Of a stretch of 64,000 nt of DNA, positions 1 through 64,000 are shown one piece after another. Source of the DNA: Octopus sinensis (lineage: Eukaryota). How positions within the stretch are numbered: position 1 is the first letter of the stretch; every line of letters begins with the position of its first letter. A program made the position numbers and the translations under genes. The notes under the pieces were generated by a model. The model was given only the letters and a program-made list of their open reading frames with translations, had not been told where the DNA came from and did not search any database. The stretch is from assembly GCF_006345805.1 (NCBI RefSeq), contig NC_043023.1, positions 10,664,001-10,728,000 of the forward strand, read 5' to 3'.

Positions 1-60
1 GTTTGATTAAAGGCGGTGCTCCAGCATGGCCGCAGTCAAATGACTGAAACAAGTAAAAGA
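1..60 (+). mobile_element. 3' end of tRNA-derived SINE family A
   Basis: Matches the tail 'aaaggcggtgctccagcatggccgcagtcaaatgactgaaacaagtaaaaga' of the full copies at 11194 and 20553. Confidence 0.8.
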
Positions 61-249
61 GTAAACTTAGCAATTCCGCAAAAGAGACCGATAGAATGAG
101 TACTAGGCTTACTCAATGGCAACATTGAGAGGTAAACAGACATTAATAGATAGTCACTTCATACATTCATTATCAGATATCTTCTTTTGGCTTTGGTTCC
201 GATGTCAAAAGTTCCAGTTGAGCCAATCAACAGAAAAGCTTTCTCATAA

Positions 250-875
250 GGCGGCAAGCTGGCAGAAATGTTAGCATGTCGGACGAAATGCCGCCACGTT
301 CTGAGTTCAAATTCCGCCGAGGTCAACTTTGCCTTTTATCCCTTCAGGGTCGATTAAATAAGTACCTATTTCTTTATTACCCACAAGGGGCTAAACACAG
401 AGGGGACAAACAAGGACAGACATAGGTATTAAGTCGATTACATCGACCCCAGTTCGTAACTGGTACTTAATTTATCAACCCCGAAAGGATGAAAGGCAAA
501 GTCGACCTCGGCGGAATTTGAACTCACAACGTAACGCAGACGAAAAACCACTAAGCATTTCGCCCGGCGTGCTAACATTTCTGCCAGCTCGCCGATTAAC
601 TAAGTACCAGTTACGCACTGGGGTCGATATAATCGACTTAATACCTATGTCTGTCCTTGTTTGCCCCCTCTGTGTTTAGCCCCTTGTGGGTAGTAAAGAA
701 ATAGGTTTTTCGCCTGCCGCTTTGTTCTGAGTTCAAATTCTGCCGAAGTCAACTTTGCCTTTCATCCTTTCAGGGTCGATAAATTAAGTACCAGTTACGC
801 ACTGGAGTCGATATAATCGACTTGAACCATCTGTCTGTCCTTGTTTGTCTCCTCTGTGTTTAGTCCCTTGTGGGT
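250..875. mobile_element. Cluster of SINE family B fragments in both orientations
   Basis: Head ggcggcaagctggcagaa with B-box-like gagttcaaattcc; body gtcgactttgcctttcatcctttcggggtcgataaattaagtaccag recurs throughout the window. The central motif resembles the Meta-SINE domain (from memory, unverified). Confidence 0.75.
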
Positions 876-1664
876 CAGGTTGTGTGCATTTTATTGTGTA
901 CACACGTGTGCTTGAGTATGTGGTTGTGTGTATGTTTATGTGTGTGCGTGGGGTTGGGTGGGATAGGTTTCTGTGCATTCCTCTGTGTGTGAACGTTTGT
1001 GTACACACATGGGTGTGGGGAAGTATGTGTGTGGTGTGTGGGAGGTATATGTGTTCGTGTATAAAAACAATTTATAAAAATTATAAAAACAATAAAATAT
1101 CCAATAAAAGTTTATTCCAGAAACTACCAGTCAGGAACAAAACGCAACCTTAAAAATATATATGACTCTTTATTTTCTTATTTACAAAAGAAGTACGTTG
1201 GCATATTGGTATCCACTTGGTTCGATATAGCAAGGCTGAATATTAACATTTGTAAGATAAACCTCACAACCAATTCAGCAGCAACAGAGCAGGTCAAATC
1301 CCAAGCGTCTGGGACAGGAGAATAGGCTAATCACACATTTAACATGTCCTTTCGCTTCAATAGTCGTGTCTCAAGTCAACGACGCTATTAAGTAATGTGA
1401 TAGAATTTTCTTCCCCAGTCTCTAGCGCATATGCATGAGGGAACTTCCTTAGGCCTTCCCAGAAGGTTCCAGCCCCACACACGCACACTGAAGAATGATG
1501 TTGCGTGTCCGCACACTGGAAAATGACGTCACTACACATGCATCCATTTTTGTGTCTCCTTGTCTTCACATTGTGACAGTTGTAAACCAGTGTCACCATC
1601 ATACATGTGGTGCGATTTTATTTCCAGTCTCCCATGAAAAACATGTCTGACTATAGGGAAACAG

Positions 1665-2884
1665 TTGGCCAATTCTTTCAAGGCCTCATCATTTTCTTCA
1701 CATTCCAAGAAAGTAGCAGCTGCTGAATGTGGATTTGTTGCTGAGGATAATCGCCCAATTTCTATTTGGGACCACTTACCGGGCCTTCTTGCAAACGCCT
1801 GTCCTGATTCTAAAATCACCCAGGATGCAAAGTGTGCCCAAACAAAAAGCACATACATTTTTCTGAACGCCATTGGACCCTACGGCTTCAATGCTTTATT
1901 AAAAAAAAAAGGCATTCATCAAAATTCTCTCGTTATTAATGAAACTGATGTTTCAACACTAAAACAACGAATCCTGGTTTCCAGATATTACGATGTTGAA
2001 ATTCAAGACAGTCAACAATTTTCTTACACTCATAGAAATACAGGATTGCAGGGCTACGGGTATATACAACTGTCTTCTATCATTTTTAAACAAACACTCA
2101 AAACGAACTTTTTATACATTTTTTTGACTTGGAAAACATTAATTGAAACGTTGAATGTTTGGACATCAAAAGTGGAGGCACATGGCTTAGTAGTTAGAGT
2201 AGCGGACTCGCAGTCGAGGGATTGCGGGTTCGAATCTCAGACAGGACGATGTGCGTGTTTATGAGCAAAACACCTAAGCTCCACGTGGCTCTGGCAGAAG
2301 GTAATGACGAACTTCTGCTGACTCTTTCGCCACAACTTTCTCTCACTCTTTCCTCCTGCATCTCGCAGCTCACCTCTAGAAAATTTGATAGGTTTCACCT
2401 GTGGTAATGCAAATGTTATGGGATTACTAGAGGCGTTGGACCCAACCAATGTAATTAAAGGAAGGCCAAGGTCAATTATACCACTTATCATGGCGATTCC
2501 CCAAGTTTTTGTGATGAAAAAGATTTCAAAGAAATTATTCAGGAATGGCGGATGGTTCGGGGAGGTTCTTTCATTCTGTATAATGAACCAGAAAAATTTT
2601 GGTTTGCTGTTTCACAAGAGAAATGTGGTGATGAGTACCGCTATCCACTGTTGTCATCCTTTATGCTTAGACTTCTTTCTTTACCACACTTCTCTGCATC
2701 GTCAGAGAGAATTTTCTGTTTTCCACAATATCAAAATTGCTTGAAAACTTCTATGCTTAATTCTCTTGTGAGGTTGAAAACTTTGTTACAAAAAACTGAT
2801 TGTATGAAGTGGGAGTCGGATGAGCAACTTTGTAAAACATTACTTGAAAAAAATTGGTACAACAGTCAACCTTTTTCATTTTGA
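1665..2884 (+). mobile_element. Degenerate, internally deleted hAT-superfamily transposase
   Basis: KVAAAECGFVAEDN..DHL..LL..ACPDSKI....CAQTKST...SLVINETDVSTLKQ...RYYD (N-terminal half and first catalytic region). FW....YPLLS.FML.LLSLPH.SASSERIF is typical of the hAT C-terminal dimerisation domain (ORF 2552-2884). Frameshifted. Confidence 0.75.
2172..2375 (+). mobile_element. Truncated tRNA-derived SINE family C (inverted duplicate of the 2890-3189 copy)
   Basis: A box tggcttagtagttag and B box ggttcgaatct; near-identical to the reverse complement of 2986-3189. Confidence 0.75.
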
Positions 2885-2889
2885 TGTCC

Positions 2890-3189
2890 TTCCTTCTTAC
2901 TTGAGCCATGCCTGGCTCATAAGGGCCGGCTTCCCGGTTTCTTGGCGTATAGGTTCCCCACCTGAACGGGACACCAGTCAGTCGCAGGTGAGCTGCAAGA
3001 TGCAGGAGGAAAGAGTGAGAGAAAGTTGTGGCGAAAGAGTCAGCAGAAGTTCGTCATTACCTTCTGCCAGAGCCACGTGGAGCTTAGGTGTTTTGCTCAT
3101 AAACACACACATCGTCCTGTCTGAGATTCGAACCCGCAACCCCTCGACTGCGGGTCCGCTGCTCTAACCACTAAGCCATGTGCCTCCAC
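2890..3189 (-). mobile_element. Full-length tRNA-derived SINE family C with 11-bp TSD
   Basis: Flanked by ttttgatgtcc at 2879-2889 and 3190-3200; tRNA-like head at the 3189 end. Confidence 0.8.
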
Positions 3190-3374
3190 TTTTGATGTCC
3201 AAACATTCAACGTTTCAATTAATGTTTTCCAAGTCAAAAAAATTTATAAAAAGTTTGTTTTGACTGTATTTGGGGCCTTCAGTAAAATTCTGTACATTTT
3301 GAAAAAAAAACCTTTGGCAGCACTGGTTGGGAGCATTAAGGGGTCTTTTTTTTTTGTTTTGAGATAATGATTTG

Positions 3375-3641
3375 CCGCCTCCTTGACTGGCCTCCGTGCC
3401 GGTGGCACGTAACAGACACCATCCAATCGTGGCCGTTGCCAGCTTCGCCTGGCACCTGCGTCGGTGACACGTAAAAAGCACCCACTACACCCACGGAGTG
3501 GTTGGCGTTAGGAAGGGCATCCAACTGTAGAAACACTGCCGGAACCGACTGGGCCTGGTGCAGCCTTCTGGTTCCCCAGACCCCAGTTTGAACCGTCCAA
3601 CCCATGCCAGCATGGAACGTGGACGTTAAACGATGATGATG
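3375..3641 (+). mobile_element. Retroposon 3' portion with (GAT)n tail
   Basis: ggttggcgttaggaagggcatccaactgtagaa...catggaacgtggacgttaaacgatgatgatgat; related pieces at 12445-12925, 21845-21910 and 33025-33177. Confidence 0.6.
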
Positions 3642-3879
3642 ATCACGAGTTGTATGGCTTGTTTCCTGCACGAATGTATTTTTACTTATTTAAGACATCT
3701 CTTCCATAAACTAATTCGCCACAGATATCAATCACAGTGAAAGAGTATCTCTCCTGAGTGAATGTGCTTAAGTTAAGTGGCCTCTATCAAGTCATTGATG
3801 GAGGCTGCTTAACCTGTGTGTCAGCTGGTCTTATGGTAGTCAATCGAAGGAAGAAACTGTCTAACCTCTTTGGACAACT

Positions 3880-6800
3880 GGATCTTTTCCTTTTGAACGG
3901 CAGACAATTTCTATTTAACTAAATACTTTTAAACTTCATATACTGGTAGAATGTGTCAAAATAAAACATTTTTTTCTCTTGGCTTTCTTGAGAAAATTGT
4001 AATTTGTTTGTTCAACGTAGTTTAATTTTTCGAATTTAAACCAATCCTATGCCCTCTTTTGAGCTAAAATCATTTGCTGCGTCTAAAACTGAGACAACAT
4101 CCTGTAACTAACCCTAAACCTCCCCCTAACCCTAACCCTAAATTTTTTTTCTTAATTGTTACACGTGTAAAAAAAAAATAAACCAATGGAATTAAATTAA
4201 TTTAACAATTAAGAAAAAAAAAGTTAGGGTTAGGGTTAGGGGGAGGTTTAGGGTTAGTGACAGGATGTTGTCTCAGTTTTAGACGCAGCAAATGATTTTA
4301 GTTGAATGGAGGTAATCGATTGGTTAAAATTGCCGAAATGCTCGGATTTTCAGACGAAATATCTTACAAACTATAGAATTTTCTCAAAGCCAAGAGAAAA
4401 AGATGTTTTATAAAGACATTCTACCAGTATACGAAGTTTAAAAGTGTTTAGTTACGTGGAAATTATTTTAAAAAACTGCCCGTCAAATGGAAAAGATCCC
4501 AAATATCTTACAAACTATAGAATTTTCTCAATAAAACCAAGAGAAAAAGATGTTTTATAAACACATTCTACCAGTATACGAAATTTAAACGTGTTTAGTT
4601 ACGTGGAAATTATTTTAAAAAACTGCCGGTCAAACGGAAAAGATCCCAAATATCTTACAAACTATAGAATTTTCTCAATAAAGCCAAGAGAAAAAGATGT
4701 CTTATAAACACATTCTACCAGTATACGAAATTTAAACGTGTTTAGTTACGTGGAAATTATTTTAAAAAACTGCCGGTCAAACGGAAAAGATCCCAAATAT
4801 CTTACAAACTATAGAATTTTCTCAATAAAGCCAAGAGAAAAAGATGTCTTATAAACACATTCTACCAGTATACGAAATTTAAACGTGTTTAGTTACGTGG
4901 AAATTATTTTAAAAAACTGCCGGTCAAACGGAAAAGATCCCAAATATCTTACAAACTATAGAATTTTCTCAATAAAACCAAGAGAAAAAGATGTTTTATA
5001 AACACATTCTACCAGTATACGAAATTTAAACGTGTTTAGTTACGTGGAAATTATTTTAAAAAACTGCCGGTCAAACGGAAAAGATCCCAAATATCTTACA
5101 AACTATAGAATTTTCTCAATAAAGCCAAGAGAAAAAGATGTCTTATAAACACATTCTACCAGTATACGAAATTTAAACGTGTTTAGTTACGTGGAAATTA
5201 TTTTAAAAAACTGCCGGTCAAACGGAAAAGATCCCAAATATCTTACAAACTATAGAATTTTCTCAATAAAACCAAGAGAAAAAGATGTTTTATAAACACA
5301 TTCTACCAGTATACGAAATTTAAACGTGTTTAGTTACGTGGAAATTATTTTAAAAAACTGCCGGTCAAACGGAAAAGATCCCAAATATCTTACAAACTAT
5401 AGAATTTTCTCAATAAAGCCAAGAGAAAAAGATGTCTTATAAACACATTCTACCAGTATACGAAATTTAAACGTGTTTAGTTACGTGGAAATTATTTTAA
5501 AAAACTGCCGGTCAAACGGAAAAGATCCCAAATATCTTACAAACTATAGAATTTTCACAATAAAGCCAAGAGAAAAAGATGTCTTATAAACACATTCTAC
5601 CAGTATACGAATTTAAAACGTGTTAGTTACGTGGAAATTATTTTAAAAAACTGCCGTCAAACGGAAAAGATCCCAAATATCTTACAAACTATAGAATTTT
5701 CTCAATAAAACCAAGACAAAAAGATGTTTTATAACACATTCTACCAGTACACGAAGTTTAAAAGTGTTTAGTTACGTGGAAATTTTTTAAAAAAACTGCC
5801 GGTCAAACGGAAAAGATCCCAAATATCTTACAAACCATAGAATTTTCTCAATAAAGCCAAGAAAAAGATGTTTTATAAACACATTCTACCAGTATACGAA
5901 GTTTAAAAGTGTTTAGTTACGTGGAAATTATTTTAAAAAACTGCCGGTCAAACGGAAAAGATCCCAAATATCTTACAAACCATAGAATTTTCTCAATAAA
6001 GCCAAGAGAAAAAGATGTTTTATAAACACATTCTACCAGTATACGAAGCTTAAAAGGTTCAGTTACGTGAAATTATTTTAAAAAACTGCCGGTCAAACGG
6101 AAAAGATCCAAAATATCTTACAACCATAGAATTTTCTCAATAAAGCCAAGAGAAAAAATGTTTTATAAACACATTCTACCAGTATACGAAGCTTAAAAGG
6201 GTTCAGTTACGTGGAAATTATTTTAAAAAACTGCCGGTCAAACGGAAAAGATCCCAAATATCTTACAAACCATAGAATTTTCTCAATAAAGCCAAGAGAA
6301 AAAGATGTTTTATAAACACATTCTACCAGTATACGAAGCTTAAAAGGGTTCAGTTACGTGGAAATTATTTTAAAAAACTGCCGGTCAAACGGAAAAGATC
6401 CCAAATATCTTACAAACCATAGAATTTTCTCAATAAAGCCAAGAGAAAAAGATGTTTTATAAACACATTCTACCAGTATACGAAGCTTAAAAGGGTTCAG
6501 TTACGTGGAAATTATTTTAAAAAACTGCCGGTCAAACGGAAAAGATCCCAAATATCTTACAAACCATAGAATTTTCTCAATAAAGCCAAGAGAAAAAGAT
6601 GTTTTATAAACACATTCTACCAGTATACGAAGTTTAAAAGTGTTTAGTTACGTGGAAATTATTTAAAAAAACTGCCGGTCAAACCGAAAAGATCCCAAAT
6701 ATCTTACAAACCATAGAATTTTCTCAATAAAGCCAAGAGAAAAAGATGTTTTATAAACACATTCTACCAGTATACGAAGTTTAAAAGTGTTTAGTTACGT

Positions 6801-8444
6801 GGAATTATTTTAAAAAAACTGCCGGTCAAACGAAAAGATCCCAAATATCTTACAAACCATAGAATTTTCTCAATAAAGCCAAGAGAAAAAGATGTTTTAT
6901 AAACACATTCTACCAGTATACGAAGTTTAAAAGTGTTTAGTTACGTGGAAATTATTTTAAAAAACTGCCGGTCAAACGGAAAAGATCCCAAATATCTTAC
7001 AAACCATAGAATTTTCTCAATAAAGCCAAGAGAAAAAGATGTTTTATAAACACATTCTACCAGTATACGAAGCTTAAAAGGGTTCAGTTACGTGGAAATT
7101 ATTTTAAAAAACTGCCGGTCAAACGGAAAAGATCCCAAATATCTTACAAACCATAGAATTTTCTCAATAAAGCCAAGAGAAAAAGATGTTTTATAAACAC
7201 ATTCTACCAGTATACGAAGCTTAAAAGGGTTCAGTTACGTGGAAATTTTTTAAAAAAACTGCCGGTCAAACGGAAAAGATCCCAAATATCTTACAAACCA
7301 TAGAATTTTCTCAATAAAGCCAAGAGAAAAAGATTTTTATAAACACATTCTACCAGTATACGAAGTTTAAAAGGGTTCAGTTACGTGGAAATTATTTTAA
7401 AAAACTGCCGGTCAAACGGAAAAGATCCCAAATATCTTACAAACCATAGAATTTTCTCAATAAAGCCAAGAGAAAAAGATGTTTTATAAACACATTCTAC
7501 CAGTATACGAAGTTTAAAAGTTTTAGTTACGTGGAAATTATTTAAAAAAACTGCCGGTCAAACGGAAAAGATCCCAAATATCTTACAAACCATAGAATTT
7601 TCTCAATAAAGCCAAGAGAAAAAGATGTTTTATAACACATTCTACCAGTATACGAAGCTTAAAAGTGTTTAGTTACGTGGAAATTATTTAAAAAAACTGC
7701 CGGTCAAACGGAAAAGATCCCAAATATCTTACAAACCATAGAATTTTCTCAATAAAGCCAAGAGAAAAAGATGTTTTATAAACACATTCTACCAGTATAC
7801 GAAGTTTAAAAGTGTTTAGTTACGTGGAAATTATTTAAAAAAACTGCCGGTCAAACGGAAAAGATCCCAAATATCTTACAAACCATAGAATTTTCTCAAT
7901 AAAGCCAAGAGAAAAAGATGTTTTATAAACACATTCTACCAGTATACGAAGTTTAAAAGTGTTTAGTTACGTGGAAATTATTTAAAAAAACTGCCGGTCA
8001 AACGAAAAGATCCCAAATATCTTACAAACCATAGAATTTTCTCAATAAAGCCAAGAGAAAAAGATGTTTTATAAACACATTCTACCAGTATACGAAGTTT
8101 AAAAGTGTTTAGTTACGTGGAAATATTTTAAAAAACTGCCGGTCAAACGGAAAAGATCCCAAATATCTTACAAACTATAGAATTTTCTCAATAAAGCCAA
8201 GAGAAAAAGATGTTTTATAAACACATTCTACCAGTATACGAAGTTTAAAAGTGTTTAGTTACGTGGAAATTATTTTAAAAAACTGCCGGTCAAACCGAAA
8301 AGATCCCAAATATCTTACAAACCATAGAATTTTCTCAATAAAGCCAAGAGAAAAAGATGTTTTATAAACACATTCTACCAGTATACGAAGCTTAAAAGTG
8401 TTTAGTTAACTAGAAATTGTCTGCCGTTCAAAAGGAAAAGATCC
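3880..8444 (+). mobile_element. Non-autonomous TIR element (GGATC subfamily A, Merlin-like) carrying a 147-bp array
   Basis: TIRs GGATCTTTTCCTTTTGAACGGCAG / CTGCCGTTCAAAAGGAAAAGATCC; perfect 8-bp TSD ggacaact at 3872-3879 and 8445-8452. GG termini plus an 8-bp TSD fit Merlin (inference). Confidence 0.85.
4357..8444 (+). repeat. 147-bp tandem array, about 28 units
   Basis: Unit starts aaatatcttac at 4501, 4648, 4795, 4942 (period 147). Confidence 0.95.
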
Positions 8445-8522
8445 GGACAACTTGCTTCAGGACAGTGGAACAGCAAAAGTTAACAAATTAAAAACATGCA
8501 CTGGGGACCGCAATGAAAATGA

Positions 8523-9899
8523 TTACACCAAAGACATCACAGTGACAGGGGATTCTGGCCCCTTATGAATGTGCTTATGTGTTTTAAGAGTACCCTTTTC
8601 AGAGAATGATTTATCACATATATCGCATGTGTATGGCTTCTCTCCTGTATGAATTCGTTTGTGTATAGTTAAGTGTTCATTTCGAGAGAACGATTTGCCA
8701 CAGATATCACAGTGAAATGGTTTCTCTCCTGTATGAACACGCTTATGTTTAGTTAAGTGACTTCCATCAGAGAAAGATTTACCACAGATATCACACTGAT
8801 ACGGTCTCTCTCCCGTGTGAATATGCATGTGTGTATTTAGCTTCCCTTTTTCAGCAAATGATTTACCACAGATCTCACAGTGATATGGTTTCTCTCCTGT
8901 ATGGATACGTCTGTGCGTAGTCAAGTTACTACTTTCAGAGAAGGATTTACCACAGATATCACAGTGATATGGATTTTCTCCTGTATGAATACGTTTGTGT
9001 CTAATCAAATGATGATTGCGAAAGAATGACTTGCCACAGATATCGCACTGATATGGTTTCTCTCCTGTGTGAATGCGTTTGTGTTTAGTCAAACAGCCTC
9101 CGTCGGAAAACGATTTACCACAGACATCACAGTGATATGGTTTTTCTCCGGTATGGACACGTTTATGAATAGTTAGATGACCAATTTGAGCGAATGAACT
9201 ACCACAGATATCACAGCGATATGGTTTCCCTCCTGTATGAATGCGTTTGTGTGTAATCAAAGCATGACTATGAGAGAATGATTTACCACAGACATCACAG
9301 CGATACGGTTTCTCTCCAGTATGACTACGCTTGTGTGCTGATATTTTACCACTCTCGGAGAAAGATTTGCCACAGATATCACAATGATATGGTTTCTCAC
9401 CTGTATGAATACGTCTATGTTTAGTTAAGTCTCCATTTTCACAGAACGATTTACCACAGATATCACAACAATACGGTTTCTCACCTGTATGAGTACGCCT
9501 GTGCCTGATTAAGTTACTACTTCCAGAGAATGACTTTCCACAGATATCACAATGGTAGGGTCTCTCTCCCGTATGGACCCGTTTATGAGTAGTCAAGCTG
9601 CTATTTTGAGAGAATAATTTACCACAGGTGTCACATTTATACGGTTTTTCACCTGTGTGACTATGTTTGTGAGTAAGAACTTTACCTTTTTCAGAGAATG
9701 ATTTCCCACAGATATCACAGTGATGTGGTTTCTCACCTGTATGAATACGCTTATGTGTAGTCAGGTTACCTTTCTGAGAGAATGATTTACCACAGATATC
9801 ACAATAATGCAAGGTCTCTTTCTTTATATCATAAGAAGCAGCAATCCTTTTAGTCTGTCTTTTACGCTTAACCTTATCATTACACATTTCAGTTTCCAT
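8523..9899 (-). CDS. Poly-C2H2 zinc-finger protein A, 458 aa, 15 fingers
   Basis: Intact ATG-initiated ORF with 15 CxxC-x12-HxxxH repeats and TGEKPY linkers; ~30 aa N-terminal leader. Confidence 0.92.
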   Translation of the reverse strand: METEMCNDKVKRKRQTKRIAASYDIKKETLHYCDICGKSFSQKGNLTTHKRIHTGEKPHHCDICGKSFSEKGKVLTHKHSHTGEKPYKCDTCGKLFSQNSSLTTHKRVHTGERPYHCDICGKSFSGSSNLIRHRRTHTGEKPYCCDICGKSFCENGDLTKHRRIHTGEKPYHCDICGKSFSESGKISAHKRSHTGEKPYRCDVCGKSFSHSHALITHKRIHTGGKPYRCDICGSSFAQIGHLTIHKRVHTGEKPYHCDVCGKSFSDGGCLTKHKRIHTGEKPYQCDICGKSFFRNHHLIRHKRIHTGENPYHCDICGKSFSESSNLTTHRRIHTGEKPYHCEICGKSFAEKGKLNTHMHIHTGERPYQCDICGKSFSDGSHLTKHKRVHTGEKPFHCDICGKSFSRNEHLTIHKRIHTGEKPYTCDICDKSFSEKGTLKTHKHIHKGPESPVTVMSLV

Positions 9900-10142
9900 A
9901 ATTTTTTTCCTCTAACCTCAACAGATATTTTTTTGCACATTCACTGCTCTACTGTGGCATGCTATTATCTTTGTTGAGGGCAGCAAGCTGGCAGAATCGT
10001 TAGCACGCCGGGCAAAATGCTTAGCAGTATTTCGTCTGCCGCTACGTTCTGAGTTCAAATTCCGCTGCTCCAATCATCATTAGGTCTTTAATTGATAATC
10101 AATACTAACGATGTATCTCATGAAAAGAACTTTTTGATACCA

Positions 10143-10300
10143 GTTCCATCTGATGTTATCACAATATATAATTTTTTTTTGTATTTCCTTATTTTCTTTT
10201 GGATATACATTTTCTTTTGGATATACATCTATGTTCCATCTGATGTTATCACAACATATAATTTTTTTTGTATTTCCTTATTTTCTTTTGGATATACATC
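10143..10300 (+). repeat. Direct duplication of ~70-90 bp
   Basis: gttccatctgatgttatcacaa...ttggatatacat occurs twice. Confidence 0.7.
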
Positions 10301-10556
10301 TATAACGATGAAAATATTATTTCAGCTGCTATGTTCCACCCAAGTCTGATCTTTGCCAATTACTGAAGCGGTTTACAAAGCTCTTTGTGTAAAATTTGCC
10401 CAAGTTTCACTCTTCACCATTTAGATGGCGCTGTCAAATGCTTATTGCTTCACCTTACTTCAAATTAATCACGTGTTCCTTTGCAGCTTCGATATCTTGA
10501 TCATGTGATGTATATTTTTAGAACACTGTAGGGCAGATATGAGAGGCAGGTATGAA

Positions 10557-10790
10557 AGGCGGCGAGCTGGCAGAAACGTTAGCACACTGGGCGAAATGCT
10601 TAGCAGTATTTTGTCTGCCGCTACGTTCTGAGTTCAAATTCCGCCGAGGTCGACTTTGCCTTTCATCCTTTCGGGGTCGATAAATTAAGTACCAGTTACG
10701 CACTGGGGTCGATGTAATCGACTTAATCCGTTTGTCTGTCCTTTGTCCTCTCTGTGTTTAGCCCCTTGTGGGTAGTAAAGAAACAGGTAT
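10557..10790 (+). mobile_element. SINE family B, full monomer
   Basis: Head, body and tail ending gtagtaaagaaa. Confidence 0.8.
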
Positions 10791-11094
10791 GAGAGGCCAC
10801 GTCTGGCCAGTCTGAACAGAAAACCAGTAGAATGTTTAGACTAGATATGGCCAGTTTAAATACAAAAAAGGTCAAATTGAATCCTATATAATTTTGTACA
10901 TTTTCCAAATAGTGGATAAGATAGAAACGTTGCTATTGCTCTCAATTCAGAATAAATATTTCACAGTAATTCACCATAGATATATTATTATAAACAGGGT
11001 TATATCTATTGTGTATAACATTTTCTTCTTGTGTTTGAAACTTGATAAATATTCATGATGTAAAAATTCCTTTATGCCTCAGACATCTGACATT

Positions 11095-11115
11095 CTGAAA
11101 TGATACAGAAACAGT
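11095..11115 (-). promoter_or_regulatory. Candidate 3' splice acceptor upstream of ZNF A
   Basis: Minus strand ctgtttctgtatcatttcag|; homologous to motifs upstream of B, C and D. Confidence 0.55.
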
Positions 11116-11193
11116 AGAAGATATATAAAATATATAAAAAGAGATTCAACAATAGTAACATTACTACACTTAATAAGAATAAACCAGATAAAC

Positions 11194-11360
11194 CAGGAGT
11201 GGCTGTGTGGTAAGTAGCTTGCTAACCAACCACATGGTTGCGGGTTCAGTCCCACTGCGTGGCATCTTGGGCTAGTGTCTTCTGCTATAGCCCCGGGCCG
11301 ACCAATGCCTTGTGAGTGGATTTGGTAGACGGAAACTGAAAGAAGCCTGTCATATATATG

Positions 11361-11391
<31 letters not shown>

Positions 11392-11585
11392 CTGTGTTTG
11401 TCCCCCTAGCATTGCTTGACAACCGATGCTGGTGTGTTTACATCCCCGTCACTTAGCGGTTTGGCAAAAAGAGACCGATAGAATAAGTACTAGACTTACA
11501 AAGAATAAGTCCCGGGTTCGATTTGATCGACTAAAGGTGGTGCTCCAGCATGGCAGCAGTCAAATGACTGAAACAAGTAAAAGAG
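11194..11585 (+). mobile_element. SINE family A, full length
   Basis: A box tggctgtgtgg, B box ggttcagtccc, internal (TA/TG)n, tail gaaacaagtaaaagag. Confidence 0.85.
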
Positions 11586-11657
11586 TATATGAACTTTTAG
11601 AATAATTAAAATTGTTAATTACTTGTAGGGACACCATATTTTGATATAGAACCACAT

Positions 11658-11966
11658 ATTTACAGCCATATGACTTTGGAAACACCGGTTCTCGTCCGAT
11701 CACCATCATTAACCCTTTAGTGTTCACATTATTCTGCTAAAATTAATGCTTTTTCCTCCATACTGTTTTGAACTAATCATGCATTATCTTGTAGCTGTGA
11801 GATTTTGATGATATTGTAGGGTTGGTGTGAGAGACCAGATCTGGTCAGTTTGAACATAGAACAGGCTGAATATTTTTGGCCGGTTTAAATGCTAAAGGGT
11901 TAAGCAAAGTTGAGGCTAGTTAGTACTTAGATGGGTGACCGCTTGGGAAACCTAGGTGTTGTAAAC
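11658..11966 (+). pseudogene. 5S rRNA pseudogene split by a TTAA-type MITE
   Basis: tttacagccatatgactttggaaacaccggttctcgtccgatcacc ... ttaagcaaagttgaggctagttagtacttagatgggtgaccgcttgggaaacctaggtgttgtaaac matches 5S halves, including the C-box agtactt.gatgggtgacc. Confidence 0.85.
11713..11899. mobile_element. piggyBac-type MITE
   Basis: TTAA|CCCTTTAG...CTAAAGGG|TTAA; TTAA at 11709-11712 and 11900-11903. Confidence 0.85.
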
Positions 11967-11982
11967 ATCTTGCTATCCATAG

Positions 11983-12162
11983 GTGCAGGAGTGGCTGTGT
12001 GTTAAGTAGCTTGCTTACCAACCACATAGTTCCGGGTTCAGTCCCACTGCGTGGCACCTTGGGCAAGTGTTTTCTACTATAGCCTCGAGCTGACCAAATC
12101 CTTGCGAGTGGATTTGGTAGACAGAAACTGAAGGAAGCCTGTTGTATATGTGTGTGTGTGTG

Positions 12163-12194
<32 letters not shown>

Positions 12195-12388
12195 CATATG
12201 TTTGTACCCCTACCATCGGTTGACAACTGATGGTGGTGTGTTTATGTCCTTGTAACTTAGCAGTTCGGCAAAAGTGACTGATAGAATAAGTACTAGGCTT
12301 ACAAAGAATAAGTCCTGGGGTCGATTTGCTCGACTAAAGGCAGTGCTCCAGCATGGCTGCAGTCAAATGACTGAAACAAGTAAAGAGA
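11983..12388 (+). mobile_element. SINE family A, full length
   Basis: Same structure as the 11194 copy. Confidence 0.85.
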
Positions 12389-12444
12389 GTATACTACCCA
12401 CCCCTGCAGGCTATTACCTTAATGTTGGTGGGGGTGTTTGCGTG

Positions 12445-12925
12445 GTCATCGTCATCATCGTTTAATGTCTGCCTTCCATTCTAGCATGAGTGGGACTGTT
12501 TCACAAGAGCCAGCCAGGCAGGAGCCTGCACCAGATTTCTATGACTGTTTTGGCAGGATTTTTACAGCTGGATGCCCTTTCTAACACCAATCACTCAGCA
12601 GAGTGGACTTAGTACTTTTTACGTGGCACAAGCACAGGTGAGGTCAGTTTTGGCAAGGATTTTATAGCTGAATGCCCTTCCAAAAGCCAATCACTTCACA
12701 GTGTGGACTGGATGCTTTTTACTTGGCACCAGCACAAATGAGGTCAGTTTAGGCAGGATTTTTACAGCTGGATGCCCTTCCGAACACCAACTCCTCAGCA
12801 GAGTGGACATAGGGCACTTTACATGGTGCAAGCACAGGTGAGGTCCGATTCAGCAGGATTTTTACAGCTGGATGCCCTTCCAAACACCAACCCCTTTACA
12901 GTATGGACTGGGTGCTTTACATATC
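12445..12925 (-). mobile_element. (GAT)n-tailed retroposon with ~100-bp internal repeat x4
   Basis: ggatttttacagctggatgccctt recurs about every 100 bp. Confidence 0.6.
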
Positions 12926-13458
12926 AATTGCTGGTAGGTACACAGTATATTGTCATGCAACCACAATATACCACCAAGTATAAGGAAGGTTTTATAAGTC
13001 AACAGTGTGTCCCCTAATGTTAACAATCACTTTTTAAGCTTGTCTCGTAACAAAGCAGAAAATCTGTAGAGATAAGCTTAAAATGTAATTAAAACTGTGT
13101 GATAGCAATGGGGGAAATGTCCCTTTAAAATGCTGATCGTTAGCTAAGGAGTGCATTAACAAAACACATAGGGTAAGTTATGATGTATCAGCTTTTGCAT
13201 TATTAGAGCTGCTTATCTAAGGTGGTGAGCTGGCAGGACTGTTAGGACATTGTGCTAAGTGCTTAGTGGCATTTTGTCCGTCCTTGCGTTTTGAGTTCAG
13301 ACTCCACCGAGATTGACTTTGCCTTTCATCCTTTCAGTGTTGATGTAATTGACTTGTCCCTCCCCCTAAAAACTCCAGGTCTTGTGTTTATAACAGAAAG
13401 GCCTTTTGGAGTTGCTTATAGTTTGTGATTTAATTTCGATTTCAAAATAATTCAACAA

Positions 13459-14130
13459 AGGCACAGGAGTGGCTGTGTGGTAAGTAGCTTGCTTACAAAC
13501 CACATGGTTCCGGGTTCAGTCCCACTGTGTGGCATCTTTGGCAAGTGTCTTCTGCTATAGGCTCAGGCCGACCGAAGCGTTGTGAGTGGATTTGGTAGAC
13601 GGAAACTGAAAGAAGCCTGTCATATATATATATACCTCTTTTACTTGTTTCAGTCATTTGACTGCGGCCATGCTGGAGCACCGCCTTTAGTCGAGCAAAT
13701 CGACCCCGGGACTTATTCTTTGTAAGCCCAGTACTTATTCTATCGGCCTCTTTTGCCGAACCGCTAAGTGACGGGGATGTAAACACACCAGCATCGGTTG
13801 TCAAGCAATGCTAGGGGGACAAACACAGACACACAAACACATATACACGACAGGCTTCTTTCAGTTACCGTCTACCAAATCCACTCACAAGGCATTGGTC
13901 GGCCCGTGTGTGTGTGTGTATATGTTTGTGTGTCTGTGTTTGTCCCCCTAGCATTGCTTGACAACCGATGCTGGTGAGTTTACGTCCCCGTCACTTAGGG
14001 GTTCGGCAAAAGAGACGGATAGAATAAATACTAGGTTTACAAAGAATAAGTCCTGGGGTCGATTTGCTCGACTAAAGGCGGTGCTCCAGCATAGCCGCAG
14101 TCAAATGAGAGAAAGAAGTAAAAGAGTAAA
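13459..14130. mobile_element. SINE A with an antisense SINE A nested in its microsatellite
   Basis: Plus head 13459-13635, minus copy ~13636-13905, plus tail 13906-14130. Confidence 0.7.
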
Positions 14131-14253
14131 GAGTGAAGCTAGCCTGTTCCGCTGCATGTGCAATGTATGTGCGACAGAGTGCAAGTGTGTTGAGAGCAAA
14201 GTTAGGCCTGAGAGGAATTAGATGTCGTGTGCTAGAAAGAAGACTACACTGGA

Positions 14254-14675
14254 TTGGCGGCAAGCTGGCAGAATCGTTAGCACGCCGGGCGAAATGCGTA
14301 GCCGTATTTCGTCTGTCGCTACGTTCTGAGTTCAAATTCCGCCGAGGTCAACTTTGCCTCTCATCCCTTTCGGGGTTGATAAATAAAGGTACCAGTTATG
14401 CACTGGGGTCGATATAATCGACTTAATCCGTCTGTCTGTCCTTGTTTGTCCCCTCTGTGTTTAGCCCCTTCTGGGTATTAAAGGAATAGGTATTTCGTCT
14501 GTCGCTACGTTCTGAGTTCAAATTCTGCTGAGGTCAACTTTGCCTTTCATCCCTTTCGGGGTTGATAAATTAAGTACCAGTTATGCACTGGGGTCGATAT
14601 AATTGACTTAATCCGTCTGTCTGTCCTTGTTTGTCCCCTCTGTGTGTAGCCCCTTGTGGGCAGTAAAGAAATAGG
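14254..14675 (+). mobile_element. SINE family B dimer
   Basis: Head plus two body units joined at aatag|gtatttcgtc (14490). Confidence 0.8.
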
Positions 14676-14830
14676 TTTGGCCATGTGATGGAGATGGATT
14701 CTGACAGAGTGAAAAGTGAATGGAACTCGTGGAAGAGGAAGGCCAAGGAAGATGTGTTTATTTATTTTTGAAAATTGAAATTTTACAAATCTATTTTTTT
14801 TTTCTTCAGAATTATGACATCCAGATTATT

Positions 14831-15374
14831 GGTACTACTTAAGAAGAGTGGTCCCAGTGCGAGCATCCGCCTAGCTAGGCATGACTAGTCGATCCTTACT
14901 TCGTGTTTTTGTATTTTATTTACTTTGTTTTAAAAAAAAAAAAAGCGATGTTACAGTACAAGTACCGGTGTACTTCCGGAAGTACCAGATACATTTCAAA
15001 AAAGTGGGTTTTTTTATATATGGGGGGGGGGTTAGGGTTAGGGTTTCTGTTAGGGGTGGGAGAAAAGGGTTTCTGTCATCTTCAGAAATGTAAACAAAGT
15101 CACGTGTGTACACATACCGAAGGATCGCCACATACCCTAACCCTAACACAAACCCTAGCTCTAACAGAAACCCTAACTTTAAACCTAACCCTAACGCCCC
15201 ATATATAAAAAAAACACTTTTTTGAAATGTATCCGGTACTTATACCGTAAGATCGCCCAAAAAATTATTTATTTTGTGTTTTATTTACTTTGCTATGTAG
15301 TCGTTGTAGGATCGACTGGTCACGACTAACTAGCGCGAGTGCGCGCACCAGGACCACTTTTCTTAAATAGTACC
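14831..15374. mobile_element. GGTACT-ended MITE with TTAGGG tracts
   Basis: TIRs ggtactacttaagaagagtggtccc / ggaccacttttcttaaatagtacc; flanks cagattatt / cagaataat (7 of 9 match). Confidence 0.7.
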
Positions 15375-16032
15375 CAGAATAATCTTGGCTGAAAACAAAA
15401 TTTTTTTTTAAGTGAAAAACGGGGGGGAGGAGGGGGGGGGAGAGAGGTTTAATAAAATTTTGAAAAACCGATTTGTTTTGCAGATTCGGAAACTCCGCAA
15501 TCGAAAAGGTATGTTTCTGTAGAAAAAACAAACAAACCCTAAACAGAAAAAGGGTGCGGTCCATGTCCTTTACCTCCGCCGCCATGCCATCAGTCACATT
15601 TATGGCATACCTATTTCTTCACTACCCTCAAGGAGCTAAACACAGAGGGGACAAACAAGGACAGACAAACGGATTTAGTCGATTATAGCGATCCTAGTGC
15701 GTAACTGGTACTTAATTTATCGACCCCGAAAGGATGAAAGGCAAAGTCGACCTGGGCGGGCATACCCCCACCCGACTTCGTCGCCTCATAACTTCCAGAA
15801 TAATAGATATTTTTAAATGAAATTTTAAACAAATGCGCATCAGATGCTGTAGATTCCAATTCTATAAGAATTTGTCGTGAAAATCTTTTTTGTTACGTGA
15901 GTGAAGAGAATAGTTTCGGAAAATACACACGAGATGGAACCTTTAAGATCATCACTACGGATGGAAAAATACACATGTGGTGGCTTACTTTACTCACAAC
16001 TTTAAGAAAAAATAGTTATTTTTTTCCTGAAA

Positions 16033-16696
16033 TCTTTATATATAAAAGTGAAGTTGTGTGAGTGTCTGTCTCCTCCGATTTAGATTCCTAACTACTCCCA
16101 CATTTTGCGGTGCAGTTTAACCAAAACCGGGTATCTTATAGTCGTGATTCATAGCGAGCCCTTCTGGGTGTTAGCGCGCGTCTACGATGAGTCTACAATT
16201 TTAAAAATAATTTACCATCATTTTTTTCCCATTTTTAATGCATTTTTTTGCTATAACTCTCTAAAAATGCTTATATAGTTATTTCCCTTACAAACCCGAG
16301 CAACGCCGGCCGATACTGCTAGTCTTTATATATAAAAGTCAAGTTGTGTGTCTGTCTCCTACGATTTAGATTCCTAACTACTCCCACATTTTGCGATGCA
16401 GTTTAACCAAAACCGGGTATCTTATAGTCGTTATTCATATCGAGCCCTTCTGGGTATTAGCGCGCGTCTACGATAAGTCTACGATTTTAAAAATAATTTA
16501 CCATCATTTTTTTCCATTTTAATGCATTTTTTCGCTATTATATAAGGGAAGTAACTCTAAAAATGTCAACGATTTAAAAAAAAAATTACCATAATTTTTT
16601 ATTCCATTTTTAATGCATTTTTTTGCTATAACTCTCTAAAAATGCTTTATAGTTATTTCCCTTACAAACCCGAGCAACGCCGGGCGATACTGCTAG
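16033..16696 (+). mobile_element. Two tandem non-autonomous Helitrons (16033-16322, 16323-16696)
   Basis: 5' TC start, subterminal hairpin cccgagcaacgccgg(g), 3' CTAG followed by T. Confidence 0.8.
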
Positions 16697-16874
16697 TTGT
16701 CTATAAATACCTTTCACTGTGTGTAGTTTACGATTATATCGGAATTTATTAAGGAAAAGAAAGTTGTTGGCACACAAACACTGAAACACATAAAACAAAA
16801 CTGAAATCTCGAAAAAAATTGTGATGTGGTATGTACGTGTGTGCATACTCGTCAATTTTCTATTTCATATTAAA

Positions 16875-17249
16875 CTAGCCGTATCGCCCGGCGTTGCTCG
16901 GGTTTGTAAGGGAAATAACTATATAAGCGTTTTTAGTGAGTTATAGCAAAAAAATGCATTAAAAATGGAATAAAAAATTATGGTAATTTTTTTTTTAAAT
17001 CGTTGACATTTTTAGAGTTACTTCCCTTATATAATAGCGAAAAAATGCATTAAAATGGAAAAAAATGATGGTAAATTATTTTTAAAATCGTAGACTTATC
17101 GTAGACGCGCGCTAATACCCAGAAGGGCTCGATATGAATAACGACTATAAGATACCCGGTTTTGGTTAAACTGCATCGCAAAATGTGGGAGTAGTTAGGA
17201 ATCTAATTCGTAGGAGACAGACACACAACTTCACTTTTATATATAAAGA
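16875..17249 (-). mobile_element. Non-autonomous Helitron, inverted copy
   Basis: Reverse complement of 16323-16696; CTAG at 16875-16878. Confidence 0.8.
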
Positions 17250-17503
17250 TAACAATATAATTGTAATTTACACATTTTGAGAGGTATCTGCAGAAAATTT
17301 CATAAAAGAATAAGAACCGTATTTTTCTGGAAGCTATGAAGAAAGAAAGCCGTCTCGTATGAATTTTTCGTAAATCCTCACACCTACTCTCGGTAAAATT
17401 TTTCCAACACACGCTTCAATAACATTGAAATCTACACCGTCTGAAGTGTATTTATGGAAAACTTCATTGAAAGATGATTTTTCTGGAAGTTATGAGGCAA
17501 AAT

Positions 17504-17715
17504 GGTACTACTAGCGAATAAGTAGTCCCGGTGCGCGCACTCGCGTCAGCTAGTCATGACTACTCGATCCTTACTTTGTGTAAAAAAAATTATTTATTTT
17601 GTGTTTTATTTACTTTGCTACGTAGTCGTTGTAGAATCGACTAGTCACGACTAGCTAGCGCGGATGCGCGACTACACGTGTGAGCGCACCGGGACCACTG
17701 TTCGCTAGTAGTACC
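17504..17715. mobile_element. Short GGTACT-ended MITE
   Basis: ggtactactagcgaa...ttcgctagtagtacc; no clear TSD. Confidence 0.65.
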
Positions 17716-17724
17716 ATAAATATA

Positions 17725-17910
17725 GGGAGGCGGCGAGCTTTCGTCTGCCTCTACGTTCTGAGTTCAAATTCCGCCGAGGTCGACTTTGCCTTTCATCCTT
17801 TCGGGGTCGATAAATTAAGTACCAGTTACGCACTGCAGTCGATGTAATCCACTTAATACCTATGTCTGTCCCCTCTATGTTTAGCCCCTTGTGGGTAATA
17901 AAGAAATAGG
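17725..17910 (+). mobile_element. SINE family B, internally deleted
   Basis: Shared body sequence. Confidence 0.75.
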
Positions 17911-18286
17911 TACCATATATCTAACGGTGGGGTACACATGTGTACCTGACGACGCATGGTTAATGGCCGTCTTCTAAATTAATGACCACGATGGTATTTG
18001 CGATGTATAAATTTACACTCGTCTCTCAATCCGTCCAGGATGGTTGGAACATCTCTAAAATAACTTGTAAAATAAATTCGAAATAAACCTTTAGTTCCAT
18101 TGTAGAGTTTAGTCGAGTACTAACAAGATTTTATTTTCATTTCATTAAACAGATCGCCTTAATTATTAATTTAATTCAATCAGTGACAGAAAATATAATT
18201 AATACTGGCATCTCTAACCAGCAATATCGAAAGCTTTTCAATTACCGATGTTCCCTTTAATATTAGTAGATAATTTGTAATAGATA

Positions 18287-18500
18287 TCTTACCTTTTTTT
18301 GGGGTAGTATTTGCAGCAAAAGCTCGTCTCTATCGGAAGCAACATACAAAACATTACTGGTTGTTTTGGCGCGAAGCTACGGGAGGTAACACTTGACAAC
18401 GGAAATTTTGAAAAACCGACTGGGAAATATGAACAACGAAAAGAACTTAGTATCTGTACATAAGCTGAAATATATGGTTTAAGCACCCAGTGAAACATTT
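18287..18500 (-). promoter_or_regulatory. Candidate first exon and splice donor of ZNF A
   Basis: Minus strand AAG|GTAAGA with GT at 18292-18291; CpG-containing non-repetitive sequence just upstream with ETS-like CGGAA cores. Confidence 0.35.
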
Positions 18501-18565
18501 TTTTTTTCTCGGTGGTGGGAATTCAGAGAATTTTTGCGAATTTGTGTTCTGCACACAGAAATTCA

Positions 18566-19234
18566 GGATCTTTTCCTTTTGAACGGCAGTTCTCAACACA
18601 ATTTCTAGTTAACTAAACACTTTTAAACTTCGTATACTGGTAGAATGTGTTAAAATAAGACATTTTTTGGATCTTTTCCTTTTGAACGGCAGTTCTCAAC
18701 ACAATTTCTAGTTAACTAAACACTTTTAAACTTCGTATACTGATAGAATGTGTTAAAATAAAACATTTTTTGGATCTTTTCCTTTTGAACGGCAGTTTTC
18801 AACACAATTTCTAGTTAACTAAACACTTTTAAACTTCGTATACTGGTAGAATGTGTTAAAATAAGACATTTTTTGGATCTTTTCCTTTTGAACGGCAGTT
18901 CTCAACACAATTTCTAGTTAACTAAACACTTTTAAACTTCGTATACTGGTAGAATGTGTTAAAATAAGACATTTTTTGGATCTTTTCCTTTTGAACGGCA
19001 GTTCTCAACACAATTTCTAGTTAACTAAACACTTTTAAACTTCGTATACTGGTAGAATGTGTCAAAATAATACATTTTTTCTCTTGGCTTTCTTGAGAAA
19101 ATTGTAATTTGTAAGTTTAACGTAATTTAATTTTTCGAATTTTAACCAATTGAGCTAAAATCATTTGCTGCGTCTAAAACTGTGCAGTTAACTAGAAATT
19201 GTGTTGAAAACTCCCATTCAAAAGCAAGAGATCC
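18566..19234 (+). mobile_element. GGATC TIR element with 5 x 103-bp array of its left terminus
   Basis: GGATC restarts at 18566, 18669, 18772, 18875, 18978; flanks gaaattca / aaaattca. Confidence 0.85.
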
Positions 19235-19583
19235 AAAATTCATACAATTATGTAAACAAAAAAGGGAAAAAAATTCGTGTGTGATTTAAGAGCGATTTTG
19301 CTGTTATTTTTAGCACATTTCACGACCACCTAATACCTTCCTCGTTTCTTTGTCACTTTGACGTATTGATATTTTCCAATATCTGCCCTCTGTCTTGCCG
19401 ACTTGTGGAGATAAAGCTTGTCTATTGGTTCCATCACAAACGACCTTGATAATTTAGTAGGTTGACCTGACTACAAATCATTTTTTCTACCACTGATCTC
19501 TAGACATGAAACAACTCCTTAATAGATAGATCTAGACTTATGGAGCTATGCCCTCCTCTCTTGTTAGAAGTCACGGGTGGGTG

Positions 19584-20234
19584 GGATCTTTTCCTTTTGA
19601 ACGGCAGATGTCAACACAATTTCTAGTTAACTAAACACTTTTAAACTTCGTATACTGGTAGAATGTGTTTATAAAACATCTTTTTCTCTTGGTTTTATTG
19701 AGAAAATCCTATAGTTTGTAAGATATTTCGTCTGAAAATCCGAGCATTTCGGCAATTTTAACCAATCGATTACCTCCATTCAACTAAAATCATTTGCTGC
19801 GTCTAAAACTGAGACAACATCCTGTAACTAACCCTAAACCTCCCCCCTAACCCTAACCCTAAATTTTGTTTTTCCGTATTGTTAAATTAATTTAATTCCA
19901 TTGCTTTAGTTTTTTTTACACGCATAACAATTAAATTAATTTAACAATTAAGAAAAACAAAATTTAGGGTTAGGGTTAGGGGGGAGGTTTAGGGTTAATT
20001 ACAGGATGTTGTCTCAGTTTTAGATGCAGCAAATGATTTTAGCTCAAAAGAGAGCATAGGATTGGTTAAAATTTGAAAAATTAAACTACGTTAAACAAAC
20101 AAATCACAATTTTCTCAAGAAAGCCAAGCGAAAAAAATGTTTTATTTTGACACATTCTACCAGTATACGAAGTTTAAAAGTGTTTAGTTAAGTAGAAATT
20201 GTGTTGACATCTGCCGTTCAAAAGGAAAAGATCC
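19584..20234 (-). mobile_element. Unexpanded ~650-bp GGATC subfamily A MITE (inverted relative to 3880)
   Basis: Long imperfect TIRs, internal CCCTAA/TTAGGG tracts; no TSD seen. Confidence 0.85.
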
Positions 20235-20552
20235 GTAAAGATAATTGGGTCATTGGAGTCAGTTACTCTTTTTCCCCTCCTAAAAACTCTACTAACCCTT
20301 AAATTTCTCTGTTCTGATCAAGTGTGAAAGTAAGCAAAAGCCCCAAGGTTTTATTTTTCAATTATTTTTTGGTTTTCTTTTTTTCACCTATTACTTGTCT
20401 CAGTCATTAGACTGTGGCTATACTGAGAATTTTTAGTTGAAGGTATCGACCCTACAATTTTTTTTCCTTTTTACTGGTTTCAGTCATTGGACAAGCTTGA
20501 AGAATTTTTTGTCGCAGAAAAATCAGCATTTTAAAATATATATTTATATATA

Positions 20553-20948
20553 TAGGCGCAGGAGTGGCTGTGTGTTAAGTAGCTTGTTTACCAACCACAT
20601 GGTTCCGGGTTCAGTCCCACTGCGTGGCACCTTGGGCAAGTGTCTTCTACTATAGCCTCGGGCCGACCAAAGCCTTGTGAGTGGATTTGGTAGACAGAAA
20701 CTGAAAGAAGCCCGTCGTATATATGTATATATATGTATGTGTGTGTGTGTCTGTGTTTGTCCCCCTAGCATTGCTTGACAACCGATGTTGGTGTGTTTAT
20801 GTCCCCGTCACTTAGCAGTTCGGCAAAAGAGACCGATAGAATAAGTACTGGGCTTACAAAGAATAAGCCCCGGGGTTGATTTGCTTGACTAAAGGCGGTG
20901 CTCCAGCATGGCCGCAGTCAAATGACTGAAACAAGTAAAAGAGTAAAG
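20553..20948 (+). mobile_element. SINE family A, full length
   Basis: Consensus-like copy. Confidence 0.85.
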
Positions 20949-21057
20949 TATTTTTGTTTTCTTCTCTCAGCACTTACAAATTAGTGAGAATAAGTTGAAC
21001 TTTCTCTGGCCGTTGAAGGTCTAACAGAAGGCTAGTCATTCAAACATACTTCTTATA

Positions 21058-21545
21058 TCTTCTCTATATATAAAAGGTAGGTTGTCTGTCAGGTTGTACC
21101 CTCACCCTGACCACAGCTTTCAACCGATTCTGATGAAACTTGACACACACATAGCCCAATGTCATAATTCAAAACTAACGCAGCGAAAATTTTGAAAAGT
21201 TCCCCCAGTTCTGAAATCTCTTCTCTATATGTAAAAGGCAGTTTGTCTGTCTGTGTGTCTGTCAGGTTGTACCCTCACTTTGACCACGGCTTTCAACCGA
21301 TTTTGATGAAACTTGACACACACATAGCCCAATGTCATAATTCAAAATTAACGCAGCGAAAATTTTGAAAAGTTCCCCCAGTTCTGAAAAAAATTTATAA
21401 ATTCAACCACTTCAAGCAGTCAACGAGAGAAAACATGACCAGACAACATAACCTTAGCATACTTCTGCTAATCGCAGCTGCAGATGCAAGTCGTTGCCTA
21501 CTAGGGGTTCTTACATACCCAGGCAACGCTGGGCTATGCTGCTAG
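21058..21545 (+). mobile_element. Non-autonomous Helitron with duplicated 5' part
   Basis: TC..tctatatataaaagg start repeated at ~21217; hairpin cccaggcaacgctggg then CTAG at 21542-21545. Confidence 0.75.
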
Positions 21546-21977
21546 TAAACTATATTTACATGGTACTGAAATAGACAGAATACGGAAAAGAACTAATGAG
21601 GGGTTTAGGATCTGTGCAGAAACAGAAGAGTAGAGGAATAAAGTTGAAAAGACAAAACTTCTTATCTGAGCATCTTCTGAGAATCGTATCCTTCGGCAGA
21701 GGTATTAGAAATCGAGTAGGGGAGTGTGTGCGTGCGCTAGTTTATATAGTGTTGGGGTGGTGGTGGAGGAAGTCTTGGCAAAGCAAGTGGTAATCACAAG
21801 AGAGAGAGAGACAGACAGAGGGAGACCGAAAGCCTGGTATGACCTCCTCACTTGCAAGTCCCCAGTCAAACCGTCCAACCAATGCCAACATGGAAAACGG
21901 ACATTAAATGATATATATATATATATACACACATACATACAATATACACACACACATACATGCATATATATATACAT

Positions 21978-22023
<46 letters not shown>

Positions 22024-22539
22024 CAGACTTCTTTCAGTTTCTGTCTACCAAATCCACTCCCAAGATTTTGGTCAGCCCACTCCTGAAGTAGAAGACACTT
22101 ACATAAGGGGGTCATGCAAGGGGATTGAACCCTGAACCTGTGTGGTTAGGAAGCAAGCTTCTTACCTCACAGTCACGTCTGTGCCTATAATGAAGTATTT
22201 CCATTTATGGTTTGCGTATCTATTTCTAGCATAACAACCTATGAGGTAATGCCATCACTGAAGCATGAAAAGACATTCCTCATCTCTCATACACACAACT
22301 GGACAAACATTGACAATATTTTTTATTCATTCAGAAAATATCTTACATGGAATATATATGAACATTATGAAAGAACAGCTTTTATTAAAAATATCAGAAT
22401 TGATGGGGATAAATAAAAATAGTGTTTTGTTATAACATGCTGTTATATCTTCTTTATCGTGTGGATACATTTATTGTTATATAAGATATTGCTTTCAACA
22501 AATGACTTTTGATATTGATACAGTCACTCTTCTCTATGA

Positions 22540-22850
22540 TGAGAAATATATCTGTAGTTAATTGTCTTTTTTGAGAGAAGGATATACCACAGAATCAGTT
22601 ACATGGTTTCTCTTCCATATCAATGTGTGTGTGTATTTATCTAAGAGATTTATTTGAGAGAACCATTCACCACAAATATCACAATGACATGGTTTCTCTC
22701 CTAATGAATGAGTCTGTGAGTGGTCAAGTGATCTATTTCAGAGAATGATTCACCACAGGTGTCACAATGATGTGATTTCATTCCTCAATGAATACCTTTG
22801 TGTTTATTTAAATGTCCCTTTTGAGTGAATGATTTACCACAGTTATCACA
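22540..22850 (-). pseudogene. Decayed fingers downstream of the ZNF B stop
   Basis: After PY* the frame continues CDNCGKSFTQKGHLNKHKGIH*GMKSHHCDTCGESFSEIDHLTTHRLIH*, then further eroded finger-like sequence. Confidence 0.8.
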
Positions 22851-24563
22851 CTAATATGGCTTTTCACCTGTATGAATACGCTTGTGTTTAGTTAAGTTAG
22901 CTTTTACAGAGAATGATTTACCACAGATATCACAGTGATATGGTTTCTCGCCTGTATGAATACGTTTATGTACAGTTACAGCACTTCTGTGAGTGAATGA
23001 TTTACCACAGATATCACAATGATATGGCTTCTCCCCCGTATGAGAAACTTTGTGTGTAGCTAAGGTGTCATTTCTAGTGAAGGATTTACCACAGATATCA
23101 CACTGATATGGTCTTTCTCCTGTATGAGTAAGTTTGTGCATAGCTAACTTAAATCTCAAGGAGAATGATTTACCACAGATATCACACTGATAAGGTTTCT
23201 CACCTGTATGAATAAGTTTGTGTATAGCTAAGTGACCATTTCGAGTGAATGATTTACCACAAATGTCACAATGATATGGTTTCTCTCTTCTATGGATACG
23301 TTCGTGGTGAGTTAATTTTAGTTTTACAGAGAATGATTTACCGCAGATATCACAGCGGTAAGGCTTCTCGCCTGTATGGATACATTTGTGAGTGGATAAG
23401 TGACCACTTCGAGAGAATGATTTATCACAGATATCACACTGATATGGCTTCTTTCCTGTATGGATAAGCTTGTGAGTAACTAACTCACCACTTCGAGAGA
23501 ATGATTTATCACAGATATCACATTGATATGGTTTCTCGCCTGTATGAATACGTTTATGTACAATTACAGTACTTCTCTGAGTGAATGATTTACCACAGAT
23601 ATCACACTGATATGGCCTTTCTCCTGTATGAATAAGTTTGTGCATAGCTAAGGTAACTCTCAAGGTGAATGATTTACCACAGATATCACACTGATAAGGT
23701 TTCTCACCTGTATGAGTAAGTTTGTGAGAAGCTAAAGCACCACTTTGAGAGAATGATTTACCACAAATGTCACAATGATATGGCCTCTCTCCTGTATGAG
23801 TACGTTTGTGTTGAGTTAACTTTACTTTTACAGAGAATGATTTACCACAGATATCACATTGATATGGTTTCTCTCCTGTATGAGTAAGTTTGTGTGTAGT
23901 TAAGTTACCTTTTTGAGAGAATGATTGACCACAGATATCACACTGATATGGTTTTTCCCCAGTATGAATACGGTTATGTACAGTTACAGTACTCCTGTGA
24001 GCGAATGATTTACCACAGATATCACAATGATAAGGCATTTCTCCTGTATGAGTAAGTTTGTGTGTAGATAAAGACTGCCTTTGGGAAAATGATTTTCCAC
24101 AAATATCACAGTGATGCTGCTTCTGTTCTGTGTGAATACATTTGTGAAGAGTTACTTTGCTACTTTTAGAGAATGGTTTATCACAGATATCATAATGATA
24201 TGGGTTCACTCCTGAATGAACATGTTTTTGTACAGTTCGGGTATTTTTGGGAGTAAATGATTTATCATAGATATCACAGCGATATGGTTGCTCACCAATA
24301 TGAATGCGTTTATGAATAGCCAATGCATTATTTGCAGAGAATGATTTACCACAGACATCACAGTGATGTGGTTTCTCACCTGAATGAACAGGTTTGTGAT
24401 TTATCAAAGTATTCCTTTGAGAGAAAGATTTACCACAGATATCACAGTGATAGGGCTTCTCACCTGTATGAATGCGTTTATGAATAGCCAATGCATTATT
24501 TGCAGAGAATGATTTACCACAGATATCACAGTCATATACAGATTTTCCTCTTTCTTTTGGCAT
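22851..24563 (-). CDS. Poly-C2H2 zinc-finger protein B, ~570 aa, 20 fingers (4 and 5 degenerate)
   Basis: ATG at 24563 ([17 protein letters not shown]); TGEKPY linkers; ends at a TAG where other linkers have CAG/CAC. Confidence 0.88.
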
Positions 24564-24976
24564 CTCTGCAGCTAAAACTAACAAAACTCCAAGATTCTCA
24601 CACAATTCCTCTTTCTGTAATTTTTTTCTTCAACAAAATTTTCTGGAAATGTCCTATCTTCTTGTTTCTATATTTTATTCCTAACAAATGTTACAACTGC
24701 TATATTTTTATCAAATATAAGCTTTACTGATATCTTTAAGATGTTGCAAATGTATTTTTAAATTTATCCAAGTTTATTCAGAATTCAAATTTAGGTTTTA
24801 CCCATTTCAGAGTGAATCCAAGAAATTTCACCAATAATGTCACTCAGAAGAAATATTTTACTGAAATTCACAGTTAATTTACATAAACAGGGTTCTTATA
24901 TCCAGTTCTGTGTAACATCATCTTCAAAATATGATAAACATTGATGATGCTTCTGCAGTAAAATTCCTCTGATATT

Positions 24977-24999
24977 CTGAAATAAGAGAGAAACAACAG
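24977..24999 (-). promoter_or_regulatory. Candidate 3' splice acceptor upstream of ZNF B
   Basis: Minus strand ctgttgtttctctcttatttcag|. Confidence 0.6.
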
Positions 25000-25004
25000 T
25001 TTAA

Positions 25005-26087
25005 CCCTTTCGTAACTATATTTCTGACCAAATTACACCCCTTATGTGTTTCAATTAATTTCTAACGTAATCATAAATTTAGTCTGGTTTCATTAAACAA
25101 CTATAACTTTTTTATTTATCGATATATCAATCTGATTTTTGGAAGATAATTTAATGAAATATTCTCAACCAATTCTATACTATAATTTTTGTTACAAAGT
25201 GACTCTAATTGCAGGTAGATACAGGTAAATTCCACAAAATATAAAATTATTAAAATTTTGTTCAAACATCGCTATAGAAAATGGGTTATTAGCTAATAAT
25301 TGGGTATATAACAAAATTTTACGATAGAATTTGTTATTCTGGGTAACTTTCTGATACCCATAATAATATTTACGGCAAAATAGTCTTAATTTCATTTAAG
25401 GTTGAGGGAAACCACAAACTATCGTTTCTTTTGCTTTGTTTACGTTTAGCGTAACAGTTCGTCTCCGCCGTAATGATTTCAAATAGGCTCATTCGAAAAA
25501 GTAAAAAGAAATAGTCTAAGGCTTTACTCTTCTGGGAAAGTCTGTGGCTTGGTCCAGTTTCTTCAGAGCAATCACCGAAAGAAACAGTTTTTAAATTTTC
25601 ACTCCATTCAGGTGCCAATTCGTTTTCTTTATCGCTATCGGAGATCTCAGATTCACTGTTTTCACTTTCGGAAAATGAAACATCAGATTCATTATCAAAT
25701 ACCACATGCTTTTTTTTTTTCAGTCATAGAGTTAGATTTATGAAGGTCTTCAGTAGAAAATCCTTCGAATTCTGACTCGCTGCTTGATATAATGAAATTC
25801 GTATCCATTTTTTGTCAGAATTACAAATTTTGAAAACACAATAGGAACAAATTTCGGAAAAAAATCTCCCAAAATTCACGGAATTAAAATTACACTTCGA
25901 TTATTGTACAAAACTGTAGTTGAACTGTTTACGAAGTATAATACGTGTTTTCACGAATGTACTGAAGAGATTTGCTCTGATATTCTCATTTAAATATGAA
26001 TAGGTAAATTCGGGCGGCTTTGGGCGGTTTGGTTTCATAAACCAAAATTTTGTTCGGGCGGCTTTGGGCGGTTTGGTAACGAAAGGG
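25005..26087 (-). mobile_element. Internally deleted piggyBac element
   Basis: TTAA at 25001-25004 and 26088-26091; TIR CCCTTTCGT(A/T)AC; ORF 25370-25705 has an acidic N-terminus then W..F...GP...LDYFFLLF...EIITAETNCYA...W.P.TLNEIK, typical of the piggyBac transposase N-terminal region. Confidence 0.88.
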
Positions 26088-26200
26088 TTAAGACAGAGTG
26101 TAGCTTTGGTTATGACAAAGGCTTGGTGTTCATTTATATACGACATTTACTGCTACATTTTTTTTAAACAAGGCTTCATGAAAACACAGACTCAATCTTA

Positions 26201-26452
<252 letters not shown>

Positions 26453-26471
26453 CTAAAAAACCAGAAAGCAG

Positions 26472-26602
26472 TAACGAGGGGTCATATGGCGTACTTGAAT
26501 CAAAATTTCGCCAAGCAACAAAAGCTGCTTGGATTAACATCTTAGTTATTCCAATTTTTCAAAGTTCGCATTTACATTACATTATGTGAGACCCTTCCGT
26601 AT
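26472..26602. mobile_element. Possible small Tc1/mariner-type MITE
   Basis: Ends taacgaggggtc / gacccttccgta resemble TACGAGGG-type TIRs. Confidence 0.35.
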
Positions 26603-26924
26603 ATAGATTAAAGCAACGGTTATTTTCTTCCTTTAGTTTCTTTCCGATAATTTACTGAACAAAGAAAGAAAGAAAAAGAAGTGGATGTGAATAATACTGA
26701 CACATTAATGATGAATCTACTGTAGAGACGGATGCCATAAAGAGAACTTTAGCCAAGGTAGACAATGACGGAATATATATATAACACTTACCTATCGTTT
26801 ATAGACCCTGTGGAGGAGGAAGATATCACAATAAATCCAAGGTGGACAATGACAGTAAGCAGGTAACATAGAGATCCAGCAAGGAACAAGTCGCAGTACG
26901 TTCAAGCAAGTCAGAAATTAAACC

Positions 26925-28130
26925 GAGGTCGACTTTGCATTTCATCCTTTCGGGGTCGATTAAATAAGTACCAGTTACACACTGGGGTCGATATAATCGA
27001 CTTAATCCGTTTGTCCTTGTTTGTCCCCTCTTGTTTAGCCCCTTGAGGGTAGTAAAGAAATAGGTATTCCTCCGAGCTAGACTTTGCCTTTCATCCTTTC
27101 AGGGTCGATTAATTAAGTACCAGTAAAGCACTGGGGTCGATGTAATCGACTTAATACATTTGTCTGTCCTTGTTTGTCCTCTCTGTGGGTAGTAAAGAAA
27201 TAGAAATAGGTATTTTGTCTGCCGCTACGTTCTGAGTTCAAATTCCGCCGGGGTCGATTAAAAAAGTACCAGTTACGCACTGGGGTCGATATAATCTACT
27301 CAATCCCTTTGTCTGTCCTTGTTTGTCCCCTCTGTGTTTAGCCCCTGGTGGGTAGCAAAGAAATAAGAAATTAAACCAAGGCAAACAATGACAGCTTCGT
27401 AAGAACTTCTGGGTTTTACTGTGAACGCTGATTTATATTTTTAAAATCAACGGAAAAAAGAACGCTGTAGATAATTTCTTGACATATTTAATAAGCAATC
27501 ATGTCCATTAAATTAAATCTCAGGTAATTATCTGTTAAACGGATGTGACCGGTAATGTAGACGAAGATCCAACAACCGCACAGAATAAAGAGAAATATTG
27601 CGGGAAAAAAGTCAATGTTTCTTAGGGGGAAGTAACTCTACATTTAACCTGGGTCGAGGCGGTGAGCTGGCTGAACCGTTAGCACGCCGGGCGAAATGCT
27701 TAGCAGTATTTCGTCTACTGCTACGTTCTGAGTTCAAATCCCGCCGAGGTCGACTTTGCCTTTCATCCTTTCGGGGTCGATAAATAAAGTACCAGTTACG
27801 CACTGGGATCGATATAATCGACTTAATCCGTTTGTCCTCTCTGTGTTTAGCCCCTTGTGGGTAGTAGAGAAATAGGTATTTCGTCTGTCACTGCGTTCTG
27901 AGTTCAAATTCCACCGAGGTCGACTTTGCCTTTCATCCTTTCGGGGTCGATAAATAAAGTACCAGTTACGCACAGGGATCGATATAATCGACTTAATCCG
28001 TTTGTCCTCTCTGTGTTTAGCCCCTTGTGGGTAGTAAAGAAATAGGTATTTCGTCTGCACTTACGTTCTGAGTTCAAATTCCGCCGAGGTCGACTTTGCC
28101 TTTCATCCTTTCGGGGTCGATTAAATAAGT
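26925..28130 (+). mobile_element. SINE family B multimers (26925-27375, 27657-28130; continues at 29057-29140)
   Basis: Body units repeated head-to-tail with aatag|gtatttcgtc junctions. Confidence 0.8.
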
Positions 28131-28132
28131 AT

Positions 28133-29056
28133 GGATCTTTTCTGTTGGATAGACGGAATTTTCTAGTTGACTAAACAATTTGAAACTTCGTATACTGGTA
28201 GAATGTGTCAAAAGAAAACATTATTGTTAAACAAAATTGTAATTCGTAACTTAAACGTAGTTTAATTTTACGAATTTTAACCAATGAAATCCCAGCGTTA
28301 TCGATATTGATAAAGAAATATAGCAGACGCACGACACACACACACTCTCTCTCTCAAACACATGCATATACATTTGCACGAGCACATAGTAATTAATATA
28401 TAAGCGTACACACACATACAAACGGACATATACATACACACACACGCATACATACACGTTCGTTTTGCCACTTGCCGCAACAAATTTGCACAAAAGGTAA
28501 ATAAATTAAGTACCAATTACGCACTGGTGTCGAGGATTTTCCCCCAATTTATATCACAGCTTCCGACAAGCTGGGGGCATCCTTTTATGAAAAAATATTT
28601 CGCAAATTTTTTACAATACGACTCACACTGCACGCCCAAACTCGAGACCGATTTAGGCATATTATTGTTTTGTTTTTGTTGTTTCTGGCCCTTCAAAACC
28701 ATGGGAGAAGCCTTTTCAGTAAAAAAAAATAAAGAAAATATTCAAAAAATATCGTTAATATTTTTATTGGGAGACGAAATTCATCGATTTAAGAGATATA
28801 GCTGTTATTTCTAGCACATGTAGAAGACAGAAGAAGAGACAAGGATGAATAAGACGTGTGCGCGTGAGTTTTTAGACGCAGTAAATAATTTGAGCTCGAA
28901 TGCTGCGATTTCATTGGTTAAAATTAAACTACGTTTAAGTTACGAATTACAATTTTGTTTAACAATAATGTTTTCTTTTGACACATTCTACCAGTATACG
29001 AAGTTTCAAATTGTTTAGTTAACTAGAAAATTCCGTCTATCAAACAGAAAAGATCC
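28133..29056. mobile_element. GGATC TIR element subfamily C inserted in a SINE B
   Basis: ~130-bp TIRs ggatcttttctgttggatagacgg / ccgtctatcaaacagaaaagatcc; the SINE resumes as ccagttacgcac. Confidence 0.85.
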
Positions 29057-29306
29057 CCAGTTACGCACTGGGGTCGATATAATCTACTTAATCCCTTTGT
29101 CTGTCCTTGTTTGTCCCCTTGTGGGCAGTAAAGAAATATACATTTAACCTGGAATTATGTGGAGTTCAGTTCAAGTTGGTGGTCCTACAGGAAGCCCTGA
29201 GAATTGTTTTATGAACTAATAATGTTGTAGCGGCAAATGTCCCCAAATTTGGGGGAATGGGATACGTTGATTACACCGACGCCAGTATACAACTTTTACT
29301 TACTTT

Positions 29307-30446
29307 GGATCTTTTCGGTTTCAATGGCAGTTTTTTCTAAAAGTGTCATATGAAATTGTCACCCATAATTATGACCCTAGTATCGATCTATTGCATTTCA
29401 ATCTGTTTTAGGGTTAGGGGTGGGGGAAGGATATCTTTCCTCCTTCACAAATGTAAATAAACCCAATCTGTTTCTTACACAAGGGACATATTCATACGGC
29501 ACAGAATGTTTTCACCCCAATAGACGTCATTGATTGGTTGAAATTGCAGAAACTGAAGAAGAAAACAACAAATATTTTACCAACTACAGAATTTTCTCAA
29601 TAAAGTCAAGAGAAAAAGATGTTTTATAAACACATTCTACCAGTATACGAAGTTCAAAAGTGTTTAGTTACATAGAAATTATTTTAAAAAACTGCCGGTC
29701 AAACGGAAAAGATCCCAAATATCTTACAAACTATAGGATTTTCTTAATAAAGCCAAGAGAAAAAGATGTTTTATAAACACATTCTACCAGTATACGAAGT
29801 TTAAAAGTGTTTAGTTACATAGAAATTATTTTAAAAAACTGCCGGTCAAACGGAAAAGACCCCAAATATCTTACAAACTATAGAATTTTCTCAATAAAGC
29901 CAAGAGAAAAAGATATTTTATAAACACATTCTACCAGTATACGAAGTTTAAAAGTGTTTAGTTACGTGGAAATTATTTTAAAAAACTGCCGGTCAAACGG
30001 AAAAGATCCCAAATATCTTACACACTATAGCATTTTCTCAATAAAGCCAAGAGAAAAAGATGTTTTATAAACACATTCTACCAGTATACGAAGTTTAAAA
30101 GTGTTAGTTACGTGGAAATTATTTTAAAAAACTGCCGGTCAAACGAAAAGATCCCAATATCTTACACACTATAGCATTTTCTCAATAAAGCAAGAGAAAA
30201 AGATGTTTTATAAACACATTCTACCAGTATACGAAGTTTAAAAGTGTTTAGTTACGTGGAAATTATTTTAAAAAACTGCCGGTCAAACGGAAAAGATCCC
30301 AAATATCTTACACACTATAGCATTTTCTCAATAAAGCCAAGAGAAAAAGATGTTTTATAAACACATTCTACCAGTTTACGAAGTTTAAAAGTGTTTTGTT
30401 AAGTGGAAATTATTTTAAAAAACTGCTGTTCAAACCGAAAAGATCC
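29307..30446 (+). mobile_element. GGATC TIR element subfamily B with 6 x ~147-bp terminal array
   Basis: Left TIR ggatcttttcggtttcaatggcagtttttt matches the unit end aaaaaactgc..tcaaaccgaaaagatcc; array 29570-30446; inserted in an antisense SINE B. Confidence 0.85.
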
Positions 30447-30840
30447 CTTTTTTTTTTATCAGTGTTGAAAGGATGAATGGCAAAGTCGACCTTGACGACA
30501 TTGGAAACTCAGAAAGTAGAGACGGACGAAATGATGCCAAGCATTTTATCCGGCGTGTTAAGTATTCCACCAGCTCGCCACCTTCTGAATTGATAATCCT
30601 TTCAACTAAAGGCACAAGTCCTGAAATTTTAGGGGAGAAGATTAGTCGATTACATCGACCCCAGTGTTTCATTGGTACTTACTTTATCGACACCGAAAGG
30701 AAGAAAGTCACCGTCGATTTTGGTGGAATTTGAACTTAGAACGTAGCGACGACTGAAAAGCCGTTTAGCATTTTTCCAGGCGTATATTATGAATAATGAA
30801 AGTGAAAGTGAATAAATATTTACAAAAATAAACTACCGAT

Positions 30841-32322
30841 AGGCGTGGCACCTTGGGCAAGTGTCTTCTACTATAGCCTCGGGTCGATCAAAGCCTTGTG
30901 AGTGGATTTGGTAGGCGGAAACTGACAGAAGCCTGTCGTATATATGTATATATATATATATATAAATATATACATAATATATTTGGCTGTGTGGTAAGTA
31001 GCTTGTTTACCAACAACATGGTTCTGGGTTCAGTCCCACTGCGTGGCACCTTGGGCAAGTGTCTTCTACTATAGCCTCGGGTCGATCAAAACCTTGTGAG
31101 TGGATTTGGTAGGCGGAAACTGACAGAAGCCTGTCGTATATATGTATATATATATATATAAATATATACATAATATATTTGGCTGTGTGGTAAGTAGCTT
31201 GTTACCAACAACATGGTTCTGGGTTCAGTCCCACTGCGTGGCACCTTGGGCAAGTGTCTTCTACTATAGCCTCGGGTCGATCAAAACCTTGTGAGTGGAT
31301 TTGGTAGGCGGAAACTGACAGAAGCCTGTCGTATATATGTATATATATATATATAAATATATACATAATATATTTGGCTGTGTGGTAAGTAGCTTGTTTA
31401 CCAACAACATGGTTCTGGGTTCAGACCCACTGCGTGGCACCTTGGGCAAGTGTCTTCTACTATAGCCTCGGGTCGATCAAAACCTTGTGAGTGGATTTGG
31501 TAGGCGGAAACTGACAGAAGCCTGTCGTATATATGTATATATATATATATAAATATATACATAATATATTTGGCTGTGTGGTAAGTAGCTTGTTTACCAA
31601 CAACATGGTTCTGGGTTCAGTCCCACTGCGTGGCACCTTGGGCAAGTGTTTTCTACTATAGCCTCGGGTCGACCAAAGCCTTGTGAATGGATTTGGTAGG
31701 CGGAAACTGACAGAAGCCTGTCGTATATATATAAATATATACATAATATATGTGGCTGAGTGGTAAGTAGCTTGTTTACCAACCACATGGTTCCGGGTTC
31801 AGACCCACTGCGTGGCACCTTGGGCAAGTGTCTTCTACTATAGCCTCGGGTCGACCAAAGCCTTGTGAATGGATTTGGTAGGCGGAAACTGACAGAAGCC
31901 TGTCGTATATATATAAATATATACATAATATATGTGGCTGAGTGGTAAGTAGCTTGTTTACCAACCACATGGTTCCGGGTTCAGACCCACTGCGTGGCAC
32001 CTTGGGCAAGTGTCTTCTACTATAGCCTCGGGTCGACCAAAGCCTTGTGAGTGGATTTGGTAGGCGGAAACTGACAGAAGCCTGTCGTATATATGTATAT
32101 ATATATATATGTGTGTACGTTTGTGTGTCTGTGTTTGTCCCCCCAACATCGCTTGACTGCTGGTGTGTTTACGTCCCTGTAACTTAGCAGTTCGTCAAAA
32201 GAGACTGATAGAATAAGTACTATGCTTACAAAGAATAAGTGCTGGTGTCGATTTGCTCGACTAAAGGCGGTGCTCCAGCATGGCCACAGTCAAATGACTG
32301 AAACCGGTAAAAGAGTAAAGAG
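30841..32322 (+). repeat. Tandem array of SINE A heads ending in a complete SINE tail
   Basis: Unit starts at 30985, 31181, 31376, 31572, 31753, 31934 (period ~181-196), plus a 5' partial unit. Confidence 0.9.
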
Positions 32323-33189
32323 TATAACATTTATAATACTCGTAAATAAATGACAATAAAACAACAGTAGAATGTAAAGAATATTTTATGTAAAGTCAAA
32401 AGAATGCCCAGATCATTTACAAGAATATTATTGAATATTATTATAATTGTTTTCTGAAGCACTTTCACTCATACTAGACCTATGCACACAACCACTTGTA
32501 GATTTCTTCTCAAAAAAAAAAAAAGAAAAGAAAAAAGAAGTGTAGCATTGTTTACTTAGAAGAAGTACTTTGTTGCCCTCTTAAACTTTCCTGGTAACAT
32601 GCAGAAGCATTTATGATAGTAGAACCTTTTGCAGTCCTGGGGATGATTTGCGAGACTAAATGAAGAGCTCCAGCATGGCCGCAGTCAAATGACTGAAACC
32701 AAAAACATATAATCTATTTCTGAATCTGTCAGAACTTTTCCACGTAGGTGAATGAAAATGTAATATTTTCAATAATTTCTTTGTCATGGTTAGCAAAAGC
32801 GAAACCAGTCGACCATATAATACTTTATGAAAATAAATTTCTGTTTGCCAAGAGGACAATAAATGTCTGTTTGAAATTTTAGATAAAGGGAAATGTGCAT
32901 ACAAGTGTCAGAACTCTGTAGATGTGATAAAGAGCAGTTTAAATCCCACTTGTGTTCACAGTACGAAATCAAATCACTTGTTTGAACTAAATGGTAAATC
33001 CATACAAACTGTTAATAGCTGGTTCGACCGGGGATCTGGGAAGCCAGAAGGCTGCATAAGGCTCCAGTCTGATCTGGCAGTGTTTCTACAACTGGATGCC
33101 CTTCCTAACGCCAACAACTCCGTGAGTGTAGCGGGTGCTTTTTACGTGCCACCGGCACAGAAGCCAGTCATGGCGAACAGTTACTGATA

Positions 33190-34632
33190 TCATTTCTCTC
33201 TCATATGACGGCGCCTGTGAGCACCAAAGCTGCTTCTATGAGTGAATGATTTACCGCAGATATCACAATGATATGGCTTCTCACCTGTGTGAATATGTTT
33301 GTGATCAATTAAAGTGCTATTTTCAGCAAATGATTTACCACAGATATCACAGTGATATGGCTTCTCTCCAGTATGAACACGTTTGTGAACAGTTAAGTTA
33401 CCAGATGTAGAGAATGATTTCCCACAAGTTTCACACTGGTATGGGTCCTCACCTAAATGAATGCTTTTATGAACTGTTAGGGCACGTCCATAATAGAATG
33501 ACTTACCACAGATATCACAAGGATATGGCTTCTCACCTGTGTGAATAGCTTTGTGTCTAGTCAAGTCACTGTTTGCAAAGAATGATTTACCACAGATATC
33601 ACACTGATATGGTTTTTCTCCTGTATGAATGCGTTTGTGAGTAGTAAAATGATAAATATCGTGAAATGATTTACCACAGACATCACAGCGTAGATATTTT
33701 CCTCTTGTGTGAAACTGTTTGTGTGTCGCTAAATTAGAAGCTTGTGAGAATGATTTCCCACAGATATCACAGAAATATGGCATCTCACCTGTATGAGTAC
33801 GTCGGTGAATAGTCAAGTTACCTCTCCGAGCGAACGCCTTACCACAGATATCACAGGTATATGGTTTTTCACCTGTATGAATACGTTGGTGACGGACTAA
33901 GTCAGTTTTAGCATTGAATAATTTACCACAGATATCACAGTGATATGGCCTTTCTCCTGTATGAATACGTCGGTGAGTGACTAAGCTACCTTTCTGAGAT
34001 AATATTTTACCACAGATATCACAGTGATATGGCCTTTCTCCTGTATGAATACATCGGTGAGTGACTAAGCTACCTTTCTGAGATAATATTTTACCACAGA
34101 TATCACAGAAACAGGGCATCTCACTTGTATGAATACGTTGGTGAATAGTCAAGATATCTCTCCGAGCAAACGACTTATCACAGATATCACAGTTATATGG
34201 TTTTTCACCTGTATGAATGCGTTGGTGAACGACCAAGTCATTTTTACTATTGAATAATTTACCACAGATATCACAGTGAAATGGCCTTTCTCCTGTATGA
34301 AGACGTCGGTGAGTGACTAAGCTACATTTCTGAGAGAATAATTTACCACAAGTATCACAGTTATATGGCCTTTCACCTGTATGAATACGTTGGTGACGGA
34401 CTAAGTCAGTTTTACCATTGAATGATTTACCACAGATATCACAGTGATATGGCCTTTCTCCCGTATGAATACGTCGGTGAGTGACTAAGCTACCTTTCTG
34501 AGATAATATTTTACCACAGATATCACACTCAAATGCTGTTTTGCCCTTTTCATTCTTTTTCTCATTAGAAAAATCAATTTCTTCAGACTCTCTTTTACAT
34601 TCAACTTCACTCCTACGTAATTCATTTTCCAT
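33190..34632 (-). CDS. Poly-C2H2 zinc-finger protein C, 480 aa, 16 fingers
   Basis: Intact ORF. ATG at 34632 (MENE) is preferred over the TTG at 34758 because paralogs D and E have an in-frame stop just upstream. Confidence 0.9.
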
Positions 34633-35240
34633 AATTTTCCTTTCTCTCGTCACAGTACACAAAGGTTTTCCTTCTTCTCGTATATTGCTCTGAACAAATA
34701 TTTCTACTGATATATCTCCATCAAAAGTGATCTTTGTTAATATCTGAAGATGCTGCAAACTGCCTTCTCAATTGCTTTAACTCATTAACATTCAGATTAC
34801 TCTGTCAAATGTAATGATTATTTATTCAAATTCCTCTGAATTAATCATTCATTATCTTACAGATTTCAACGATATGATTCTTTACGTTTAGAATGACATT
34901 GTAGGGTGGGTGTGAGAGGTAGGATCTGGCAGGTTTGAATAAAGAACTTGTAAATATTTTAGTGAAATACCCTTAAGCATTCAGATTCCTTTCTCAAATG
35001 TAATGCTTATTTATTCAAATTATTTTCAATGAATCATGGATTATCTCATAGATTTGAGATTTCAGTGATGTGATTACTTCTTTCTGTTGAGCAGATATAT
35101 TTTGCAGTAATTTAGTAAATATTCATAGAAACAGGGTTATACGTGTTTTGTATAACATCTTTGCTCAGTCTTCAAAAGACTTTCCATTCTAATGACGTTG
35201 CTTATGTAAAAATCCTGTGAAGCAGATGTCATCTGATAAT

Positions 35241-35263
35241 CTGAAACGAAAGAGAAACAACAG
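35241..35263 (-). promoter_or_regulatory. Candidate 3' splice acceptor upstream of ZNF C
   Basis: ctgttgtttctctttcgtttcag|attatcag. Confidence 0.6.
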
Positions 35264-35660
35264 TGTAAAACATACAAGATAATTAGGAATTAGAGAGATT
35301 AAAGCAGTGAAATGTTTTACTACATTTTTATATAGACATGGCTGTAGAAGTGCAGGGATGGTCGTGTGGTAAGAAGTTGGCTTCCCAACCACATGGTCCT
35401 GGGTTCAGTCCCAGAGTGGCCAATCAAAACCTTGGGAGAGGATTTGGTAGATGGAAACTCCAAGAAGCTTGACACATACAACGGGCTTCTTTCATTTTCT
35501 GTCTATCAAAGGTTTTGGTCGGCCCAAGGGAAAAGCAGAAGACACTTGTTCAATGTGCCATGCAGTGGGACTGAACCCATAAACAAGTGACTGGGAAGCA
35601 AGCTTCTTGGCACACAGCCACATCTGTGCCTTTTAATAATGGTTTATAATTTTCTCAAGT

Positions 35661-36050
35661 GTGACCTGTTTATACTATTATCCGATTGGCGGAAACGGTG
35701 ACATTGGGAGAAATAGTATTCAGATATGGGTAGAGGGCAGAGTTCCGCGATGCTTTAAATGTGGCCAAAGAGGCAACATTCGAGCACACTGCCCTCTACA
35801 GAAGAGAAAACTGGAGGAAACAACAGATGAACGAGTTGTGGAGACGGAGGGGCGGGGGGAGAAAAAAGAGGAAGAAAAGGAAGAAAACTGAGTGTGGATA
35901 CTCCAGTCCAACTCCATCCCACCCAAGACCATTCAGACCCACCTGCCCTATACAGACACCAGACCCACCCACTCCCTTTCCCCCCGCAGGAATAAAAAAA
36001 GAAAGAGAAAAAAGAGCAGACACCACAGAATTTAGAGGACCCCTCACCTG
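35661..36050 (+). mobile_element. Tx1/L1-like LINE ORF1 remnant (zinc knuckle)
   Basis: IWVEGRVPRCFKCGQRGNIRAHC = degenerate CX2CX4HX4C; duplicated at 49190-49580. Confidence 0.55.
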
Positions 36051-36073
36051 GTGAAAAAGGATACGAAAGAATG

Positions 36074-39000
36074 GGATCTTTTCCTTTTGAACGGCAGTTT
36101 TCAACACAATTTCTAGTTAACTAAACACTTAAAAACTTCGTACACTGGTAGAATGTGTCAAAATAAAACATTTTTTTTCTCTTGGCTTTCTTGAGAAAAT
36201 TGTAATTTGTAAGTTTAATGTAGTTTAACTTTTCGAATTTTAACCAATTCTATGCCCTCTATTGAGCTAAAATCATTTGCAGCGTCTAAAACTAAGACAA
36301 CATCCTGTAACTAACCCTAAACCTCCCCCCTAACCCTAAATTTTTTTTTCTTAATTGTTAAATTAATTTAATTGCTACACGTGTAAAAACACTAAAGCAA
36401 TGGAATTAAATTTAACATGAAGAAAAAAAATTTAGGGTTAGGGTTAGGCGGGAGGTTTAGGATGTTGTCTCAGTTATAGGATGTTGTCTCAGTTTTAGAT
36501 GCAGCAAATGATTTTAGTTGAATGGAAGTAATCGATTGGTTAAAATTGCCAAAATGCTTGGATTTTCAGAGGAAATATCTTACAAACTATAAAACTTTCA
36601 ATAAAACCAAGAAAAAATGATGTTTTATAAACACATTCTACCAGTATACGAAGTTTAAAAGTGTTTAGTTACGTGGAAATTATTTTAAAAAACTGCCGTT
36701 CAAAAGGAAAAGATCCCAAATATCTTACAAACTATAGAATTTTCTCAATAAAGCCAAGAGAAAAAGATGTTTTATAAACACATTCTACCAGTATACGAAG
36801 TTTAAAAGTGTTTAGTTACGTGGAAATTATTTTTAAAAACTGCCGTTCAAACCGAAAAGATCCCAAATATCTTACAAACTATACGATTTTCTCAATAAAG
36901 CCAAGAGAAAAAAATGTTTTATAAACACATTCTACCAGTATACGAAGTTTGAAAGTATTTAGTTACGTGGAATTTATTTTAAAAAACTGCCGTTCAAACC
37001 GAAAAGTTCCCAAATATCTTACAAACTATAGGATTTTCTCAATAAAGCCAAGAGAAAAAGATGTTTTATAAACACATTCTACCAGTATACGAAGTTTAAA
37101 AGTGTTTAGTTACGTGGAATTTATTTTAAAAAACTGCCGTTCAAACCGAAAAGATCCCAAATATCTTACAAACTATAGAATTTTCTCAATAAAGCCAAGA
37201 GAAAAAGATGTTTTATAAACACATTCTACCAGTATACGAAGTTTAAAAGTGTTTAGTTACGTGGAAATTATTTTTAAAAACTGCCGTTGAAACCGAAAAG
37301 ATCCCAAATATCTTACAAACTATAGAATTTTCTAAATAAAGCCAAGAGAAAAAGATGTTTTATAAACACATTCTACCAGTATACGAAGTTAAAAAGTGTT
37401 TAGTTACGTGGAAATTATTTTAAAAAACTGCCGTTGAAACCGAAAAGATCCCAAATATCTTACAAACTATAGAATTTTCTCAATAAAGCCAAGAGAAAAA
37501 GATATTTTATAAACACATTCTACCAGTATACGAAGTTAAAAAGTGTTTAGTTACGTGGAAATTATTTTAAAAAACTGCCGTTGAAACCGAAAAGATCCCA
37601 AATATCTTACAAACTATAGAATTTTCTCAATAAAGCCAAGAGAAAAAGATGTTTTATAACACATTCTACCAGTATACGAAGTTAAAAAGTGTTTAGTTAC
37701 GTGGAAATTATTTTAAAAAACTGCCGTTGAAACCGAAAAGATCCCAAATATCTTACAAACTATAGAATTTTCTCAATAAAGCCAAGAGAAAAAGATGTTT
37801 TATAAACACATTCTACCAGTATACGAAGTTAAAAAGTGTTTAGTTACGTGGAAATTATTTTAAAAAACTGCCGTTGAAACCGAAAAGATCCCAAATATCT
37901 TACAAACTATAGAATTTTCTCAATAAAGCCAAGAGAAAAAGATGTTTTATAAACACATTCTATCAGTAAAACTGCCGTTCAAACCGAAAAGATCCCAAAT
38001 ATCTTACAAACTATAGAATTTTCTCAATAAAGCCAAGAGAAAAAGATGTTTTATAAACACATTCTACCAGTTTACGAAGTTTAAAAGTGTTTAGTTACGA
38101 GGAAATTATTTTAAAAAACTGCCATTCAAACCGAAAAGATCCCAAATATCTTACAAACTATAGAATTTTCTCAATAAAGCCAAGAGAATAAGATGTTTTA
38201 TAAACACATTCTACCAGTATACGAAGTTTAAAAGTGTTTAGTTACGTGGAAATTATTTTAAAAAACTGCCATTCAAACCGAAAAGATCCCAAATATCTTA
38301 CACCCTATAGAATTGTCACAATAAAGCCAAGAGAAAAAGATGTTTTATAAACACATTCTACCAGTAAAACTGCCGTTCAAACCGAAAAGATCCCAAATAT
38401 CTTACAAACTATAGAATTTTCTCAATAAAGCCAAGAGAAAAAGATGTTTTATAAACACATTCTACCAGTTTACGAAGTTTAAAAGTGTTTAGTTATGAGG
38501 AAATTATTTTAAAAAACTGCCGGTCAAACCGAAAAGATACCAAATATCTTACAAATTATAGAATTTTCTCAATAAAGCCAAGAGAAAAAGATGTTTTATA
38601 AACACATTCTACCAGTATACGAAGTTTAAAAGTGTTTAGTTACATGGAAATTATTTTAAAAAACTGCCGTTCAAACCGAAAAGATCCCAAATATCTTACA
38701 ATCTATAGAATTTTCTCAATAAAGCCAAGAGAAAAAGATGTTTTATAAACACATTCTACCAGTATACGAAGTTTAAAAGTGTTTAGTTACATGGAAATTA
38801 TTTTAAAAAACTGCCGTTCAAACCGAAAAGATCCCAATATCTTACAATCTATAGAATTTTCTCAATAAAGCCAAGAGAAAAAGATGTTTTATAACACATT
38901 CTACTACCAGTATACGAAGTTAAAAGTGTTTAGTTACGTGGAAATTATTTTAAAAAACTGCCGTTCAAACCGAAAAGATCCCAAATATCTTACAAACTAT

Positions 39001-42000
39001 AGAATTTTCTCAATAAAGCCAAGAGAAAAAGATGTTTTATAAACACATTCTACCAGTATACGAAGTTAAAAGTGTTTAGTTACGTGAAATTATTTTAAAA
39101 AACTGCCGTTCAAACCGAAAAGATCCCAAATATCTTACAAACTATAGAATTTTCTCATAAAGCCAAGAGAAAAAGATGTTTTATAAACACATTCTATCAG
39201 TAAAACTGCCGTTCAAACCGAAAAGATCCCAAATATCTTACAAACTATAGAATTTTCTCAATAAAGCCAAGAGAAAAAGATGTTTTATAAACACATTCTA
39301 CCAGTTTACGAAGTTTAAAAGTGTTTAGTTACGAGGAAATTATTTTAAAAAACTGCCATTCAAACCGAAAAGATCCCAAAATCTTACAAACTATAGAATT
39401 TTCTCAATAAAGCCAAGAGAATAAGATGTTTTATAAACACATTCTACCAGTATACGAAGTTTAAAAGTGTTTAGTTACGTGGAAATTATTTTAAAAAACT
39501 GCCATTCAAACCGAAAAGATCCCAAATATCTTACACCCTATAGAATTGTCACAATAAAGCCAAGAGAAAAAGATGTTTTATAAACACATTCTACCAGTAA
39601 AACTGCCGTTCAAACAAACGAAAAGATCCCAAATATCTTACAAACTATAGAATTTTCTCAATAAAGCCAAGAGAAAAAGATGTTTTATAAACACATTCTA
39701 CCAGTTTACGAAGTTTAAAAGTGTTTAGTTATGAGGAAATTATTTTAAAAAACTGCCGGTCAAACCGAAAAGATACCAATATCTTACAAATTATAGAATT
39801 TTCTCAATAAAGCCAAGAGAAAAAGATGTTTTATAAACACATTCTACCAGTATACGAAGTTTAAAAGTGTTTAGTTACATGGAAATTATTTTAAAAAACT
39901 GCCGTTCAAACCGAAAAGATCCCAAATATCTTACAATCTATAGAATTTTCTCAATAAAGCCAAGAGAAAAAGATGTTTTATAACACATTCTACCAGTATA
40001 CGAAGTTTAAAAGTGTTTAGTTACATGGAAATTATTTTAAAAAACTGCCGTTCAAACCGAAAAGATCCCAAATATCTTACAATCTATAGAATTTTCTCAA
40101 TAAAGCCAAGAGAAAAAGATGTTTTATAAACACATTCTACCAGTATACGAAGTTTAAAAGTGTTTAGTTACATGGAAATTATTTTAAAAAACTGCCGTTC
40201 AAACCGAAAAGATCCCAAATATCTTACAATCTATAGAATTTTCTCAATAAAGCCAAGAGAAAAAGATGTTTTATAAACACATTCTACCAGTATACGAAGT
40301 TTAAAAGTGTTTAGTTACGTGGAAATTATTTTAAAAAACTGCCGTTCAACCGAAAAGATCCCAAATATCTTACAATCTATAGAATTTTCTCAATAAAGCC
40401 AGAGAAAAAGATGTTTTATAAACACATTCTACCAGTATACGAAGTTTAAAAGTGTTTAGTTACGTGGAAATTATTTTAAAAAACTGCCGGTCAAACCGAA
40501 AAGATACCAAATATCTTACAAATTATAGAATTTTCTCAATAAAGCCAAGAGAAAAAGATGTTTTATAAACACATTCTACCAGTATACGAAGTTAAAAGTG
40601 TTTAGTTACATGGAAATTATTTTAAAAAACTGCCGTTCAAACCGAAAAGATCCCAAATATCTTACAATCTATAGAATTTTCTCAATAAAGCCAGAGAAAA
40701 AGATGTTTTATAAACACATTCTACCAGTATACGAAGTTTAAAAGTGTTTAGTTATATGGAAATTATTTTAAAAAACTGCCGTTCAAACCGAAAAGATCCC
40801 AAATATCTTACAATCTATAGAATTTTCTCAATAAAGCCAAGAGAAAAAGATGTTTTATAAACACATTCTACCAGTATACGAAGTTTAAAAGTGTTTAGTT
40901 ACGTGGAATTATTTTAAAAAACTGCCGGTCAAACCGAAAAGATACCAAATATCTTACAATTATAGAATTTTCTCAATAAAGCCAAGAGAAAAAGATGTTT
41001 TATAAACACATTCTACCAGTATACGAAGTTTAAAAGTGTTTAGTTACATGGAAATTATTTTAAAAAACTGCCGTTCAAACCGAAAAGATCCCAAATATCT
41101 TACAATCTATAGAATTTTCTCAATAAAGCCAAGAGAGAAAAAAGATGTTTTATAAACACATTCTACCAGTATACGAAGTTTAAAAGTGTTTAGTTACATG
41201 GAAATTATTTTAAAAAACTGCCGTTCAAACCGAAAAGATCCCAAATATCTTACAATCTATAGAATTTTCTCAATAAAGCCAAGAGAAAAAGATGTTTTAT
41301 AAACACATTCTACCAGTATACGAAGTTTAAAAGTGTTTAGTTACGTGGAAATTATTTTAAAAAACTGCCGGTCAAACCGAAAAGATACCAAATATCTTAC
41401 AAATTATAGAATTTTCTCAATAAAGCCAAGAGAAAAAGATGTTTTATAAACACATTCTACCAGTATACGAAGTTTAAAAGTGTTTAGTTACATGGAAATT
41501 ATTTTAAAAAACTGCCGTTCAAACCGAAAAGATCCCAAATATCTTACAATCTATAGAATTTTCTCAATAAAGCCAAGAGAAAAAGATGTTTTATAAACAC
41601 ATTCTACCAGTATACGAAGTTTAAAAGTGTTTAGTTACGTGGAAATTATTTTAAAAAACTGCCGGTCAAACCGAAAAGATACCAAATATCTTACAAACCA
41701 TAGAATTTTCTCAATAAAGCCAAGAGAAAAAGATGTTTTATAAACACATTCTACCAGTATACGAAGTTTAAAAGTGTTTAGTTACGTGGAAATTATTTTA
41801 AAAAACTGCCGTTCAAACCAAAAAGATCCCAAATATCTTACAAACCATAGAATTTTCTCAATAAAGCCAAGAGAAAAAGATGTTTTATAAACATATTCTA
41901 CCAGTATACGAAGTTAAAAAGTGTTTAGTTACGTGGAAATTATTTTAAAAAACTGCCGTTCAAACCAAAAAGATCCCAAATATCTTACAAACCATAGAAT

Positions 42001-42269
42001 TTTCTCAATAAAGCCAAGAGAAAAAGATGTTTTATAAACACATTCTACCAGTATACGAAGTTAAAAAGTGTTTAGTTACGTGGAAATTATTTTAAAAAAC
42101 TGCCGGTCAAACCGAAAAGATACCAAATATCTTACAAACCATAGAATTTTCTCAATAAAGCCAAGAGAAAAAGATGTTTTATAAACACATTCTACCAGTA
42201 TACGAAGTTTAAAAGTGTTTAGTTAACTAGAAATTGTGTTGACATCTGCCGTTCAAAAGGAAAAGATCC
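36074..42269 (+). mobile_element. GGATC subfamily A element with ~40-unit 147-bp array
   Basis: Perfect TSD aaagaatg at 36066-36073 and 42270-42277; array from 36573. Confidence 0.9.
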
Positions 42270-42592
42270 AAAGAATGCTGTCATTGAGCGATAGCGAGAG
42301 TGGAAATGGAAGGATTAGACCAGAGAGTAAAAGACGAATTCGGACTCAGAGGCAGCGAGTGGTGTTACTCAGTGCGGGCCGAGTAGCACACTCTTCATAT
42401 TTTCATTTTCAGATATCATGCATGTTATCATAAAGTTAATTAATTTTGAAATACCGATTTTTTTGTAACAGATTCGTAATCTCCGCAGTCGAAAAGGTGG
42501 GTTTCTATAGAAGAAAAAAAGAAAACGAAAGGCGCTGCTGTCCATGTCATTTACCTCCTCCGTATTATTTTATTTCTAAAACTCATTATATC

Positions 42593-42998
42593 TATTTCTT
42601 TATTACCCACAAGGGGCTAAACATAGAGGGGACAAACAAGGACAGACAAACGGATCAAGTCAATTAGATCGACCACAGTACGCAACTCATACTTAATTTA
42701 TTGACTCCGAAAGGATGAAAGGCAAAGTTGACCTCGGCGGAATTTGAACTCAGAACGTAACGGCAGACGAAATACCTATTTCTTTACTACACACAAGGGG
42801 CTAAACATAGAGGGGACAAACAAGGACAGACAAACGGATCAAGTCAATTAGATCGACCACAGTACGCAACTCATACTTAATTTATTGACCCCGAAAGGAT
42901 GAAAGGCAAAGTCGACCTCGGCGGAATTTGAACTCAGAACGTAACGTCAGACGAAATACGGCTACGCATTTCGCCCGGTGTGCTAACGTTTCTGCCAG
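42593..42998 (-). mobile_element. SINE family B dimer (monomer in the duplicate at ~51380-51605)
   Basis: Reverse complement of the SINE B body twice. Confidence 0.8.
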
Positions 42999-43977
42999 CT
43001 CATTATATCTAATTATATCTCCATCAATTGCTAAAATGCTACGTTACGGGGATATAAATATGCCATTCCCATTTGTAAAGTATGAATAGAAGAGGTGGAA
43101 ACACTGAGACCAAACTGCACAAACGAATATACATTCTGACACAAACTAAGAATTCGCTTTAAAAAATTTCAACTTTTATTTTGTCGCTACAAAATATGAG
43201 CTGAAACTAGATAAAATAAAATAAATACGTGTGGCATGTGTCAGTAATGAATGAGTACGAACCTAACAAATTTATATTTTCATTGTAAATTCCGATAAAA
43301 TTCTAATATAAACATTCTGGATGGTATTTGTAGCAAAATTTACTAAGTAATTTAATCTTCATAATTTCAGCAGGTTTACAAATAGCATTTATGATCGGGA
43401 AAATGTAAAGAAATCTTGAATATTGTTAAGATTTCCCACTAAAACAGGTTTGTACAAAGAGAAAACGAAATTTAATATAAAATAAGAAGAAATTATTACT
43501 TTACTCACAATTTAATCTCACTCGTTATCTTCGAAATAGTCCTTTCCCCTTCAGTTTTGATACAAAGTAGAAATTCATCCAGAAAAATCATTAATTTCAG
43601 ACGAGATCAAAGAATATCTGACACCAGAAATATCACTGACAAAAACTTATAGAAAAGGGGAATGTATAAAACATACATTGGTTTGCTTTAATTACCGAAA
43701 CGAAATTAGGTTATGCAGTGTTTCTTATGTTTCTTTTATGTTCTAACGTCAACTCGTGCCGATGTCAATTTTTACCTGTCATTGCTTCAGATGCTTCGGA
43801 ATCAATAAAATAAAGATCAATGAAAATCAGAAATCGATGATAGATACCCCACAATCCCAATATTAGGCATATTTGACTTTGCTCCTAGCGGATAACTAAA
43901 GAAACTATTATATCAAGGTGAATAACTGCCACGAACTGATATACCACCTTTAGAAATTACGAAAAATGTTTTTAAAT

Positions 43978-44060
43978 TATTACAGACATACCACGTTGAA
44001 TGCAACGGTTTTCGGGTGATCACCGAAGTCAAGCTATGTCGAGCCTACCGAGTACTTAGA
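43978..44060 (+). pseudogene. 5' part of a 5S rRNA pseudogene
   Basis: tacagacataccacgttgaatgcaacggttttcgggtgatcaccgaagtcaagctatgtcgagcctaccgagtacttaga. Confidence 0.75.
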
Positions 44061-44660
44061 ACTGGCGAAATGCGTAGCCGTATTTCGTCTGCCTTTACGT
44101 TCTGAGTTCAAATTCCGCCGAGGTCCTTTCGGGGTCGATAAATTGAGTACGAGTTACGCACTGGGGTCGATGTAATCGACTTAATCCGTTTGTCTGTACT
44201 CTCTGTGTTTAGTAAAGAAATAGGTATTTCGTCTACCGCTACGTTCTGAGTTCAAATTCCGCCGAGGTCGACTTTGCTTTTTATCCTTACGGGGTCGATA
44301 AATTAAGTAAGAGTTACGCACTGGGGTCGATATAATCGACTTATTCCGTTTATCTGTCCTCTCTGTGTTTAGCCCCTCGTTGGTAGTAAAGAAATAGGTA
44401 TTTCGTCTGCCGCTACGTTCTGAGTTCAAATTCCGCCGAGGTCGACTTTGCTTTTTATCCTTTCGGGGTTGATAAATTAAGTAAGAGTTACGCACTGGGG
44501 TCGATGTAATCGACTTAATCCGTTTGTCTGTACTCTCTGTGTTTAGCCCCTCGTTGGTAGTAAAGAAATAGGTATTTCGTCTGCCGCTACGTTCTGAGTT
44601 CAAATTCCGCCGAGGTCGACTTTGCTTTTTATCCTTTCGGGGTTGATAAAATAAGTACCA
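44061..44660 (+). mobile_element. SINE family B tetramer joined to the 5S fragment
   Basis: Junctions at 44224, 44398, 44572. Confidence 0.8.
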
Positions 44661-44771
44661 GTTGAGGAGTGGATTCGATGTAATAGACTAGCCCCCCTCC
44701 CCAGATTTCAGGTGTTCTGCCTTTAGAAGAGATTTTTAGTAAGCGAGGTGCTTTAATGTGAGAAATTATTA

Positions 44772-45075
44772 GTGGTTCAGTCCCACTGCGTGGCACATTG
44801 GGCAAGTGTCTTCTACTATAGCCTCGGGTCGACCAAATCCTTGTGAGTGGATTTGGTAGACGGAAACTAAAAGAAGCCCATCGTATATACGTATATGCAT
44901 ATATATGTGTCTGTCCTCCCAACATCGCTTGAAAACCAATGCTGGTGTGCTTACGTCCCTGTAACCTAGCGGTTTGGCAAAAGAGACCAATAGAATAGGT
45001 ACTAGGCTTACAAAGAATAAGTCCTGGGGTCGATTTGCTCAACTAAAGGCGGTGCTCCAGCATGGCCGCAATCAA
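44772..45075 (+). mobile_element. SINE family A, 5'-truncated
   Basis: Starts at the B box ggttcagtccc. Confidence 0.8.
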
Positions 45076-45385
45076 ATGAATGGACGCACTGGGCTGAAGG
45101 CGAAAAGGAAGAATCCACCAAGATACCCAGGTCCTTTACCTGGTCGGTCCTCTCCAGCAGCAGACGACCCGGCTCGAAATCAAGTTGAGTTGCAGAAGAA
45201 GAGCCAACAGGCAGATGACAGCACTTTGACACGTTCAGACACAGGTCCCATTCGTTAGACCATCTCCAAACTTGGTGGAGGCATTGACGAAGATCATCTA
45301 TATCACCGTGAGGAGTGACCAGTTTGACATCATCGGCAAATAGAAGGGTGTGTTGCATGAGGTCGTCAGGCAAGTCATAGTTTAG
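45076..45385 (-). mobile_element. CR1-like LINE reverse transcriptase fragment
   Basis: LLFADDVKL...DLRQCLHQVWRWSNEWDLCLNVSKC...VKDLGILVDSSFSPSAQC. Confidence 0.85.
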
Positions 45386-45762
45386 TGTGAGAAAATGTTA
45401 GTAATGCATGAGGTTGGTATGCATAGCATGGCCCCAACAGGCATAAGAAAAGGACAAAGAGATGTAGTCTTCCTTTTTAAAAAATATAGCGTTTATTACA
45501 GCAAAGTTAATACAATTAATACAAATACTCTCAAATATGAAAATAAATTCCTGTTTGCCAAGAGAACAATAAACGTCTGTTTGAAATTTTAGTTACCAGG
45601 GAAATGTGCATACAAGTGTCAGAACTCTGTAAATGTGATAAGGAGCAGGTTAAATCCCACTTGTGTATGCAGTAGGAAATCAAATCACTTGTTTGAACTA
45701 AATGGTTAATCCATACAAACTGTTGATAGCTGGTTGCATGCCTTATATTATTAAACAGTGGC

Positions 45763-46040
45763 AGATCTGAAGGTGAGTTGCCTTAATATCTGAAGGTGAG
45801 TTGCGACGATTTCATCTCAATCGAAGGAGAGGAGCTTTCTCCGTCCGGGTTGCGGATCCGTGGAACAAGCTGCCAGACGAGATGGTAAAGATGCTGACGA
45901 CCGCTTTGTTCAAAGCCTCCCTGGACCTCAAGTGGCCTGAACTCTTTACATGAACACCACCCTGTACTTAACTCCATGTCCCCCTACATGGACTTGCTAT
46001 TTGCTTTTGAGCCAAATTAACTAACTAACTAACTAACTAA
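45763..46040 (+). mobile_element. CR1-like LINE 3' end with (TAAC)n tail
   Basis: HLNRRRGAFSVRVADPWNKLPDEMV...FKASLD followed by a TAAC tail. Confidence 0.75.
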
Positions 46041-46761
46041 TAAGTGATACTAAGAAAAAGGAATGCCGTGCTGTCCAACACATGTGAATAAATCTTTACT
46101 GACAGATTAACGAAACGCGTTGTTCACTGCTCAACAGCTCTGTTAATCTCTCTTGTTTTTGGCGCCAATCCAATCAACCTGTCGAAAGGGAAAGTTTTTC
46201 TGTCTTACCAGGGAACTGCAATGGGGGTAAATAAGAAACATTTCGCCAACCTTCACATCCTTTGCCATCCAAGTGCACTGAATTTCAAACTCACGCACCT
46301 CACAAAAGCAGTTGCTAGTGCCCGTCCCTATCAGCTCCCTCACCTCATTGTCTGTTTGTCATCAGCACCCAAGGGAAAATAGAATGCCTCTGCTCTTCCT
46401 TTCCTTACTATCTCCTTCACACTTCCTCTTCCAGTCAAGCCCCTTAACCGTTGATGTGACGGCCCTTCCTTCTGGCTCATCTCATCTCTACCCCACATCA
46501 TAATATATCGAAGGTCACCTCCTCATTTTACTCCACATCAAAATCTACCGTCCACCGGTGTGAACGCTCCCAATGCTGTGATCTCTGTAGGAAGGTGGTC
46601 TCATTCCCTTCTCCTCCACCTACATCGTCTGATGAAGTGATGATACTGCAAACATCAAAGACGTGACATCATTCCATCCACAGACCCCGGTCTTCCTTTC
46701 CTCACTTCGTCTCTCGCAAGTAAAAGGGTGGACATGGAAATAATATTGGCAGTCACTGGTA

Positions 46762-48204
46762 TCATTTTTCTCTCATATGACGGCGCTTGTGAGTACTAAA
46801 GCTGCCTCTACTAGCGAATGATTTACCGCAGATATCACAATGATATGGCTTCTCTCCAGTATGAACACGTTTGTGAATAGTTAAGTAACCAGATGTAGAG
46901 AATGATTTCCCACAAGTTTCACACTGGTATGGGTCCTCACCTAAATGAATGCTTTTATGAACAGTCAAGGCACGTCCATAATCGAATGATTTACCACAGA
47001 TATCGCAATGATATGGCTTTTCCCCCGTGTGAACACTTTTGTGTCTAGCTAGGTAACTATTTTCATAGAATGATTTACCACAGATATCACACTGATATGG
47101 TTTTTCTCCTGTATGAATGCGTTTGTGAGTAGTAAAATGATAAATATCATGAAAAGATTTACCACAGACATCACAGCGTAGATATTTTCCTCTTGTGTGA
47201 AACTGTTTGTGTGTCGCTAAATTAGAAGCTTGTGAGAATGATTTCCCACAGATATCACAGAAATATGGCATCTCACCTGTATGAGTACGTCGGTGAGTTG
47301 TCAAGTTACCTCTCCGAGTGAACGACTTGCCACAGATATCACAGGTATATGGTTTTTCACCTGTATGAATACGTTGGTGAATGACTAAGTAATCTTTTCG
47401 ATTGAATAATTTACCACAGATATCACAGTGATATGGCATTTCTCCTGTATGAATACGTCGGTGAGTGACTAAGCTACCTTTCTGAGATAATATTTTACCA
47501 CAGATATCACAGAAATATGGCATCTCACCTGTATGAATACGTCGGTGAATAGTCAAGTTACCTCTCCGAGTGAACGCCTTACCACAGATATCACAGTAAT
47601 ATGGTTTTTCACCTGTATGAATACGTTGGTGAATGACCAAGTCGTTTTTACCATTGAATAAATTACCACAGATATCACAGTGATATGGTTTTTTACCTGT
47701 ATGAATATGTTGGTGAATGACCAAGTCGTTTTTACTATTGAATAATTTATCACAGATACCACAGTGATATGGCCTATCTTCGGTATGAATACGTTGGTGA
47801 GTGACTAAGCCACCTTTCTGTGAGAATAATTTACCACAGATATCACACTTATATGGTTTTTCACCTGTATGAATACGTTGGTGACGGACTAAGTCAGTTT
47901 TACCATTGAATAATTTACCACAGATATCACAGTGATATGGCCTTTCACCTGTATGAATACGTTGGTGACGGACTAAGTCAGTTTTAGCATTGAATGATTT
48001 ACCACAGATATCACAGTGATATGGCCTTTCTCCCGTATGAATACGTCGGTGAGTGACTAAGCTACCTTTCTGAGATAATATTTTACCACAGATATCACAC
48101 TCAAATGCTGTTCTGCCCTTTTCATTCTTCTCCTCATCAGAAAAATCAATTTCTTCAGACTCTCTTTTACATTCAACTTCACTCCGATATAATTCATTTT
48201 CCAT
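46762..48204 (-). CDS. Poly-C2H2 zinc-finger protein D, 480 aa, 16 fingers
   Basis: Intact ORF from ATG 48204 (MENE); close paralog of C and E. Confidence 0.9.
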   Translation of the reverse strand: MENELYRSEVECKRESEEIDFSDEEKNEKGRTAFECDICGKILSQKGSLVTHRRIHTGERPYHCDICGKSFNAKTDLVRHQRIHTGERPYHCDICGKLFNGKTDLVRHQRIHTGEKPYKCDICGKLFSQKGGLVTHQRIHTEDRPYHCGICDKLFNSKNDLVIHQHIHTGKKPYHCDICGNLFNGKNDLVIHQRIHTGEKPYYCDICGKAFTRRGNLTIHRRIHTGEMPYFCDICGKILSQKGSLVTHRRIHTGEMPYHCDICGKLFNRKDYLVIHQRIHTGEKPYTCDICGKSFTRRGNLTTHRRTHTGEMPYFCDICGKSFSQASNLATHKQFHTRGKYLRCDVCGKSFHDIYHFTTHKRIHTGEKPYQCDICGKSFYENSYLARHKSVHTGEKPYHCDICGKSFDYGRALTVHKSIHLGEDPYQCETCGKSFSTSGYLTIHKRVHTGEKPYHCDICGKSFASRGSFSTHKRRHMREK

Positions 48205-48769
48205 AATTTTCCTTTCTCTTGTCACAGTTCACAAAGGTTTTCCTTCTTCTCGTATATTGCTCTTAACAAATATTTCTACTGATATATCTCCATCAAAAGT
48301 GATCTTTGTTAATATCTGAAGATGCTGCAAACTGCCTTCTTAATTGCTTTAACTCATTAACATTCAGATTACTCTGTCAAATATAATGTTTATTGAAATT
48401 CTTCTGAATTAATCATTCAATATGTTATCATGTTCAGATTTCAATGTTGCGATTGTTTATTTTTTGAATGACCTTGTAGGGTGGGTGTGAGGGGTGGGAT
48501 CTGGCTAGTATGAATATAAAACACACAAAAATATGGCCAGTTTAACCGTTTAGCATTGAGATTCCTTTGTGAAATGTAATGCTTATTTATTCATATTGTT
48601 TTGAATTAATCATGGATTATCTCATAGCTTTGAGATTTCATTTCTGCAGATATATTTTGCAATAATTCAGTATATATAGAAACTGGGTTATACGTGTTAT
48701 GAGTAAGACGTTCAATACTAATGATGTAGTTTATATAAAAATCCTGTGAAGCAGATGTCATCTGATAAT

Positions 48770-48792
48770 CTGAAACGAAAGAGAAACAACAG
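48770..48792 (-). promoter_or_regulatory. Candidate 3' splice acceptor upstream of ZNF D
   Basis: Identical to the motif at 35241. Confidence 0.6.
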
Positions 48793-49602
48793 TGTAAAAC
48801 ATACAAGATAATTAGGAATTAGAGAGATTAAAGCAGTGAAATGTTTTACTACATTTTTATATAGACATGGCTGTAGAAGTGCAGGGATGGTCGTGTGGTA
48901 AGAAGTTGGCTTCCCAACCACATGGTCCTGGGTTCAGTCCCAGAGTGGCCAATCAAAGCCTTGGGAGAGGATTTGGTAGATGGAAACTCAAAGAAGCTTG
49001 ACACATACAACGGGCTTCTTTCATTTTCTGTCTGTCAAAGGTTTTGGTCGGCCCAAGGGAAAAGCAGAAGACACTTGTTCAATGTGCCATGCAGTGGGAC
49101 TGAACCCATAAACAAGTGACTGGGAAGCAAGCTTCTTGGCACACAGCCACATCTGTGCCTTTTAATAATGGTTTATAATTTTCTCAAGTGTGACCTGTTT
49201 ATACTATTATCCGATTGGCAGAAACGGTGACATTGGGAGAAATAGTATTCAGATATGGGTAGAGAGCAGAGTTCCGCGATGCTTTAAATGTGGCCAAAGA
49301 GGCAACATTCGAGCACACTGCCCTCTACAGAAGAGAAAACTGGAGGAAACAACAGATGAACGAGTTGTGGAGACGGAGGGGCGGGGGGAGAAAAAAGAGG
49401 AAGAAAAGGAAGAAAACTGAGTGTGGATACTCCAGTCCAACTCCATCCCACCCAAGACCATTCAGACCCACCTGCCCTATACAGACACCGGACCCACCCA
49501 CTCCCTTTCCCTCCACAGGAATAAAAAAAGAAAGCGAAAAAAGAGCAGACACCACAGAATTTAGAGGACCCCTCACCTGGTGAAAAAGGATACGAAAGAA
49601 TG

Positions 49603-51059
49603 GGGTCTTTTCCTTTTGAACGGCAGTTTTCAACACAATTTCTAGTTAACTAAACACTTAAAAACTTCGTACACTGGTAGAATGTGTCAAAATAAAACAT
49701 TTTTTTTCTCTTGGCTTTCTTCAGAAAATTGTAATTTGTAAGTTTAATGTAGTTTAACTTTTCGAATTTTAACCAATTCTATGCCCTCTATTGAGCTAAA
49801 ATCATTTGCAGCGTCTAAAACCGAGACAACATCCTGTAATTAACCCTAAACCTCCCCCCTAACCCTAAATTTTTTTTTCTTAATTGTTAAATTAATTTAA
49901 TTGCTACACGTGTAAAAACACTAAAGCAATGGAATTAAATTTAACATGAAGAAAAAAAATTTAGGGTTAGGGTTAGGCGGGAGGTTTAGGATGTTGTCTC
50001 AGTTATAGGATGTTGTCTCAGTTATAGGATGTTGTCTCAGTTTTAGATGCAGCAAATGATTTTAGTTGAATGGAAGTAATCGATTGGTTAAAATTGCCAA
50101 AATGCTTGGATTTTCAGACGAAATATCTTACAAACTATAAAACTTTCAATAAAACCAAGAAAAAATGATGTTTTATAAACACATTCTACCAGTAAAACTG
50201 CCGTTCAAACCGAAAAGATCCCAAATATCTTACAAACTATAGAATTTTCTCAATAAAGCCAAGAGAAAAAGATGTTTTATAAACACATTCTACCAGTTTA
50301 CGAAGTTTAAAAGTGTTTAGTTACGAGGAAATTATTTTAAAAAACTGCCATTCAAACCGAAAAGATCCCAAATATCTTACAAACTATAGAATTTTCTCAA
50401 TAAAGCCAAGAGAATAAGATGTTTTATAAACACATTCTACCAGTATACGAAGTTTAAAAGTGTTTAGTTACGTGGAAATTATTTTAAAAAACTGCCATTC
50501 AAACCGAAAAGATCCCAAATATCTTACAAACTATAGAATTTTCTCAATAAAGCCAAGAGAAAAAGATGTTTTATAAACACATTCTACCAGTATACGAAGT
50601 TTAAAAGTGTTTAGTTACGTGGAAATTATTTTAAAAAACTGCCATTCAAACCGAAAAGATCCCAAATATCTTACACCCTATAGAATTGTCACAATAAAGC
50701 CAAGAGAAAAAGATGTTTTATAAACACATTCTACCAGTAAAACTGCCGTTCAAACCGAAAAGATCCCAAATATCTTACAAACTATAGAATTTTCTCAATA
50801 AAGCCAAGAGAAAAAGATGTTTTATAAACACATTCTACCAGTTTACGAAGTTTAAAAGTGTTTAGTTACGAGGAAATTATTTAAAAAAATTGCCATTCAA
50901 ACCGAAAAGATCCCAAATATCTTACAAACTATAGAATTTTCTCAATAAAGCCAAGAGAAAAAGATGTTTTATAAACACATTCTACCAGTATACGAAGTTA
51001 AAAAGTGTTTAGTTAACTAGAAATTGTGTTGACATCTGCCGTTCAAAAGGAAAAGATCC
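49603..51059 (+). mobile_element. Paralogous GGATC element with only 7 array units
   Basis: Same TSD aaagaatg and same flanks as 36074-42269. Confidence 0.9.
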
Positions 51060-52582
51060 AAAGAATGCTGTCATTGAGCGATAGCGAGAGTGGAAATGGA
51101 AGGATTAGACCAGAGAGTAAAAGACGAATTCGGACTCAGAGGCAGCGAGTGGTGTTACTCAGTGCGGGCCGAGTAGCACACTCTTCATACTTTCATTTTC
51201 AGATATCATGCATGTTATCATAAAGTTAATTAATTTTGAAATACCGATTTTTTTGTAACAGATTCGTAATCTCCGCAGTCGAAAAGGTGGGTTTCTATAG
51301 AAGAAAAAAGAAAACGAAAGGCGCTGCTGTCCATGTCATTTACCTCCTCCGTATTATTTTATTTCTAAAACTCATTATATCTATTTCTTTATTACCCACA
51401 AGGGGCTAAACATAGAGGGGACAAACAAGGACAGACAAACGGATCAAGTCAATTAGATCGACCACAGTACGCAACTCATACTTAATTTATTGACCCCGAA
51501 AGGATGAAAGGCAAAGTTGACCTCGGCGGAATTTGAACTCAGAACGTAACGTCAGACGAAATACGGCTACGCATTTCGCCCGGTGTGCTAACGTTTCTGC
51601 CAGCTCATTATATCTAATTATATCTCCATCAATTGCTAAAATGCTACGTTACGGGGATATAAATATGCCATTCCCATTTGTAAAGTATGAATAGAAGAGG
51701 TGGAAACACTGAGACCAAACTGCACAAACGAATATACATTCTGACACAAACTAAGAATTCGCTTTAAAAAATTTCAACTTTTATTTTGTCGCTACAAAAT
51801 ATGAGCTGAAACTAGATAAAATAAAATAAATACGTGTGGCATGTGTCAGTAATGAATGAGTACGAACCTAACAAATTTATATTTTCATTGTAAATTCCGA
51901 TAAAATTCTAATATAAACATTCTGGATGGTATTTGTAGCAAAATTACTAAGTAATTTAATCTTCATAATTTCAGCAGGTTTACAAATAGCATTTATGATC
52001 GGGAAAATGTAAAGAAATCTTGAATATTGTTAAGATTTCCCACTAAAACAGGTTTGTACAAAGAGAAAACGAAATTTAATATAAAATAAGAAGAAATTAT
52101 TACTTTACTCACAATTTAATCTCACTCGTTATCTTCGAAATAGTCCTTTCCCCTTCAGTTTTGATACAAAAGTAGAAATTCATCCAGAAAAATCATTAAT
52201 TTCAGACGAGATCAAAGAATATCTGACACCAGAAATATCACTGACAAAAACTTATAGAAAAGGGGAATGTATAAAACATACATTGGTTTGCTTTAATTAC
52301 CGAAACGAAATTAGGTTATGCAGTGTTTCTTATGTTTCTTTTATGTTCTAACGTCAACTCGTGCCGATGTCAATTTTTACCTGTCATTGCTTCAGATGCT
52401 TCGGAATCAATAAAATAAAGATCAATGAAAATCAGAAATCGATGATAGATACCCCACAATCCCAATATTAGGCATATTTGACTTTGCTCCTAGCGGATAA
52501 CTAAAGAAACTATTATATCAAGGTGAATAACTGCCACGAACTGATATACCACCTTTAGAAATTACGAAAAATGTTTTTAAAT

Positions 52583-53265
52583 TATTACAGACATACCACG
52601 TTGAATGCAACGGTTTTCGGGTGATCACCGAAGTCAAGCTATGTCGAGCCTACCGAGTACTTAGAACTGGCGAAATGCGTAGCCGTATTTCGTCTGCCTT
52701 TACGTTCTGAGTTCAAATTCCGCCGAGGTCCTTTCGGGGTCGATAAATTGAGTACGAGTTACGCACTGGGGTCGATGTAATCGACTTAATCCGTTTGTCT
52801 GTACTCTCTGTGTTTAGTAAAGAAATAGGTATTTCGTCTACCGCTACGTTCTGAGTTCAAATTCCGCCGAGGTCGACTTTGCTTTTTATCCTTACGGGGT
52901 CGATAAATTAAGTAAGAGTTACGCACTGGGGTCGATATAATCGACTTATTCCGTTTATCTGTCCTCTCTGTGTTTAGCCCCTCGTTGGTAGTAAAGAAAT
53001 AGGTATTTCGTCTGCCGCTACGTTCTGAGTTCAAATTCCGCCGAGGTCGACTTTGCTTTTTATCCTTTCGGGGTTGATAAATTAAGTAAGAGTTACGCAC
53101 TGGGGTCGATGTAATCGACTTAATCCGTTTGTCTGTACTCTCTGTGTTTAGCCCCTCGTTGGTAGTAAAGAAATAGGTATTTCGTCTGCCGCTACGTTCT
53201 GAGTTCAAATTCCGCCGAGGTCGACTTTGCTTTTTATCCTTTCGGGGTTGATAAAATAAGTACCA
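52583..53265 (+). pseudogene. Duplicate 5S fragment plus SINE B tetramer
   Basis: Copy of 43978-44660. Confidence 0.75.
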
Positions 53266-53669
53266 GTTGAGGAGTGGATTCGATGTAATAGACTAGCCCC
53301 CCTCCCCAGATTTCAGGTGTTCTGCCTTTAGAAGAGATTTTTAGTAAGCGAGGTGCTTTAATGTGAGAAATTATTAGTGGTTCAGTCCCACTGCGTGGCA
53401 CATTGGGCAAGTGTCTTCTACTATAGCCTCGGGTCGACCAAATCCTTGTGAGTGGATTTGGTAGACGGAAACTAAAAGAAGCCCATCGTATATACGTATA
53501 TGCATATATATGTGTCTGTCCTCCCAACATCGCTTGACAACCAATGCTGGTGTGCTTACGTCCCTGTAACCTAGCGGTTTGGCAAAAGAGACCAATAGAA
53601 TAGGTACTAGGCTTACAAAGAATAAGTCCTGGGGTCGATTTGCTCAACTAAAGGCGGTGCTCCAGCATG

Positions 53670-54601
53670 GCCGCACTGGGCTGAAGGCGAAAAGGAAGAA
53701 TCCACCAAGATACCCAGGTCCTTTACCTGGTCGGTCCTCTCCAGCAGCAGACGACCCGGCTCGAAATCAAGTTGAGTTGCAGAAGAAGAGCCAACAGGCA
53801 GATGACAGCACTTTGACACGTTCAGACACAGGTCCCATTCGTTAGACCATCTCCAAACTTGGTGGAGGCATTGACGAAGATCATCTATATCACCGTGAGG
53901 AGCGACCAGTTTGACATCATCGGCAAATAAAGGGTGTGTTGCATGAGGTCGTCAGGCAAGTCATAGTTTAGTGTGAGAAAATGTTAGTAATGCATGAGGT
54001 TGGTATGCATAGCATGGCCCCAACAGGCATAAGAAAAGGACAAAGAGATGTAGTCTTCCTTTTTAAAAAATATAGCGTTTTACAGCAAAGTTAATACAAT
54101 TAATACAAATACTCTCAAATATGAAAATAAATTCCTGTTTGCCAAGAGAACAATAAACGTCTGTTTGAAATTTTAGTTACCAGGGAAATGTGCATACAAG
54201 TGTCAGAACTCTGTAAATGTGATAAGGAGCAGGTTAAATCCCACTTGTGTATGCAGTAGGAAATCAAATCACTTGTTTGAACTAAATGGTTAATCCATAC
54301 AAACTGTTGATAGCTGGTTGCATGCCTTATATTATTAAACAGTGGCAGATCTGAAGGTGAGTTGCCTTAATATCTGAAGGTGAGTTGCGACGATTTCATC
54401 TCAATCGAAGGAGAGGAGCTTTCTCCGTCCGGGTTGCGGATCCGTGGAACAAGCTGCCAGACGAGATGGTAAAGATGCTGACGACCGCTTTGTTCAAAGC
54501 CTCCCTGGACCTCAAGTGGCCTGAACTCTTTACATGAACACCACCCTGTACTTAACTCCATGTCCCCCTACATGGACTTGCTATTTGCTTTTGAGCCAAA
54601 T

Positions 54602-54640
<39 letters not shown>
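53670..54640. mobile_element. Duplicate CR1 fragments (minus-strand RT piece, plus-strand 3' end)
   Basis: Copies of 45076-45385 and 45763-46040; longer TAAC tail. Confidence 0.8.
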
Positions 54641-55357
54641 TAAGTGATACTAAGAAAAAGGAATGCCGTGCTGTCCAACACATGTGAATAAATCTTTACT
54701 GACAGATTAACGAAACGCGTTGTTCACTGCTCAACAGCTCTGTTAATCTCTCTTGTTTTTGGCGCCAATCCAATCAACCTGTCGAAAGGGAAAGTTTTTC
54801 TGTCTTACCAGGGAACTGCAATGGGGGTAAATAAGAAACATTTCGCCAACCTTCACATCCTTTGCCATCCAAGTGCACTGAATTTCAAACTCACGCACCT
54901 CACAAAAGCAGTTGCTAGTGCCCGTCCCTATCAGCTCCCTCACCTCATTGTCTGTTTGTCATCAGCACCCAAGGGAAAATAGAATGCCTCTGCTCTTCCT
55001 TTCCTTACTATCTCCTTCACACTTCCTCTTCCAGTCAAGCCCCTTAACCGTTGATGTGACGGCCCTTCCTTCTGGCTCATCTCATCTCTACCCCACATCC
55101 TAATATATCGAAGGTCACCTCCTCATTTTACTCCACATCAAAATCTACCGTCTACCTCCACGGTGTGAACGCTCCCAATGCTGTGATCTCTGTAGGAAGG
55201 TGGTCTCATTCCCTTCTACTCCACCTACATCGTCTGATGAAGTGATGATACTGCAAACATCAAAGACGTGACATCATTCCATCCACAGACCCCGGTCTTC
55301 CTTTCCTCACTTCGTCTCTCGCAAGTAAAAGGGTGGACATGGAAATAATATTGGCAG

Positions 55358-56892
55358 TCACTGGTAACATTTTTCTCTCATATGACGGCGCTTGTGAGTA
55401 CTAAAGCTGCCTCTACTAGCGAATGATTTACTGCAGATATCACAATGATATGGCTTCTCACCTGTGTGAGTACGCTTGTGAGCCCTTAAACTGCCATTTT
55501 CAGCAAATGATTTACCACAGGTATCACAGTGATATGGCTTCTCTCCAGTATGAACACGTTTGTGAATAGTTAAGTAACCAGATGTAGAGAATGATTTCCC
55601 ACAAGTTTCACACTGGTATGGGTCCTCACCTAAATGAATGCTTTTATGAACAGTCAAGGCACGTCCATAATCGAATGATTTACCACAGATATCGCAATGA
55701 TATGGCTTTTCCCCCGTGTGAACACTTTTGTGTCTAGTTAGGTAACTATTTTCATAGAATGATTTACCACAGATATCACACTGATATGGTTTTTCCTCCT
55801 GTATGAATGCGTTTGTGAGTAGTAAAATGATAAATATCATGAAAAGATTTACCACAGACATCACAGCGTAGATATTTTCCTCTTGTGTGAAACTGTTTGT
55901 GTGTCGCTAAATTAGAAGCTTGTGAGAATGATTTCCCACAGATATCACAGAAATATGGCATCTCACCTGTATGAGTACGTCGGTGAGTTGTCAAGTTACC
56001 TCTCCGAGTGAACGACTTGCCACAGATATCACAGGTATATGGTTTTTCACCTGTATGAATACGTTGGTGAATGACTAAGTAATCTTTTCGATTGAATAAT
56101 TTACCACAGATATCACAGTGATATGGCATTTCTCCTGTATGAATACGTCGGTGAGTGACTAAGCTACCTTTCTGAGATAATATTTTACCACAGATATCAC
56201 AGAAATATGGCATCTCACCTGTATGAATACGTCGGTGAATAGTCAAGTTACCTCTCCGAGCGAACGCCTTACCACAGATATCACAGTTATATGGTTTTTC
56301 ACCTGTATGAACACGTTGGTGAATGACAAAGTCGTTTTTACCATTGAATAAATTACCACAGATATCACAGTGATATGGTTTTTTACCTGTATGAATACGT
56401 TGGTGAATGACCAAGTCGTTTTTACTATTGAATAATTTATCACAGATACCACAGTGATATGGCCTATCTTCGGTATGAATACGTTGGTGAGTGACTAAGC
56501 CACCTTTCTGTGAGAATAATTTACCACAGATATCACACTTATATGGTTTTCACTGTATGAATACGTTGGTGACGGACTAAGTCAGTTTTACCATTGAATA
56601 ATTTACCACAGATATCACAGTGATATGGCCTTTCACCTGTATGAATGCGTTGGTGACGGACTAAGTCAGCTTTAGCATTGAATGATTTACCACAGATATC
56701 ACAGTGATATGGCCTTTCTCCCGTATGAATACGTCGGTGAGTGACTAAGTTACCTTTCTGAGATAATATTTTACCACAGATATCACACTCAAATGCTGTT
56801 CTGCCCTTTTCATTCTTCTCCTCATCAGAAAAATCAATTTCTTCAGACTCTCTTTTACATTCAACTTCACTCCGATATAATTCATTTTCCAT
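55358..56892 (-). pseudogene. Zinc-finger gene E, 17 fingers, frameshifted (pseudogene or sequencing error)
   Basis: Near-identical to D. 2-nt loss near 56550 (ggttttcactg vs ggtttttcacctg) and 1-nt gain near 55795; TGA->TGT adds CYQ before the stop. Confidence 0.75.
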
Positions 56893-57239
56893 AATGTTCC
56901 TTTCTCTTGTCACAGTTCACAAAGGTTTTCCTTCTTCTCGTATATTGCTCTTAACAAATATTTCTACTGATATATCTCCATCAAAAGTGATCTTTGTTAA
57001 TATCTGAAGATGCTGCAAACTGCCTTCTTAATTGCTTTAACTCATTAACATTCAGATTACTCTGTCAAATAGAATGTTTATTGAAATTCTTCTGAATTAA
57101 TCATTCAATATGTTATCATGTTCAGATTTCAATGTTGTGATTGTTTATTTTCAGAATGACCTTGTAGGGTGGGTGTGAGGGGTGGGATCTGGCTAGTATG
57201 AATATAAAACACACAAAAATATGGCCAGTTTAACCGTTT

Positions 57240-57339
57240 NNNNNNNNNNNNNNNNNNNNNNNNNNNNNNNNNNNNNNNNNNNNNNNNNNNNNNNNNNNNN
57301 NNNNNNNNNNNNNNNNNNNNNNNNNNNNNNNNNNNNNNN
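57240..57339. other. Assembly gap (100 N)
   Basis: N run. Confidence 1.
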
Positions 57340-57709
57340 CATGGTGACTTGTAGCCAAAGCTTTAACTTGAACAGCAACTAAAATAACCGGTATGTTATA
57401 ACTGCTTGATAAAGATTAGCTTAAGGCAGTGATTCAAGTGAGCAGCAGCGTGTATAACAGAAGAAAGGCAGAATAGGGAAATAATTGGTATCAGGTGAGA
57501 TCAGATGAGGTTAAACAGCTGAAACTAGTTGTTCCCTGCTTACACCACTATTTCAGTATACACGTCCACACTGACCCGCGCGCCCATGTGTACGTCCACC
57601 GTGGATGACCACAAAGAGGTCGAAACCGTTCAGGGGCTGGGGGTTAGAACAGCTATGTTTGAGTGCCGACAAACATTACATTTCTATTTCTTTTTCCTTC
57701 TTTCTTTCT

Positions 57710-57753
<44 letters not shown>

Positions 57754-57778
57754 ATGTATATATATATGTATGTGCAAA

Positions 57779-58010
57779 GCGGCGAGCTGGCAGAAACGTT
57801 AGCGCGCCAGGCGAAATGCGTAACCGTATTTCGTCTGCCGTTACGTTCTGAGTTCAAATTCCGCCGAGGTCGACTTTGCTTTTCATCCTTTCGGGGTCGA
57901 TAAATAAAGTACCCGTTTCGCACTGGGGTCGATGTAATAAACTTAAACCCTTTGTCTATTCTTGTTTGTCCCCTCTGTGTTTAGCCCCTTGTGGGCAATA
58001 AAGAAATATA
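57779..58010 (+). mobile_element. SINE family B monomer
   Basis: Consensus-like copy. Confidence 0.85.
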
Positions 58011-58579
58011 TATATGTGGGTGTGCGTGTGTATGTCTCTGTCTGTGTCTGTTTGTGCATATACAGTGCGTAGATGAAAGCCACATAATCTTAGTGTATAT
58101 ATCTTAGTGTAGTACTCAAATGGATGAGAACTTGACTACATCCTCTTTATCCACGACCAGCTCTTCAGCATGGACAGTTACCTAGAAGTGTAATCGTTAT
58201 CGAACTGTTCTGGAGACAGCAAGGTAGATAAATACATTTAAGCTTGGAACACACAAAATACAGAATACAAAATGAAGAGGAACGAAACAAACTAAACAGA
58301 AGAATTATATAAAGCCTTCTCTCGACAGTTGTTTCAAGACAGCCATAACTTGAATAATATCCAGGGCACACAAATGAAACGAACTCTCGTCTGCTACCTC
58401 TGGAGGTATGAAGATCATGAGTGAGTTTGCGGTGAAGGTCAATATATATTTTATTATTTTTATTTTGGAATCCAAGTAAACACAATGTCTCAAGTCTAAC
58501 CGTGTATACCTAGCTTACTACCTACCTATCTACCTACCTATCTACCTACCGACACACATACTTACCTCCCTGCCAACCT

Positions 58580-58609
58580 ACCATATCTCTATCTATCTAT
58601 CTATCTATC

Positions 58610-58662
<53 letters not shown>

Positions 58663-58764
58663 GATAGATAGATAGGTAGGTAGAGTAGGAGAGAAGACAC
58701 ATAAAAGAAGGTAGGTTGTTACACTTTTATATTTGAAATATAGACATGCCTGTGTGTGTATTGT

Positions 58765-58848
<84 letters not shown>

Positions 58849-59120
58849 ATGACAATAATGATTGTTTACCACCAAATACGAATGTTTAATCACTGCTTTT
58901 GTACTAAAATTTCAAGGCGTTGCAGGAGAGAAAAACTTGAAAAACTGGTCGTCGTCACACAATTATGTTCCAAATGTTATTTCAACTGAAACAACAAAAG
59001 GCCTTCTTACTTGAGGCGTTCAATGATTATTTTCTATAAATTTTTCACGCTGCACTTTTATGGAATTAGCATTATTTGGACTGGCTCACAAACACATACA
59101 TACAAAATACATACATACAT

Positions 59121-59171
<51 letters not shown>

Positions 59172-59366
59172 TACATACATACATACATACATACATACAT
59201 ACATACATACATACATAAATACATACATACACACACATACATACATACACACTTGCATACATACATACATACATACATACATACATACATACATACATAC
59301 ATACATACACACTTGCATACATACATACATACATACATACATACATACATACATACATACATACAT
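58580..59366. repeat. Microsatellites (GATA)n, (TG)n, (TACA)n
   Basis: Direct inspection. Confidence 0.95.
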
Positions 59367-59799
59367 TGATATTAATGTACGTAAATTAAGTGTCGTAGTT
59401 GTTAAGTAAAATTTTTAAGTCGTATTTCCAAGGTCAAAATAAGTTTCTCATTAATCTGTTACAGACTTAAGGATTTCTTCTGTATTTCACTATCGCAACC
59501 CTCTCGATTCCGCCACCAGGACCATTTCTACCTTAGACATAGATGATATCCCCCTAATTGATCAATAACAGATTGTTAATCGTTTCTTTAGTTTACCATA
59601 AATGTATGCATATCTGTGTATAGAGTGTATAGATCAATTCAATAGAGTGTTAATATGAAAATTAATATAACTGAAGGTGGCGAGCTGGCAGAATCGTTAG
59701 CAGTCCGGGCAAAATACTTGGGGACATTTCGTCTTTCCTTGTGTTCTGATTTCAAATTCCGCCATGGTCGGTTTTGCTTTTCATGCTTTCGGGGTCGAT

Positions 59800-60295
59800 A
59801 TAAGAGAATACCCTCCATCAGGCATTTGCCATATCCTGAACGCCTTATTTCCTTGGGCATGGATACATTGAAACTCCGACATCTGGCAGCTGACTTGGCA
59901 GACACCCATAAAATTATCAACCATCTTACAAACAATAACTCTGAGCACCTTTTTAAACTCCACCCGTCTAACACCGGTGGACATATTTACAAAGTCAGAA
60001 AACAGCACAGCTCCCATGACTTTAGGAAACATTTTTTCACGTTGAGAGTTGCTGAAGCATGGAACAAACTGCCGACATCAGTTGTTAGTTGTCGGAGCAC
60101 TGCATCCTTCAAAACTTCCTGAGATTCACTAACACTCCACCTGATTTTCTCCCCTCCATACACACACGCAAGCATGTATCTGACTCATACACTGTTTGCT
60201 TTCCAGACATTTGTACATTACTGCATATATTTTATACGCACTTTTTGACAAATTGTGGTGCACCTGAGCACTGTATACAATAATTTCATATAATA
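59800..60295 (+). mobile_element. CR1-like LINE 3' fragment
   Basis: RLISLGMDTLKLRHL..DL...HKII...KHFFTLRVAEAWNKLP. Confidence 0.8.
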
Positions 60296-60469
60296 AGTAC
60301 CAGATAAGCACTAAGGTCAATGTAATCCACTAAACCCTTCCCCTGAAATTGTTGCCCTTGTACCAAATTTTGAAACCAATATTTGTATAAGTGATCAAGT
60401 ACAAGAGCCGTCGGTTTGCAGGAAATTATCCCATAGCAAAGATACATTCACACATTTGTGTGTGTGTGT

Positions 60470-60471
60470 AT

Positions 60472-60538
<67 letters not shown>

Positions 60539-60730
60539 CATACGTACATACATACATACATAATACATACATATACAATTACATACATACACACCTGCAA
60601 GTGTATGTGTCATTACTTGGGTGTGGCCAACTACTTTTGCAATAAAGCAGCCACAGAAAAAAATCTAAAAAATGGTGTCACGATTCAAACAGGTTTTAAT
60701 ATGTATTGTTTACAGAAACCTACACACACA

Positions 60731-60797
<67 letters not shown>

Positions 60798-60825
60798 GAT
60801 TTATCTCCTATAAGATACACCCAAG

Positions 60826-60860
<35 letters not shown>
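60470..60860. repeat. (TA)n, (CA)n, (AAT)n microsatellites
   Basis: Direct inspection. Confidence 0.9.
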
Positions 60861-60861
<1 letters not shown>

Positions 60862-60879
60862 TAATAAAACAAATAATAA

Positions 60880-61215
60880 TAATGAAATTATTGTATACAG
60901 TGCTCAGATGCACCACAACTTGTCAAAAAGTGCGTATAAAGCATATACAGTAATGTACAAATTTCTAGAAAGCGAACAATGTATGAGTCAGATACATGCT
61001 TGCGTGTATGTATGGAGGGGATAAAATCAAGTGTAGTGTTGGCGAATCTCAGGAAGCATGGAAGTTTTGAAGGATGCAGTGCTCTGACAACTAACAACTG
61101 ATGCCGGCAGTTTGTTCCATGCTTCAGCAACTCTCAGCGTGAAAAAATGTTTCCTGAAGTCATGGGAGCTGTGCTGTTTTCTGACTTTGTAAACAAGTCA
61201 AAGGGTGGAGTTTGA
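60880..61215 (-). mobile_element. CR1-like LINE 3' fragment, inverted relative to 59800
   Basis: Reverse complement homologous to ~59960-60295. Confidence 0.8.
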
Positions 61216-61704
61216 AAAGGTGCTCAGAGTTATTGTTTGTTGATAATTCTTTGGTTGATAATTCTTTTTATATTCTCACCTTTAAGATACGCCCAAGGCT
61301 TGGGCTCCGTGCTATTCGCCCACAACATAAATCACACTCGCATCTTAAAACAAAAACACGGCGCAATTATTTCACCTCAGTTGACCCCGTCTCCTTAACA
61401 ACATACCAAAACACATTAAAGCAGAAATAGACCCCGTAAAGTTCGAGAAGTCTTTGCACAAATTCCTTCAAGAAACCCCGGATAAACTGGATAAGTCTCC
61501 GTAAGGAATAACTCTGAACTTGAGTGGGCCATGTTGTCCTAATCCTGATTTGAAAGACTTCACCAGGTTGTGCTATAAATTTAGACATGTCCCAGGCCGA
61601 CACTGACAGAAACCTATGAAAATATCACACTATGTGTGTGTGTTGTGTGTGTGTACGTGTGTGTGCATATATGTATATACATAAATGTTTATGTATGTAT
61701 ATAT

Positions 61705-61778
<74 letters not shown>

Positions 61779-62019
61779 GAGTAAACATAAAGGTGAAACA
61801 AGGTGGAAAAAAGAGTACTCAATACCAAGGGTAGAGTAATATCTTTATTTAAAAAGCAGCAGAAAATTCAACCTGCTACTCTGAGTTTCACGTTCTCGTT
61901 CGTCGGACAGTTTTTGATATATATTAATATATTATATATAACATATATTATATAAGTGTGTGTATAAGTGTGTATATATGTGTGTATGTGTTTATATGTA
62001 TGTATATATTTGTGTTTGT

Positions 62020-62225
62020 CTTTGTGTCTGTGTTTGTACTCCCCAGCATCGCTTGACAACCGATCTTGATGTATTTCTCTTTCCGTAACCTAGGGGTTCG
62101 GCAAAAGAGACTGATATAATAAGTACTAGGTTTACAAAGAATAAGTCCTGGGGTCGATTTGTTCGACTAAAGGCGGTGCTCCATTATGGCCGCAGTCAAA
62201 TGACAGAAATAAATAAAAAAGAAAA
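62020..62225 (+). mobile_element. SINE family A 3' half
   Basis: Shared tail sequence. Confidence 0.75.
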
Positions 62226-62229
62226 GAAT

Positions 62230-62241
62230 ATATATATTGTA

Positions 62242-62278
<37 letters not shown>

Positions 62279-62517
62279 CATATATATATATATATTATAT
62301 ATTTATACATTTATTATGTATATTCAAAGGGCAAAGCCACTAGGTGTCGGCCGTATGCTAGAAGTAGATCACCTACGATCAAACTACAAAGAAAAGAAGG
62401 TTCTCTTCGTGTATTAGAATTTTCTCTGATTTTCAGATTTTTGTATGCTAGGAGGCTACTGGTTTTAAATTGATGTTAATTAAATTAATATTCAATTTAT
62501 CTCCCTCATTATTTAAT

Positions 62518-62610
<93 letters not shown>

Positions 62611-62701
62611 ATATATATATATTTATGTATATATATATATGTATGTATGTATATATATATATATGTATGTATATATATATATATGTATATATATATATAA
62701 T

Positions 62702-62774
<73 letters not shown>

Positions 62775-62775
62775 G
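62230..62775. repeat. (TA)n/(TATG)n microsatellite tracts
   Basis: Direct inspection. Confidence 0.85.
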
Positions 62776-63439
62776 TGGGGGGGGGTGTATTCGCACATTG
62801 TTTATGGGCTGCCTCGTTGTATTTTTATTCAATGAATTGAAAACCACTTTCTCATAATAATTTCCAAACGAATTTCACATCTGAGTAAACATATTCATTT
62901 TTAAAATGTCTGCATTTGAAAAAGAAGTGAGTAAAACAAGAACGTGAATAACGAATTGGTGTGGTGGAGTGTTTAAGCCAGAGTGAAAGGTGGAGGCCAA
63001 ATCCGAAAACTTTATTGGCTGAAAAGAAAATCTTATATCCCGATTGACATGGGTATATAGTTTAAGTAAACGAAAACAACATATTTCATTCCTGTGGGAG
63101 AAAGTGAAAACACAAAGTCTGACAATCCTAAAAGATATCGCCATCTTAATATTTCCTAGTTTTAAGGTAAGGTGAAAACGATCTTCTCTAAAATCTTGTA
63201 GTGGGACACAATTTAAATGGGGCGCTGAAAATAGAGTTGCTTTATTATGATATATATGTACGTATCGTTGAATGTGTGTGTGTGTGCGTATGTGTCTGTG
63301 TGTGTGTGTGTACGTATATGTGTATCTATATGTGTTTCGTGTTTATATAGATGTAATGGTTTTATTGACGTCAGAGATTGTTCCAAAGCTCTTGTTTGGG
63401 AGATGATAGCCTTGAAAATTAACCAAGGGGGAGATCACA

Positions 63440-63975
63440 ATCTGTTATTCGGCATGGTGGATTAAATGTTCTGGTTGAACAAAATCCGAGAACGAAGGTT
63501 CAAAACCCTTCATCAGAACTCCAAACATCCCACACAACTGTTTTTTGGGCACTGTAAAAAAAGAAATTGGAAAATTCCATAAAACGCATAGGTTTGTTCC
63601 ATGTCAACTGAACGAGATTTCAAACAACAGACGCGCCTCGAAATGTGCTCTTTATTGCTTTCTCGACTGGAAAAGACCATTTTTGTATCAAATCATTATT
63701 TGTGATGAGAAAAGGATATTCTTTGACAACGGCAGGAGAACAGGACAGTGATTAGATGCAGGAGAATCATCTAAACACTACCCAAACCCACCATGTTGGT
63801 GGTCACTGTATGGAGGTCTGCGAAGGGAGTTATTCATTATTCACCTTTGCAATAAGGAAAAACGGTAACAGCAGCATCGTATGGTCAGGAAATTGATTAT
63901 ATGCATGAGAATTTGAAAAAGAAAAAACCCAGCCCAGTGAATAGAGATGGCCCAATTTTGCACGTCCTCACACTC
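63440..63975 (+). mobile_element. Degenerate mariner transposase
   Basis: FVPCQLNE..R...C...PFLYQIIICDEKRIFFDNGRR..Q*LDAGE..KHYPKP corresponds to the WVPHEL and first catalytic D (CDEKW) region of DD34D transposases. Confidence 0.8.
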
Positions 63976-64000
63976 CATAACCTACAGTCCAGTGGAGGCG

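What the first reader, a model, noticed from the sequence alone, without database searches (positions are those of the whole stretch)
3880..8444. TIR elements that amplify their own terminus into a 147-bp satellite
One insertion (perfect 8-bp TSD) holds ~28 tandem 147-bp units, each ending in a complete transposon-type end (...GAAAAGATCC). An unexpanded ~650-bp copy exists at 19584, so the array is a secondary expansion. Satellites derived from internal TIR repeats are known in other animals; amplification of the extreme terminus, with array-bearing copies next to every ZNF gene here, is the unusual part. The period equals the nucleosome core length and the unit is rich in A/T tracts. This is the best candidate for an undescribed system: a mobile, size-variable satellite-seeding cassette in a ZNF cluster.
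Basis: partly seen in the sequence, partly recalled or inferred. Interest (0 to 1): 0.8.

Follow-up and report, generated by a model that had tools for sequence, protein, structure and literature searches.

The report
Transposon arm amplified into tandem arrays
A small non-coding foldback transposon in a zinc-finger gene cluster has had the last 147 bases of one arm (and, in another copy, the first 103 bases of the other arm) multiplied head-to-tail up to 40 times, which is a clean but not unprecedented example of mobile DNA seeding satellite-like repeats.

Summary
Window 3880-8444 is one insertion with a perfect 8-bp target-site duplication (GGACAACT) and perfect terminal inverted repeats. 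Its right arm carries 28 head-to-tail units, mostly 147 bp, and every unit ends in GAAAAGATCC. The base element is a ~650-bp non-coding foldback MITE. The same 147-bp array sits in two other independent insertions (D, E) and in F, which is E copied by segmental duplication. A separate copy (B1) has the opposite terminus amplified as 5 x 103 bp. Both array-founding junctions are flush with the terminal nucleotide, with no flank or filler. This points to a transposase-made end joined into a copy of the same arm. Arrays then grew by unequal exchange, shown by array-specific variants and higher-order blocks. The link to zinc-finger genes is not supported beyond gene density and co-duplication. The 10.5-bp A/T phasing is real but belongs to the arms in general, and the 103-bp array argues against a nucleosome-length rule. 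Merlin membership fits (GG termini, 8-bp TSD) but is unproven. Closest known: foldback elements with tandem repeats in their TIRs (Tetris, Galileo, FB) and MITE-derived satellites. Verdict: a new variant of a known kind, of moderate interest. The organism was not identified.

The parts
3872..3879 (.). Left copy of the target-site duplication of element A (GGACAACT)
   Evidence: 8/8 identical to 8445-8452
3880..8444 (+). Element A: foldback MITE with an amplified right arm. It consists of the a-arm, a central palindrome (4053-4150 / 4215-4312), the inner b-arm, then 28 terminus-containing units.
4357..8444 (+). 147-bp array of element A. There are 28 termini, all with a perfect GAAAAGATCC. Unit junctions read GATCC|CAAATATC. 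The outermost unit (8307-8444, 138 bp) carries the terminus variant that forms the perfect TIR with 3880.
8445..8452 (.). Right copy of the target-site duplication of element A (GGACAACT)
18566..19234 (+). Element B1: internally deleted copy with its LEFT terminus amplified. It has 5 units of 103 bp (18566-19080), each starting exactly at GGATC, with junction ...CATTTTTT|GGATC. The TSD is GAAATTCA / AAAATTCA (7/8). The right terminus is decayed (GCAAGAGATCC).
19584..20234 (-). Element B2: array-free 651-bp copy in the opposite orientation to A. It is a near-perfect foldback (DNA MFE -254.6 kcal/mol, z = -50) and has no TSD.
28133..29056 (.). Element C: related family with the same first 10 bases, 138-nt TIRs that are 99% complementary, and no array. 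It splits a SINE-like repeat without a TSD.
29307..30446 (+). Element D: deletion derivative of a diverged relative. BOTH of its termini are of the variant found inside the array units (GGATCTTTTCGGTTT...GGCAGTTTTTT). It carries 6 termini of the same 147-bp array (29569-30446). The TSD is CTTACTTT / CTTTTTTT (6/8).
36074..42269 (+). Element E: same architecture as A, with a perfect TSD AAAGAATG (36066-36073 / 42270-42277) and 40 termini. It includes 103-107-bp short units (a 43-bp internal deletion) and a duplicated higher-order block (37130-39202 ~ 38366-40437, 97.65%).
49603..51059 (+). Element F: the same insertion as E, copied with its flanks by segmental duplication. It has the same TSD AAAGAATG (49595-49602 / 51060-51067) and flanks 98.4-98.7% identical, but only 7 termini. 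Its units match E10-E13 / E19-E22, some identically.

Best explanation
SHOWN
- The window holds a family of ~650-bp non-coding foldback MITEs. Their termini are GGATCTTTTC...GAAAAGATCC, they make 8-bp target-site duplications, and their arms pair over almost the whole length.
- In one lineage the terminal 147 bp of the right ('b') arm became a head-to-tail repeat.
- In a separate copy (B1) the terminal 103 bp of the left ('a') arm did the same.
- In both cases the repeat junction joins the very last base of the element directly to an internal position, with no flanking DNA and no filler.
- The 147-bp junction arose once, because the phase is the same in A, D, E and F. Elements already carrying at least two units then inserted independently at least three times.
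- One insertion (E) was later copied with its neighbouring ZNF gene by segmental duplication, giving F.
- Arrays then changed size in place. Units cluster by array, adjacent units are most alike, and blocks of about 8 units are duplicated. E has 40 termini and its paralogue F has 7.

INFERRED
- The founding duplications were made by the transposase. A cleaved element end was joined to a target inside another copy of the same arm, most simply the sister-chromatid copy.
- This could be alternative (sister-chromatid) transposition with a self target, or a nested self-insertion followed by recombination between the resulting direct repeats.
- Either route yields a direct duplication whose junction is flush with the terminus. 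Ordinary unequal exchange or slippage then expands the array.
- The inner termini carry the TIR variant of element D, which uses it as its real ends. The array was therefore probably born in a D-like relative and later recombined into the A/E-type foldback, whose outermost unit keeps the terminus that matches its left end.
- The arrays have no demonstrated function. Their position beside ZNF genes follows from gene density and co-duplication.
For: - Architecture and TSDs: (two perfect 8/8 TSDs with different sequences, one 7/8, one 6/8).
- Foldback structure.
- No ORF of 85 aa or more in the elements.
- The unit is homologous over its whole length to the b-arm of array-free copies, and over about its first 85 bp to the a-arm and to element C. 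The arm continues beyond the unit into the palindrome.
- Flush junctions: 103-bp units begin at 18566, 18669, 18772, 18875 and 18978, exactly at GGATC.
- The 147-bp units read GATCC|CAAATATC. The C is the native base in the D-type context AACAAC|AAATAT.
- D's two ends carry the inner-unit TIR variant.
- Independent insertions: A, D and E have different flanks and TSDs.
- E and F are the same insertion.
- In-place growth: array label needs 9 changes on the monomer tree against 27.4 when shuffled (0 of 200 shuffles). E and F share identical monomers.
- Identity declines with distance within A, from 97.5% to 95%, and there is a higher-order duplication in E.
- Elements sit in close pairs, 250-350 bp apart (B1/B2, C/D). 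The chance of two such pairs is about 0.02. This fits local hopping and self-targeting.
- Precedents: Ac/Ds alternative transposition makes tandem direct duplications with junctions at transposon termini (PMC3744419, PMC4270019). TE double insertion seeds tandems (PMC5932611).
Against: - The founding mechanism is inferred from two junctions only. No reciprocal product, no intermediate and no transposase were seen.
- The 8-bp target duplication expected from strand transfer is invisible inside a tandem repeat.
- B1's amplified end faces away from its neighbour B2.
- A small internal tandem duplication that does not touch the terminus also exists in E/F (19-bp unit, 2.2 against 3.2 copies). So these hairpin-forming elements also duplicate by ordinary slippage.
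- Inner termini are not more conserved than the rest of the unit, and 7 of 40 in E have decayed to GATAC. Nothing shows they are still used.
- Two copies (B2, C) have no TSD.
- Array lengths rest on one assembly that has a gap nearby (57240-57339).
Confidence: 0.6

Rival explanations
1. Transposase-independent origin. Replication slippage, fork stalling at the hairpin-forming foldback, or unequal crossing-over duplicated arm segments. On this view the coincidence of the junctions with the terminus is chance or ascertainment.
For: - The elements are extreme hairpin formers.
- A terminus-independent 19-bp tandem duplication varies between E and F.
- Later array growth clearly follows ordinary tandem-repeat dynamics.
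Against: - Two independent founding junctions, on different arms and with different unit lengths, both end exactly at the terminal nucleotide with no flank.
- A random duplication that covered the end would carry flanking DNA and the TSD into each unit.
Confidence: 0.2
2. The element captured a pre-existing 147-bp satellite, as proposed for miDNA4 in Xenopus, rather than generating it.
For: - The inner units carry a terminus variant different from the outermost one in A and E.
- The genome-wide distribution of the unit is unknown.
Against: - The unit is homologous along its full length to the arms of array-free copies, including the terminal GGATC. The arm homology continues beyond the unit into the palindrome.
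- The inner variant is the real TIR of element D.
- Every unit in the window lies inside a TIR-bounded element.
Confidence: 0.07
3. The arrays, or their sizes, are assembly artefacts, caused by over-expansion or collapse of a repeat.
For: - An N gap lies at 57240-57339.
- E and F differ almost six-fold in copy number despite flanks that are 98.5% identical.
Against: - Units are not identical. They carry structured, position-specific variants, short-unit variants and higher-order blocks.
- Arrays with the same phase occur at three independent loci with intact TSDs.
Confidence: 0.05
4. The arrays are a selected, functional cassette tied to ZNF clusters, for example by positioning nucleosomes or seeding heterochromatin. 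On this view 147 bp is chosen because it is the nucleosome core length.
For: - 147 = 14 x 10.5 bp.
- WW dinucleotides show a 10.5-10.7-bp periodicity in the unit (6 of 2000 shuffles reach it on the circular consensus, 20 of 2000 on a single unit, which is in the top 1% of control windows).
- All arrays lie within 5 kb of a ZNF ORF.
Against: - The same periodicity is present in the arms of array-free copies (whole B2: 1 of 2000 shuffles), so it predates amplification.
- An independent array has a 103-bp unit, and 104-bp units spread within E and F.
- ZNF genes occur about every 11 kb, so proximity is expected. One array is a co-duplicated copy.
- No chromatin data are available.
Confidence: 0.08

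Closest known systems
Tetris / TIR-220 of Drosophila virilis, with the related foldback-like elements Galileo and FB (PMC4079207)
   Same: - Non-autonomous foldback-type element with long TIRs and an 8-9-bp TSD.
[quoted passage not shown]
- Kb-size satellite-like arrays derived from them, with copy-number differences between alleles explained by unequal crossing-over.
- Repeats that contain terminal-type or transposase-binding sequence.
   Different: - In Tetris the repeats are an intermediate domain, separated from the end by a unique flanking domain of up to 866 bp. They share only a 37-bp stretch with it.
- Here the unit runs to the last base of the element, so each unit carries a whole end.
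- Here only one arm is amplified in any one copy.
Merlin superfamily DNA transposons with internal tandem repeats (PMC8101967)
   Same: Terminal 5'-GG, an 8-bp TSD, and TIR length within 24-462 bp. Internal tandem repeats are reported in several Merlin families and proposed as proto-satellites.
   Different: No DDE_Tnp_IS1595 transposase with these termini was found, so membership is unproven. The repeats reported there are internal, not terminus-inclusive.
MITE-derived tandem arrays in Xenopus (Xstir, miDNA4) and tandem-repeat-carrying elements of bivalves (pearl, DTC84, Helentron-borne repeats), as reviewed in PMC12628747
   Same: Short non-autonomous elements carrying one to many monomers, which spread proto-satellites by transposition and expand them locally.
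   Different: In those cases the monomers are internal sequences or captured repeats, and the bivalve carriers are Helentrons (rolling-circle, no 8-bp TSD). Here the monomer is the terminal arm segment of a cut-and-paste-type element.
Tandem TE dimers and arrays from double insertion (P, hobo, Bari1; PMC5932611)
   Same: Transposition itself creates the first tandem junction. Junctions lie at element termini, and later growth is by unequal exchange. Intact ends inside arrays are expected to raise breakage and instability.
   Different: There the unit is the whole element (head to tail, both ends). Here it is 103 or 147 bp of a single arm joined to an internal site.
Alternative (reversed-ends / sister-chromatid) transposition of maize Ac/Ds (PMC3744419, PMC4270019)
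   Same: An experimentally shown way for a cut-and-paste transposase to create tandem direct duplications whose junctions are transposon termini with 8-bp TSDs.
   Different: It was shown for a hAT element in a plant, and it duplicates flanking host DNA. A target inside the element's own arm is my extrapolation and has not been demonstrated.

Membership tests
Merlin superfamily | 8- or 9-bp target-site duplication | tested here: met
   A 8/8, E and F 8/8, B1 7/8, D 6/8 over 8 bp. Definition taken from PMC8101967.
Merlin superfamily | TIRs of 24-462 bp beginning with 5'-GG | tested here: met
   All copies begin GGATC... Complementary arms are 105-138 nt.
Merlin superfamily | Mobilised by a DDE_Tnp_IS1595 transposase carried by an element with the same termini | not testable with these tools
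   No such ORF is in the window. The source genome is not in any DNA-searchable collection.
hAT superfamily | 8-bp target-site duplication | tested here: met
hAT superfamily | Terminal motif of the YARNG type (from my own knowledge of hAT termini) | tested here: not met
   Termini read GGATC.
hAT superfamily | hAT transposase-bearing partner with the same termini | tested here: inconclusive
   A hAT C-terminal dimerisation remnant lies at 2552-2884 (PF05699, E 4.8e-6). It is not bounded by GGATC-type termini and sits between two inverted SINE-like copies.
Foldback-like elements (FB, Galileo, Tetris type) | Long inverted arms that make up most of the element, so that a single strand folds into one long hairpin | tested here: met
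   B2: DNA MFE -254.6 kcal/mol, z = -50. Arm pairs 105 and 124 nt at 91-93%.
Foldback-like elements (FB, Galileo, Tetris type) | Variable numbers of tandem repeats inside the inverted arms | tested here: met
   28, 6, 40 and 7 termini of the 147-bp unit, and 5 x 103 bp. Only one arm is amplified per copy.
MITE | Short (under about 800 bp), with TIRs and TSD, and no coding capacity | tested here: met
   Base form is 651 bp. No ORF of 85 aa or more lies inside the elements.
MITE | High copy number across the genome | not testable with these tools
   Seven copies in 64 kb. The rest of the genome is not available.
Satellite DNA | Head-to-tail monomers forming kb-scale arrays with concerted variant patterns | tested here: met
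   Arrays of 4.1 and 5.7 kb, with array-specific variants and higher-order blocks.
Satellite DNA | Abundant long arrays as a genome component, outside single TE copies | not testable with these tools
   All units in the window are inside TIR-bounded elements.
Product of alternative (Ac/Ds-type) transposition | Duplication junction exactly at a transposon terminus | tested here: met
   Junctions read ...CATTTTTT|GGATC and GATCC|CAAATATC.
Product of alternative (Ac/Ds-type) transposition | 8-bp TSD shared between the duplication and a reciprocal deletion product | not testable with these tools
   The reciprocal product would lie on another chromatid or lineage. Inside a tandem repeat the TSD cannot be told from the unit.

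The most novel reading that the evidence does not exclude
The transposase of this family regularly joins a cleaved end into the sister copy of its own arm. It would thereby create, in one catalytic step, tandem repeats in which every unit is a usable transposon end. Such multi-ended elements could then move array segments of variable length and would be hot spots for breakage and rearrangement. That would make them a direct, recurrent generator of satellite seeds and possibly of segmental duplications in the gene clusters where they sit.
Probability: 0.25. Interest if true: 0.6.

Novelty: new variant of a known kind. Interest (0 to 1): 0.4.

Why it matters
How the first tandem copy of a TE-derived satellite arises is still debated. 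The candidates are double insertion, slippage, rolling circles and capture.

This family offers a natural series in one small region:
- an array-free form;
- a 5-unit array of one end;
- 6- to 40-unit arrays of the other end;
- a pair of paralogous copies that differ six-fold in unit number.

Its junctions are unusually informative because they are flush with the element's last base. If a genome-wide census confirms many independent flush junctions, that would be sequence-level evidence that alternative transposition seeds satellites in an animal. If not, it remains a tidy example of a known phenomenon. Nothing here indicates a function for the ZNF genes.

Tried and rejected
Finding the organism and further copies (all failed):
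- A protein search with the ZNF ORF 8523-9899 was swamped by vertebrate ZNFs, with no close paralogue.
- A search restricted to the non-finger N-terminus of the 33190-34758 ZNF found nothing.
- An exact-product look-up found nothing.
- Exact 25-mer scans of the metagenome and viral contig collections found nothing.
- A search with the hAT remnant found nothing.
- A literature search for four sequence strings found nothing.
- Rfam and tRNA scans of the window found nothing.
My guess that this is a cephalopod rests only on recall (ZNF cluster, TTAGGG-type motifs, about 37% G+C) and is not used as evidence.

Autonomous partner: Pfam scans of all non-ZNF ORFs of 85 aa or more that looked promising, and of three frames of 1270-3879, gave only a hAT C-terminal remnant unrelated to these termini.

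Empty paralogous sites: none exist in the window for A, B1, B2 or E/F. Only C's target can be reconstructed from other SINE copies, and it shows no TSD.

Rejected ideas:
- Each unit is a separately inserted mini-element. Units have no left TIR and there is no TSD between them.
- The Xstir-type 'two neighbouring MITEs' model. It would give a unit of nearly the whole element.
- Selection on inner termini. They are no more conserved than the rest of the unit.
Full report
**1. The observation**

Tandem Repeats Finder reports a 147-bp array at 4357-8408 (27.7 copies, 97% matches). Reading the two ends shows the following.
- The element starts at 3880 with GGATCTTTTCCTTTTGAACGGCAGACAATTTCTA.
- It ends at 8444 with the exact reverse complement.
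- It is flanked on both sides by GGACAACT. An 8/8 match has a probability of about 2.7e-5 at this composition.
- Inside it, GAAAAGATCC occurs 28 times, every time perfectly, at spacings of 145-147 bp. The final unit is 138 bp.

**2. All copies in the window**

Searching for the terminus and inspecting the flanks gives seven elements.

| Element | Coordinates | Features |
|---|---|---|
| A | 3880-8444 | 28 termini of the 147-bp unit; TSD GGACAACT (8/8) |
| B1 | 18566-19234 | Internally deleted; TSD GAAATTCA / AAAATTCA (7/8); LEFT end amplified as five 103-bp units, each beginning exactly at GGATC |
| B2 | 19584-20234 | 651 bp, no array, opposite orientation to A (89.6% identity); no TSD |
| C | 28133-29056 | Related family; 138-nt TIRs 99% complementary; no array |
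| D | 29307-30446 | Six termini of the same 147-bp unit; TSD 6/8 |
| E | 36074-42269 | TSD AAAGAATG (8/8); 40 termini |
| F | 49603-51059 | Same TSD as E; seven termini |

Every copy of the unit in the window lies inside one of these elements.

**3. What the base element is**

- B2 folds as single-stranded DNA into one long hairpin (-254.6 kcal/mol; shuffles average -58; z = -50).
- The two arms are about 300 bp each. They are nearly identical for the first ~85 bp, differ between positions ~85 and ~200 (I call them a-type and b-type), and match again towards a centre. The centre carries inverted telomere-like runs, (CCCTAA)n ... (TTAGGG)n.
- No ORF of 85 aa or more lies inside any copy.
- It is therefore a non-autonomous foldback-type MITE that makes 8-bp TSDs.

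**4. What the units are**

- An alignment of arms and units shows that the 147-bp unit is the terminal segment of the b-arm, homologous along its full length.
- The arm continues inwards beyond the unit, so the array derives from the arm and not the reverse.
- Unit junctions read GATCC|CAAATATC.
- In A, E and B2 the base before AAATATC in the unique context is G. In D it is C (AACAAC|AAATAT).
- The inner units carry a terminus variant, GGATCTTTTC(C/G)GTTTGA(A/C)CGGCAGTTTTTTAAAATAATTTCCACG. It differs from the outermost unit of A, E and F, which keeps the variant that pairs perfectly with the left end.
- The inner variant is the TIR that D uses at both of its real ends.
- I infer that the array arose in a D-like relative. 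There the unit is exactly the last 147 bp with no extra base. It later recombined into the A/E-type foldback.
- Mosaic units support recombination among variants. For example, E's innermost unit forms a 28-nt perfect TIR with E's left end.
- The 103-bp unit of B1 is positions 1-103 of the a-arm, with junction ...CATTTTTT|GGATC. This is an independent event on the other arm.

**5. History of the arrays**

- A, D and E have unrelated flanks and different TSDs, yet the same unit phase. So elements already carrying the junction transposed at least three times.
- E and F share TSD and flanks (98.4-98.7% over 300 bp on each side).
- They lie in a tandem segmental duplication that also carries the ZNF genes: 33178-36646 ~ 46750-50194, 41949-42775 ~ 50739-51564, and 42772-48099 ~ 51377-56703. 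They are one insertion.
- Their non-array parts differ by a few substitutions and by one copy of a 19-bp minisatellite.
- E has 40 termini and F has 7. F's units correspond to E10-E13 / E19-E22, some identically.
- On a monomer tree the array label needs 9 changes, against 27.4 when shuffled (0 of 200 shuffles).
- Identity within A falls from 97.5% for neighbouring units to about 95% for distant ones.
- E contains short units of 103-107 bp (a 43-bp internal deletion) arranged in a block that is itself duplicated (37130-39202 ~ 38366-40437, 97.65%).
- All this is ordinary tandem-repeat dynamics after insertion.

**6. How the first duplication probably arose**

Both founding junctions are flush with the terminal nucleotide and contain no flank. 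A random duplication spanning the end would carry flanking DNA and the TSD into each unit.

The simplest reading is that a transposase-cleaved end was joined to a target within another copy of the same arm. Two routes give exactly this product.

- (a) Alternative transposition. It uses the left end of one sister chromatid and the right end of the other, with the target inside the element itself.
  - It yields a complete element followed by a second copy of the terminal segment.
  - It also yields an empty site on the other chromatid and a lost circle.
  - This extrapolates from Ac/Ds, where alternative transposition makes tandem direct duplications with junctions at transposon termini (PMC3744419, PMC4270019).
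- (b) Nested insertion of a copy into its relative, in the same orientation, followed by recombination between the resulting direct repeats. This is related to the double-insertion route to TE tandems (PMC5932611).

Elements occur in close pairs here: B1/B2 are 349 bp apart and C/D are 250 bp apart. Two such pairs among six random points have P of about 0.02. This fits local hopping.

I cannot distinguish (a) from (b). Neither is demonstrated. Transposase-independent slippage at these hairpins remains possible, and the 19-bp minisatellite shows that it happens. I give it about 0.2.

**7. The ZNF association**

- Pfam confirms C2H2 arrays in ORFs 8523-9899, 22851-24605, 33190-34758 and 46762-48225. 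A frameshifted fifth lies at 55358-56803. All are on the minus strand.
- With a ZNF gene about every 11 kb, every insertion is within a few kb of one.
- A lies 78 bp beyond the stop codon of the first ZNF, among decayed finger repeats.
- D and E flank the third ZNF.
- F is the co-duplicated copy of E.
- The second ZNF has only B1.
- The region is generally full of repeats.
- One window cannot show enrichment, and part of the apparent pattern is duplication.

**8. Nucleosome and A/T-tract idea**

- The unit is 71% A+T, and its strongest WW spectral peak is at 10.5 bp (6 of 2000 shuffles).
- A single unit is in the top 1% of control 147-bp windows.
- The same periodicity is seen in the arms of array-free copies (whole B2: 1 of 2000) and in the 103-bp unit. 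It is therefore a property of the arms that predates amplification.
- Unit lengths of 103-107 bp also spread. The equality with 147 bp may be coincidence. It cannot be tested without chromatin data.

**9. Superfamily**

- Merlin elements are defined by 8-9-bp TSDs and TIRs of 24-462 bp that start with GG. Several families have internal tandem repeats (PMC8101967). These features are met.
- The defining transposase could not be looked for.
- The only transposase trace in the window is a hAT C-terminal dimerisation domain at 2552-2884 (E 4.8e-6). It lies between two inverted SINE-like copies and has no GGATC-type ends nearby. It is not shown to be related.
- hAT also makes 8-bp TSDs, but its usual terminal motif (from my own knowledge) is not present.

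**10. Comparison and verdict**

- Foldback-type elements with variable tandem repeats inside their TIRs that grow into satellite-like arrays are known: Tetris/TIR-220, with Galileo and FB cited there (PMC4079207). So are MITE-derived tandem arrays (review PMC12628747).
- In Tetris the repeats are separated from the end by a unique domain. Here the unit includes the whole end, and two independent arrays share this property.
- I found no description of this family. Searches combining octopus with satellite or MITE terms, and searches for the sequence strings, returned nothing relevant. However, the organism itself could not be identified, so the literature check is incomplete.
- I rate it a new variant of a known kind, of moderate interest. 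Its main value is as a test case for how transposition seeds satellites.

Noticed in passing
window 2094-3267: A hAT transposase remnant (Dimer_Tnp_hAT, E 4.8e-6, ORF 2552-2884 on the + strand) lies between two inverted 282-nt tRNA-SINE-like copies (2094-2375 / 2986-3267, 97% complementary). It has no GGATC-type termini around it.
   Followed up: partly
window 28125-29064: Element C (138-nt TIRs, 99% complementary) splits a SINE-like repeat with no target-site duplication. The filled site reads AAGTA-T-[element]-CCAG, against AAGTACCAG in other copies. This is unlike the 8-bp TSDs of A, B1 and E.
   Followed up: partly
window 4108-4251, 19828-19992, 36310-36460: The centre of the foldback element carries inverted telomere-like runs, (CCCTAA)n on the left half and (TTAGGG)n on the right half.
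   Followed up: no
window 36458-36498 and 49987-50046: A 19-bp minisatellite (TAGGATGTTGTCTCAGTTA) inside the element has 2.2 copies in E and 3.2 copies in its paralogous copy F. This is a second size-variable repeat, and it does not involve the terminus.
   Followed up: partly
window 57240-57339: A run of 100 N sits exactly where the segmental-duplication homology (46784-48551 ~ 55473-57239, 98%) stops. That is where a third copy of the E/F-bearing segment would be expected, so the assembly may be incomplete here.
   Followed up: no
window 14304-14676, 27706-28128, 42588-42959, 44210-44689, 52815-53294, 30843-32110: SINE-like repeats of about 170-185 bp occur as short tandem arrays of 2-3 copies, and a 196-bp repeat forms a 6.6-copy array. 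Tandem amplification of dispersed repeats seems common in this region.
   Followed up: no
window 55358-56803: The fifth ZNF array is broken into two overlapping ORFs (55358-55864 and 55776-56414) by a frameshift. It is probably a pseudogene copy of the 46762-48225 gene.
   Followed up: no
window 18566-20234 and 28133-30446: Elements of this family sit in close pairs: B1/B2 are 349 bp apart and C/D are 250 bp apart. By simulation, two such pairs among six random insertion points have P of about 0.02.
   Followed up: partly
window 36560-42269: Seven of the 40 inner termini in E read GATAC instead of GATCC, and this variant has been spread by duplication within the array. All 28 termini in A are intact.
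   Followed up: yes
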